Positions 1 to 64,000 of a stretch of DNA of 64,000 bases are shown in pieces (within the stretch, counting starts at the first letter, position 1; each line of letters begins with the position of its first letter). The stretch is from Microbotryum violaceum (Eukaryota): contig CDLV01000006.1 of NCBI GenBank assembly GCA_001244265.2, positions 310,001-374,000 on the forward strand. Reading direction: 5' to 3'. The notes beneath the pieces are model-generated. The model saw nothing but the letters and a program-made list of their open reading frames with translations. It made no database searches and was not told the origin of the DNA. The position numbers and the translations under genes are program-made.

Positions 1-1202
1 GTTCGCAAAGCGAGGCAATCGCCTTGTGTAGCCGGTGCACCGTGCTGAGCGCGCTGGTCGGTCGTACGGGCGGGTGTTGGGCGGGTGTTCGGCGTGAGCA
101 GGTCAGAGCAGCGCGGTCGAAACCGGTCACTTACAAGGCCAGGGCAGCCCACCACCGCACGCGCCTGCCGCTAGCTGCCGCTCGGACCTCCTCGACATCC
201 CGGCCAGGGGTTGGTGCTCACATGATTGGAATCACACTTTTGGTGGTTTCAGGAGTGTGGGGGCTGCATGGATCTAGTGGCTATGACTTTAGATAAGTCC
301 AACCCCCCTTTTCAAGAAACATTGGTTTTGCGTAGATAACTGAATATGTGAAATCTAATGGCGTTACATCGCTTTGAGACATTGCGTGCGTGTGCCCGCC
401 TGCCCGCCGCCGCGCCAGCGAGTGCCCCTTTTTCCAAGCGTTTCCTCATTCTGTGAATATCCACCAGACGAACGGTGTCATCCCTGGTACATTAAGTATG
501 TGAGACCAGAGGATTCAAATCAGTCCCTTTTTTGCATCGGCTCATTGTGTTCGTTTCCGTGGATCATCGGCGGCCAGTGACTCGATCTAGTGATAACCTG
601 CCGTCGCATACTACAGGCTCCCTCCCAACAGCCACGGGGCCACTGGGCCACTGGGCCACTGGGCCTCAACTTGCAGTCCGCGCTTTGGTGTAGACTGAAA
701 ATCCATACCTACTCCCGGGAACACCTTCCACCTTCATCGGCAAACGCTGACTCGGTCACTTGCAAGGCGCAATCGATGATTGATCAAAGAGCCGCCGCCA
801 GGCGCCCGCATCATCCCCGCGAGTACGAGTCTCGCGTACGCCCCGGTCCAGAAGCCCTATCGAAGCGGGCGGGCGTCCGGGCGTCGTTAAAAGCGCGGGC
901 GGCGTGGGCAGGAGCGACGCGGCGGCGGGCGCGCCCGCGTGCCAGCGTGGCTTGAAATTGCCCTGGCTGGGCAAGGGGGCGATTGCGCGAAGAAGAATAT
1001 CAGAGGAAGGCCTTCCGCGAGCCCAATTCGTAGCGGCGACAACTGTTGAAACGCTGCTTGCTGCCTTTGCGCCTCCTCCTGCCACTTCGTCCGTTCCACC
1101 CAGCGGCTCCCTGGCGATCGGATTGAATTCGGCCGCTGCAAGCTCGACGGGCCCTTGTCGTTGCTGCTCCCCTGCCCCCCTCCTATACCCCTTCCCCTTC
1201 GA

Positions 1203-3943
1203 ATGGAACATCGGCATTCGATCGCCATGCTACCTCGAACCACCAAATTGTCCTCGCCGCGCATGCTCGAAGAGGAGCAGTTCTATTCGTCGTCCGAGCT
1301 AGGGTTCGGGGCGGACTCCGACGGCGACGAGCGCGACGACGAGCGGCCACCGACGTCCAAACTGAGCGTCTACGACTCGACCCACGACCACGAAACCACT
1401 CCCAGCCTGGGCGATTCACTTCGGAGGTCACATCGGAGCACCGGCAACGGCATGAGCATGGGCACGAGCACCAGCTACAAGATATCTCAACAACTCCGGA
1501 GCCCGCCGCGGCTACTCTACGTCGTGGTCGTCTTGACCGTCCTGTTGATCTACTGCATCTGGCGCAACCCAAAACTAACCCACCAGCTGCCGCGCAACTC
1601 GCTCTTCGGCCACGAGCAGCATCCCGTGTTGGCACCGCTCGACGACTCGGATCTTGAAGTAGCCCACTATGAGCCACCACCACCTGTACCGGCGGCTGAA
1701 TCGATCCAGGCGGGCAAGAACAGGGAGGCCGCCGAGGAGGCTGTCCAAACCATGATGAACAGCTACGTCTGGCAACTCAAGCCGGTGCATGAGAGTTTGT
1801 CGAATATGCTGAAGACGTTGAGCAAGGTAAGTCGTTTTTGTGTGGAGGTTATCCCTGTGCGAATACGCGTGCCCTGACCCAGTCGGTGTCGCGCGCGGAC
1901 CCTCGTCTGCACAGGAGGATCTGCGGGTACGGCAATGGTTGATCGAGACGCGACCCGTTTCGATGGCTGGGACTCCGGTGGGATTGGCGAGCTCGAGCTC
2001 GTCACCGAGAATACGCGAAGGTCCCGCGATGGCTAGGATCGGCAGCGGCCCCGGCAAATATATGGCAGGTGCTCGAGACAAGTCAGTCAACTCCAGCTCT
2101 CGACGGCGTTCCTTCTTACGCAAAACTTACCTCAATATTGCCTTCTCTCTCCGAACTATTTCTTGATGACCGTGCAGATACGACGATCTTGTGCGCGAGT
2201 ATGAAACGGGACGACCGAGCACGGGCTGCCCTTCGATGCCGTGGGCCATAAACTACACCATCCTTCACAACGCGATCTTGCAAGGCAAGAAACCTGTCAA
2301 AGTCTTCCAAGCGACATGTCCGGCCACCGCAAGCTGCGGGGGGATAGCCGATCGGTTCGTAAACCTATCTTTTGTTCGGCGGAGGGCAATGCAGTGCCAG
2401 ATTTGACTTGCGCAGGCTGACCTCTCCTCTGTTTTGCACAGATCGCTTGGACTCTTCACATCATTCCTGTACGCCATCCTTACCGATCGAGCCTTCTTCA
2501 TCGAGTGGGACAATTGGCCGTTCGAGCTCCTTGCCGACGCCGTGCACATCGACTGGAGTCAGCCGACCGACATGCAGACAGGTCTGGCACGTCACCCCAA
2601 GATGGGCGTCACGAAATCGCGTATCTTGCTGCCCATGATCGACCTGCCGGATGACTACGTCGATGCCTTCCTTATCATGCGGATTTGGTCTCATATGCGA
2701 GATCACCCCTTCTGGATCCGGGTAAGCTTTGCTCGATCCCAGTCTCGAGTAGATTGCAGCCTCCGGGGAGACGTGTTCCTGACCATCCCGGCACTCCGCT
2801 CTCTGATAGTTCTGGACGAACCGTGGTGCGGTGTTCAGATCTTTTAACTATGGAGGAGTATCGGACGTCTTGAAAGAGAAGGGATTGGTGCGCTCTTCAG
2901 CGTACGCGTGCTTGTCCGAGTACTTATTCCGACCCAAGGCGAATGCGTTGCGCTTCATGGTTCAATACACGTCACTGTTCGCGCTCCCCTCCGTGTTTTC
3001 GGTCGCCTTGCAGATCCGCACGGGTGATCAAAGCATGGTAAGCACGAAAGATGGCGTAACTGGGTACGAAGCGGGCTCGCTAACGTTTGGCTTTTGAACG
3101 CGCAATAGGAATTCGCAAAAAACGATCATTCGGACGCAGCATCGCATCGAGCCTTTTTCGAATGCGCCGAAAAGGTTTCCGCTCGCCTAGCGCGACCCGA
3201 TCAAAAGATCGTCTATTACCTCGTTTCCGATTCGGAGGCGCTTAAACGTGCCGCGCTCAACCAGTACGGTGACCGGGTCATCCTGAGTGGACTCAGCGCC
3301 GCCCATCCCGAAATCGCGGCGGAGGATCTCAATCCGGTCGAAGAGAAGAAACGAGTGCTCGACGGAGCGAGCGAGGCGTTAATTGAGGGATGGCTATTAG
3401 GCAGTGAGTATACTTTTTTTCTTCTTTTTTCTTCTTCTTCTTTTTCTTTCTTTCTTGGGTCTTAATGACAGGGCAATTGCTGATCTGTAGGATTGTCGAT
3501 CCCTCCTGCGCTACAGAAACCGACTTTCAAATTTTGTCCACCGACAGTGGCTTTGGCAAGATTCGTGAGTCAAGTCGTGCACGAGCGATACCACGGGGTG
3601 GAAGAGCCACTGCTAATCCGCACCTGTTTTCTTGATTGTGCAGCGGTTTGGTCAGCCGGAAAGGAGGGGCGAACAATACAAATGCCCAAAACAGAGACTG
3701 GCATCGATTGCTCTAGTCCAGATGCGTACGTGGATACTAGACTCCCGGCCTCATCTGTATGCGAACGCTCATTTTATTCCCGTTTCTCGTCATTCGTTGG
3801 TCCATGTAGCATTGCAAGCTTCGACAAGATGGCAGCTTCATGGTAGGTTCAGCTAGTCCGGTTCGAGAGTTCGAAGGCGACGATTATATGATGAAGCTGA
3901 TTCCATGAGCAATGTGATTTTCCTCGACAGGTCACTCGGATAG
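1203..3943 (+). CDS. Multi-exon type II membrane glycosyltransferase, fucosyltransferase-like fold (GT11/GT23/GT37-type motifs)
   Basis: N-terminal TM LLYVVVVLTVLLIYCIW. Spliced motifs CGGIADR-SLGLFTSFLYAILTDRAFFIEW, ALQIRTGD, YYLVSDS and TDSGFGK. Exons join in frame at GT-AG sites; last exon gives ...MAASWSLG* (TAG 3941-3943). Confidence 0.7.
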
Positions 3944-4637
3944 ATCCTCATGTGCGGCACATCACGTTGGCGCAAGATTGATCTCAGACTCCATACATTC
4001 GCATGGTGCGGCCCAAAAGAAGATTTGTCCGCTTCTGCCAAAATTCGTGGTTGGGCGACGGGGACTTCGACCTGTGCTCCGGCCTTTTTTCTATCTCTCG
4101 TCTTGATTGTGACGACGTCGTTTCCTTTTTGCGTTGGCTTCTCTCATCCCTTCCTCACGTGCCTTTCCCCGATTTGCCTTGGGGCTTGCTTCATCGTTTT
4201 GTAACACCATCACGCATACAGAAAGACTTAGACTCTTTCACATGGACATTTTTTTTTATCTTGTCTTCCCTACCTACTGCTCTGACTTTCTTTTTTTTCT
4301 TTATCTACCTACTCTTAGTCTATATCTTCCCCAATGTCGGACCCCGAGTCGTCCGTTTAATTTGTGTAGATCAGCAATGTATCTCTACCTGCATTATACA
4401 ACATACGTCGCTGTCGCGCCTATATTTCAGTCGATGGCCCTTCAACGATGGAGAGTCAGCGTGACGCTGGCATGTCATATCGGACACGTAAAACTGCAGC
4501 GAAATGTGTGAACGGGTGACTCGCAGCCCACGTAGCGATCCTTCAGGTTTTCGGCATGAGACACCCACCGGCCGCGATACTCCCCCTTCGATTCTCATCG
4601 CGCAGCGCTCAGCGGACGCCCAAATTCGTAATTCCCT

Positions 4638-7358
4638 TCACCGATGGAACAGCGAATTATTTCTATTGAGGAACTGCATCACGTCCAATCGGTCATCGTC
4701 ATGGGCCAGGGTTAACTTGTGATGCGCGAACTGGAGCGTATTCCCAGCGACGCCGTATTGAGGCCACTCTCGGACTACGCGAGAAGCGGGTGAACGGGCA
4801 AGTTAGGGATGATACTCCAATATGCGCTCCCGGGTCTTAAATGTGATTTCTTTGCTACTTACGACCTGGTCCGTTAGGAGTCATGTGGTCGACAAAGTTG
4901 CTGGTAGCAGAGCGAGTGGCACGCGAAAAAGGCGATCGCGTGCAACTTCAAGGATTAGCTCAGATCCACAGAGCAAGTCCACACAGAGATGGTGCAGTTC
5001 ACTCACATGAGATAGGAAGTCATGTGACGACTCAGACGGTGGATCTCGCTATCGCTTGAGTTGGGGCGACCCCACCAAGCCGATAGGTCCGCTCCGTCTT
5101 GCACTAGTAAGGCAGAGGGAACGGCGCAGTCTCGGTCAGCTCTGGATTATTGGGAAGAACATCGTAAGACTTTACGAGTATAGAAGCCCACTCACCCCCA
5201 AGTCTCGGGTTTGCCCCTTCCCGCGGTTCATTCCAAACATAGTTCCAAGCCGCTTCATCGAAATCCTTCGGCGTCTCCCTCAAGAGATATCGTCTCGGCG
5301 CCTGGAAGAACACATCGCCTAAAAGACTCGAACATTGTTTGTATGCGGGGGAAAGATCAAAGGTCTCGTTACCGGTGTTGTAAGGTGATCCTTCGTTGAG
5401 TTTGTTGAAGGGATAATATTGCCAGATGGGTTCGAGCCAGTCTTGGATCCCGCCAAAGGCGAACGAGAAGGCATCTGAGCGTGGGGCAGGGGAGGAGATT
5501 AGATGCTCCATGACACGGAGTTGGGACCCTCGAGAACTCTAAATACTGACTCACGTTGCAAAGCATCTTGGACAGCCTGCTGGGATTCGAGTTCCGGACT
5601 TGCGAATCTACGTTGGCCCAACCCAGTCGCTGTTCAGGAAACGCTCAGGACGTGATCAAGCCTCCGGGGACTGCCCTTGTCCCTTCGTCTATGACACTTC
5701 CCATGGTGATCGGCACCCTGTTATAGACACCTCTGGCGATCCTCTCGCTCGGTCGAACGTCGATCCATGCGCCCTCAAACTCTCCTTCAAGGACCTGTCA
5801 TTGCGTCGGCGTCAGTCCTCATATCAAAGTGATCCGTGCTTTATAGACAACAACAAAACTCACAGGGTACCAAGGGAACCAACCATTGACTCCATAGGGG
5901 TCACTCAGTGTTCTCGTAGTATCCATAAAATACTCGATCGACAGCTCCCGCAAGCATTGGGTTAGCCTGACATTGGAAGGCGGCCCGTACCGTCTCGTGC
6001 TGCTCTGGGGGCGGACATGAAGAGGGTGCTGCGAGGGGGTGCAATACCCTTGCTGCGGCATCGTGCGGCCAGGGAACAGGAAACCTCATTCGATTAAAAT
6101 GCGAAACGAGGGGGTCAAACTTTATTTGCGGAATGCGAAAACTTTGGCCTTTGGCATGACTCACGAAGATGGGCCTCCCGACATCATAAAGGCGGCTCTG
6201 AATAGCCCAGGCGACGAGTAGAGCTGATGCAATCCAACCGACATCGCCCCAGCACTATGGCCCACAAGTGTTACCTGAAAAGAGCGATAATCCCGACAAT
6301 GAGCCTGGCGGGCTTGCACAGGACACACAGCGGGACCCACTTTCCGTCTCACTCACAGCTTTCGGATCTCGGCCAAATTTCTCAATTTCGCGCTGTACCC
6401 ACTCCATCGCCACGAGCTGATCCTTGAGCCCGACGTTCAGGTCGCATTCTTTAGGCCTCAGCGTGGGTATATGGGGTGGGGTGGGCGGTGTGGCCGTAAT
6501 CCCTAAGGCGGCGAGGCGGTAGCTGTGCGGCCAAGAGTATTTAGCCTTCAAGCCGGTTTATATGATTCGGAATCCCGAATTGTGCTCGGCTTACTTTATG
6601 GACACGATGATAACCGGCTTCTGCATCGACTGGGCTCGGTCCATCAACTGGCCGGGGTCGTAGCGCGGACCTGCGGCGTACCCCGCGACATAGGCTCCTA
6701 ACAAGAGAGACGGGAAGCGTAATCTACCCGTCAACCCTTCTATACCACCCAGCACGGCTGTGTTCCCTTTCCCGCTTACGCACCTCCATGAATCCACAAC
6801 AGCACTGGAAGTAATCGACCGGGTATTTTGAGCCGGGGTGAAGACGTTGATCCTGGAGAAGATCGTCGTTGAGCGTCACCCTCGGCAACACGAACATTCC
6901 AAACTTGTCAGTCCGAACCTCAGACAATCTTCGGATCCGTCGTAGCCTTGCTGGCCGGGCATATCATTCGTCCGCCTCGCACAGCCTTGATCCCATTCAG
7001 TGGCATCGACAACGGCATCCCCGTACCCGTCGGCCTCCCCATCAACCTGCGCTCGGACCGGGACCAGGTAGGATTGTCTGAACCTCGTTGGCTGATGGGC
7101 GTAAGGGATCGACAGCCACCCTGTGTATGGATGTTTGACCCCGGAGGACTGCTCGTAGAGTTTCCCCCGGTACCTCGTTTCGGAAGACCGAATGATCGTG
7201 TCGACCGGCTCAGCGTTGGGGCCATCGAGGCGCTGCTCTTGGGGTACCTCCCACTGCTCTGGATCCAAGTAGAGAAATTGCCCGTATAGTAGACGAGCAA
7301 TAAGGAGAAGGAGGGAATTAGGAAGCGTTTGGGGATCCGTACGCGCTCGGCGAGCCAT
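4638..7358 (-). pseudogene. Type-B carboxylesterase/lipase, apparently disabled
   Basis: Motifs SIPYA, SEDCLRINVFTP, LPVLLWIHGG, LNVGLKDQ..AMEWVQ, GHSAG nucleophile elbow and IDEGT acid. Frame switch between INVFTP and LPVLLWIHG (~6820-6835). Expected catalytic His position reads LGVQDGADL (GAC at 5096-5098). Confidence 0.75.
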
Positions 7359-7450
7359 TCCCACGCTGCCGGGTATGATACCAGAAGCCGAAGCGGGTAT
7401 CGACGAGCACGGATATGAGCACGACCTGAAGAGTGAGCGTAGAGAGGGAG

Positions 7451-7989
7451 GAGGGAGGAGGGACCAGACACAAGGAGGGACCAGACACAACGGGCACGTG
7501 ACACGGAGCACCATGGCAGACCATGGCGGCCGCGCGCGGCTAATATCAAGTCCGCGGACTACCGCTCCATCCTGCAGAAGTAGGTAGCAGAACTGTCAAA
7601 GAGTTTTATGAAAAGAAGATGATCACTCTGTAAAACTGTAGAGACGAGAGGACACGAGAGGAGAGAGGAGAGAGGAGAGAGGAGAGAGGAGAGAGGAGAG
7701 AGGAGAGAGGAGAGAGGAGAGAGGAGAGAGGAGAGAGGAGAGAGGGAGGAGGGACCAGACACAAGGAGGGACCAGACGAGGAGAGAGGAGAGAGGAGAGA
7801 GGGAGGAGGGACCAGACACAAGGAGGGACCAGACACAACGGGCACGTGACACGGAGCACCATGGCAGACCATGGCGGCCGCGCGCGGCTAATATCAAGTC
7901 CGCGGACTACCGCTCCATCCTGCAGAAGTAGGTAGCAGAACTGTCAAAGAGTTTGATGAAAAGAAGATGATCACTCTGTAAAACTGTAG
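7451..7989. repeat. 191-bp direct repeat (7451-7641 and 7799-7989) flanking a (GAGAG)n microsatellite
   Basis: Copies differ at one visible base (gagttttatg vs gagtttgatg). GAGAG tract ~7656-7744; partial third copy ~7742-7777. Confidence 0.95.
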
Positions 7990-8808
7990 TGACTTGAAGT
8001 CCCAATCAAAACCCCAAGTAAGGGCCACAGAATCAGTATCACACGACATCTTATTCCAGGATCGTTGGGTTGCCGTGGCGATCGGGCCCGGTCCAGCGTG
8101 TCCGAGCGGAGGCTGTGCTGCGTGAGAATACTAGTAGGCGCAAGTAGCCATTCCCAACGACCTTCTGGGAGCTATGACGCTGCATTCATTCACACACAAT
8201 TCGGTAACAGGCTTGCTTGGCGAAGATTGAGTCCGGGTCTTCGGAGGCCCGACGACGATAAGTTCGGTCGACTTTCTCGGAAGTCTTGAATCGGCTCGAT
8301 CATCTGGAGGACCCTCGACTCGGATCTGTGTTTTTTTGTCTCACTGCCACGAGCCGGGCTGCATCTGGCCGTGTAGCATTGATCACTACGTAGGTAAGCA
8401 CAACTATGTTTGTGAAAATTGTAAGAGGAGGAGCAAGTCTCTCGCACCCAGCACGCAATGTTCAATGACCACGCTGCGGTGGCTTCGATCGGGATGACAT
8501 TTCGCCAAGCTCCGTCATGCCACCCATGCCACTCAGAATATGTGTAAAGCTCGAAAGCTGAGCCGCTGCCGGAGTCGCGCGCCTGTGTCTCAGGCTCTTA
8601 GCTTGGCCATGCTTGGCCCAGCTTTGTCCCATTGTGGTCGATTGCGGTCACGCTGGGCTGGCTACGCTAGGCGGCGGAGTAGGCGCGCTCGACGGTTGTA
8701 GACGGTTGTTTCGCTTCCTGTTTCGCCCTTCGCGGCTGGCTCACCTCCTCTGTTGATCGTTTTCTTCGCTCCCACCCCACTCGTTCCCACCCCGAGCTTG
8801 CATCAGCC

Positions 8809-11393
8809 ATGCTGCCGACCCTTACTGCAACCTTACTGCCCCTTGCCGCGCTTGTATCGGGAGTTGTCGCCCAGTCTGACAGCTCGTCGTCGCAGTGTGA
8901 GTGCCTGCTCCGAGCTGCTGTGCTGCAGCCGCCACTGGGCTGGCCAGCTCCGCTCAGAGGGTTGCGCCGTGGAGCCAATAGCGAGCATGAGCTGATGATG
9001 CAATTGCGACCGGACTCTTGTATGGCATGTCACGTCCCACCTTTTCGCAGTCTGGCATGACCGATACCATGGCTGTGAGTGTGTGCAGCTCTTCGTTCAT
9101 CTCGGAGCTTCTTCATAGCTCGCCGTGCATGTTGGGTCAGACTCGTGCCCATCGCTCAACGTTCAAGGTTTAACGCCAGACGACGTGGTGCTCTCTTTCG
9201 CACGCGCACCCCCGGGGCACTGCGCCCAGCATTTCCGCCCACGGTGCGCAGTACACCTGCCTCGTTTGCCCTTCACTCAACCCGATGAGACCACATCTCT
9301 TGTTGTGGTGCATGGGACAGCAGGAGCGACGATGCCATGACTTGTTGTTGCGCACTCCGTATCCCATGCTGATCAGAGTCATGCACTCTTCTTTCTTCCT
9401 CCTGCGGGCCCGCGCCCGGACTATGGCGATCTCGTGGCATGTTCACGATCCCTCGTGGAATTCATCGAATCACGTGCGGTCGCGTGACCTGTGTCGTCTC
9501 GATCAATGCCTCGTCGCACTGCACCGCGGATATGACCCATCGTCATGATCTGCACTCTCAGTGCTCTCAATGTCGTCCTATGGAGATTACAAGAACAAGT
9601 GCAGCCAGACCTTTACCGCGGCGTCGTTGGCAAAGTCCTACCCCATAGCACCGAGCGGCCGTGGACTGTCCTCGATGAGTGGGGACCGACCTCGCAGGGT
9701 CTTTCAGGGTTCATTGCAGAAGTTGCAGGTCAGTCCTCGTTCTTCTTGTGTTGCTCCATGCACTTTGATGCCTTTTGCGACGATCCAATCCCGTGCTCCC
9801 CGTTCGGCCACCGCCATGGCTTCCAAGGCTACTGGGCTCGGGAAAATGGGCCACGTGGGCATAGGAAATACAGCACAGAGCGGTGTCACGTCGGCAGCGT
9901 TCGCTGACACGCAAAAACCGCATTTGCATCCATCGTGTCTTGCAGAAATGGACAAGGTCGGTCGGGTTTTCGACTCGCCTTCATCTCGGAAAGTCGGAGC
10001 TCCAGAACTGAGATAATCACCCCTTCTCCTGGACTTTCCTAGGTTGTCATCGTTTTCGGGGGTGTCTATGACTGGAAAAACCTCGATGCGACGCCGATGC
10101 GAATCAACGAGGCGATCAACATTGGCCAGGGCTGCGGCAATCAGACCTGCACGGCTCACACTGCTGCCGTGGAAGCGTGTACGTTTCCTCGAGCTACGAC
10201 TCAGTCTTCGTGACACTTCGAGCGGTTCGGTGATTAGCTGTACTGATTTCACTCAACTTGTGGAACCTTGTCCCTATCTGGGAACATAGACCTCGAGGCC
10301 AAGAACCTGACCAACGACTGGGCCATCGCTAAGCAGGCAGTCGAAGCATCCGGTCACCAATGGTCGATCACGGGCCACGCCTTCGGTGGCATGGTTGGTT
10401 TGGTCGCTGCTTTGGGTCAGTCCGAATTCACACCGGCTCGGCTTGATTAATCCATGTAGTCATGAGTCATCGCGCCTAATTCGATTTCCCGTCATCTGTG
10501 CCACCAGATCTTGGCTACCGCGGCCTGTCACACTGGTCCCATGCGCAAGGTACCCCTTGCGTGTTTAACTCTGCCGCCGCCAAGTTGTACAACTCACTAT
10601 ATCAGGGTGAGGCCGGCCAACGCACGGTCTACGCCAACGATGCGGCCGTGAATTTCATTCCCGAGTCGGATAACTGCACCCACACTCTGCAAGGCTTCCA
10701 CATTTATGGAACCAACTCGACTTACGGTCTGAACTACGACATCTGCAAGTACGTGCAGCATACTAGGCCCTACGATACTCACCTGGCCTATCTCTGATCG
10801 CATTCGCACATCACGCGGGTCTTGCCTGCTCACAGCGAAGTCGGCGACCCCAACTGCCTCGGCGGTGATAATCCCGAAGATAACCTTTACTACTACACTC
10901 CTGTGAGCACCACTCATTTGGGGCACTGTCCAAACATCTGCCGGGTCTAATGCTGATTCCCTTGACTGTGCTTGCGCTGTTGCCTTTCTCGATCGCAGAT
11001 CGGAGAATGCGGCATTCCCAGTGTTGTAAACGTGACGCTTGAAGACGCCGTCGTTGCTGCCGAGGCTGCTGCCTACGCCAGAGAGCACCACAACACTAGC
11101 ATTGCTACTGCACCCGTTGGTGTGTCTACGACGACGAGCGAGCCACCCACAACCACGGCTAGTGACTCCACGACAAGCCCCACGACAAGCCCCACGACCC
11201 CACGACAAGCCCCACGACAAGCCCCAACACCCCAGGCTCCTCGGGAACGACGCCGCCGCCTTCGACGGGCACCAGCATCAACGCTTTCTCTACCGCAGCC
11301 AGCAGCTCGAGTCGCTCGAGCAGTGCCTACGGCATGAGCCTCATGCCGAGCTTGATGGGTTTACTGCCCGTCGCTTTCGCGTTGCTCGCATAA
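8809..11393 (+). pseudogene. Secreted class-3 lipase-like protein with Ser/Thr-rich stalk and GPI-like signal; catalytic residues substituted and frameshifted
   Basis: Signal peptide MLPTLTATLLPLAALVSGVVA. Spliced KVVIVFGG, ITGHAFGGM (Lipase_3 GHSLGG position), GTPCVFN and EDNLYYY. Frameshifts at C4 9641-9644 and in the PTTS repeat near 11198; hydrophobic tail SLMGLLPVAFALLA* ends 11393. Confidence 0.7.
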
Positions 11394-11763
11394 TTTGGCC
11401 ATCGCCCCGTACGCAGAACTGCAAGCCGCGCTGGGATTCCTTGCGCATCTCTCCAACTTTTTAACCCACCACCATCTTACATCGACAATTCTCGTTGCGA
11501 CATCGTGTGCGGACCCAGCCAAGCTTTAGAATCGATACCCTTCAGCAATCGTTCCCTCGAGGCCTACTTGGAATACCGCCGTCATCGCTCCAGTCGCCGC
11601 CCAATGCCCCTAATGAAAAAGTATCGCCTCAGCATCACCCTTCCGCGATCCTACCCCGTCCCCCCCCCCCCCGCACATCCCCTTCCATGGCCTAGCTCGC
11701 CTTTGCCCCTGTCCTTTTCGCTCCTTCGCGAATCGCTCCCCTCTGTTGAACCTCCGTTCAAGG

Positions 11764-12470
11764 ATGGTGAGAAGCGCGCTTCTCACTCTCCTTTGCTTCT
11801 TTCCTTCCCCCTCTTCTCGGCAAAGACATTTCTCTCCGCGCTTCAATTTCTCCGTTCTGCTGTACATAATCAAACCTGCATATTCCGCCCACGTACCGGC
11901 TCTCCTTTTGCAAAGCAATCGTGGCTTACCTTGAAGATGACGGAAAACTCGAGCAACTTTTGCATCATCGATGCCAAGTGTAGGAACCTCGGCCTTTCGG
12001 AGAGGCTCCCGAGGAAGAAGCCACTTGCTTGCCCTTACAGCGCCTGGGCGCGGCCACGTGGTCTGGTTGTACTCGGTCTCTATCTGACCGTCTTGGCCGT
12101 CTTAGAGCACCAGCGTGGGCATTCTTTCACTCGGCAGTGCACCGACTTGGACATACTCCCCGCCCCTTCGCGTCAGGAAGTGGTTGGTCGCCACCGTTTC
12201 GTTGTCCGACAGTGGGTTCCGATCATTCAACGTCACCACGCCCAATCTCGGACGGGACTCCGACAGGTGCCCGGACTCGAATTAGTTGCAGGCGACCAGC
12301 GCAGCGCTACAAACTGGTTTCCTGGATCCCGTGCGCACCATCGACTCAGGCGCAGTACATCCTTCGTCGGATTCGTGCAGGCCGGCAACCCAATCGCCTC
12401 ATTCGTCGACCGTCCTCGACGCTGGGTTCTCCTGGGTTCGCTCGCTCTGCTGGTCGCGGTGGGCTACTAG
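11764..12470 (+). pseudogene. Possible degenerate small secreted/GPI-anchored protein gene (Kre9/Knh1 N-terminal-like?)
   Basis: Hydrophobic start MVRSALLTLL, then fragments LYIIKPA, YLEDDGK, LGLY and FNVTTPNLG in different frames. Hydrophobic end WVLLGSLALLVAVGY*. No single clean spliced ORF found. Confidence 0.3.
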
Positions 12471-13503
12471 TATGATCTGGGCGATCACTTCGAGCTCCTT
12501 CCCACGCGATCGATGTGAGACAAGCCAGTGCCAACTTTCGAGCTCGCCATGCCTTGATGCAACGCGAGAAGCAACCCAGACGTGCTGCAGGTCGAGTCCC
12601 ACTCTGGATGTTGCTAGCGCATTCCGTTTGTTGTCCGATCCCTTGCGCTGTGGAGCTCGGGTTGAGAGAGGTCGATGAGGATCCGGAATCAGTTCGTCTC
12701 ATTGCCTCTCAAATCCTCTTCGACCCAACTAGCCATGGTGAATACGACCTATTGCTTGCGATCGGGAACGTTCTGCATGCGCTCTGCGAACAACCAAATT
12801 TCGTACATTCCTGGCAAACTTGATCAGTTGAAAGAGCGGTTGCTCGAGGAGACCTATGCCTCTCTGAAACGCGGGTCATTGGCACAGTGGAAGTGAATCA
12901 TCGCTTATGCGAGCCCTCTGTTGACACGTCCGACGCCACGGCGGAACGCTGCACGCAAGCCATGAGACGAACTGGCTGTTCAAAAGCGCCAAAAAGCAGT
13001 CTGGTACCTGGTGTCGGTGGAAGTTGTTCGTCTCTTCACCCATCCCCTCAAACACTCTCTGTGGCGGCTCCTCGGTTAACTTCTTGGGCTGCGCATCGCC
13101 ACATAACCCGTCGCCGACGATCCCGGGCCGTCGAAGTCAAGGGGGTGGTATTTCAGCAGGCGCTACTTTAAAGCTTTGCTCCCGGATACATGTGCCCGTG
13201 ATTTGAACGCCTTTTGGTTGGCTTTGCGAATACTTCCACGACGGGTCCGGCTTCAAAAAACATTTTGGTCCAAGGCTCTTTGTGACTCCTAACAGGGATA
13301 CGAATCGACTGTGCAGCATGCACGTCTCAATCGCTGAACCCTTTTCTTCACAATAGAGCAATTACGCACGTTCCGTTAAGTCATTGGTAAAAGTTGTTCC
13401 ATAAATTTGGGATGTTTCATTTGAAGCACGCAAGCCGAAGGCGAGAAAACGACATAAATCTCAACTACAGTCAGACTCGATCTGCACTTGATGCAATCGC
13501 TGT

Positions 13504-16040
13504 TCATTCCTCTCCCTCCCTATCTGAGACGCGAACCCTCAATGGCATTCGATGTCCTAGATGCTCCTCGTCAATAATGAGAGGTCTAGTGACGATTTGG
13601 GAACGTCGTTCGATTTTGAAAGCCATGCCGTCCGCGTCGCGCGGGCTGAAGGAGAACGAGTCGAGCAGAACCGAGGCGATGCTGCTTGGGTGGATGGATT
13701 GTCAGATATAAAATTCAGGTCTTTGAAAGGCTCAGACAAGACGCACGCCTTGAGTTCGAGCACTCTGCAAGTTGATAGTCAGTGCCGCCAGTATCGTAGT
13801 GTCAGCGTGCTGTCGCAAAACCCTGCGAACTCCTGAAGTGAATGAAGGCTAGCAACTCACGAGAATCGGTATCCGATGCAAGCTCTTGGCCCAGCAAGGA
13901 ACGTCATCATATTCGAATAGACCCCCGTATTGCCGGTAATTGATCCCTGCTCGCCTTCTTTGACAAGCCAACGCTCGGGTTTAAACTCCTCTGCGTCGTC
14001 ACCGAAGACATCAGGGTTGACGTTGATGGCCGCAATTGAGACGACGAGGACCTGACCCTTCTTTACTTCCACTGACGAGTTCATATACCAAACAAAGTGG
14101 ACTGTAATCAGTGAGCTTCGAACGCAATGAAACATAGCGGTACGAACTCGGCTGCCAACTGACCCGAACTGATCATCTTGCCGTTCGTAGCCTTGACCGG
14201 GGTACCAAGGGGAATCGAATCGTCCTCAGAGGCGCTGCGAACTGCAGGCGAGAAGGACACCATAATGGATTAGTTAGGGAATATGATCGCCATGCCATGG
14301 AGACTCATAACTTACTCGTCAAAGAAACAGGAGGCTCGAATCTCAGAACCTCTCGGCAAACTGCGTCGAGGTAAACTAGCCCGTTCAGATCAACAGTGTT
14401 GAGTTCTTGTCGACCATGTTCCGCGGTCGCGTGCGCCCGAGCTTCTCGGATCTCCCTACGCAGCTTCGACTGCATGTCGGGACGGAGTGAGAGGTGATGC
14501 AGCAACCAGGTGAGGGCAGTTGAAGTCTGACAGGGTCAAGTCACACGTGCGGTGAGTGCGTCGAAGGTCTGATAAATGACATGACATTGCATGGCCCGAA
14601 ATGAAGACGTACCGTTTCGTGCCCCGCCAGGATAAAAGTCTGTTTCCATGGAATACAACTCTTTAGTCGATAAACATTGCTAATCTTCCGGATAGACTGA
14701 TAATGCACGGACCGTCATTTGACCCTGCAACTCGGCGTCACTCATATTGGCTTTCGCCTCGCCCAAGTTGGATTTGACTACATTGGGAGACACAGTGTGG
14801 TCAAAGATTTTTTCTCTGAGTAGGTGATCCGAGTGGCGATTAAAAACAGGTATACTCACGGAGGAGTGTCATGAGATCCTTTCCACCGCCCAAAGCAGCG
14901 GCGCCGCCATCCTTCTCCAGCTCTCGCTTCTTCTCCTCGACAATCTTCCTGCTCTCCGAGTCCATCGTCTCAAACCCCTTCCTCACTGCCTGTATGCGCT
15001 TGTTCGGGATGTATTTCGCTACATTGACAATCGGTAGAGCGGTAGCTAGGCGTCCAAGGATTCGACCAATCACGATTTGCGAGAGCGGAACCGTCTTTTG
15101 GATAGCGCCTCCGCCAGACAGCATGAGCTGGAACGCTTCGCCGAGTTCGTTCTTTTGACCCGATAGAGCACCAAAATCATAGCCAAATCCGGCTGCGTGG
15201 ATTCGAAACAGTCGCCATGAGCACGAGCACGACCTGAGATTGACAGATCAGAGCTAAAGGAGTCAACTCACCCATGCCTATGATGTCCAGCGTCAGGCGA
15301 GACAGCCACTTTGTGACCTCGAGCATGACCTCGCCCTCCTCGTGTGACTTGGCATACTCGTCCGCTTTCTCGCTCGAAGAGAAAGAAGTTGCATCCGACT
15401 CAGCGGTGTCGATCAGAGCAGTCCAGCGATCCCTCAGCTTGTAGGACGACTCGAAAAATGTGGGCAAGAGATCGCGTAGAGTAGAAGGCGAAAAGGCAGG
15501 ATTCATGATGCGCTTTTGTCGCCTATGGTCATCGCCTGAGCCCGTCAAGCAAGCGGGACCGGTCCATTTCCAGTCAGCAAAATTTTCAACAACTCCGAGG
15601 CGGTGAGCTTCACACTCTTTTGACATACCTTCGGCAAAAAGGAGTCCCTTTCCCAAAATTCTGGACAAGTCCCCCCTCACTTCGTTTGGCTTGGGGTACC
15701 GATAGCCGTTTTGCACCAATATGTGGCTGAGCGCGACCGGGTCGGTTAGGCAGAGTCGATCCTCGCCGAGGAATCCTCGGTACTTGAACACCCCCGGGTA
15801 CTGGCGGGCCCATTCTTTATGGGGGACACCCGGTGGCTCTGCAATGATACGATCGAGGTTGCCCAAAAATATGGAGGTTACGGGCGGGTGCGGGATGGTC
15901 TTGAGGTTATGACGCGGCCTCACGACGACGGTGTAGAACAGGTAGAGTGACGACGCAAGCAGCAGCACAACGGTCGCCTGCACGATGGCAGCACCGTTGT
16001 AGACGACGTGGAGCAACGATAAGAAATACAATGTTTCCAT
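13504..16040 (-). CDS. Cytochrome P450 monooxygenase (multi-exon)
   Basis: N-terminal TM anchor, HRRQKRIMNPAFS, I-helix FILAGHETTS, EVLR (ExxR), FKPERWL and heme motif FLAGPRACIG. Last exon ends ...DREGEE*. Confidence 0.95.
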
Positions 16041-16363
16041 TCTGAGAGATGGTATTGGCGGGGAGCTGTGTATATCGCCTTGAGCGGTGCCGATCTCTGC
16101 GGGCTGAGCTCAGGCCCTGTCGCGAGCCAAGTTGCCCAGCGATTCGCAGAAGTGTAGTGCGAGTGTACAACAGCTCTAGGATGCTTGAGCAAGATCGTAC
16201 AACTCACGCGTGAACGTCGTACGTGCTTTGGAGTGCTAGGTAATGGGGATTGAAGGAAGAGCGTCCGCTACGAGAGCTGAATCGAGAACGAACGTCGACG
16301 GTCTTCGGGATATTGATCCAGTCCAAGCGGCCCGATCCCCGATAGAGAACGCCGAGCCCGAGG

Positions 16364-19300
16364 AGGACCCCCGAAAGCCCAGCCGGAGGCGCATTTTTTT
16401 TGTTTGACATTTTGAGGACCCAAAATCCTGAAAATCGTCGAGGCGCATTGCAAAAAATTGACATTTTGGGATGAAACACATGTTTCGCCCCCGAGGCGCA
16501 TGTCTAGATTTTGACATTTTCCCGTGAGTCGGCCCAATTTTGGCCTACCCTGAGCAGCCTACGGCTCGCTTTGGGCCCGTTTGCCTTCGCTTCGAAACGC
16601 GCTTCGCGATGCTCGCGCTTGAACAAGTCACTAGCCATTTTCGCTAATCACTTTAGTTCAGTGGCTGTTAGAGAATATTAGGGATTAGGTACCCCTATCA
16701 AGTAAAATAAAAATGACGGGGCCCCTGAGGCTCCGTTCCGCTTCACTTCGTTCTGACACTGGAGCAGAGCACGACGAAATGATTCCATGCTTGTTTCTCG
16801 ACAAAGATCAGGACTACTATTTGCACGACGATGACTTTGATCGATTATCGCCGCTCACCAACATAACGGTTGCCGAGCTCCTCGCCTTCGATGTCGCTCC
16901 CGCCGACGCGTCTCTTCACATCGAGTTGTCCAAAGACGAGCCCACCCAGTATTCGAACTTACCCTACCCGACTCTTCAGACCAGAGACGCGTTTCTCGCT
17001 ACCGATGCTCTGATCAATGCACGCAAGAAAGGATATCGATCTTTGGCCGTCGGGTCGACGTGTTTGCCGCTCGGCGCCGATCGGCTATGGTCAGAGTACG
17101 ACCGAGCAAAAGACCTTCAAAGCTGGGCGCTGCGAGCTCAACGATGGATGGACAAAATTATCGTTATCAACGAAATTGACCGCAACCGTATCGCTGTCGC
17201 ACGTCGCATACTGAACGGATTGCAATGGCAAGAGCAAGACGGGCTTCTACCATTGCCTCTTCTTGCAAGTGGAACGAGTTTGGTTTATCTCCTGAGATTA
17301 TAAAGTCAGTACACCAATCCTTCAGCTGGCCACTCGTATTCATCTCGTATCTGAGGCAACTTGCTTATTCGCGTCTCTACCCAGGTCATGATTGGCTCGG
17401 TGAAGCCGCGGTGAACTTGTCAATTGAAAGCGTCCTTCGAGCTGGACGAGTGCAGAATCCCGATTTCGAAACATCGTATGGACTTATACCCTCCACCGTC
17501 ATCTCCTTGGTAATGGCTCGCCCTCCCGACTCGGATCCTCATTCGATCTTCAAAGCCTGTTTTTTCGGCCTGCCAAACCAGTATCGGAATCTCATCGAGC
17601 TAAGCGATTGCATGTGCAACACGCCGACCTCAAAGTCAATCTGGTTTCTACCCCTCTGCTCCGACAGCCATTGGGTTCTGGCCCGCATCAACATGCACAA
17701 GCGGACGTGGTCTGTGATCAACTCACTCTCCGCCACTCCGATCACCGCGGCTACTCGGACGGCCGTCCTTACGCTATTCAAATTTCTGAAGCTGGACATC
17801 AAGAACGAATTCCCTCATACTCCTAAGGCGGAACAACGGGAAGACAGCTACTCGTGCGGGCCGGCTACGATCAATGCAGTGGAGACGGAGGTGCTCGTGA
17901 TTGGGTCATTCAACGCAGCGCGCGCTCACATGTCACGGCTCCGTCAATTATGTTGTTTATCCTCTCTGGTTGGTGCTGTCCGTGCGCTGAAGCGTTCTTC
18001 TACCCTTTAATCCGGACTTCATATTGTTCTCCTTTCTCATTGGCCAGACTCCACGTGCAAATCGCTTACGACGAAGCTGATAGACAAGCTGAGGAACGCT
18101 ACGTACTCGAGACCACTGCATTGAGAAGGCAAACAGCTCATTACGTCCAATCGTGCGTCTATCAAGCTCAACTATCGTAATTTCGATCTGAGCTCATGCA
18201 TCTTCGGTACTATACAGCCTACACAAACTTCCGCCTCTTGTCGATGCTCGCGATACCAGTTTCTCGCTGAACTGGGCCAGCTTGATTGCCCATCGAGCTG
18301 CTCATGAGTGTAGCCACCTCAGAGCTGTTCAACTCAAAGGGAGGCCAATGGAATCGAGCGACACAAGTCGCGGAGAGGCAGGCTTAGAGATTAGCAATAC
18401 AGAGCAAGGACGCAGTGCAATACATTCACGCGTCTTGAATCTTGAAAGGGTTGGTGCAGTCCATGGTACCATCTCGCTTCGAAGACATTGCGGGCACCGC
18501 AAGGAGCTTTCGCTGGACCGGAGGTGGCCAGGTGGCCCGAGCGCTCACAACAAACGAGATTCAGAAGAACGCCTATATTGAGGATGGCCGCATTCAAGTG
18601 AGTTGTTGCTGAATTTAGGAACGAAGGCAACTGGATCTAATGTTTTGCCGGTCCTATACTTTTAGGAGAAGCTCCCTGAGAGAGACAAGCAGTATGGAGC
18701 GCTAGCACTACAACGCTATCCTCATTTTGGATCGCTTGACGGAGCTGTAACCGCTGCCGCACCATTGGAGATTGGATCTCTGATCTGCTTTGGCCTCAAG
18801 CGTGGCATGCATTCACTCAGCTGCGATCAAACTGCTTATGGAGAAGAAGCGCTGTCTATCGGAATTGGTACGTTGTTTTAAGTGGCAGTTGAGCTGTGAA
18901 GTTCTCGTTTGACACAAGTCTTGTGTCCTACAGTGCGATACATCTACAGCAAAGTGACAACAAACCACTGCAACCAAGACCCGCTCGCCTCGTTGGTTCT
19001 ACTCTCAAATGTCGTCGTACAGGAGCTTCGCCTCATCAAGAAAACATGCTATTCCACACACCTCATTGATGGCACTATGCCGTTCCGCATGATTGATGGT
19101 CGACAGGTCATCGAGTCATTAGGCCCGTCAACGACTACATATCGTTCAACCACGGACCTTACCTCATGTTACCCGGACGGGCGCCTAATCAGCACGAGCG
19201 CACATGCCGAGCAAAGGTTTGCCGCCCTTCGGAGCGTGCCCGGCCTGCGAGATGCCGCCGGCAGAACCTCTACAAGCCGCACAAATGCCACCGCGTAAAC

Positions 19301-19568
19301 AAGGAGCTCAACGTCAGCAAAAAGGAAGTCAGACAACGAAGCAGCGAGCCAGCCAGCAAAGCAAGGAAGGCTTGTTTAAAGCCTGGAGCCACGCGCGCCG
19401 CAAGCTACTTTCGATTGGCCGCCGCGCGCCCGCAAACGCTCGGAACGCGTTTTCGAGGACTTTTGAGCGATTTTTGGAGCATGTAGAACACATTTTGATA
19501 ATATTTTCGAGGCGCATGTGAAATTTTAACATTTTGGGGCCAAAATAGGGTAAAAAACTTTGACAAAA
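16364..19568 (+). mobile_element. TIR-type DNA element, copy A (Ulp1-carrying, probably KDZ/Zisupton-class), right end interrupted
   Basis: Starts AGGACCC-CCGAAAGCCCAGCCGGAGGCGC with repeated GAGGCGCAT/GACATTTT subterminal motifs. Homologous to 44958-46228 (inverted) and 46231-48168 (direct). Confidence 0.8.
16779..19298 (+). pseudogene. Ulp1/SENP-family (C48) cysteine protease-containing TE gene, 3' half degenerate
   Basis: WLGEAAVN, FLPLCSDSHWVLARI..WSVINSL and EQREDSYSCG give the C48 His/Asn/Gln/Cys arrangement. Downstream exons contain stops. Confidence 0.75.
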
Positions 19569-22500
19569 CCAGTGGTAACCCGATAAATTAACGAGAGGAT
19601 GAAGTTCAAATAGCAGGAGAATTGAAGAGTATACATGATTTCAGCAGATGTAAAAAAGTCACAGTGAGAAGAATCAAATGGTTTACATGGTCTCAGTGGA
19701 GGTAAAAGACACGATACGAAGTACAGCATAGAAACTACTATCCATTCATTGCCCTGAGAACAGAGCGGAATACTGGGTTCGGGGTCGCGGTGGCTGCGGC
19801 TGCCGCTCGATCGACGGCTTGTAGGTCGTCGTCATCATCGGCGGGGTCGCGAGAGGGCAGTAGCACCTTGATTCGATCAACACTCATGGCTCGAGACAAT
19901 GCCACATACAGCTGCCCGTGAGTGAAGACGGGATGCAGGGAGAGATCGACGCCAACACGATCAAGTGATTGACCTTGGGCTTTGTTGATGTCATGGCCAA
20001 GGCAACTCGAAGCGGGAATTGGAGCCAGCACATAATGAAACCAAGTTGGCGACTGCTAGTCGCATTTGTCTCGAGTCGCACGCGAGGGATGAAGACCGTC
20101 GTGCCCGCTCGATCTCCGGTCAAGATGATGGCTTGAATGACTCTCGATCTTGCGTGCGACACGATCAGGCGGGTACCGTTGCAGAGGCCCGCGTCTGGGT
20201 CCAAATTGCGAAGAAGAACGACAGGGATCCCTTCCTTGAAACGCAAGTGATGCGCGGGGAAGTTGGATGGGTTGATTGAATGTAGATACTCTGGCGAAAT
20301 CAATTCAGGCGCCATCCCACCCCCAGCTTCGCCTGCCTCGACAACCTCGTCTGCGCTGCGATACTCGACGTAGTCGCCATCGAACTCTTCAAACAGCTTG
20401 GCATTGATGTGATCGACCGTTGCGTTATGCGGAGCTAGGATTGCCTGGCGCGAGAATAGCTGAATCAGGTCGTCGAGGGACTCCTTGTTCACGGTCCTTA
20501 GACCGGGGTAGACAAAGTTGATCAAACCTTCGGCGGTTCTTTGACCATCCGGAAGCAGCAGGTAATCAGGCAGCTGCGAAGCGAATAAGAGGTAGTCTTA
20601 GTGTCGGTTGGTCGGGTGAAAGAGGGGAGCCGAACGTACGGTGATCTTGTCGTATGGGTGCATGTTGGCAGATCATCTCCCACGTTGAGTAGCCATTCCG
20701 CAAAGTCGCGCGTTCGAGCCAATTGAGCCTCGCCCATCGCATCAGCGTTCGAGCTGAGACGCATGTTCTCGGTAAGTCGCAAGACACGAACGTTGCGCCA
20801 GAAGTCTGCCTTGATGAGGGATGCATCGACGATTTGACCGGGAGTTCCTTTAGGAACGACAGGAAGGCATTGGCGAAAGTCCCCTGCAAATTGGAGACCT
20901 CGTCAGCGTGCAGTCGTTCAGAGCGGAGGCGGAAGAGCCCAACTGACCCGCAAAGACTGTCGTCACCCCGCCGAAGAGCTCCTCGGTCTCTCGGAGATCA
21001 CGCAGCAAACGGTCGACCGCTTCCACCGCGAATCGATGCGCCATTGGTGCTTCATCCCAAATGATGAGCTTGGTGGTACGCAGCATCAGCGCGAGATCAC
21101 TCTCCCTGTCGACAGGACACGTCAAGGTTGGCGATGTATCAAGTGGAATTCGAAAAGTCGAATGCGCCGTGTGTCCTCCCTTGAGAAGCAACGCCGCGAC
21201 TCCCGAGGACGCCACCGCGATCGCTTGGTCACCTCGAGCTCGCACCGTATCGAGAAGGGCATTTTCCACGAAAGTCTTGCCAGTACCCCCAGGTGCAAGC
21301 AGGAAAAACACATGCTGCGGCCCAAGGTTGTCGTCGCGCATCTGATCAACGACATCGAGCTCGACCGCGCGAAGAAACTCGTCAAAGGCAATACGCTGAT
21401 CGTGGTTCAGGCGAGCACGCGCCTCCTCTGCATCTTACGCACATTGCTCGCGATCAAAACGGGGAAGCCGATCGTCGGGACGATCGAAAAGCTGCACTTC
21501 GTCCTCGGTGAGCTCGGGGAGATCAAAGAAGGCCAAAGTTCAATCGTTCGCTGCGAGAAGGAGTCGAATCTTGTTGAGCGTCCACAGTCGGATGGTTTGA
21601 TCGTTGACGGGTACGTCTTCATAGTTTTCGATATGATAACGGGCATCGTCGCTCAGGGAATCAAAGTGGCGATCCAGCAAAGCTGGCGGGTTGGCAACCG
21701 TCGCATGGATGAGCATGAACACGAACAATCGCCGCAGTTGGTCACCGGTCCGAATCTGTGCAGCTTCCCAGAGACAGATATGGTGCTCGCCATCGTCGGC
21801 GAGAAGTCCGCGAGCGGCGCAAGCGGCGCGATAGGAAGGATACATGACGTCTTCAAACTTGAGCAGATCCGCAAACGATGTGGGACCCATGACAACCTCG
21901 AGGAGCAGTCTGAGGTAAAAGCGCTCCCCACTACGCAGTGGAACGGTGTAGATTCGTCCGATGACATTGCGATCACGAACTCGGCGCTTCCAGCGCAGCT
22001 TCTCCTTATTCCAGGAGTAGTAGCGGGGAACATTCGTGTAGAGCAACGTGGCAGTGAGCTCGCCGTCGGGAGCTGCGGCGCACAGGTCGAAGAAGCCGGT
22101 CGATTTGGAGCGAGTGGGCGGAGTGTCGAGGGGCAGCGGTTCGTCGGGATTGATCTGCACAGATTGTTGATGCTCCAGATGGACCGGTAGTCGATTGGCG
22201 GGCGGCCACACTCTACCGGTCGAGAATCCGAATAGGCGGTGGACCGCTTCTGAAGCACTGATGTAGCGACCTTCGACGAAGTCGTTGATTTCATCTCGAA
22301 CCGGTTCGTCCTCGCGAGTCCCTTCACCGTTCGCTGCAGGCTCAACACGCGCCACAGCTCGATCCGGACCTTTGTACACATACTTGAAGAGGTACTTGAT
22401 TGCGCCGATTGTTATCACAGCCTCGACATTGATATGCGCGTTGTACTCGGCGGAGAGATAAGGCGAGTAGGGCACGCAGTCACCATCGTTGTAGATGACA

Positions 22501-24810
22501 CCCGACTTGACGACGGCGTGGCGAAAGCGTCGGCGATACAATGGGTAGCCATCAGGGTGCATGCGGGTGCGGGGGTTCTGTTCGCGAGGAAAATGGCGCT
22601 TGCACCTCGGGTTACCGTACTTGTCCTTCTCCATGCAGGGCTGAGTCGAGTTTCCGCCACACTTGCCATGCAGCATGTGCCTTGTGACAGTCTCGTAGAG
22701 ATCAGGATAGCGCGAAGGATCGGGTATCTCGGCTTAGATCATCTTGTCGATCGCTTCCGTCGACAGAGGATGATCATCTGGCGCGAGGGTGATGAGGATA
22801 TGGGCATGCGGCAGGCCCCGCTTTTGGCACTCGATGTCGTGTGTATGCGTTAGAACGACGCCGAAACAGCCCGCACTTTGCTTGTTGCCAAAAACATAGT
22901 CGCAGAGTCGGTTCAGCTTCGCTTCAAACACTCGTGCGATGAGGTCCGGACGGTTGCTTGCTTGGTCGTTTGGCCCGAGTGCAGCCTTGATTTCCGGCCA
23001 GTCGGGGTTGCACGTCACCGTGATGAACAGCGAAGGCTTCCCATATTTGACGACACATGCCATCGCATCTCGGTAACGCTGCGTAACCTCCCGCGGGCTA
23101 TTCTTGAACGTCGACCCCAAATCACCGAACGTCCAATCTGATCCGGGTCAAACCGTTGTCAACGGCGTCGGTGATGCCCTGCGCCGTGGTGAGGCGCAGG
23201 GTCTCTTGATGAAAGCGGATATAGTTAAGTCGATCGGTCTCGACTTGGGAGTATCCGTCAATGACAAACTCGAGGAAGAGACGCTGGGTGGCATGTGGGC
23301 TTGAGAAGTAGTCGCCGCGTTCGTGCAAGTAGTATGCAAGATATTGAGAACGCGAGACTCGGGTTGATCCACCTCGACCCCTTTTCGTTGATGATCGTCC
23401 TAGATGTTCGAACATTCTATGTGAGTCTGTGCTTGCGTCTTAACAGAAAGGAACATATGAGAAAGAGCGGAAGACGCTTACGTTCACCATCACCATTCTC
23501 TTCGTCCCCTTCCTCGCCGTCTTCATCCTCATCGTCGCGGTCTTCGTCCTCCTGTTCGTCTTCTTCATCTGGGGACCAAGGCCGGCAAATAGCTCGCGCA
23601 ATTGGACACCATTGTCGATCTGCTCTCGGTTTCTGGCGATGGGCGGCCCAGCTTGGTGGAACCCGCAAAAAGGAATGTTGGGGTGGAAGCCATCTTGCCC
23701 TGCAGGAAATAGTAGTGGGTACCTGGGTACCGGAGAGGCAACGCAGACGGATGGAGCGAGCTGATGACTTGGTACTTGGGGCCGACCATCGGGACATCGA
23801 TCACCGTGCACCTGGAGAATACGGTCTTGAGGTCCACGATCTCCCATGTTGGTGTCGGAATCGCAGATAAGCATCGCCATTTCCGTGCTTGACGTAGGAA
23901 GGTTGTGGGTACGTCGGTCCCGGCCTGGCGGGAGGCAGAGGCGCAGGATCCGCTCTTTGGCCGTATCCCAACCTGCGCGAGCTTTGGCCGATGCGAACTC
24001 CCTCACAAAGTGATTCTTGGTACGCAACATGGACTCGAGCTTGGTCAAAGTAGATCGTTGCATGCGACTGTCTGCGCCGTCGGGTCCAAGTCGAGTGCCG
24101 GTGGCCTCGGCCGGGTCGATCAGCCATGTTTGAGCAAAGGTTGGGCGTTGAGTCACGGCAGGGATCAGGGCGCCGAGTCGATGGTAGAGGCGACCAAACA
24201 CGCGAAACACGGGGGGTCCTAGTTCCCAGTGCCGAGCCTTGCAGTGGGTGCACACGGCCGTCTGCGGGCCGAGGTCGTGGCGGATCGAAACGTGGGCTTG
24301 AGGGGTTTGAGCGCAATTCGAGCCCGGCGCACTCGCCTTTGCGGAGGTGGTGGTGGGGCGAGCCCAGCGTCGAGTTGGCCATCGCGCTGACCACGCTGTC
24401 CGTTCTGCACAGCTGCACGGCGGGCTCGTATACGTTTTGCAACACAAGATCGCTTGAATTGTTGTCATGACGCGCGGGGGGCTGATTCTGCTGATCGGCG
24501 CGGGACGAAGAGGAGGGTCGAGCCGCGGGGCGCCCAGCAGCGGGCGCTCGAGCAGGCCCATGTTACGCTATGGTACGGCGCTACCCTCGCGCCCAAGACT
24601 TGGCGAGGCTGCGATGGCCCTCCCTGGCGACCTTGGGACCGGGGCACAGTAGCGAGGGTTTGTTCTTGAGAGTGGGAGGGAGAAAGGAAAGGTTCGAGGG
24701 AGTGGCGCAGGATTATTTACGTGGTTTGTTTTGTTGTTCAGCCCCTAATGCCGCTGGTCGACTGCCGGACGGGCAATGACACGGCGGGCGCGCCGCATCA
24801 CGTGACAGTT
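19569..24810 (-). mobile_element. Helitron 1 (Rep-PIF1 helicase), frameshifted; 5' end approximate
   Basis: Rep motifs KPSLFITVTCNPDWPEI, QKRGLPHAHIL and KYLFKYVYKG. PIF1 motifs APGGTGKTF, IIWDEAPM, LCNGTRL and KAQGQSL..FTHGQLYVALSR. 3' end CTGG|T (19569-19572) preceded by an imperfect hairpin at ~19579-19595. Confidence 0.95.
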
Positions 24811-25233
24811 GTTAGCCCTCGCCCCGCGCGTCAGCCGCCAGGCGGAGCTGTGCTGTAGAAGCAATGTCATGCAAAGCCACGCGCTTGCCGTCCATTAAAT
24901 GCAAGTGTAAGGATTGTTTGACGTCAATAAAAAAAGAAAGAAAATACTGGGAACGCTGTAGCTTCGTTCGACCGGCACGAAAAATAGAAAAGTCGGCACA
25001 GCGCTGGTACATGGCTTCTGATCGGAACATGGACACCACAGGCAGGTGCGGCAGACACAACAGTATGCTGGTACATCCACCACAGGCGGCCCGGAGGGCC
25101 GCAACCCACTCAAAAATAGCGATCGCAGGTACATTCCTTAACTCACCTTTTTCTTATCCTTTATCCAACTATCTATTACATAGATTTACATTCATGCTAC
25201 CTATGATTAATCAAGCGCCCTTTTATTCCATTT

Positions 25234-25323
25234 TTCAGCGTCTATATTATTGCCATTGCCGGTGCAGAATCTGCTATCGGTCTTGGTGTTTTAGTTGCAT
25301 TTTACAGACTTCGAGGTTCAATT
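25234..25323 (+). pseudogene. nad4L: NUMT: C-terminal fragment of mitochondrial NADH dehydrogenase subunit 4L
   Basis: Translates FSVYIIAIAGAESAIGLGVLVAFYRLRGSI, the ND4L C-terminal signature (AAESAIGL..LV..YR.RG). AT-rich codons inside an AT-rich island. Confidence 0.85.
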
Positions 25324-25359
25324 TGCAAAATCCTTTATAAGAGAGTGAAAGAAAAGAAT

Positions 25360-25390
25360 AGCACCACGGAGGATTCGAACCCACACATTT
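25360..25390 (-). pseudogene. 3' fragment of a tRNA (T-arm plus acceptor strand), probably mitochondrial
   Basis: Minus strand GTGTGGGTTCGAATCCTCCGTGGTGC contains a GGTTCGAATCC T-loop; no 5' half is present. Confidence 0.45.
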
Positions 25391-25394
25391 TTAA

Positions 25395-25507
25395 AGAGGT
25401 AGTAAAGGCCAAAAAAGGGCGTTTTTCCTTATGTCTGCCCGAGGTGGGAAAAACGCCCTTTTTTGGCCTTTACTACCTCTGTATAAAAACACCTCGGGCA
25501 GACATAA
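25395..25507. repeat. 34-bp perfect inverted repeat whose 18-nt spacer is repeated again in inverted form
   Basis: Arms 25395-25428 and 25447-25480. Spacer TTATGTCTGCCCGAGGTG (25429-25446) is the exact reverse complement of 25490-25507. Confidence 0.95.
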
Positions 25508-25989
25508 AAAATACGCCTCAACAGGCGCGCGCGCAGCGCCCCCTCACGTGCCTTCCAAGTCACTGCCCCAGCGGGGTGAAGCTGCTACCCCAGGGCGCCG
25601 ACTTGGCCCAGGTTACACCCAACTCTCTGCTTCGAGTCGATTCTGTGTACACACAACACTCTAACAGCTGCTAGATTGATTGGGAAAGTGGGTAGTAGAT
25701 GCATTCCTTCCTTCATATTTTTCTCGCATCTTTCGGATGTCGTCAATGTCACGTGTCCGAAGCGGTCGCGCCGGATTTCGGTCCCGAGATCGAAGGGTCC
25801 GAGCACACGCGTTGGCGGCAGTCGGCAGTCGGCCACGCGCGCCGAGGCCTAGCGCCACACGCGAGGGACCTTCCACTTGACTTGCCGCCTCACCTCGTTG
25901 CTTTCGCTACAGCTCCTTGTAGCGTCGCCATCGACTGTACAGGCCCCACCGCTCGCGTTCGTCCTCTTGCTCATGCACTTGACTCGGCG

Positions 25990-27925
25990 TCGCCATGCCG
26001 CCGAAGAGAAGATACAAGTCCAAACCGTCGGTCTACAAATTGCAGGTCACCTGATGTGCCTCCGAGTCGCGGTGTGCTACGGACGTCGAACGCTTGGCCC
26101 AACTAGGGTTCATCTCTTCGACCGCTTCAATGCCGATGACCGCCTTCTCATTTCGACTGGTCGAGCAGGCCCACGCAAGCTGGAAGGGCAGCCCCCGCGC
26201 TATCACCGGCTATGCGGACGGCCTCAAAGAGTATTACTCTCGTTGTGGGTGGGGTCGGGGTCACTATACGGGACATCCTTGGGTGAGTTTGGACGCCGCC
26301 ATCGTCACATGGGCACATGCTTAAAGCCTGCCTTCCGCGCATACAGGACAAAGACCTTCGGAAGCAACGCGATCGACGAGTACCGCGCTCTCGAAACATG
26401 CGAGGAGGACAGCGGAGACCTTCTCGCAGGCACCGTCGATTCGTTCCAACAAGTGTCCCGCGTGCTTCGGGCCAACGTGACTTAATCAACCTTGTCACGA
26501 CGTCACATTGGATTACGTGTTTGCATATGACGACAACTTTCGGCAAACGCGTGAGAAAAACTCGAAGCATGGCCAGATTGTTCCGGACACTTTCTTGGGT
26601 GAGGAAGAGGTTCAGGCGATGAAGGCCGAGGTTGAAGCTTCGGTGCGGCCGACCAAAAAGGTGAGCAATGCCGCTTTTTGCATTTGCCTTAATAGGATCG
26701 CTTACCCCTACACCCACCCACCCTCGTAGGCGTGCACAGAGTCGTGGAAGGCTGCCGACGACGGAGCTGCTCCGACCACTCAGATCGTACTATGCGCTTG
26801 CCATCCTCAAGCACATCTCAGAGCGCCTTCCTGAAAACGCCAAGATCGGAGTCTTATACGACATTGCTTGTAACTTTAAGCACCATGTTGAAAAGGTATG
26901 CTTCGATCACGACGCGTCCCTTCCTCCTTAGTCTCGTTGGCACAGACCAAATGTGCCTACTTTCTAATCATTTGTCACCAGAGGCAGCTCCTGCCAAAGC
27001 TTTTCAAGCGACTGGAGTTCGCCACGAGCGTCTTCCATGCATACGCCCATATCTGGTCCTGCCAAGTCGAGTTCAACCCCTGCCTCATTCCGAACTTCGG
27101 GTTGACTGATGGAGAGGGCTGTGAGCGGGCTACGGTCGCTCATTCCGAGGAGTAGCAGCTGTGCGCGCCAAGGATCGAGTCGGTGAGGAGAAAGCGCGGA
27201 TCGGCGCCGAGGTGCGGCAAGCTTTGGCTTGGATCGAAGACGAAAAGACTCGTAGCACTAGTTTCCAAACACTTTGGACTAACAAGTCGGGTAAGTTTTC
27301 GATACAGCGTGCTCCATATCACCTCTTATGTCGCCCTGACATCTTTCAAACCATCCCAACAGATACCCTTCCTGAATCGATCGACCCAGCTGATGCCGAG
27401 TCCATATTCGGCACTGAAGATGTTGAAGAGATCCGAGACCGCGCGCTCATTATACTGGATCGCCGGATGGAGCTTCTTCAGCTGCGCGAATGTTCTTGGT
27501 CCCAGAACGACCATTTCTTCAATGTTTGGCTCGACACTCGCGGGCAGTCAGAGGGCGATTCCGAGCCCATGCGTCCTGCACTGTCAGAATCTCGTGGTTT
27601 ACATCAGCGACTGAACGCGACGGGGAGGATTGTCGAGAAGGCGAAACATCACCAGCTACCTGCACATAATCGATCGGGAACACGCGGTCCTATGGAGACA
27701 TCTGGCCTCGACTCGGCGCGGCCTGCACCGCTGGCCCGTGACGTTCAGCAAGTGCGGGTCATTCAGGCGCAGATGGATATGAGCGACGAGACTCAACTCG
27801 CAAAGGAGGTGGGGCCTTTCTCCGCATAACTCCTCGAGCAGGACGGTGAGATGGGCAGCTCTTCGGGTGAAAGCTACGGCGATGAATTCGCTGGTCAGGA
27901 AGACGAATACTTCTCGGGCGTTTAG
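25990..27925 (+). mobile_element. Kyakuja-Dileera-Zisupton (KDZ) transposase with CxC1-like domain, degenerate
   Basis: LGFISSTASMPMTAFSF (CxC1-like), KCPACFGP, AYDDNFRQ, VLYDIAC and FHAYAHIWSCQ..NFGLTDGEGCER. Frameshifts and deletions present. Confidence 0.88.
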
Positions 27926-28117
27926 ACCTGCTTCTGATGTAGATTGAATTAGTGGAGCAACTTAATTGTTTCAAAAACAATGGACATGGTGTTTGCAAAC
28001 TAAAGTCGTCTCAATTGCGGTAGGTGAGAGTAATAACACCGTCTTATAGGAAGAAATATTGTCAGACCTAATCTCTGGGCTGCGCCTGCCTTACTAGGCT
28101 CCCGCCGGGTGACTGGC

Positions 28118-28457
28118 CGGGTGACTTTTCAATCAAAGTGCATGCAACTGCTCGAGTACCTAGAATGTCTTCCACGTGAAAATAGGTGAGTGGATTTGAT
28201 CAATATAGAGAATGTATCTCTTACCTTCGGACAGGGTTGAATAGCAAAGTTGGCATGTGCGTGCAAGCCCTTCTTCCGAAGAAGATGGCTCGGCGGTTTC
28301 CCATACCAGTGCCGGGTGACTTTTCAATGAAAGCGCATGCAACTGCTCGAGTACCTAGAATGTCTACCACGTGAAAATGGGTGATTGCGTTTGGTCAATA
28401 TAGAGAATGTATCTCCTACCTTCGGACAGGGTTGAATAGCAAAGTTGGCATGTGCGT
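28118..28457. repeat. Diverged ~145-bp direct repeat (28118-28262 and 28313-28457)
   Basis: Both copies run from CGGGTGACTTTTCAAT to AAAGTTGGCATGTGCGT with scattered substitutions. Confidence 0.9.
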
Positions 28458-29069
28458 ATGGCTGGGCGGCTCTCTTTATGAGGATTCCCGCTCGAAGAAT
28501 TCGACTTCCTGCCATGGCGCGGCAAAAGACCCTTTGCACCGATCCCGATCCCTGCTACTGAGACTTGCGCCTCTTGACGGGGGCAGAAGTGCTGACAATT
28601 CATTTTAGTGCGGCGAATGCAAGAATTCTCTCTGCTTTGAGCACTCACTGTGGGGCCTGAGGATTGGCGGCCCACCTCATTGATGAGAAGGAGTGTTTTT
28701 TCAAGTAAGAGGTAGGTATGAGCGACCATCGATCATGTCTCGGAGTCAATTGAGGTTCTCGCTCCAAGAGCCTGTTACAAGCCTAAGCCTTCCATGTTTT
28801 CACCGAACCTATTATCGAGTTCGACCCACCTCTCATCAAGCACTTACTTTGTCGCTACTTCGCAAATTACGACTGATTACCTACGTGTTCCGCTCCGCTT
28901 GCGCGTTCAGAATTCAAGGGCTCAGATCAGTTCGCCGCCTTCTAGGAGCGCGCGCCGCTTGAAGTCAGCCGGCCGGGGGTCGTCACCGCGGCCCAGCAGC
29001 TCTGAATGGCACTTGGGCGAAGACCGAGCCCGGCCAGATGCAACCCTTGCCCGTTCACTTTAGTGTTAA

Positions 29070-30420
29070 CTAGGTTCGGCGGCGCGCGGAGCGCGCCACC
29101 TCACACCGTAACCGTTGACCTGCAATGTGATGTACTTGGTTGCAACAGCTGCGGTCTGTTGAGTCACGGAAGCGTAGTGGTTGAAGTCGGGAGAGAAGCG
29201 CGCGATGACAATCAAATGTACAGAGCCTTCATTTCATCATTGAACTACTTTTTCGTTCTCCGGGAGCCCGATGATGGGCTCAGACCGTCGTCGAGACCTG
29301 TGTCGAGTGCGTAGACCTTTTCACGGGTGTCGCAAGGTTGACTTGCGAGCTGCCAATCGAACCGAGCCGTACATGTTAGAATATCCTTTCGACCAGCTGA
29401 AAACATCGACGGGGCTGCATCAGCGCCTCTCGTTTCATCACTGGGAGCCCCCTGATGGGCTAAAACCGTCGTCGAGACCCGCGTCGAGTGTGGAGCAACG
29501 CCATCCCGGTGATGTTGAGACTCTGAAGATACTCGATCGAGAACAGTGTGATTCGTCTTCGTTTTCGACCGAATCTGCGCTATAGAACGTTTGAGCGTCA
29601 CCCGGCAGCAGGTCGAGCCCCATGTCGTTGACGTGGTCCACCTGCGAATTTTGGGGCGCCAGTTTTGCTCGCTCTCGGAAGTATTCGACTTTTTCGCCTA
29701 TCGACATATTGTCCAGTTCGAGCGCGGGACGGGATAAACGTGTCTGATCAACCCGGATCTGTTCCTCGTGGTCGCCGGCAGGAGAAGTTCACGTGGGAGC
29801 GCGATGAAATCTTCTGTTTTGCTTGCCAAGCCGTCCCCAACTCGAAGAAATCTGCAAAGCGCTGTGCCTTTGCCTGTTCCGTTTCGGCCATGCGGTCTGC
29901 AGCGGCCAGAAGCCAGAAGACGCATTGTTGGTCTGCGCTCGCACCGTGCCGTTGTTAGTATAGGGTCTAAAGGTCAGGCAAGGACTACTACTTACAGAGA
30001 GATCCCCGCAGAAGTCAGCATTCATGATGCAAGCGTCGACGATTTGTGTAGGCGATGACTTGGGAATAACGGGAAGGCACTGCTTCGAATCCCCTGTGAT
30101 GTTACAGTCCAACCGGTCAGTTAATCATGCTGCCCTGCGCTTTGCTTTGGAAAGATTGGCACACACCTGCCAACACGACGGTCACTCCACCGAACCGAGC
30201 CGTGGAATAACGGGAAGGCATTGCTTCGGATTTGCTGTGATGTTACAGTCCAACCGGTCACTTAGTCATGCTGCCCTGCGCCTTGCTTTTGAAAGATTGG
30301 CACACACCTGCCACCACGACGATCACTCCACCGAACCGAGCCGTTGAGGATCTGCCACGGATGGTGAGCCGCAATTCACGGAACCTGTTTTTTTTGCGTG
30401 ATTCCTCCTTTAGAACTATC
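29070..30420 (-). mobile_element. Helitron 2, non-autonomous remnant (PIF1 fragments); 5' end unresolved
   Basis: Canonical 3' end: hairpin GGTGGCGCGC-TCC-GCGCGCCGCC then GAAC-CTAG|T (CTAG 29070-29073). Helicase fragments FGGVIVVVAG, GDSKQCLPVIP, FLRVGDG and [16 protein letters not shown]. Confidence 0.85.
30063..30344. repeat. 141-bp tandem duplication inside Helitron 2
   Basis: 30063-30203 and 30204-30344 both begin GGAATAACGGGAAGGCA and end CCGAACCGAGCCGT. Confidence 0.9.
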
Positions 30421-31752
30421 AGTGTTCTTGCTGTTGTCCATTTGTAGCAATGGCAGTGAAGACTCACATTTAGTGTCCCATGAACCCGGATTCTCAACCG
30501 TACGAAGTCAATCCTTCCGCTGTTTCACTGACGTTCAATGTCTGTTTTTGGTATCAGTTTTTCCGTCATATCTAAGACTGCACAGCCATGTCAAGAGATA
30601 ACTCACGCATGCAGTGTCACCAGCTAACTGTGAAGAAACAACTCGAGAGTTGACATTCAAAGAGGACGTGTTGAAGGGTATCTCTGCTTGGTAGTTTTCC
30701 ATTAGCTTCTGATCAATCCCACATCAAGAGCACAGTTCATGAAGTTACTTACTCGAATTCGTAGCTATGCTGCATGTGGCAGCCATTTCTTGCTGCCGTA
30801 TTCGTTGCAGAGCTTCCTCGACGACCGCTTCAGTCGGATGTCGCGAGCTGGAGGTGGCGATGGGTAGGGTGTGAAGAGCAGAAGGGAGAAAGATGGAGGA
30901 GCCTGCGTCTCAGCTTAAGACGGGATCATAGAATGTCGCGGAACGCCGTGGAGTGAAGCCCCGTGACACGCTGGCGGGCCCCTAACGGCGGAATTGGCGC
31001 ACTGGCCGACGCTACCCGAGGTCTGGAACTGCTTCAAAGCGTGGAGGAACGAATCTCAAGCTTGGAGGTGAAGAACTGCGGGCCCGTTGCACTTGCCGTG
31101 CGACATTGAGACTGCCTGCTGCCGGTGCCAGTTGACTTGACGAACCAGTTTGCGCGACGTCGTCTTGATCGGTTTCGCGCTGCTGCTTCTCGCGAAGGCG
31201 TCGTTGCCGCTGAGCTTCGGCGATTGTTCGAGGTTGCTGGCGGCGACGTCTGTGCGATTCGAGCGGGAGTCGGGAGGAGTCGGATTGTGCGGAGGAGGAG
31301 GAACGCGAGTAGCTGCCGACGTCTCTGCTGCACCGCTGCGCTCCGTGAAGATTGTTGTACAGCAGACGGGACGTGAAAGCTTGCAGATGACTGCTCGGCA
31401 GTGGCAGAACTGGATGGTTGAAGGGACTACACTACGATGTGGCAGGCACGCAAAACCGGTCGTCTGGGAAGCAGAGGCATGTGCCAGGCCGCTTTTATGG
31501 GAAATGGAACCTCGGCGAACGTTGGAACCTTGGCGAAGGTAGGCGAAACGGTCTGTCACTGGCCCCATGCTGAATCAGCGCTAGCTAGTTCCGGGGACGC
31601 GCTAGACCGAGAGCTGCCGATGACGTCACGCCACGTGGTTTGTCTTTTGTTCTTTGACGTTCTTTGTCTAGATAACAGTCGGTTTTAGAGTATAGTAGGA
31701 TAAAGTTTTGAGGATTAGTAGATAAGTTTTAAGGATAGTAGGATCCGTGGAA

Positions 31753-32003
31753 TGTTATCGAAGGTTATGGAACTATCTCAAAAGAATGGAGAACGTGTAG
31801 AAGGAAATAGAAGCGAGTGAAAGCGAATAGAAGCGAATCGAATGAAAGCAAGAGAATGAGCCCGAAGCTCGAGATCCGTGATTGAGAAATGGAAGCCGAT
31901 GGACGCCGATGGAACGGCCAAGAAGCGCGACGATGGAATCGAATCGAAGAAGAACGTGGAAGCAGTTGGAACCAATTCGAAGCTTGGACGGGTGATCGTA
32001 ACA
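31753..32003. repeat. Possible solo LTR
   Basis: TGTTATCGA...TCGTAACA ends, strong purine/pyrimidine strand bias and GAATCGA-like repeats; no TSD found. Confidence 0.25.
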
Positions 32004-32167
32004 TCTACCTACCAAGTCTAAACCGTCGGAAGGAGGCCGTCGTGTGGTACGGGAGGGGACTCGAAGATGGCTGAAAAGTCGTCAGCGCCGCCAATACCAC
32101 CGACAGCTCCCCTTGGCCCTCATCGGATACTCCTATCCTCCAGCTCGGGAGTATTCCTGCCGCCCAT

Positions 32168-32500
32168 CAGCAAAATGGCCAAACGCGCGTAAGCGCGCGA
32201 AACCTCGTAAAGCAGTCGTTAAGCGGCCTAAAGCTGCTCTTAAGCGCCCTTAACCACTCGTTAAGCCGCGCGCGCGTTAAGTGTCGCTTAAGTGTGTACC
32301 CTAGATAAGGGACTCTTACGGCGCGCATACGGCGCGCTTAAGACTCCTCGCGCGCTTTGTTTGCATACGCAAAGCGGTCCGTAAGCGCTCTTATGCGCGT
32401 ATGCGTCCTTATGCGCATCTTAAGCACCGTTAAGCGCTGTTAAGCGCGCGTAATCTCGGGCGAATCCTTAAGCGGGTTCGCGCGCGTGGCCATTTTGCTG
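32168..32500. mobile_element. 333-bp MITE with 14-bp TIRs and internal TAAG/CTTA-GCGC repeats
   Basis: CAGCAAAATGGCCA (32168-32181) and TGGCCATTTTGCTG (32487-32500). Interior built from TTAAG and GCGCG motifs. Confidence 0.75.
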
Positions 32501-32742
32501 TTGCACGCGCCTCGTGCGTGGACAGCAATGGAACCAGAGGCAGTCTTTTGTTCGCACATGTTGAACATTCGGTATCAGAACTGTTCCCAAACTCGCTCGC
32601 CGCCCGGCCTGGGCAGATCAGCAACCAGTCGGGCTCGGCGGATACAACGACACCGCACATGCTCGGACTCTGCACGAGTCAACCACTGACCGTCCCAGCG
32701 TGAAGAGAATACTAATTCGAGTGATCTTGCGGGAGCTCATGG

Positions 32743-32878
32743 AGTAGAAGTCAAGGCAGCGGCGCACCCGGGTCAAGCCGGCGGCGGTTCCCCCATTGGT
32801 AGCCACGGCGGGCGGACTGGTGCGTGGCCACAACCGCCGCCGGCTTGACCCGGGTGCGCTGCTGCCTTGACTTCTACT
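32743..32878. mobile_element. 136-bp hairpin MITE
   Basis: 47-bp arms 32743-32789 and 32832-32878 with one mismatch. TA at 32745-46 and 32875-76 could be a Tc1/mariner-type TSD. Confidence 0.75.
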
Positions 32879-32918
32879 ACCTCCCAATAGGGGCTACACA
32901 TATGACAAGCGGCTCCAT

Positions 32919-35498
32919 TCACCCTGCAATCCTCGTGACTCCGTCGTTCCATGTTTCAACCCTCCTCGCGGTGAGATAAGAGTATGTCGAGCTCTTGGTT
33001 CTGTGAGAGCACAAGTGAAAGTCGTAGCTGCTCAGTGTGATGAACCCGAGTGCATCGCAGACGTATTCTGGACCAACCCGACAAAACCAACTGCTCGAGA
33101 CAACAGCAACGAATCGAGCATGGAAGGATACCAACCACCGAAGCGCACGTCTGTGCGCGTGACACACGAGTCTCCTCAGCGCAGGAGAAGGGGAGCGCTG
33201 CTCCAAGCGAATGAAACTGACCTGTGGCAAATTCCTGATGGTTGATGCGCAGCCACCCCAAGTCGGCCAATTTGTTGAGAAAGGGATCGTCCGTCGCGTC
33301 GGTAGCAAAAATGACCGGCAGGTCCCTTTTGCCTCCGATTCCAGACCACTTGCGCTTCTTTCTCAACTCGCTCTGCACCTCGATCACGGCCCTCGTGTAG
33401 CTTCCTACATCATCCCCTGCGATACGTCCGAGGGACACAAAGTCTCCACGACGTAGATGGACACCGATGAAGGGTTTGCGAGCGCCAGAACGTCCCATCA
33501 TAAACGTCAAAAGCTCATCGGCGATGTGCGAGATATGCGCATTGTAGTGAAGATGCTGCCCGACCGAAGTCCAAACTGGATCATTGGGAGACAACTCTTC
33601 GATCGTGTAAGATTGGTCTACGGCCCCTTCCACAAAGTGAATTGATGGGACTGATTTGGTTCATAAAGGCGGTATTAGCACAACTCCTTGTCTCGCTTCA
33701 TAGTCAAATCCCCAGCTCTAGGGATCACCCACTGACCGTAGAAGAGATTCTCGAAGCACATCAGCTTCGTGTCAGGCGGATCCGGCGCATTCTCCCAACC
33801 TCCATATATGCGCTGAGCGCTCTCGTCTAACCACTTTCGATTGCTCTGACTTGCCAACACCTCCATCGCGGGGAAACTCATGCTCGTCTGAATTGAGCTT
33901 GGGACCGTGAGCTGACCAGGCGGGGGCCAAAAGAATGTCTGAACATTGTATCCCTTCAGCGGCGCGTTGTCTTGCCACCCCCAACACGAGAGCTTTTCGG
34001 GTGTGGTGCCTGTTTCAAGTGGGATCTTGACCTCTTGCCACTCCATAATCGAGACATTTGTCAAGAAGGAGAACAGGTCGAGGTCGAAGAATCTGGAATA
34101 GCCAACGTTGGGGGCGTGCTCGTGTGTGGCCATCAGCTCGGATCTACAGGCGAGTGGTGAAATGACAAGGTCAGACCGACGATGTTGTTTCAAATGAGTA
34201 GTCAATCTTAGATCTACTTACAGGATAACGTCTCGGTTGAGCAGCTGACCCAGATGGACGAGCTTGAGAATCTCCATCAGTTGATTCGCTGCCCACACAT
34301 CCTCGCCCAGGACTAGGTTTAGTTACGAAGCAAATATATCAGAGAGGCGGAAGGCTACATTAGCTCACTGGTACCTCCATACGGGAACGAGGTCACGTAG
34401 CCATGGTCGTCCCTGAGGTTGTCTCTGAAAGATTTGAGTGGGATCCGGGTGTTGAGAGGCTTTGTCCCGCACCAACGGAAGGAAACCCCAGACAGTCACC
34501 CGATAAGCTGACTGGCAGAGCGCAGCATGTACCAACGCAAATCGCGGCCCAACTTACATTCTTCCTGGCAGGCACTTCGCCCTTCCACTCACCGCCGTAA
34601 GCGCCAATGAGTTTGCCGAAAGCGTAGCGGATTCCAGCGGCACCTCTGGTAGTTTCGCCAATCCAGCTACCTCGGTACAGCTGTACCATAGCATCGACAG
34701 ATGATTCATTCGTGATGCTGCGACTTTGTATCGCTGTCCTATACACGACATAGACCGAGATGGGGAGCAGGAGCAAGACGAGGATTCGACGAGGAGCTCG
34801 TAGGGTGGACCGTAGCGTCGATGATAGCACATTCAATATGTTGCTCGGTTTATGGGTACTCCTGTACCGCTGGAAGGTAGAAAAGCGGCCCGCAAGCTCG
34901 ATTCAGTACTCCGATCAGAGGACGTAAGGAGCCCACCCCACATAATCAGAGCCAGCCTGAGCGCAAGGCTAGAAACTCACCGGTGCATCACTACCATCGG
35001 TGCCATCGATGTCTAGTTCGACATAACTTTTTCTCCGCTTGATCGTGCTATCGTCGTCGCCGCCGTCGACCCACATAGGAGGTCCAACGCTCCCTCTGGG
35101 AGCTCCTGAGGGCTGGCTCTGTCCTTGCCCTTGCCCTGAGCTCATGGGCCAGAACGATGCGACGACCGAGTTGGCACGACTCCATTCCCCCTTCTGTGAC
35201 GTCGGGAGGTTGGTGCGTGATATATTGAGCAACGTGTTGCTCGTTGTCAGCTCATCAAGCGAAGTAATCGAGGCCGACGTGGACGGCGACGAGGCTAGCC
35301 GGACTCCGTCGGCTGCCACGTCTGGGTCATTCGAGTAACCGTAGGACCTGTGCGATCAGATGTTATACACATATTGTATCAGTGTCAGGTCAAAGATGTT
35401 TTGAACCTGCAAAGCTCCGGCGAGAGACCCTTCTCTGCATCGGACAGTGCAGGCGATCAGGCGTGAGCTTACGGTCTTCGCCCGAGTGCGGAGCTCAT
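32919..35498 (-). CDS. Multi-exon O-fucosyltransferase-like (POFUT/GT65-GT68-type) membrane protein
   Basis: TM RILVLLLLPISVYVVY; motifs TSFPYGG-TNQLME, FIGVHLRRGDF, VIFATD and GGWYPSMLD..LSRAVGFVGTKSSTYS. Ends ...TRIAG*. Start MSSALGRRP inferred from splice sites. Confidence 0.75.
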
Positions 35499-35899
35499 CG
35501 TCAGCTTCGGCGCGGTTGGCGGCGATCTCCCGGATTCCAAGCTAATGATCGATGTGATGAGAGCCAATCGTGGATCGATAACAAGTAGAGTATGGTCGCA
35601 AGGTGAGGATGTTGCGTGGTGCACTACACGTGAGCCAGCTGCAGTGTGGTGATGCGACGGTCGGTTCCTTGTCGCCCAAAGGTTGAGACAATAGCCGAGA
35701 TGGCTAGCTTCTGCCTGCTTCTGCTAATTTCCCGCTTTGGGAGCAAGGCCTGGCCCAGTGTTGCCCTTGGTGTTGCCCAGCGCCGCCACGGCACTGCCGG
35801 GCGCGGCGCGCAGCAACCTTTTCTGGCTGGCCGGAGCGGGGACGTGGCGGGCCTCGACTGGGCTCAGCGCAGATATGCCATTACAACCTCGACAACTCT

Positions 35900-38411
35900 A
35901 AGTATCGGCGCCTGCCAACCAGTTGGCGGATAGGAGCTACCGTACGTAGGACCAAAGACGAGCCTGCCCGTCGGGAACAACTTGTGCTTGAGGCCAGAGA
36001 GTACATATTAGGGTAGAGTGGAGCAATCAGCGGGGTCAAGGCCACTATAAGTCGCGACACCAGAGCCGCCTGAGCCGACATAGCCAAAGTCAAGGCAAGA
36101 AGCAGGGAGCGGAATGACTGGCGAACAGTCAACCATCGACAAGTCCGTCGACGCAGACCCTTCAAGCCACTCGCAAGCTTCTCGTGTCCCCGCATTCGCG
36201 ATTTAAAAAAAAATAACAACCTCGACGTATGGCTCGATCACGTTCGCTTCACCGTCGACAGGCGTCAGTGGTAGCTCTCCTTTCCCAAGCAGTACCCATC
36301 TGCTAAATGCAAGGACGACGATGAACTCGATCGAGCTCATGATGCGGTACACAGGGCAATGCATCAAACCTGTTCAGAAAGTGTGGCGCATCTCCTGGTC
36401 AGCTGCTACGACATGACACCGGAGCAGACGGTGGAATACCTTCGAAAGCACCTCGGTCGGTCTTCCCTTCGCGGCATTATCACGCAAATCGGAAAGTTGT
36501 TCTCGGTCGGACCGCCACCAGCACAGGAAGACGATTATCTTCCTTGGGCCGGATCCATCACTCGCCTCACAACTGACCTACGGGCTCACAAGTTGACGTT
36601 CGATCAAGTGGTTGCATGCCACCTCATTGCGATTGTGAGGGCTCGACGACCGTCGTATCTGGATGAGTTCGATTCCAAAGGCGTCGATGCGATGCCAACT
36701 GTCGACACAGTGATCGCAGCAGATCGAGCTCCAGCAAACTTGAGACAAGATACTGGGAACGCTGCGACGGCGTTGTTGGCCACGACTGGTGCCCAACCGA
36801 AGCCGAAGAAGAAGAAGTTTCCACGACGCGAGACGACCAAAGGCGAGGAACCGATGGCGAATTGGCGCTCCCTTCGGTTGAAGACATTCTGGGGACCGAT
36901 TCCGTTGGCGCGTTCTTCACGCAATTACCAAAGGGACACTCTCGAGAAGTGATCCTCTACGACACGGCAGCAACTCATCACGTCAGCAATGATCCTGCCG
37001 CGTTCGCTGACCTGAAGGCGACAGCTCCGTCTTCGTTGAAGGGCATCAATGGTGACGGAAAGACCATTATGGGAGTAGGCACGGCCTGCGTCGAAGACGA
37101 GAACGGCAAGAGGTACAAACTGGTCAACAGCATCTTCGCAACTAGCGCCCCCGCCAATCTCTTCGCCGGGCATCGAGCTGATCGTGATAGTCGCAAGATC
37201 ACCATTCAAAACGGGCGATTCACGGTGGCGGGAAATGACAACATCCTACTTACGGGACAGAAGCTCAATTCGGGGTTGTACCGTCTGGACCTCAAGTTGG
37301 TTCAAGCTCGAAGTGCACCCCTTGATTGTGCGTCAGCCACAGCTCTGACAGCAGTGCCTCTCCACATCTGGCACGGACGTTTCGCTCATCTACTCTGCCG
37401 TTCCCTTCACCAGCTGTCCAAGTCTCACGCTGTGATAGGTTTGAACATGAAGTCTCGCAGTGACTTAAAATGCGAATCGTGTCTGGCCGGCAAAGCTACG
37501 CACAAGCCGTTCCCAAACTCCGAATCGCTAGCCGGAAAACCCTTCGATCTCGTCCACATCGGTCTATTGTCCTTCGACGGCGAGCTGTCACTTGCAAATC
37601 ATCGCTACGTGCTAGTTATCGTCGACGATTGTACGCGGTACATGTGGGTGTTGACGATGCCGCGGGAGTCGGACTCCTTCGAAAGGTTCAAAACGTGGAA
37701 ACTACGGGTCGAGCTGTCGTCAGGGCACACTTTGAAATGATTCGTTGGTTGGATACGTGGGATACTCGGATTCAGACTGGGGTTCCTGCATCAACACGTC
37801 CCGATCTATAATGGGGCATGTCTTTAAGCTGGCTGACGGGCCAATTTCTTGGAGTTCTCGGATCCAGAGCCGAGTGGTGACGTCGTCAACGGAAGCGGAA
37901 TACATCGGCCTTACTCATGCGTCTCGAGAGTGTCAGCTCTTGCGAAATTTGCTCGCGGAATTGGGAATCACGATTTGGGGGCCGATCAAGGTGCAATAGC
38001 TCTCACAAAGAATCCAGTGTTCCACGATCGAACTAAGCACCTACACCTGACGGAGCATTTCGTCCGAGAAGGGGTACGAGAAGGTGACATCGTTGTTAAC
38101 TATCTTCCAACCGCAGAGATGCTTGCCGACATGTTTACGAAGGCGTTGACGAGACCGGCACTAGAGAAGCATAGGGCGGCCATAGGAATGGGAATCATGT
38201 AGGCCTCAGAGCGAGGGGGGGTGTTGAATTGACACTTGAGGAGTACACTCTGCAGACTACATGAGCGCGAGCGCGCGCGGGCTTTCTCTTAGCTTCCTTC
38301 TGATTCGAGCGTTCTAACGTATTGAACCACTTCGAATCAGGTCAGTAGTACTCACGGTATCATTGCAATAGTTAACTGAGCGCTCTAACGTATTGAACCA
38401 CCTCGAATCAG
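35900..38411 (+). mobile_element. Ty1/Copia LTR retrotransposon remnant with internal deletion; 5' LTR not seen
   Basis: gag-like ORF 36359-36952, protease ILYDTAATHH, WHGRFAH..CESC zinc finger, integrase start YVLVIVDDCTRY and RNase H VGYSDSDW..SSTEAEY..LADMFTKAL. Polypurine tract GAGCGAGGGGGG then TGTTG LTR start at 38222. Confidence 0.93.
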
Positions 38412-38443
38412 ACGCCGAGATTCTAGAGTTCCGTAGTAGGAGG

Positions 38444-40160
38444 CTAGGAGCATGCGGTGGTGCCGGCCAAGGTACATGTGGTCGAGTTCGGGAATGTCTT
38501 CGAGTAAAGGACGCAGCCCGAACCAGTTGCGTTGACGTACGATCCAGTGGTACACGTGACGCTTACACATTGATTCACGTTGCCGATCTTGGAAATGGCC
38601 CCATACGAGCAAGCGGTCGCGCCAGCCGAGGTACAGGCCGTCGAATTCTTGAAGGTCGTGGAGCAAAGTTGACATACCGAGTTTGGGTTGAGGTGGTAGT
38701 ATCCGGTCGTGCACCTTGTGGCAACAGTATCAGGGCAGACTCCACTGCCAAAAAAAAAGTATGCTGGAACGGTCAGGATCGTGCTAGAAATGGAGGAGCA
38801 AGGGGTCTGTCATGGGTCTTGAGAGACTCGGCGGATCGGACTGACCATGCAGCGTCACACCCGCTGGTGCCCGAGCAGTTCAGCCACTTTGTGCCATCTT
38901 TCGAAAGAGTCATTTCGGTGGGACAAGTGAGGGCTTTGCACTGACCAGGCTGTCCGGTCGAAGTAATCGTTGAAACTCCGTATGAGCTGAATGGTTGAAC
39001 GAGTAAAAACATCAGTCAGCGGGTCAGTAGTGTGTTTTCCTCGGCTGACTGACCAAGTGACATCGCCGGTACCGAAAGAGCATGACGTCGAGTTGACATA
39101 GCCTTGTGAGCATAGTAGACAGGTGTTTGTAGGAGTGTTGAGGTATTCAGTCGTTTTGCAAGTGGGGACGATGCAGTTGACGACCGCGCCGGGCCCGGGA
39201 TTGGCGATCCTTCGGAACGAATTTGCCGAGAAGCTACCCGTGCGATCCACGTAAAACGTGAACAAGCCAAGAGTGGTTCGATTCGTGATGTTAACCGCGT
39301 ATTGGAACAGGGTGTTGTCAGCGACCTGTGAAGCGGATGGAACAATGTCATAATCAGATCTCGTCCGGCTAAAACCTAATCCTCGGCAACGTTCGGAGCG
39401 ACCTACCGAGATATTTGGGATCGTCAACACGGTCGCATTGAGAGCCTTGACGGCTGCCAAAGTTGTCGTCCCGGTCATAAGAGCAGAAGAACTTTTTTCC
39501 CTGACCACCCAGAGTGCCGTCAAATTGCGCGTCGGCAGGACCGACGGGCTTGAGCCTGAAAACGTCAAGTTGGCCATCTCTCATTGCCGCAGCGCCGACG
39601 GAACTGTCGATAGGTACCACATGGTTTGAAAGAAGGTTGTCAGCAGCGATAGCATCGGGTTTATCTGGAGTTGCAGACATCTGTGCAGCGGCGGTCCGAT
39701 GCTGGACTGGCGCCCGTCTCAGCTCGGTGGTTGCAGTCAGGCACGCGCGCGAGTCGTACGGCGAGTCCACCCGCCAGGGACCACGTGATGTGATTGAGTG
39801 CAACTCGCAGCGACGCTGGAACAGATGCGCAGAGAACGACACCGGGACGTACTGGCTACCTTGAAGTTAGACAATGTACTGGGTCAGGAAGCCCAGAGCG
39901 CCTCCGCAGTGCGCCCGTTGTGAAACCCATTCTAGTCTTCGTAGCTTAGACTTTGACCTTCTCTTGCATTGAATCTCATCTCATCTCATATCCTCCCTTC
40001 CGTTGAGTATCGTGTGCAGTGCCGTCAGAACCTCCTGCTCCAGTACCAAGGACGATTTTCGAGCCTGCGCGTACTTGCAATGCTTCAGGAGCTGGGCTGG
40101 AGGCGCCGACGGCGGGGATCGCAAGTAAAAGCGAGAGCACGCCGGCCCAAGCGAGGCTGG
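38444..40160 (-). pseudogene. Cys-rich repeat secreted-type protein, apparently disabled
   Basis: Repeats such as CLLCSQGYVNSTSC, CQLCSTTFKNSTAC and CVLYSKTFPNSTTC with many N-x-S/T sites. Signal-like LAWAGVLSLLLAIPAVGA has no in-frame ATG; in-frame TGA at 39581-39583. Confidence 0.55.
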
Positions 40161-41670
40161 CATGGCCAGAGAGCCCCGAGGGCCGCGGCGAGGGGCTCCC
40201 GTTGCCTGCGCGCGAGAGCGGCTGGACGTGGTAGTGGCGGCCTGGTACCGGGCTACAGCAGCGCGCGATGCTGCGTATACCATCGCTTCCAGAGGCTCAT
40301 TCGAGTGAGAGCGAACGAGGGAAGAATGCAAGTCAAAGGTCGAAGACAGAAGGAAATGGCCTTTATTCAGAGGTGCGACCGCAGACTCCGCAGTGATCGG
40401 CCACTTGGACTCAATTTCGAGACAAGTCTCCGATCCCTGTCGGACGACAAGGTCAGGTTAGGTCAGGAACCGGACGAGCTTTAGGACGTCAAATCCTTCA
40501 GCATCCAATCAATCGGTAGTATAGATTCTCCGTCTCGTCCGAGCCAAATACAACAACTCCAAACACTGGTCCTGGATATCCATGCGATTGTACTACCTAG
40601 CAGTCCGCACGTCCGCACCCTCCTGCAGCGTCCGAGGCCACCCATTTTTGAATGACGGACGAGTGCCGAATTTGTCAATTGTGTGCACACCAATTCACAG
40701 CTTGCACCGATGGTTCGGATTATTTGAGACTGGAAGAAGAAGACAATCGTGATGCCCACATGGTAAGAGAGTTGATTGAGCATCGTAGTGGGGAGTGTCA
40801 AATAATCACAAATGCCTCCGCGCGCGGGTGCTCGCAAAGCCGGAAACGGACAGTTCAAGCTCTCAGCTCTCAGTCGAAGGTGGCGAACCATTCGATCGGG
40901 GCCCGGCAGAGACATACCTCCTGATCACCGGCACACCTATCTCTTTGAATCGCTTGGCCACTTCAGTTACCCTAGTGCCGTGAGGCTCGCCCGAGCACTT
41001 GAAGGCACTGCGCAAAGAAACACAGGGGCCCTCCGTTGCTTAGACGGATGCCAGGGACTTGAGTGAATCGAATATGCTCTGCGTACTTGTTGAGGGTCAA
41101 AGCGAGCATGGGAATCCAGATCTGAGCTCTTCGGGTGTATATCTCCCTTGGCCCCGCACTGACTGTGGCTGCGAGGTGGATCACGCTGTGAGTAACTTCA
41201 GGCCCCTGGGGCCGATGATCCTCCGCGGAATAGTGCGCGAGACACGTAATCTCAAGTGATGTTTAGCCATCGCTTGAAGATCCAGTGCTACAGGGTGAAT
41301 CTGTGAGATTGATGGACCTTCTGAACCTGCAAACTACTCGCACTGACCAAGCTCACTGCACAAGCTGGGTCGAGGGCAATATCCATCATGTTGGTACAAG
41401 TTTGTACCAGGCCCGATTGGATACAACACAAATGAGCCTTGAAAAGGGGGATTCAACTCGTACACTGTCCAAGCTACTGTATTTCTGGCGCCGAAGGCAG
41501 ATGCCTGGTCCGAGCGCGGCTTATGGCAGGAATGACTTGCGACGGAATAACAGGGAATGACGAGCGCGCGCCGAATGGATTGATTGCACCGGCTGGCGCT
41601 TGCGCTGCTCTCAGCTTCGCCCCACACACCACACACCACATACCACCTGATTAATCGACCAAACCGAATC

Positions 41671-43948
41671 ATGTCGTCGCCCATTTTCCACCAGCCCACG
41701 CCTCCCGCGTTCAAGGACCTGTACGCTACCTGCGCTGCCCAGAGTTGTATTCCTTCACCGCTGACGTTCCTTCTCTTCCGTCCCCTCCTCGCTGCTGTTC
41801 GCTGCTCCCGATCTCTCCCACTTCCTGTTCTCCCGCGCCCACGCGCTCGCCCCCCTTGCGCCCTGCGCTGCCCGCCGTGCCCGCCTGTGCATCCGCCGCT
41901 GGCTGTCGCGTCCATTTGGTTGGCAATTGGCGACGCTTGAACGGGCACGTTTGCGCAGTGGCAAATCCGCCTCGGACTTGCTGATCAAGGACCTGCCTCT
42001 GCACGGCAATGCGATCGAGGTCAAGGTGAGCTGTCGTGTGCATCGGTTGTCGTGTCTCGCTCGTTTTCTGTACCGCTGGTCGCCGGCGCCGCGGCCAAAT
42101 CTGGGTCCACGCTCCTCCATGGGCGGCGCTACGTCGGGTTGTGCACCCCGGGCACCACCCTCTCACCCTGGTTGCAAATCGCCGACCACTGAGCGAGACG
42201 GGTCTTCAACGGGTGTGTGCCTTGCACCGCTTTCGCACGATGGGGCCTTGCCTTTTCCTCCCGGAAACACTGCTTCGGTCCGGTCCTGGCTTGATGCCTT
42301 CTTCTTAGGTCTTTCGAAAGATCGTCAAGGCACTGGTCTTGCAGCTCTTGTGTGCGACTTTGTCTGCCACGCGCCCACATGCTTGGCCGGCATGAGCTCT
42401 CCGCTCGCGGGGAGTGGCTGCGGTTGGGCGATCCTTGCATTGGCTCCGCCCCGACTCTCCCCGACCGTTTGCTGCTTGCGGCCTCTACACGACGACCGCA
42501 ACCGACCCCGAACGCAGCTGCGGAAGCGTGAACTTTCTTACAACCTTGCACCATGTTCTGCGGCCGAAGCTTGCGTTGTGCCTCGGCCGAGCTCATAGCG
42601 CTGTTGGGACCGTGGAAGGGCGACCGGGCGACTCCCACGCCCCCACGTGGCGCGCTCCCGCACAACCGTCTCGAACGCATGCTGATCGATTCTCCCTTGA
42701 CGTTCACTCTCCATCCCAGACCCGAGCGCCTAACAACGTCGACTTCAAGGTCGCCGGTGTGCGCGATGCCAAATCCAACCTCATTGTCGGTGACCTCGAG
42801 GGCAAGTATTCGGACCCCAAGAACGGCGTCACCTTCACCCAGACCTGGACCACGTCCAACATCCTCAAGACCCAGGTCGAGTTGGAGAACCAGATTGCAA
42901 AGGGTGCGTACTACAAGCATACTTTTTGCTGGTCAGGGCAGCATGCGACCGGATCGGGCTGATTCACTTCGTGACCGACGATATGTGTCTTCGATCTCAT
43001 ATTTGCAGGCTTCAAGCTCGACATGCAGGCCCACCTCTCGCCCGCGACCCGGGCCAAGTCGGCCTTCGTGACGGCCATCTACAAGCAGCCGTCGTTGCAT
43101 ACCCGCGCTCTCCTTGACGTGTTCAAGGGCCCCACCTTCACTGCCGATGCCGTGCGTCCCTCTTTGCCTCAGCGCTCCTGTTGGACTAGGCCGAGACAGA
43201 TGTCCTGATGTGTTCTCCATTGTAGACCGTCGGCCGAGATGGTTTCCTCTTCGGTGCCGAGTCGACCTACTCGGTCCCTTCGGGCTCGATCACGCGCTAC
43301 GCGCTTGCCGCCGGTTACGCCGCCCCGTCGTACACCGTCACTGTACACGGCCTGGCCAACTTGTCGGTCTTCTCCGCATCGTACTACCACAAGGTCAACA
43401 AGGATGTCGAGGTTGCCGCCAAGGCTATCTGGGACTCCAAGTGTGCTGCCACGCCCGGATTCGAGTTCGGTTCCAAGGTCTACCTCGACGTGAGTTGTCG
43501 CAGAAATGACGCGCGTGAATCGAGTTGCTTACGATATCTGACGTCTAATGTACCTTTCAGAACACGGCCTTCGTCAAGGTCAAGGTAAGCACTCGTTTGC
43601 CCATCCGCTGTTAGTTCGGCGCTGAACTTGTGCCTCCATCTCACCACCATAGGCCAACAATGTCGGCGTTGTTGCTTTCGGTTACACCCAAGCGATCCGA
43701 CCCGGTGTCAAGGCCACCGTCGGCTTGGCCATCGACACCACCCAGCTCGTCAGTCTATGCCCTCGCTTACGCTACACTGCCCAGGCACACTGATGTGCTT
43801 TTCACACCCAATCCTACAGGAGGCCGCTGGCGCAGCTCACAAGATCGGCACCTCGCTCGTCTTCGAGGCTGTAAGTCGATGACCGAGGCGAATGTGAGAC
43901 ATCTGCGCACCTTACTGACAGGAGGACCTTGTCATCTGTGTGCAGTAA
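41671..43948 (+). CDS. POR1: Mitochondrial outer membrane porin (VDAC)
   Basis: PPAFKDL-GKSASDLLIKD, GDLEGKY, FTQTWTTSN, LDVFKGPT, SASYYHKVN and HKIGTSLVFEA. The stop TAA (43946-43948) appears to follow a final intron. Confidence 0.95.
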
Positions 43949-44829
43949 AATATGATCGAGTAGTATCTTCGCGCTTCCCAACAGCTGGCCCATACAAATC
44001 ACAAACCGAACTCGATTTATCAAGTTCCCTCGCTCTCTCCTCCCAAAGCTCCTAACCCAGTTTCATCGGTCTCCTGCAAATACCTCGTTGTCTGAGCGCT
44101 CTCTTTGACTGCCTAATTTGTCTGTTGGGCTTTTCTTGCAATGTCTGGCCGCAGATTCCGGACTCTTTGGGACCTCATGTCGGAGTCAAAGTGTACCTAG
44201 AGGAGAACAAGGTCTTGCAGAGCTGCCACAAGCCAAGAGCATGCAGCTTTTCTTACTGACTACCTAGTACCTAGGTCATTTCTTTGGGAGGACTGTCTGG
44301 AATCTGGCTCTTGCTCGGAGCTCTGCCAAGCAGTTTCGATTATTCTGGAGCAAACAGATCGGTACCCAGATAGACCGACGATTGACTAAAGGTAGATAGG
44401 AATGACAACATACCGTTGGTCATTCTTAGAGATGCAAACCCTAAGCGTCGGTACCAACATACCTACTTGAAAAGAAGCGGTGAAAGATTATCTCGACTTT
44501 GATCTAAATCCCGGTTGGATCACTCGGCCCAACATGCGCCTTATGCGCTCGCAACCAGCAACTTCCGCAATGTGAAGGTACCACCGCTTCACTTAACGCT
44601 TCTGCCATGTTCTTTTCGTCATGAGGACTCCGGCCGTTCCGACTGCCGAAATTCGATGTATACCGCGGTTAAGGTCCAGATGGCATAAATTTTCGCTTTC
44701 GTCTTATCGCCCAAAAGCATTTCGCGCGGAGCTTGTTGGCATGATCAGTGAGGAACGATTGAAGCCTCCTCCCGATTCAAGACCCGACGACTTCGTGTGG
44801 ATTCTAGAGAGCCGATGAACGCGTGTATC

Positions 44830-46168
44830 TCCAATTTACGCCCTTTTTTTGGAGTCGTCCAATCCAGAATAGTACTTTTTGAGCCTAGAAATTCGTTGTG
44901 TCAGGTCAGTTCACTTTTTCGTCGTGACTTTCAAAAAGTAATTAACCTAATTTCGGCAGGTGTCGCGCGTGGCTCCAGGCATCAAGAGGGCCTTCCTTGC
45001 TTTACTGGTGGGCTCGCTACATCGTTGTCAGACTTAAGTTTTCCCGAACTTGAGCTCTTTGTATCCGCGGTGGCAATTGTGCGGCTTGTAGAGATTCTAC
45101 CGGCGGCATCATCTCGCGGCCCGGGCACGCTCCGAAGGGCGGCAATCTTTGCTCGGCACGTGCGCACGTGCTGATTATGCGCTCGTCGGGGTAACATGAG
45201 GTAATATCCTTGTGGGACAATATGTAATCGTTGGCGGGCCTAATGACTCGATGACCTGTCGACCATCAATCATGCGGAACAATCATGCGGAACAATCATG
45301 CGGAACAATCATGCGGAACGGCATAGTACCATCAATGTGAGTGAAATAGCATGCTTTTTTGATGAAGCGAAGCTCCTATGGACAGCGGTTCTTCTCCATA
45401 AGCAATTTGATCGCAGCTGCATGCCACACGAGGTCAAAGCAAATCAGAGATCCGATCTCCAATGGTGTGGCAGTGGTTACAACTCCGTCTAGCGATCCAA
45501 AATGACGAGAGCGTTGTGCTAGCGCTCCGTACTGCTTGTCAACGCGACGGCCAAAGGTCGATATCCTGATCAGAGCATCGGTGGCGAGAAACACGTCTCT
45601 GGTCTGGAGAGTTGGGTAGGGTAGGTATACGTAGGTCGATTACTGGGTGGGCTTGTCTTTGGACAACTCGGTGCGAAGAGACGCATCGGCGGGAGCGACA
45701 TGATACACCGAAGGCGAGCTCGGCGATCGCCATGTTGGTAAGCGGCGATTGTCGATCGAAGTCATCGTCTGTTCAAATAGAAGTCCTGGTCTTCGTCGAG
45801 AAATAAGCATGGGATCATGTTGTCGTGCTATGCTTCAATGTCAGAACGGAACCGGCGCCGCTTCAATCACAGTGGGAACTATTGGTATCTAATCCCTAGC
45901 AGCCACTGCACTAATAAAAAGATCACAAAAAATGACTAGTGACCTGTACAAGCGCCGCGAGCATTGCGACGCGCGTCTCGAAGTGAAGGCGAACGGGCCC
46001 AAAGTCATGCCGTAGGCTGCTCAGGGCAGGCCAAAATTGCGTCGACCCAAGGGGAAAATGTCAAAATCTGCAAAGGCGACTCGGGGACAAAACGTGTGCT
46101 TCGTCCCAAAATGTCAATTTTTTGCAATGCGCCTCGATGATTTTCGGGATTTTGGGTCCTCAAAATGT

Positions 46169-46200
<32 letters not shown>

Positions 46201-46228
46201 CGCCTCCGGCTGGGCTTTCTGGGGTCCT
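44830..46228 (-). mobile_element. Deleted derivative of the Ulp1 TIR element, copy B
   Basis: Reverse complement aligns by eye to 16364-~17059, then jumps to ~18684-19400. A30 run at 46170-46199; CCAAAAAAAGGGCGT subterminal motif near 44836-44852. Confidence 0.88.
45268..45319. repeat. 4 x 13-bp tandem repeat AATCATGCGGAAC
   Basis: Four exact units; present once in copies A and C. Confidence 0.95.
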
Positions 46229-46230
46229 GG

Positions 46231-48168
46231 TGAAACACACGTTTCGCCATCGAGGCGCATTTGCAGATTTTGACATTTTCCCGTGAGTCGGCCCAATTTT
46301 GGCCTACCCTGAGCAGCCTACGGCATGACTTTGGGCCCGATTGCCCTCGCTTCGAGACGCGTTTCGCGATGCTTGCGCTTGAGCAAGCCACTTAGTACTA
46401 GCCATCTTTGGTAATCACTTGAGTTAAGTGGCTGTAAGGGATTAGGCCGATTAGATATTGAAAGGGCGCGGGTTCCGTTCCGCTTCACTTCGGTCCGAGA
46501 TTGGAGCATAGCACGACAACATCATCCCATGCAGGCCTATATTTGAACGATGCCTTCGATTGATTATCGCCGCTCACCAACATGAACATGATGATCGCCG
46601 AGCTCCTCGCCTTTCAATGTCGCTTCCGCCGACGCGTCTCTTCACATCGAGTTGCCCAAAGACAAGCACACCCAGTACTCGACCTTGTCATCTACTCGAG
46701 GCCGTTGAGAAGGCAAACAGCTTCTCACGACCAATCGTGCGTCTACCAAGCTCAACTATCGAAATTTTAGTCTAAGCTCGCGCGTGTTCGGTTCTACACA
46801 GCCCACACACTTGAAACTTCAACTGCGCCTCAAGTTGTCGATGCTCGTGATACCCATTTCTCGCTGAACTGGCCAACCTGATTGCCCATCAAGCTGCTCA
46901 TAAGTGTAGCCACCTCAAGCTGTTCTACTCAAGGGAGGCCGGTGGAATCGAGCGACCCAACTCGCGGAGAGGCAGGCGTAGGGATTAGCAATACAAAGGA
47001 AGGACGCAGTATAGCACATTCATGCGTCTTGAAAGGATTGGTACAGTCCATGGGACCATCTCGCTGCGAAGACATGACGGGCACGACAAGGAGCTTTTGC
47101 TGGACTGGAGGTGACCAGATGACCCGAGCACTCACAACACACGAGGATTCAGACGAATGTCTATACTGAGGATGGCCGCATTCAAGTGAGTTGGCGCTGA
47201 ATTTAGGAGCGAAGGCAACTGGATCTAATGTTTGGAGAAACAAGCAGACGGAGCGCTAGCACAACGCTATCCTCATTTTGGATCGCTTGACGGCGGAGCT
47301 GTAACCACTACCACAACATCGGAGCTCGGATCTCTGGTCTGCTTTGGCCTCAAGCGTGGCATGCATTCACTCAGCTGCGATCAAACCGCCTACGGAGAAG
47401 AAGCGCTATCTATTGGAATTGGTACGATGCCTTGAATGGCAGTTGAGCTATGACGTTCTCACTTGACACGGGTCTTGTCTGCTACAGTGCGATACATATA
47501 CAGCAAAGTGACAACAGCGCGCTTGCGTCGTTGTTTGTACTTTCAAATATCGTCGTACAGGAGCTTCGCCTCATCAAGAAAGCTTGCTCTTCCATTCACC
47601 TCATTGATGGCACTATGCCGTTCCGCATGATTGATGGTCGACAGGTCATCGAGGCATTAGGCCCGCCAAAGATCACATATAGTTCAACCATGGACCTGAC
47701 CTCACTTTACCCCGACGAGCGCATAATCAGCACGAGCGCAAATGCCGAGCAAAGATCTGCCCCCCTTCGGAGCGTGCCCGGCCTGCGAGATGCCGCCGGC
47801 AGAACCTCTACAAGCCGCAAATGCCACGGCGGATACAAAAAGCTCAAGTTCAGCAAACCACTTCGGACAATGAAGTAGCGAGCCTGCCAGCCAAGCAAGG
47901 AAGGCTTGTTTGATGCCTGGAGCCACGCGCGACACCAGCCGAAGCGACGCGCGCCGCAAGCCACTTTCGATTGGCTGCCGCGCGCCCGCAAACGCTCGGA
48001 ACGCGTTTTAGAGGACTTTTACGCGTTTTTTGGAGCATGTAGAACACATTTTGATAATATTCCGAGGCGCATGTGAAATTTTGACATTCTGGGGCCAAAA
48101 TAGGGCAAAAAACTTTGACAAAAAGGCCAAAAAGGGCGTTTTTCCACATGCGCCTCTGGCTGGGCTTC
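46231..48168 (+). mobile_element. Deleted derivative of the Ulp1 TIR element, copy C
   Basis: Aligns to ~16472-16960, then ~18104-19568. Ends GCGCCTCTGGCTGGGCTTC, the inverted form of the family terminus. Confidence 0.9.
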
Positions 48169-49540
48169 AGGACCCATGAAAGCCCAGCCAGAGGCGCGTA
48201 GGTAAAATCCGGGAAAATCGCCGATTTTGGACCTCATTTGTCCACCATTTTTTGGAATTTTCGCCCAAAAAAGTCCCCAAAATGTCCAGTCCATCTACGC
48301 GCCTCAAAAAATAGCTCTAGATTCGCTTCAAATGTTCTAAAACATCTTCAAAAATCACGAAAACGCCGTCCGGACGTTTTTCGCTCGGGCCGAATCGCCG
48401 GAGCCCGCGCGCGCTCTTCAGCCGTGTCGGTTCTGCTTCGCCGAGGGCTCCCCACCTGCACTTACTGCCTGCCTCTTTGCCTATGATTTAACGTGGCCAT
48501 AGTATACATGTAACGAACCACGAGAGGTAAGATCGATTGCAGTCACTCTGCGAAGCAGTAAGCTAGCTACAGTGATATCTACGAACCCCCAGGTTCATTG
48601 AGGGGGTAATTGCTCCTCAATGAGCAGTGACGGCATCACCTCCAGAGCTCTAACGAAGGGACGTTGATCTTCGATGCCGACACGCGAATAACTACACCAA
48701 CTCTTGGCTACTGAGAACAACTGAACGCATGCGCTCAGCGTGATCTATATGCCGCCAGATTCAACGTCGAAAGGCAGCCGATAATGATAGACTGGTGGCC
48801 TTGCCTACGTGCCGCAAGGATTGCTCCACGATCTTCAACTTGTCCCTCAAAGCATCGAGCGGCTTAGCAAGGGATTCAAACTCGAGAGGCTCGTCTGTCG
48901 ACCATGAAAGCTGTTTAAGCTGAATCCGGGTGCATTGGCTGGTTTGTCAAAGCTGGAGGCGAAAAGCTCAGACACCCTCACGTCCAAGAGGGGTGCCATT
49001 CGCTCAAAATCATCGTCTGAAAGAGATCGATATCCGGACCTCTACGTTTCGTCAAAGCAAGCCGTGCCGAGAATGTAGGATATTGGCGATGATGGCACAG
49101 ACGACGTCGACGCGACGTGGCGGGGAAGGCAAGAGACGCGCGCACTCGAACGTTCGAACGCCTCGTTCAACCAGCAAAGAGGTCATTTTTCATGAAAACG
49201 GACGGTTAAAAGCAAGTTGATCAGAACAATTGTAGATTTGTAAGAATAAATGCTGGAAGTGCAAAATAACCATCAATTAGAGCCGTTGTTGTGAATTCGG
49301 TACAGCCCGGAATGTTTCGCGCGCGCTCCCGCGGCTCTTGAGCGTCGGCAAACTTTGGCTTTCCAAGCCGAACGTGGCCGAAATGGGTCCCGATTTGTCC
49401 ACTGAAACCTACGAGCCTAGGACCCCACCCACACCGGCGCACCATGATTGTCCACCCCGACTACGCGCCTTGGCGATTTTGGCCCATCTGAGGCCCAAAA
49501 TTTGTCCAGTCGGGCGCTACGCGCCTCAGGCCGGGCTTTC
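48169..49540. mobile_element. Non-coding ~1.4-kb element with the same TIR family, copy D
   Basis: Left end AGGACCCATGAAAGCCCAGCCAGAGGCGCGTAG; right end CTACGCGCCTCAGGCCGGGCTTTC. Repeated TGTCCA..CTACGCGCC motifs near both ends. Confidence 0.65.
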
Positions 49541-49929
49541 GGTAAGCTCGACTAAGCCCTCCCTCTGGGAGGGGCTTACGAGTTATCGGCGCGCTTAGCC
49601 CAGTTGCCCTCCGAAATTTCAGGGCCATTTTGGGGTGGTTCTCTGTAACTTGGCAAGTACGCGCATTCATGCAAAAGTGAGGGATCCTATTTTTCTTTGT
49701 GCTCTAAAATTGACATACCCCAAGTGGTGAGATTTTTCATAAGCTGTGGGTGGAGCTACAACGATCCGAAGTCTGCGATTTCGGTCGATCGGGCCTCAGA
49801 TGGTCCGAGCGCATCTTGTAATTGGCGCTCGAATCATCGGCGAGCCTGCTCCGTTCGGCTTGATCCCCTTGCGTACGCTTCGCTGTTCTCCTCTTTTCAC
49901 GAGGATCGTCGGCCACGTCAAGCGCGACA

Positions 49930-50838
49930 ATATCTGAAACCAAGAATGACGCGAACAAGCAGATGCCATACCTCATCAACTTGCCAGAACAACCGCCGCG
50001 AGGCGGATCCGTATTCGCTGAATTTTGTAGCCGCGATCTCTCGCTATGTCAATACCTGTCGTGGTATTTCAGCCCATCCACACGATTTGAAGGCGTTAAA
50101 ACACACCTACCAAAGCTGTTCAACAGCAACAGGTCCAGCCTTAAGCCTGTACTTGATCTCATTCTACGACTTGCACGCGAGGATGGCGCAGAGTCAAGAA
50201 CTTGAAGCCGACTCAATCAATGACTGGATCGCCGAGCAGGTGGACAACACTTCGTACTTCTCGGAGTGATTTACCGGATCCAATAAAGCTACTGAATACT
50301 TGCCTTATTCGCCTGCAGGCCGACTCAATCATCATTAACGAGATGAAGCGTGAGTGTTTCTGACCCTAGCTCGGCTGGGTATCGCAGCGAACTGACACCA
50401 AAAATCAACACGCTGGCCGCAGCTTTACCGCAGTGTCATGGGTCAGATCGCATTCGCTTGCAACCGAAGAAACAACTCCATGCAGCATCGCAACGGTCTC
50501 GTGACTCTCGCATGTGGAGCGAACGACAGACTGACAACATTTCTGTACGATTGCGGCTTGACGACATCTCGCTTGGCGACTCTCCAGGCAGCTGCGAGCT
50601 TGACGAAGGCGAATTGAAGGAGAGTGGCTCGAACAAGTACTTCCATGTTACAGTTGACAACGTTGAAGTCACACATCACGTCAACGATCAGCAATTGGAT
50701 CGACGAACCGAGCTGCTTCATGGAACTTTTGGTTACGCCCACATTCAGAACGGAGATATTGCCGGCGCTTACAACCTTCGAGCCTACTCTGCACATCAAG
50801 CATCTTTACCGCGAGTAATCTCCAGCATCTTCTCCTAA
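49930..50838 (+). pseudogene. N-terminal fragment of a DUF6589-like putative transposase
   Basis: FHVTVDNVEVTHHVNDQQLDRRTELLHGTFGY resembles the DN..x..Q......GT pattern recalled for DUF6589 proteins; truncated. Confidence 0.4.
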
Positions 50839-50859
50839 CTCCCCAATCCGACTCGTCAT

Positions 50860-51800
50860 TTACAACTGGGCTCAAAGTTCAGATATATCGAGCGCTTGCT
50901 CGACTGGTTCCTCCTCTTGGCCTCAGTCTTCGCGGTCCTCGATGCACACCACCCCCTGTCCTCGTCATAGACGGGCAACTTGACGCGCTCTCGAAAGGAC
51001 TCGTTAGAGATCAACTTTGCCCAATCTGGATTGTTGATATGCATTTCAAGAGACTCCACACGCAGCAAACAAGAAGGCAAATCAACACATGTGTGCTTCA
51101 CTCAAACAGGAGGTCAACCGGCACATACGATCAGAATGAAGGAGATCGTGGGATTGGGGTCGTCCAACTGCCTGTACAGCTCGCCGTCTCTCCAGGTCTC
51201 CTCAGATACCAAAACCACTTTCTTTCCCTTTCGATTGAAATTGGCAGCTTGAAAGAAGCAGGTGACTGCGGAAGTCAGCACGGATGTCGGTCCAGCAAGC
51301 CCAGTCGACAGAAAAACTCACCGGATGATTGCTCAGTGCATATAGTGGACTGACAACAATGCTGACGGCCCGGCGTCCATAAATGAGATACAATGCTTCG
51401 AAAATAACACTTTTGCCTAAACTTGTTGGCGCTGTGACAAACACAGCGTCATATCGATCCCGGTTCCCAAATTGGTCGAGTTTAGAAAGTACAGCAATGA
51501 CCTCGATCTGCACGGGCCGGGGGTACGTCCTCCGAGTCGTCAAGACTTTCGCCCAGAATAACTTTGACCTTCGTGCGTCATTCGCTGGAATCTCGTCGGT
51601 CCTCCTGAGTCAAACGTGGCCTTCAGTGACCGAGAACGAGCCGGCCGGCAGGAAGGTCGGTTGTCGGATTGGTTGAATGACTCGGTGCTGGGGTCGTAGG
51701 ACTGGCCCTTGAAGCTGATCGCAAGGGAGGCGCCCTGAACTCAATTGATGGATGTCGACCGGGCGGTCTCCTAACCGGCCTGGGTGTTTGTACCGACATG
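50860..51800 (-). pseudogene. N-terminal fragment of a RecQ-like DEAD/H helicase
   Basis: PRPVQIE (Q motif), AVFVTAPTSLGKS (Walker A-like), IVVSPLYAL (motif Ia) and FRERVKLPVYDE (truncated Walker B). Confidence 0.75.
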
Positions 51801-52337
51801 GCTCATCATGAGGGGGGGTGTGATGTTGAGTGGAGGAGAGAGAGGATGCGTGAGGCGCGGCCGGGCTTAAGTGACCTGGATCTATGCAGCCTTCGACGCG
51901 GACCGGACTACGACTGCGTGCGCCGACCTGCGTCTCGTTCGGAATCAGTCAGTTGATTCAAGCTGCTGTAGCGAGATGGTCAAGTGTTCCTAGACTTCAA
52001 GCTTCGATGAAGCCTCATCAATAATGCTGAATTAAAGACGTATCCCTCCAGTTTTCAGATAGCACCAATATATGCCATGCTACAGCAAGGGGGCACTTTT
52101 CAGGGCCAAAATTTCGGAGGGCAACTGGGCCAAGCGCGCCGATAACTCACAAGCCCCAGAGGGAGGGGCGTCGAGCTTACCTGTGTGCTAGGGCTCTTGT
52201 GGGCTCCTGCCTGCTTCTGCCAGCTCCGGCCTGCTGCCTCCTGTCTCCTGCTGCAGGCTCCAGCGATCCAGCGCTTGGCTTGATTGGCTGGCTATTAATC
52301 CAATGCTGATCCAGGCGCGGGGGAGCTCGGCGGGAGT

Positions 52338-52397
52338 CGCATTCGTTCCGCGCCGGCGCATTCGTTCCGGCGCATTCGTTCCGGCGCATTCGTTCCG
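52338..52397. repeat. About 4 copies of GCGCATTCGTTCCG upstream of DDB1
   Basis: Direct reading of the sequence. Confidence 0.9.
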
Positions 52398-52706
52398 GAA
52401 TCGCATCATTAGCTCGGTGCCACCAGCGGAGGAAAAAGGCACTCGAGTCTGTTTTGAAGACAACGGACATGTAGGGTCTGCTTCCAAATAAGAGACTCTG
52501 ACAGAAATAAAACCCTACGGAAATGATCAGGGACACCGATCCAAACATATTCGCCGCAGCAGATTCTGACCTTTCTGGTGGTTGAGTCCGGCGTGGTAGG
52601 GAAAGTTTGTGGTGAGCCGAGCTAGCGGAGGCTGAGCGCTGCCAGCTGAGCCCCACTTGGGCCGTGCTCCGCCTGTGCAGTCTGACTCGGTGAGACGAGG
52701 CGGACC

Positions 52707-55700
52707 ATGTTGTACGTCGCATCGATCCAGCGAGCGACGGCGCAACTCGATGCGATCAAAGCAGACTGGATCCAGACCAATGTCGATTGTCTGCTAGTCA
52801 GGTCAGTTCCTCCTCTCCACGTGGTCGTACGGCGCGGTCGATCGGGTGCTGACGATCGACCGGCTGCACCGCGCGCTGACACCCTGCATCGACACCACCC
52901 CTCTGCCACAGCAAACTGAACCGAATACAAGTCACCAAAATTGACTTGGATGGCACCGACTCGGACGGGGTGCTGCATTCGTCGTTCGACGTGCAGTTGG
53001 ACGCGACGATTGCTGCGATCGCCACCGTCAAACTCGCCGTACGTCGCACCATCGTCGCCGTTGAGGCCGATGTGCAAAGTGCAGAGCGATCATTGCTGAC
53101 GAGCAGAGCCTTTGTCTCCTCCCGTATCTTTCCGGGGCCATACTGGACCCCTTTGCGCTTTCACCACGCGTGGCCTTCCTCCCCACCCCGCACTTTTTTT
53201 TTGGCATCGCCAGATTGACAAACCGTCAAGTTTGATCGTCCTGACTACCTCGCATCAGCTCTTCACTCTTGAATACGCTTCCAAGACACCTCAGCACCCC
53301 GTCACAACCTCATCTGTTTCAATCCAAGAGCGTTTCGCCACTCGCGCCGAGCTTCAACGAATCGTCGTTGACCCCGATCGTCGTCTTATCCTCGTGCATG
53401 CCTACAATGGACAACTGCGCGTGATTCCGCTCATGTCAGCGGGGGGAAAGTCGACCAGTGGGACCACCAAGAACCGAAGGTTCAGCAAGGTCGACTTCCC
53501 GGACGCGCCGCTTACAGCCGACTTGGCCCTCGATCTCTCGCGAAGCTATAATCTGCGACTCGATGCGTTGAATGTTCGCTCGATCGTCATGCTCCCAAGT
53601 GCGATAAACAGCATCTCATCACCTACTATCGTGGTGTTGCATTCTGATGCGCACGGCCAGCAGACCGTCGCGTTGTTTCAAGTCGATCTCGAGGAGAAAG
53701 AACTTGAACCGGGCCCCGAGACGGAAGTGGAGGATGCAGGTGCCGAGACGCTTATCCCGCACGGCCACCAAGGCGTACTCGTAGTAGGCGAACAAAGTAT
53801 CGAGTGGGTTTCTCAGATGCCGTTTGATGTACGAGGCAAGGGGAAAGCCAAGGAAGTGGGTAGCAGCCCCAAACGAATTACCAAATGTGCACTGCCTGTC
53901 GGCAATGTCAAAGCGTGAGTCCGACAAACGATGTCTCGGTGGTGCGTGCTTACCCACCACTATTCTTGGCTTCTTGCAAACAGTTGGACTTTGCTTCCTG
54001 GTCAGAAAGGCCAATACCTGCTCGGTGACATATATGGCAAGCTGCTGCGACTCGATGTTCGTGGCGATTCTGCTGGTCGAGTGCAGTCCTTGCTTACGCG
54101 CGACCTCGGAGATGTAAGTGTCTAGTGTGCTCTGAACCACATTATTCCTGTTACTGAGCCAGATGTCCACTTTCCAAAAGGCCTCCTCGCCGACCGCCCT
54201 CGTCTGCCTCGCCGATGAGGTCATATACCTCGCTTCACGCTTCGGAGATTCCCAGCTGATCCGCTTGCTGCCTTCAAGTCCGAATAACGAGCTGGAGCTC
54301 GTCGCAAGCTACCCGAGTCTGGCGCCTATCACGGATAGCTGTGTCGTGCGTGGTCAAAGCGGCGCATCGAGTCATCTCGTTACCTGTTCAGGAGCATACA
54401 AAGGAGGAAGCTTGAGAGTTGTTCGTCAAGGCGCCGGTGTAAGTGATGCGTGCGGTGAAGTCAAGGTGTCCTGTCATGAAATCACAAAGCAGTCCCTGAT
54501 CTTTCTGATGGTCATCTACATACTCAACTCGTGCAGCTGGTGGAAATGGCAGATCTTGCGCTCGAGAATGTGCAACGCATGTGGGCAGTCAAAAATGATG
54601 CCGGGTTAGTCTTCGATCGAGGTCATTCAGCAGAGTGAGACGACAACTCAGACTGATGCCGTCATATGGTCGATACTGTTTCAAGTGCCTATGGTGGGCT
54701 GCTGGTGATGTCGTTCTTTGACGAGACGCAGATTTTAGACCCCGACCAATCGAGGACCGGTGATGGGGACGAAGGTATCTCCGAGGTTCAAATCCCTGGC
54801 ATACGCTCGGACGTACAGACATTGCTTGCCCATACGTCGGGCAACCATCTCGTTCAGGTCACAGCATCTGAAGTTGTTTCTGTTTCGGCAGAGGTCACAT
54901 CTACGGCTCCTACGAAAGCCGAGTGGCGACCTGCACATGGACTGCAGATCACCCTCGCCGAAGCCGATGGCAACTATGTTTTGCTTGCTCTACAAGGGGG
55001 CGAGATCGAGCTTTTGGATGTATGCGAAGGACAGGTTTCGCATGTGGCATCCCTCAAGCTTGCGAGCGATGTTGCCGCCATCTCGCTCGCTCGACTTGGT
55101 ACTCGATCGGTGGCTGTCGTTGCGTTGTGGTCGTCCAACCTAGTCCAATTGATTGATCTGCCGACCATGGGGGAAATGTCCTCCCACATGATGGCTGGCG
55201 GCTATCTCGTGCGATCCCTCTTGCTCGCAACTTTCGCCGACAGTGTGGCACACCTTTTCGTTGGTCTTGGAGACGGTAGCCTTGTCAGCTTCATCATCAA
55301 CTCCACCGATGCCACTTTTGAAGTCGAATCTCAAAAGTCCGCCCGACTCGGGACCAAGCCAGTGACGATGACTCAAATAATCGGCGATGATGCTGCCACC
55401 ACTAGCGTTCTTGTGTCAAGTGACCGTGTAACAGCTATCTCCAGGCAAAGTGATCGTCTCAGCTACTCGAGTGTTAACCTCAAGGTGAGTTCAGTTGTGT
55501 CACCGAGCTGGGCTACCAGCTGTGATGCTCACCCACTTTCCCTTCGTCGTGGCCGCTCTCTCAGGGCATCACTGCCATGGTACAGCTACACTCGTCGCTA
55601 TATCCTGGCGCGATTGCTTTCGCAAGCCCTTCTGAAGTGCGCCTCGGACGAATCGAGTCGGTCCAGCATGTCGACATCCGTCCGATCTCGCTTGAAGAGG

Positions 55701-57210
55701 ATGAGCCCCGCAAGATTGTGCACAGCGTGCGAGCGCGCTCGTTCGGCGTCGCTTGCTTGCGGAGAGACGTCGATCGAGTTACAGGGCGCCAAAAATCTTC
55801 CTCGAGCTTCAAGGTGCTCCATGACGAGACTTTCGAAGGTAGACACTTTGCCTGAGCGCATTCGGGTATAAACCGACTTGCTGATGCTCTCAGTGCGATT
55901 CTTCCTTTCTTTCTGTCTCATGCAGTGCTTGCCTCAATATCTCTACACCCCGACGAGGAAGCACAAAGTCTCGCCGTCCTTGATGATGGCGAAAATGATC
56001 GGACGTGCTTCATTCTCGGAACGGCTTTGATCCGTGCCGCAGAGACAGAGCCGAGCTCGGGCCGTGTCCTGTTGATCTCGCGGGACGCTGCGACCGACTC
56101 GGGCTACTCGATCGCTGCGGAGGTGTCCGTCTCTGGGTCGACGTACTCGCTCGCTGCTATGGACTCCCTCACCTTTGTAGCGGCGATCAACTCCTCTGTC
56201 AGTTTGCCTCAGTTCGCTGCTCACCCGGGAAAGCGCCTGATTTGCTCGCCTTCTCAACTTGCGCACAATTACAATTAGGTCACTGTATACGGTGTCGGTC
56301 AAGATTGGCAAGCCATCCAGCCCATAGCGACGTGGGGTGGTGCCTTCGTGGCGTTCTCCCTCGTCTCCCTCGCCAAAGACCAAATCCTGGTTGGCGACGC
56401 TCTTCGATCTCTTACTCTGCTTCAGCTCGAAAGGAATTCGCAGAACGGTTCCGCTGGGTCTTCCCGACTCGTCGAAGTTGCTCGAGACTATTCGCCACAT
56501 TACGTAACGGCTTTCGCCCCGGTGTCGCCTACTTCGAAAGAATTTGTTGGCGCAGAAAGCGATCTCAATCTGTTCACGGTCGCAAAGGATCAAACGCACA
56601 ACTCTCGAACCAGTCAAGCCGAGATCGAGTTGGTCGACCAGGGGAGATTCCACCTAGGTGAACTGGTGACGAGTTTCAACTCTGGTGAGTGGCAAATCGG
56701 GCACATGTGCACTATATTCCTCGTACACTCGGGGCTGACCAAAACGCTTTTTTAGGCGCGCTGGTCCACCAATTCGACGAGGCCCTCGCCGGCGTGGCTA
56801 CACCTCGCCTTGTATTTACGACCTCGGCCGGCTCGGTCGGCGCGATCCTGGACATCGGTACCGAGACATCGAAAGTCCTTTCGGAGCTGGAGCGCAACAT
56901 GCGACGCGTCATGGACAGCGTAGGCGAACTGCGCCAAGAAGAGTCAGTGCATTCCTTGATGCCAGAGTCAACGCGAGCCGCTTCAGCTGACGTTTCACTT
57001 TTGGAACCCCGAAGCTGGCGCGCATTCCGATCCGAACGTCAGGTCGCCACTTCGGCCGGCTTCATTGACGGTGACTTTATCGAGCGTTTCCTCACGGTCT
57101 CCACAAGCCAAGTGGAGCGGATCATGGCCGGTGGGAATGAGCACGAGCGAATCACGATGACCAGCGACGAGCTGATGAGGATCGTAGAAGGCATGTCGAG
57201 GCTGCATTGA
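52707..57210 (+). CDS. DDB1: DNA damage-binding protein 1 (CUL4 adaptor), multi-exon
   Basis: MLYVASIQRAT start; YLLGDIYGKL, YLASRFGDSQL, LVTCSGAYKGGSLRVVR, ILVGDALRS, VARDY, FHLGELV and FIDGDFIERFL. C-terminus VEGMSRLH*. Confidence 0.92.
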
Positions 57211-57420
57211 ACTTATCGATAGGTTGTTTCTCTGTACGCCCGCATAGGTACTCTCGGAAAGCCGGAAAAGAGAGCATATGCGGTGACCGCAAAGGAGAAT
57301 AGATAAGTAGTGCAACAACAGAGCTATGACATGAAAGTCCAAAATACTACACAGGCAGGGTGAAACGTGAATCCTAGGTATGGTATGGGGTGGGGGGCAT
57401 CAACTGCGCAGCATAAATCA

Positions 57421-60400
57421 TCATTTCCAATTGAACGAATCAGAACCCTTGCTCAGGTTGTTGCCGGATATGGCTGAAGAGGCGGAAGATTGAACATTCC
57501 GGGGTTCGACGAGAAGGGATTGTCGGTCTGTGTACACCAAAAGCGCTGAAATTCAGCCAGTGATTACTTGGTGGCAGGTCCGAGGGGAGCACAAACTCAC
57601 ACAGACTGGCGGCGTCGCCACCGTGAGTGAGGTCATTCAGTGCCCGGGTAAGCAGTGTCTGCAGCTCGGGCACCATGAAAAAATTGTAGGGGACTTGGAA
57701 CCGCTGCAGGTCGCCCACAATTCGGCTCATTTTCTGTGGAAGCAAGCTCAATGCATCAGCCATCAGCTCGGGCGAAAGTGCGGTCGACCTGGAATCGGAT
57801 TCACTTGAAAGCGGTCAAAATTGATCAAGCGAAGCGATGGGTCCACAGGGGAAGGTCGGAAAGGTGGATTTCCTTCGGAGCACATAGTGATGTCGGTCCT
57901 GAGAGCGTCAAAAAAGCTGTACTCGTAAGCGAAGTGATGAAGGAACCGCTGGCCCGAGTTCACGTACAAGAACAGTCCCACGAATGGCAGGCAAGGAGGT
58001 ACAGCCTGTCGGACGGTAGCACGATACTCTGCATAGTTCCTTGCGTGGTCCGTTGCCTTCCGCAATTGGTCGAGCAGGACGCGATACTTGGGGGCGAGCG
58101 CATCCCAGGTGCGCCGGAGACGTGCTACGGTCGATGAATTAAGCGCGCACAAGACCGCAAAAAGAGTGTTGTAGTTCTTGATTTGAAAACATCTCTGGGG
58201 AAACGACAACTTGGCTATCAATGGCTGCTTCATTTGCGCTTTCGCTGCATTGACCGAAGTATGTTATCAAAACTCACATCTGCCACCTTTACGAAATATT
58301 TGAGCAATGTGGTACGTTTCTTGGATTCGCTTTCGTTGACAATCGTTTCCGTGATCCATCCCGTCAATTTGGTGCTCATCGTCGACATTTGTCGAATAAA
58401 GCCGTCGGGCTTGGCGAAGTCGCCACTCAAGAGCTCCTCTACTCCAATGCAGGAGTAAACCCGCGACTCGAGGATGGTTATCTGCCTCGTCAACTCCAGC
58501 GGATCGACATCAACGATCGAAAAAGTTTGCGCGTTCACAGCCATAAACTTGATAGAGTTCAATAGCGACTTATTCACGATGGGCGAAGGGGCGCCCGCGA
58601 GCGCTTGTTGAGGCAAGGGCCCAACTCCTCCGGGTGTGCTCGAACGCACAACATCCGTCCCTCGCTCCCGTTTGTTGAGCAGCTCCATCAGCCGGGCCGA
58701 CGGGTTGGACATGGCTTTGGCTAAGCGCGTCTGACAGAAGAGTCGCAACGGCTCCAAGACAATGAGATCTTGGTCGACTTTCCAGTACGACTCGACCCAC
58801 GTCTTCAGGAAATTATAGACACGCAGCCGAACAGGAATGAGCTTCTTCGAGTTCCACAACTTGAGCTGGGTCTCGTCGAGACCCTGCGGGGCGGCGATGT
58901 CGAACCGCGCGAACAAGGCTTGAACAAGCTGAGGTGGCGAAGTAAACATACGGAAGGTGAGGAAGAACGTGTTTGAAAACAGCGGATCAATAGTTGTGTC
59001 ATGCAAGGTCATTCGCTCGACAAGGCAGCGCAAGGTACCGCCTGTGACGCGACCATCGGCGTTAAAAGAGATTTCGCGCGCCTCGTAGTTTCGCTCGAGG
59101 AACCATAGGGTTGTCGACTGGTCCGAGCTCGACTTTCCCGAGGAGCTATGGACGGAAATCCGGCTGCTACCGCCCAAGCCCAGCGACATTGGCGCGAAGG
59201 ATTCGATTGAGGCTCCAGCCTTGGCCAAGGTGGAAGAGGGTTCAGTGTGTGCGGTGCTAGTCGAGGATCGAGGTGAGCTGTCGTTTGTCGAGACGGTGGA
59301 GACTCCGGACCTCGAAGACGCGCATGACTGGGAAGTGCGACTCGAGTCGCCGCGAACCATGGGCGGACTCCCTGCCCCCATTCCAGCGGCTGCCAAGTAG
59401 GTTTCACCGGCTTGTTGTGGACCCCGGCGGCCTACAAGATCCTTTGAGGTGACAGTCTCATCACCCGAAGAAGCACTTTCCTTCCTTGCCCGCCCCTGAG
59501 CAATACCACCAACCGTGAGCCCCGAAAAATGGGCTTCTACGTGCTCGCCATCACGCCCATATGCCACAGTCTCATCCTCTTCTTCCACCGAGAATCTCTC
59601 CAAAGTTCCGGTCACAGTTTGTGAATCGTATTGCCCCGTCAAGCAGCTCAAACTTGTAGCCTTTCGTCCCAGCATGCTGAGCGTGTGCGGCCCTCTACGA
59701 CCAACAAATTCCGGCCGTCGGGTTGCTCCGTCATCTGGGCCTGTGGGCGGAGTCAGAGTGGTGGGGCTGGAAAGAGCGGTCGGCGAGGTCGGCGGTGGAT
59801 TTCCGATTAGGAGAGTGAAGTTTGGCTCTCCGGCGTATCCAACGCAAAGTCTGACCGCGCTTACGGTGTCACCTCCCGCGCGCAGCACGGCCGTGGCGGC
59901 TTGCAACAAGTCTTTTCGCTCCTCGTCCTCTCGGGATATCGCCAAAATCTTCGCGGATGTGGCTTTGGCGGGAACCGAAGAGGCGACTCGAGCAGCAGTA
60001 ACCAATGCGGTCGTGGCAACATAGAGCCGATCTCGACATGCGGCCAAATTGTCAACTTCGGCTTTCAGCCCATTCGATGAAGCGGAGGACTCGTCCGATT
60101 TGACGGTCAAGAGAGTCGGGTGCTGGGTGACAGCTTCGACGATGAGCAAGATGGATCGGATGTGCTCAATGATCTCGCGGGTCATGTCGATCAGGCGAGC
60201 GAAGCTAGCGGCAGGTGCAGATCGACTGTGCGCATGGACGTGCCCAATGAGCGCGGCGATTGTCGAGAGGAGTATATCGTGGATCTTGGATAAGATGGAT
60301 GCCAGCTCGTTGCCGTTGTGGACTACTTGGACCGTCGAGCTGGGTGATTGTACGTCCGAATCTGTCGGACTCGTTTCGATGTTCAAGAATGACTGTCCTG

Positions 60401-61795
60401 TGGATGGAAAGTCCTTGATGGGCGAGAGTTGTAAGGGAGTCGGCGGTTGCACCGCTCTGTGTGCCTTCAGATCTCCATTGCTTCTCGCGATACGCAGTGT
60501 CGACAGCGGCGCCGACTTGGCCACCCTCATCGGATGGGCTTCGAGGAGGTTCGAAGCGCTTAGGGGTGGCGTAATCATATGCGGGGAGCCTCTACGATCG
60601 TCGACCAGGCGTTCGGTAGGAATCAGGGGCAACCCCTGCACTCTCGCCTCATCGAGGAAGTTGTCGACCTGCTTGGCGACCTGCCGAGCCACGTCGAGCA
60701 TGACCTGCGCGTCAAGGGACGACTGTTCGATCGTTGTAGAGGGCGACGAGGCCCTGCGAGCTTGGTTGACAAGACTGGCCAAGGAGGCCAGGATCTTCTT
60801 GCGGCATGTAGCGAGGGCCGACGAGCATTTCAAGAAAGGCGACTCGCGCGTGAGGCAATCGGACGAGGCAAGCACTGTGCGCACAGATGAAATCACACTG
60901 GGAGTGACATGCATACATATCATACGTGTCAGAAAAGTCTGAGGGACGAGACACTCAAAACACCTGACTCAAGGCCAGCTCACCATGCTGTCGTCGGTTG
61001 GTAGTGAGGCACTCTCTGAGCGTTGACAGCAGCTTGCACCAGGGTGACCGCATTCTGCACTTCTGCGACGAGCGTTTGAGATTCGCGTTCAAATGCGGTC
61101 GCGCGTTGTTCCAGTTTCGGAGAGGTGCATGTTGTAAAACCTGCTATCGGTTCGGTTGTCGCGACCGTATCGAGCGTGCTCCCCCGCTCAGGGAACGCGG
61201 TCGTCGCAGAGCCGCGGGGCCCGAGATCTTCGCGGGAGCCGAGACCTTCGCGGGAGCCGGAGTTCCGGTGGCCGAATGCTACCGAGGAGTGAGAGCGTGA
61301 CCCATAGGCGACAGACTGTTCTCCCTTTGGTGGAAGTTTGGGCGTGCTCTGTAGGAGACAACAAAGGTAAGCACATTGTTTTGCGCACTTGGCGACGTGC
61401 GCTGTCGGTGTCGCTCCAAGTTCGAGCCCATATCCACACGAGGTCACAGCGCGCACGGCGATGGCTGGTGATGGCTGGGCAAGGATCGAGAGACTCACGC
61501 GCCGGTCGACAGTGGCAGGCGATGCGACTGCCGTGGACGAAATCGTATTGGGAGCGATTTGAACCTGAACATAGTTGCTTGGGAACCAGCCGCGTGTGCC
61601 TCTGAGCTCGCCGTCCCACCAACCGGACTGGTCCTTGCCGAAGATGCGGATCACCTCGCCCTTGGAGAACGCGAGACAAGTCGACGGCTGTTGTGGCGAG
61701 AAGTCGTGCAGCGCACGGCAGTATTCAGCAGGGCTGCTTGAGGCAACCGTCGAGGGTGAACCTGCCCGTGCAGTTGCCTGCTCCATCGCGGACAT
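57421..61795 (-). CDS. CDC25-type Ras guanine nucleotide exchange factor (SH3, REM, RasGEF)
   Basis: SH3 CRALHDF..SGWWDG..RGWFPSNYV; REM GGTLRCLVERMT..FFLTFRMF; GEF ELTRQITILE, NYNTLFAV..ALNSSTVARL, PCLPFVGLFL and LINFDRF. Ends ...FNWK*. Confidence 0.93.
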
Positions 61796-64000
61796 CCCGA
61801 CTAGCAGTTGCAGCGAGTGCAGGGCTGGCTTTCACTTCGGACACCCGGGGACGGGAGACAGACGCAACAAGCCGTCGCGTCCGGCGTGCGCGGGCAGAGG
61901 CGGCCGGGGCCTGCCGGGGCAGGCGCATGAGGGCGCGGGCGCAAGCTGTTAGGCCTGCCTCGCGGCCCCAAGCGACCGTCCGCTAATGAACTCGGCCAAC
62001 GCGCCGATCGGATACTACGCGCGGCGCGGTCATGAGCAACTGTTAAAATCAGGCTTCTCATTTTGTTCCCTGATCGGGTGCCCCTTGGCCTAGCCAGTGT
62101 GCTTTAATGCATCTCCTCCGACATTTCCAGTGACTCATAGGCCCTAATACAATTAGACTGTTATTGAAATTTATCAGATAAAAGAAACCGAAAAAACCTG
62201 CTGTGGCTGGCGCCGAGGGCCGCTTACCTCGCCAGGTAGACTCGTCAAAACAGAGTCGAACCCTGGGCCACTTATCAACTGTGGGCCTCCTGTGCAAATC
62301 TGTGGCGGACAGCTACCTTGTCCTTCACCACAGGTTCCACAGGTTATCTGTCAGGTCAAGCTGAGGCTTGCAAAGTGCACTGAGCGGTTTGCGAATCGAA
62401 ACAGGGGTGCAGACCGAGCACGAGAATCGCCAACTGCATGAGTCTATCAAGCACATCCGTCCCACGACTTTGTCCAGTAGTGGTGGATATGAAGAGGTCA
62501 ATTTGCCTCCAGTTTGAAGACATCCTCGCCCTTCTTGCGCAATAGTTCGACCAGTTCCCGGTTGTCTGAAAACATGACTTTGTGGATATCACCTTCCAGT
62601 CGATACCAAGCCTAGCCCAGAGTACTATGAACTCGAATTTCAAATCCGTGGTGCATGCGCATCTTGATATGTACACTCAAAAAAAATCACGAAAAGGGTT
62701 CACGAGGGAGGCTCAATGTAGGAGTTGGATCTGGCTAGGCTAAACAAGGAGCAGTCGCCTGCCACTTAGCACCGCCAGCGTAAGAGTTCCGATGTGAAAC
62801 CAATTCAAAAGCAACAGAAAAGAAAAGGGGACCTTGTCGACCGAGGTGGAGATGGCTTGAAGACCGTGTGCAACTAGAGGTTAATGCGTACACTAGAAGT
62901 AAGCTACCTGGTACCATAGGATTAGGGTACATGCTACATGCTACTCACTGATGTTAGGGGTAACGTGAGGTCTTCGATCCGAGCAGGTGAGATCGGTCGA
63001 CTCGGTGACGCAGTGGAGGCTACTGTGTGGAGAGTGTAGGCGAGGATCGAATCGTCAGCCCCGTCTCGCCCGTCGTCAAGGGCCGGCGAGCAAGATCGAT
63101 CCATCGATCAATCAAGGGTCAAAGCAAAGACTCACGGGGTACGATCAAATGCAAGCGGTCTTGTGGACCAGGAACAACCTCAGTGACATGCCGTAGGCGC
63201 CATTCAACACTCGTCGACGAGTGGATAGGCTGATGGCAAGCCGTGACGCAGCGAGAGACGGCAAGGTCGGAGGCAGTGGCGAGGTGGGAAGCGAGAGATC
63301 GCAGTGAGAGGGGAGAGGGGAGAGGGGAGAGGTGGTGTGGGGTAAGATGATGGAGGTGGGATGGTGAGAGATGGACGCGAGACGGGTAAACACGAAACGA
63401 GTCTGTCCGACCCTACGCCACACGAACACGATCACAGCTAGGTGGTTACTCACACTTTTAACGGTGGGAGGGATCGAACGACAGACTCTACCACATCACA
63501 AAGGCCACCGTTTCGTATCCTCCTGAAAAGGGGGGCGATGTCGGCAAGATTAAGTGGTGCGAGAAGTGCAGAGCGCGTCGACGAGGAGAAGGAAGGAGAA
63601 AGAGAGAGGCGACGAGCTCGAGGTGGTTGCTGACTTGGGTGCGGGGTGTGCGCTTGGCAGAATGAGTCATCTCATCGATATGACGCCACGCTGTGACTTC
63701 AAGCTTTCGATTTTCTCCACCTCTGCCGAGCGCGGCCGAGAGCGGCCGAGAGCGCCGAAGATCTTAACGGACAGGGGACCGTGCGCCCCACATCGAGGCC
63801 AACGATCCACCCCTCGGAAAGTCGGAGTTGTCTCAGCCGATCCAATGAAATTATAGTTGGACCGGACAAATGTCGCTTCCACGATGGCAGCTCCGAGGAG
63901 TACCCATTCGGCACCTACCAGGTACCTACCTGATACCTAGTGCTTGAATCAAGGGCCTAGACACTTGCGTAACTAGGGCCTACCTACCGGTAGCAAAGAA

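Follow-up and report, generated by a model that had tools for sequence, protein, structure and literature searches.

Between positions 49541 and 52181 of a 64-kb stretch of the genome of the anther-smut fungus Microbotryum (the window), two broken genes face each other between inverted repeats, and the question is which kind of mobile element, if any, has left them there. A preliminary description of the sequence proposed a DNA transposon that pairs a RecQ helicase with a DUF6589-like protein and that could not be assigned to a standard TIR superfamily. The follow-up analysis presented here indicates that the locus is most probably what is left of an AcademH-type DNA transposon, a dead copy that has been shortened by deletion and is no longer autonomous. 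It fits as a further representative of the already published AcademH design, a two-gene element with a DDE transposase and a RecQ-like helicase.

Termini, flanks and copies of the element

The terminal inverted repeats (TIRs), described earlier as ~75 bp long, are real. In a self-blastn comparison, 49541-49619 (+ strand) pairs with 52181-52109 (- strand) as 79-bp imperfect repeats (79 columns, 86%, E 1.7e-19), and a repeat search finds in them a core of 49 nt that is 94% complementary. In sequencing runs X1 and X9, contigs with a match to the left flank part from the window sequence at 49542, and the left end of the element is therefore placed there. At the right TIR (52109..52181), single-copy contigs of X1 and X16 begin at 52150 and continue into unique DNA with 0 mismatches, which would put the edge at ~52180 if these contigs are unitigs sharing ~30 letters, as a 31-letter word suggests. 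In addition, contig depth falls from thousands over the element to ~230 past 52250.

By self-blastn, the whole element occurs in a single copy within the window. The TIR family is supported as multi-copy: in all four runs, the summed contig depth over the element is ~10-70x that of the unique right flank, a figure that measures depth and not copy number. In these runs, a stretch for which no contigs are listed does not speak for absence. As reported before, no target site duplication (TSD) is evident: when the 10 bp on either side of the element are compared, 2 of 10 positions are identical. An unrelated short repeat outside the element (49336..49539, no strand assigned) abuts the left TIR and may account for the lack of a TSD. 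A 612-bp contig of X11 and a 501-bp contig of X16 align to 49336-49539 only, at ~87%, with unlike sequence on either side, and the left flank (48900-49540) has 10-36x the depth of the unique right flank. A displaced TSD was sought upstream of this repeat, and none was found.

An absent TSD, a single copy in the window and two broken reading frames could also describe something that was never mobile, namely two decayed host gene fragments lying between a local inverted duplication. This is extremely unlikely, as the high depth over the element in every run drops at the TIR edge, an identical junction between the two fragments recurs in a gene model of another species and in multi-copy contigs, 38 paralogous clusters exist in three Microbotryum species, and the same two-gene, TIR-bounded design is found in unrelated contigs (see below).

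The two gene stubs and their junction

Two convergent stubs that keep their 5' parts are present as first described, starting at ATG 49946 on the + strand and at ATG 51799 on the - strand. The + strand stub (49946..50960) is a pseudogene that appears to be the 5' part of an Academ-type (DUF6589-family) DDE transposase, and it corresponds to the 5' third of a multi-copy Microbotryum gene. By tblastn with the near-intact relative P0013 (811 aa), residues 1-79 map to 49946-50257 and residues 172-366 to 50396-50972, with 84-91% identity over the retained parts. Residues 80-171 are missing, and the reading frame shifts near 50614 and again near 50817. Of the catalytic residues, the stub retains the first Asp, in the motif VDNVEV (~50650-50676), and has lost the second Asp and the Glu to the deletion. 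A 73-aa ORF at 50396-50617 shares 73-96% identity with 38 Microbotryum proteins, which represent paralogous clusters spread over three species of the genus; precomputed PF20231 (Pfam DUF6589) is present in 6 of these 38.

The resemblance to DUF6589 had been drawn from motifs only, and among the window ORFs there is no match to PF20231 at its gathering cutoff of 27 bits. The Pfam model begins at P0013 residue 317, and the window retains the protein up to ~366. P0013 itself matches PF20231 with E 1.2e-60 (205.8 bits), so that the assignment of the stub appears right, but only via close homologues.

On the opposite strand, the stub at 50961..51799 begins with MSVQTPRPVR and reads through three exon-like blocks (51799-~51322, 51248-~51129 and ~51074-50961), onto which proteins P0001-P0004 map. 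It shows motif Q, motif I as TSLGKS and motif Ia as SPLYAL, a frameshift lies near 51610-51640, and the reading ends at the DE of motif II. This pseudogene is read as the N-terminal part of a RecQ-like SF2 helicase. Its RecQ motifs had been called clear, which is overstated for the window: Pfam DEAD gives E 0.009, below cutoff (3.2e-5 for the relative P0001), NCBIfam recQ gives 0.28 (recQ_fam 0.0089 for P0001), and the best PDB matches are to Ski2 (0.016), slightly ahead of RecQ5 (0.26). With a profile of the helicase stubs, Ski2 alone is found in the PDB (0.05), and P0003 as a PDB query gave no informative match. The stub does align with the RecQ-like helicases that are linked to DUF6589 genes elsewhere (hhalign 88%, E 2.9e-6, 90 columns), and for those linked helicases the RecQ call stands (1e-38). 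The stub is the N-terminus of an SF2 helicase, and RecQ is not demonstrable from it alone.

The complete motif II (DEAH..W..FR), Helicase_C and the Zn-binding Cys cluster are deleted in the window and present in the linked helicases of relatives. A protein search with the 135-aa helicase stub returned four stubs and no full-length protein, P0003 residues 60-461 as query found no longer proteins, and an Atlas search with the stub gave generic DEAD fragments only. We infer the helicase of the Microbotryum parent from these stubs. A Cys-rich stretch in P0003 resembles a Zn-binding region by eye, with no Pfam matches.

The stubs had been placed as meeting near 50840-50860. The reading frames of both strands locate the junction at 50960..50961, ~100 bp further right. 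The + strand reading (...RCTPPPV) stops at 50960. On the - strand, ...VYDE is encoded by 50961-50972 in reverse complement, and past ...VYDE this strand holds only antisense of the + strand gene. The junction peptide VYDEDRGWCA also occurs in P0002 of M. silenes-dioicae, and a 346-bp contig of X9, with a depth of 150.7 vs 28.6 for unique flank, covers 50888-51233 without gaps. The same junction in another species, together with multi-copy contigs, indicates that the deletion derivative itself has been amplified.

In P0002, the helicase stub runs into antisense of the DUF6589 5' region, in the gene models P0029 and P0035 a DUF6589 reading runs into antisense of the helicase 5' region, and run X16 contains the further joints 49847>51917 and 50296>51011. 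These several independent deletion forms link DUF6589 and the helicase inside Microbotryum. The central deletion suggested earlier holds insofar as the copy is an internally deleted derivative; it was not a single clean event, given the loss of residues 80-171 and the frameshifts. In the proposed sequence of events, an internal deletion would have cost the transposase gene its 3' two thirds and the helicase gene all that lay past motif II, and further deletions and frameshifts would have followed. The window copy could then move only with transposase supplied by other copies.

DUF6589 and its linked helicase in relatives

The proposal that the parent pairs a DUF6589-type transposase with a RecQ-like helicase is supported by linkage in other organisms. 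Metagenome loci were found with alignment A2, and 13 of them were informative, with at least 1.4 kb of DNA downstream. At 10 of the 13, all on unrelated contigs, a gene for a RecQ-like helicase lies downstream of the DUF6589 gene, in convergent orientation. TIRs enclose both genes in three loci: at the bounds of L006 and L002 (5.7 kb), the TIRs are 123 nt (100%) and 137 nt (97%) long, and L018 has 43-nt TIRs, 9.3 kb apart. A TIR search in L017, L020 and L005 gave nothing convincing. Of the complete metagenome elements, L018 alone has flanking sequence on both sides, and its flanks match at 6 of 10 positions; L006 and L002 stop at contig ends. Judged by sequence matches, the linked helicases clearly belong to the RecQ family. 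The L001 helicase matches WRN (1e-38), RecQ (1e-37) and BLM (2e-30), with eIF4A as the next family (3e-14), and for L020 all 37 of 37 matches are RecQ family members.

PF20231 is passed by 28 of 28 long relatives among the best 150 of 480 matches, and none of these 28 carries a domain besides DUF6589 (THAP, BED, GTP-binding, XPG or helicase fusion were looked for). An AcademX-type fusion was not seen, as no XPG or helicase fusion occurs in the same 28. In alignment A1, the conserved columns are DNI, GD.GT, H451 and D657-x3-E661-x2-N-x3-K668, and D261, D416 and E661 form a candidate catalytic triad in P0013. Pfam DUF6589 corresponds to the C-terminal two thirds of the transposase, and the first catalytic Asp lies outside the model. 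In the representative protein set, the nearest relatives of P0013 outside Microbotryum share ~30-40% identity. DUF6589-like clusters are found in Basidiomycota, Mucoromycota, Mollusca, Cnidaria and Chordata, and PHD is present in 14% of the members of one mollusc cluster.

The AF2 model of P0013 (pLDDT 76, pTM 0.75) has a core of beta1-beta2-beta3-alpha-beta4-alpha-beta5-alpha, followed by a helical insertion (477-650) and a Glu-bearing helix. Its top Foldseek match is Hermes (probability 0.98). In VIA-align, rows 1-37 are DDE transposases without exception, led by the P element (Z 10.0, rmsd 10.7, 360 aligned) and Hermes (Z 9.4), with ISCth4 (7.7), Tn5 (7.6), RAG1 (6.5) and Transib (6.3) further down. 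On the basis of this model and the conserved columns, DUF6589 is very probably a transposase with RNase H-fold DDE architecture.

These structural matches also bear on KolobokH, the other fungal TIR lineage reported with a RecQ helicase and, in this respect, like the window element. TTAA is the target of Kolobok, and TTAA was not seen in the flanks of the window copy or of L018. Both in the window and at the 10 linked loci, the helicase has a gene of its own, which converges from the opposite strand and does not lie downstream of a transposase domain; the 28 long relatives have neither THAP nor any other additional domain. In favor of KolobokH, it is the P element transposase that the DUF6589 model resembles most closely in structure, and the P element and Kolobok have been grouped through a shared signature (PMC9587614). 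In KolobokH, a C/DxxH signature lies between the second Asp and the Glu (PMC9587614), whereas the residue at -3 of the invariant His (H451 in P0013) is G in the consensus of A1 (GxxH) and Q in that of A2 (QLFH), and no C/DxxH is present. With its two convergent genes, the window element differs from KolobokH, and a KolobokH-type origin is very improbable.

Placement in AcademH and comparison with known systems

The preliminary description could assign the arrangement to no standard TIR superfamily. As cited in other papers, the AcademH lineage of the Academ superfamily (Kojima 2020, Mob DNA 11:15) comprises elements that have a separate helicase besides the transposase between their TIRs and 9-10-bp TSDs. 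The RNase_H_Academ HMM (PMC5751038, Supplementary File 1), of which 4 of ~19 parts were compared, has the consensus q-f-D-N-w-D-i at states 1-7, v-v-l-t-g-d-q-p-l at states 186-194 and D-e-a-l-E-...-K at states 450-462. The DUF6589 motifs are DNID / YDNINI, IIAGDQ[ML]T and D.YLE..N...K. Read by eye over states 1-40, 169-194 and 450-465 of those parts, the two agree at all three catalytic motifs in the same order. The spacing is 188 + 263 states in the compared HMM parts vs 145-155 + 241-245 residues in DUF6589, and the Lys follows the Glu at +8 in that HMM consensus vs +7 in DUF6589. The second-Asp motif of P0013 from Microbotryum is CDGGT and not GDQ.

Because the three motifs match the Academ profile, the arrangement fits AcademH and not an unclassified superfamily, a placement that draws on the three by-eye motif matches, distribution and architecture. 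The + strand product matches a known transposase family, and the claim of novelty thus fails. Academ elements have expanded in bivalves, at a mean length of 5565 bp. Among fungi they are reported to be commonest in Pucciniomycotina (PMC5751038), the subphylum of Microbotryum. Table 1 of PMC5751038 lists no fungal Academ entries besides the seven Repbase families of Puccinia graminis.

A separate superfamily of DUF6589 transposases with RecQ helicases, in which the likeness to Academ reflects generic DDE motifs, is quite unlikely. In its favor, reading consensus letters by eye carries the Academ link, the 9-10-bp TSD is not seen (2 of 10 positions in the window, 6 of 10 in L018), the literature searched mentions DUF6589 without a function, and the Microbotryum TE study (PMC10502011) does not use the word "Academ" in its main text. 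In that literature no Microbotryum family is named Academ, and neither DUF6589, PF20231 nor Academ appears in the supplements of PMC10799480. Against such a superfamily, DN.D, GDQ and D...E...K match Academ in the right order and with similar spacing, the taxonomic range (rich in Pucciniomycotina, with bivalves and a PHD fusion in molluscs) fits Academ, and both the length of the element and a helicase encoded by its own gene fit AcademH. We allow a small chance that the DUF6589/RecQ lineage transposes in a non-AcademH manner, with no or an atypical TSD, or that DUF6589 is convergently Academ-like and forms a separate superfamily.

As an AcademH element, the autonomous parent would measure ~6-7 kb, judging from its complete relatives of 5.7 kb, and its TIRs would enclose two convergent genes, for an Academ-superfamily DDE transposase and a RecQ-like SF2 helicase. 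From its fold and family, the transposase would bind the TIRs and cut and paste the element, with a putative RNase H-fold active site (DN.D ... GD ... D...E) and a large helical insertion domain. In the literature, the helicase is tied to the target duplications of AcademH, which at 9-10 bp are unusually long.

DUF6589, of unknown function in Pfam, would thereby gain a role as an Academ-type RNase H-fold DDE transposase. What is new would lie at the level of annotation: DUF6589 as the Academ DDE transposase, with a Pfam model that omits the first catalytic Asp. DUF6589 and the RecQ-like helicase form a conserved, TIR-bounded two-gene module across unrelated contigs. In addition, dozens of 'hypothetical protein' models in M. 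silenes-dioicae, M. saponariae and M. lychnidis-dioicae would be fragments of one TIR transposon family, to which a name could be given inside the 'TIR' class that published TE surveys lump together. No new mechanism is proposed.

Among known systems, AcademH is like the window element in being TIR-bounded and several kb long, with a DDE transposase and a separate helicase, and the helicase and transposase stubs between the same TIRs in the window are an AcademH feature. Like the DUF6589 elements, AcademH occurs in fungi (Basidiomycota, Mucoromycota) and animals. The window copy differs as an internally deleted pseudo-element, and the defining 9-10-bp TSD is not apparent in its flanks. The Academ families of Puccinia graminis share the subphylum Pucciniomycotina with the Microbotryum element, and six of the seven reportedly encode a helicase. 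The P element, Hermes (hAT) and RAG1/Transib resemble the DUF6589 model in their RNase H-fold DDE core and the large helical insertion before the Glu, whereas identity is 8-12%, with no sequence-level match, and the likeness is in fold only. The Ds element of Ac is a non-autonomous internal-deletion derivative and, like the window element, has retained its TIRs and subterminal regions, lost its interior and spread in trans. In contrast to Ds, the Microbotryum parent would have carried two genes, and the deletion fuses the 5' parts of convergent genes.

Structure of the element and its surroundings

The element occupies 49541-52181 (2641 bp) and carries imperfect inverted repeats at both ends. 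The terminal inverted repeat (TIR) arms, 49541-49619 and 52181-52109, are 86% identical over 79 columns when the element is compared with the window by self-blastn (E 1.7e-19), and a repeat search gave a core of 49 nt with 94% complementarity. Enclosed are the 5' parts of two genes, starting at ATG 49946 on the + strand and ATG 51799 on the - strand. With P0013, a near-intact DUF6589 relative of 811 aa from Microbotryum silenes-dioicae, as tblastn query, residues 1-79 are found at 49946-50257 (+) and residues 172-366 at 50396-50972 (+), with frame shifts near 50614 and 50817. On the - strand, the related Microbotryum helicase proteins P0001-P0004 match in three exon-like blocks from 51799 to about 50961, with a frameshift near 51610-51640. 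The + reading stops with RCTPPPV at 50960 and the - reading with VYDE, which 50961-50972 encodes in reverse complement; the - strand residues that follow (DRGW...) are merely the antisense of PPPV, and the junction is therefore at 50960/50961. The preliminary description had correctly recognized convergent stubs but let them meet at 50840-50860, about 100 bp too far to the left. The single central deletion it proposed also falls short of the damage in this copy, as residues 80-171 of P0013 are missing and both stubs are frameshifted.

No second copy was detected in the 64-kb window by self-blastn. No target site duplication (TSD) is present at the element, whose 10-bp flanks share 2 of 10 positions; neither flank recurs in a displaced position nearby. 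In the run contigs, the left flank (48900-49540) is repetitive, with a depth 10-36x that of the unique right flank; a TSD may be invisible because of this repetitiveness. A 204-bp repeat unit (49336-49539) abuts the left TIR and occurs in other contexts, at about 87% identity, in the sequencing runs X11 and X16, and gaaat/aaaattt-type motifs are repeated in the left flank. Contigs matching the left flank part from the window at 49542, and single-copy contigs start at 52150 and extend into unique DNA; if the contigs are unitigs with an overlap of about 30 letters, the right-hand repeat end would lie near 52180.

The element stands at the border between a TE-rich stretch (left) and unique genes (right). 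Directly to its right, a GCATTCGTTCCGGC-like unit of roughly 14 bp is repeated in tandem at 52330-52400, upstream of a host gene for an RSE1/DDB1/CPSF1-type double beta-propeller protein (53100-55871, +; Pfam E 1.4e-20 and 3.2e-56), and a host gene for a Cdc25-type RasGEF/SH3 protein is found at 58230-61831 (-). The TE remnants on the left (17180-18010, 19884-20597 and 36667-37740) comprise a Ulp1-type peptidase C48 ORF, a Helitron-like Pif1 2B-domain helicase fragment and a Copia-type gag-pre-integrase/Pol beta-barrel ORF. Dispersed repeats of 85-86% identity (47520-48123 and 18982-19568; 47620-47943 and 45280-44952) are unrelated to the element.

Deleted forms in Microbotryum

Several separate deletion forms connect the DUF6589 and helicase genes. 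In the gene models P0029 and P0035, DUF6589 is followed by antisense sequence from the 5' part of the helicase gene. P0002 contains a junction peptide identical to that of the window and then continues with antisense sequence from the 5' part of the DUF6589 gene. Part of the stretch is present in 21 of 22 listed public runs from three coded organisms, and contigs of four runs were compared over 48900-52900. Summed contig depth, which is not a copy number, was 2,600-17,000 over the element and about 230 over the unique right flank in X1, 150-1,750 and 28.6 in X9, 26-234 and 6.6 in X11, and 5,400-25,000 and about 239 in X16, with the highest values in the TIR bins. A 346-bp X9 contig with a depth of 150.7 spans 50888-51233, including the junction; the window's junction is therefore multi-copy in organism B, the source of X9. 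Further joints are 49847>51917 and 50296>51011. The shared multi-copy junction indicates that the deleted form propagated, and, as neither gene retains a complete frame, it would have moved with transposase supplied in trans.

The helicase and its linkage to DUF6589

The - strand stub is the N-terminus of an SF2 helicase, in which motifs Q, I and Ia are present and motif II is represented by its DE. The RecQ motifs had been called clear, but direct scores for the stub are weak: Pfam DEAD gave E 0.009 for the window (3.2e-5 for P0001), PDB searches with the window stub gave Ski2 at 0.016 and RecQ5 at 0.26, and NCBIfam gave recQ at 0.28 for the window and DpdF at 6.6e-4 and recQ_fam at 0.0089 for P0001. 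A profile of five stubs matched only Ski2 (0.05). RecQ is thus not directly supported for the stub. Its connection to RecQ would run indirectly, through the DUF6589-linked helicases of metagenome loci, which the Microbotryum stubs match by hhalign with 88% probability (E 2.9e-6, 90 columns, motif 0 to Ib). In their C-terminal parts, P0001 and P0003 both have a GMHGDRPR-like segment followed by a Cys-rich stretch, which has no Pfam match and looks, by eye, like the Zn-binding region of the RecQ-like helicases linked to DUF6589. No intact Microbotryum helicase was found in the protein homologue searches.

The metagenome loci were obtained by scanning contigs with an alignment of five DUF6589 proteins, which gave 20 loci. 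From these, 128 ORFs of at least 130 aa were listed and 66 run through Pfam, and helicase ORFs were compared with all 20 loci by tblastn. At least 1.4 kb follows the DUF6589 match in 13 loci, and in 10 of these a convergent helicase lies on the opposite strand, identified by Pfam DEAD and Helicase_C (L001, L002, L005, L006, L017, L018 and L020) or by tblastn (L003, L016 and L019). The other three have no helicase; L004 has an FBPase gene downstream, L015 an APH-like ORF, and the third is L010. The L001 helicase matches WRN (1e-38), bacterial RecQ (1e-37) and BLM (2e-30), as well as RECQ1, RECQ5 and RECQ4, with eIF4A (3e-14) as the nearest other family, and all 37 matches of the L020 helicase belong to RecQ. 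The aligned linked helicases share ...DECHLV.QWG..FR... and have Cys-rich C-terminal stretches. By sequence, they are assigned to the RecQ family.

Both genes lie inside TIRs in three loci: L006 (arms 1-123 and 5575-5697, 100% complementary), L002 (1-137 and 5599-5735, 97%) and L018 (1103-1145 and 10358-10400, 86%). L018, the sole relative informative on the TSD, has flanks matching at 6 of 10 positions. L016:800-2853 looks like a further internal-deletion derivative, independent of the one in the window but built in the same way, with a shortened DUF6589 gene meeting the N-terminal half of a convergent helicase at about 1969-2056. Near gene ends in L018 (2268-2316, 4310-4357, 5675-5720 and 9426-9579) and L017 (6815-7126, 9269-9321 and 12880-13045), a GAACTCCTGAG-like motif of roughly 11 bp forms arrays with a CCAAT-like box after them; these occur in both orientations and may be promoter or transposase-binding repeats. 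The adjacency of DUF6589 and RecQ suggested in the preliminary description is thus seen elsewhere, and its anatomy and two-gene parent were essentially right.

DUF6589 as a probable transposase and the Academ comparison

The window fragments of the + strand gene have no Pfam match, because only about 50 residues of the Pfam-modelled part are kept. The DUF6589 assignment, earlier a motif resemblance, therefore holds through P0013 (E 1.2e-60, residues 317-684) and not directly. For a 73-aa ORF (50396-50617), 38 matching protein clusters were found (73-96% identity); each belongs to Microbotryum saponariae, M. silenes-dioicae or M. lychnidis-dioicae, and six have precomputed PF20231. An exhaustive HMMER search with P0013 gave 480 representative relatives at E<=1e-3, of which 204 reached E<=1e-10; DUF6589 was present in all 28 long relatives scanned, with nothing else notable.

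In an alignment of 27 relatives (P0013 numbering), DNI (D261), GD.GT (D416), H451, D591, Y615 and D657-x3-E661-x2-N664-x3-K668 are conserved. The AlphaFold model of P0013 (pLDDT 76.1, pTM 0.75) has strands 256-267, 279-290 and 371-374, a helix, strand 411-415, a helix, strand 443-447 and a helix, then an all-helical insertion (about 477-650) and helix 656-674 bearing E661, and its predicted fold is an RNase H-like core that contains an insertion domain. In a Foldseek search of the PDB, the top match was Hermes transposase (probability 0.98, E 1.2e-3), ahead of P element, ISCth4 and RAG1; TM scores over the whole 811-residue model were low. VIA-align gave P element (Z 10.0, rmsd 10.7, 360 aligned; second entry Z 9.9, rmsd 6.6, 353 aligned), Hermes (9.4), ISCth4 (7.7), Tn5 (7.6), RAG1 (6.5) and Transib (6.3); middling Z values are common with this method, and the weight lies in the uniformity of rows 1-37, DDE transposases throughout, and the coverage of residues 185-700. 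From conserved residues and fold matches, DUF6589 is very probably a DDE transposase, and P0013 looks like an intact one with all three catalytic residues. As the Pfam model starts at residue 317, the first catalytic Asp (D261) lies outside it; PF20231 also leaves out the N-terminal helical region, and the D261 strand precedes its start.

The element had been considered unassignable to a standard superfamily. Quite likely it belongs to an AcademH-type family in Microbotryum, AcademH being the Academ lineage with a helicase, as a decayed copy that is non-autonomous and internally deleted. KolobokH, a TIR lineage which also has a RecQ helicase, fits worse: the element has two separate genes in convergent orientation, the DUF6589 relatives lack the C/DxxH signature and no TTAA flanks were seen. 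In the literature searched, including the main text of a Microbotryum TE study, DUF6589 is mentioned without a function, and no statement was found that it is the Academ transposase or that Academ elements occur in Microbotryum. In the Atlas, DUF6589-like clusters occur in Basidiomycota, Mucoromycota, Mollusca, Cnidaria and Chordata, and 14% of the members of one Mollusca cluster contain a PHD domain. Kojima reportedly described in 2020 a PHD finger in an animal AcademH sublineage, which has fish remnants.

TSDs are given as 9-10 bp for AcademH and 3-4 bp for AcademX, a difference tied to helicase versus nuclease (PMC10045372). In Basidiomycota, Ascomycota and Mucoromycota, AcademH is recorded with few copies (PMC10799480), and Academ is reported as expanded in bivalves, with a mean element of 5565 bp (PMC10294476). 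The survey of Muszewska et al. (2017, PMC5751038) lists seven fungal Academ families in Repbase, from Puccinia graminis only, places the fungal peak of Academ abundance in Pucciniomycotina and describes the Academ RNase H domain as then without a Pfam match. Its RNase_H_Academ HMM (Supplementary File 1) was compared with DUF6589 over states 1-40, 169-194 and 450-465 (4 of about 19 parts). The first Asp of the HMM, q-f-D-N-w-D-i (states 1-7), corresponds to DNID/YDNINI in DUF6589, the second, v-v-l-t-g-d-q-p-l (186-194), to IIAGDQ[ML]T, and the Glu, D-e-a-l-E-q-l-i-v-r-d-l-K (450-462), to D.YLE..N...K. Motif order and spacing are similar in this by-eye comparison, although the Lys stands at +8 from the Glu in the HMM and at +7 in DUF6589, and Microbotryum has CDGGT at the second Asp instead of GDQ. 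This agreement between motifs is the most direct evidence for the proposed link of the DUF6589 transposase to Academ.
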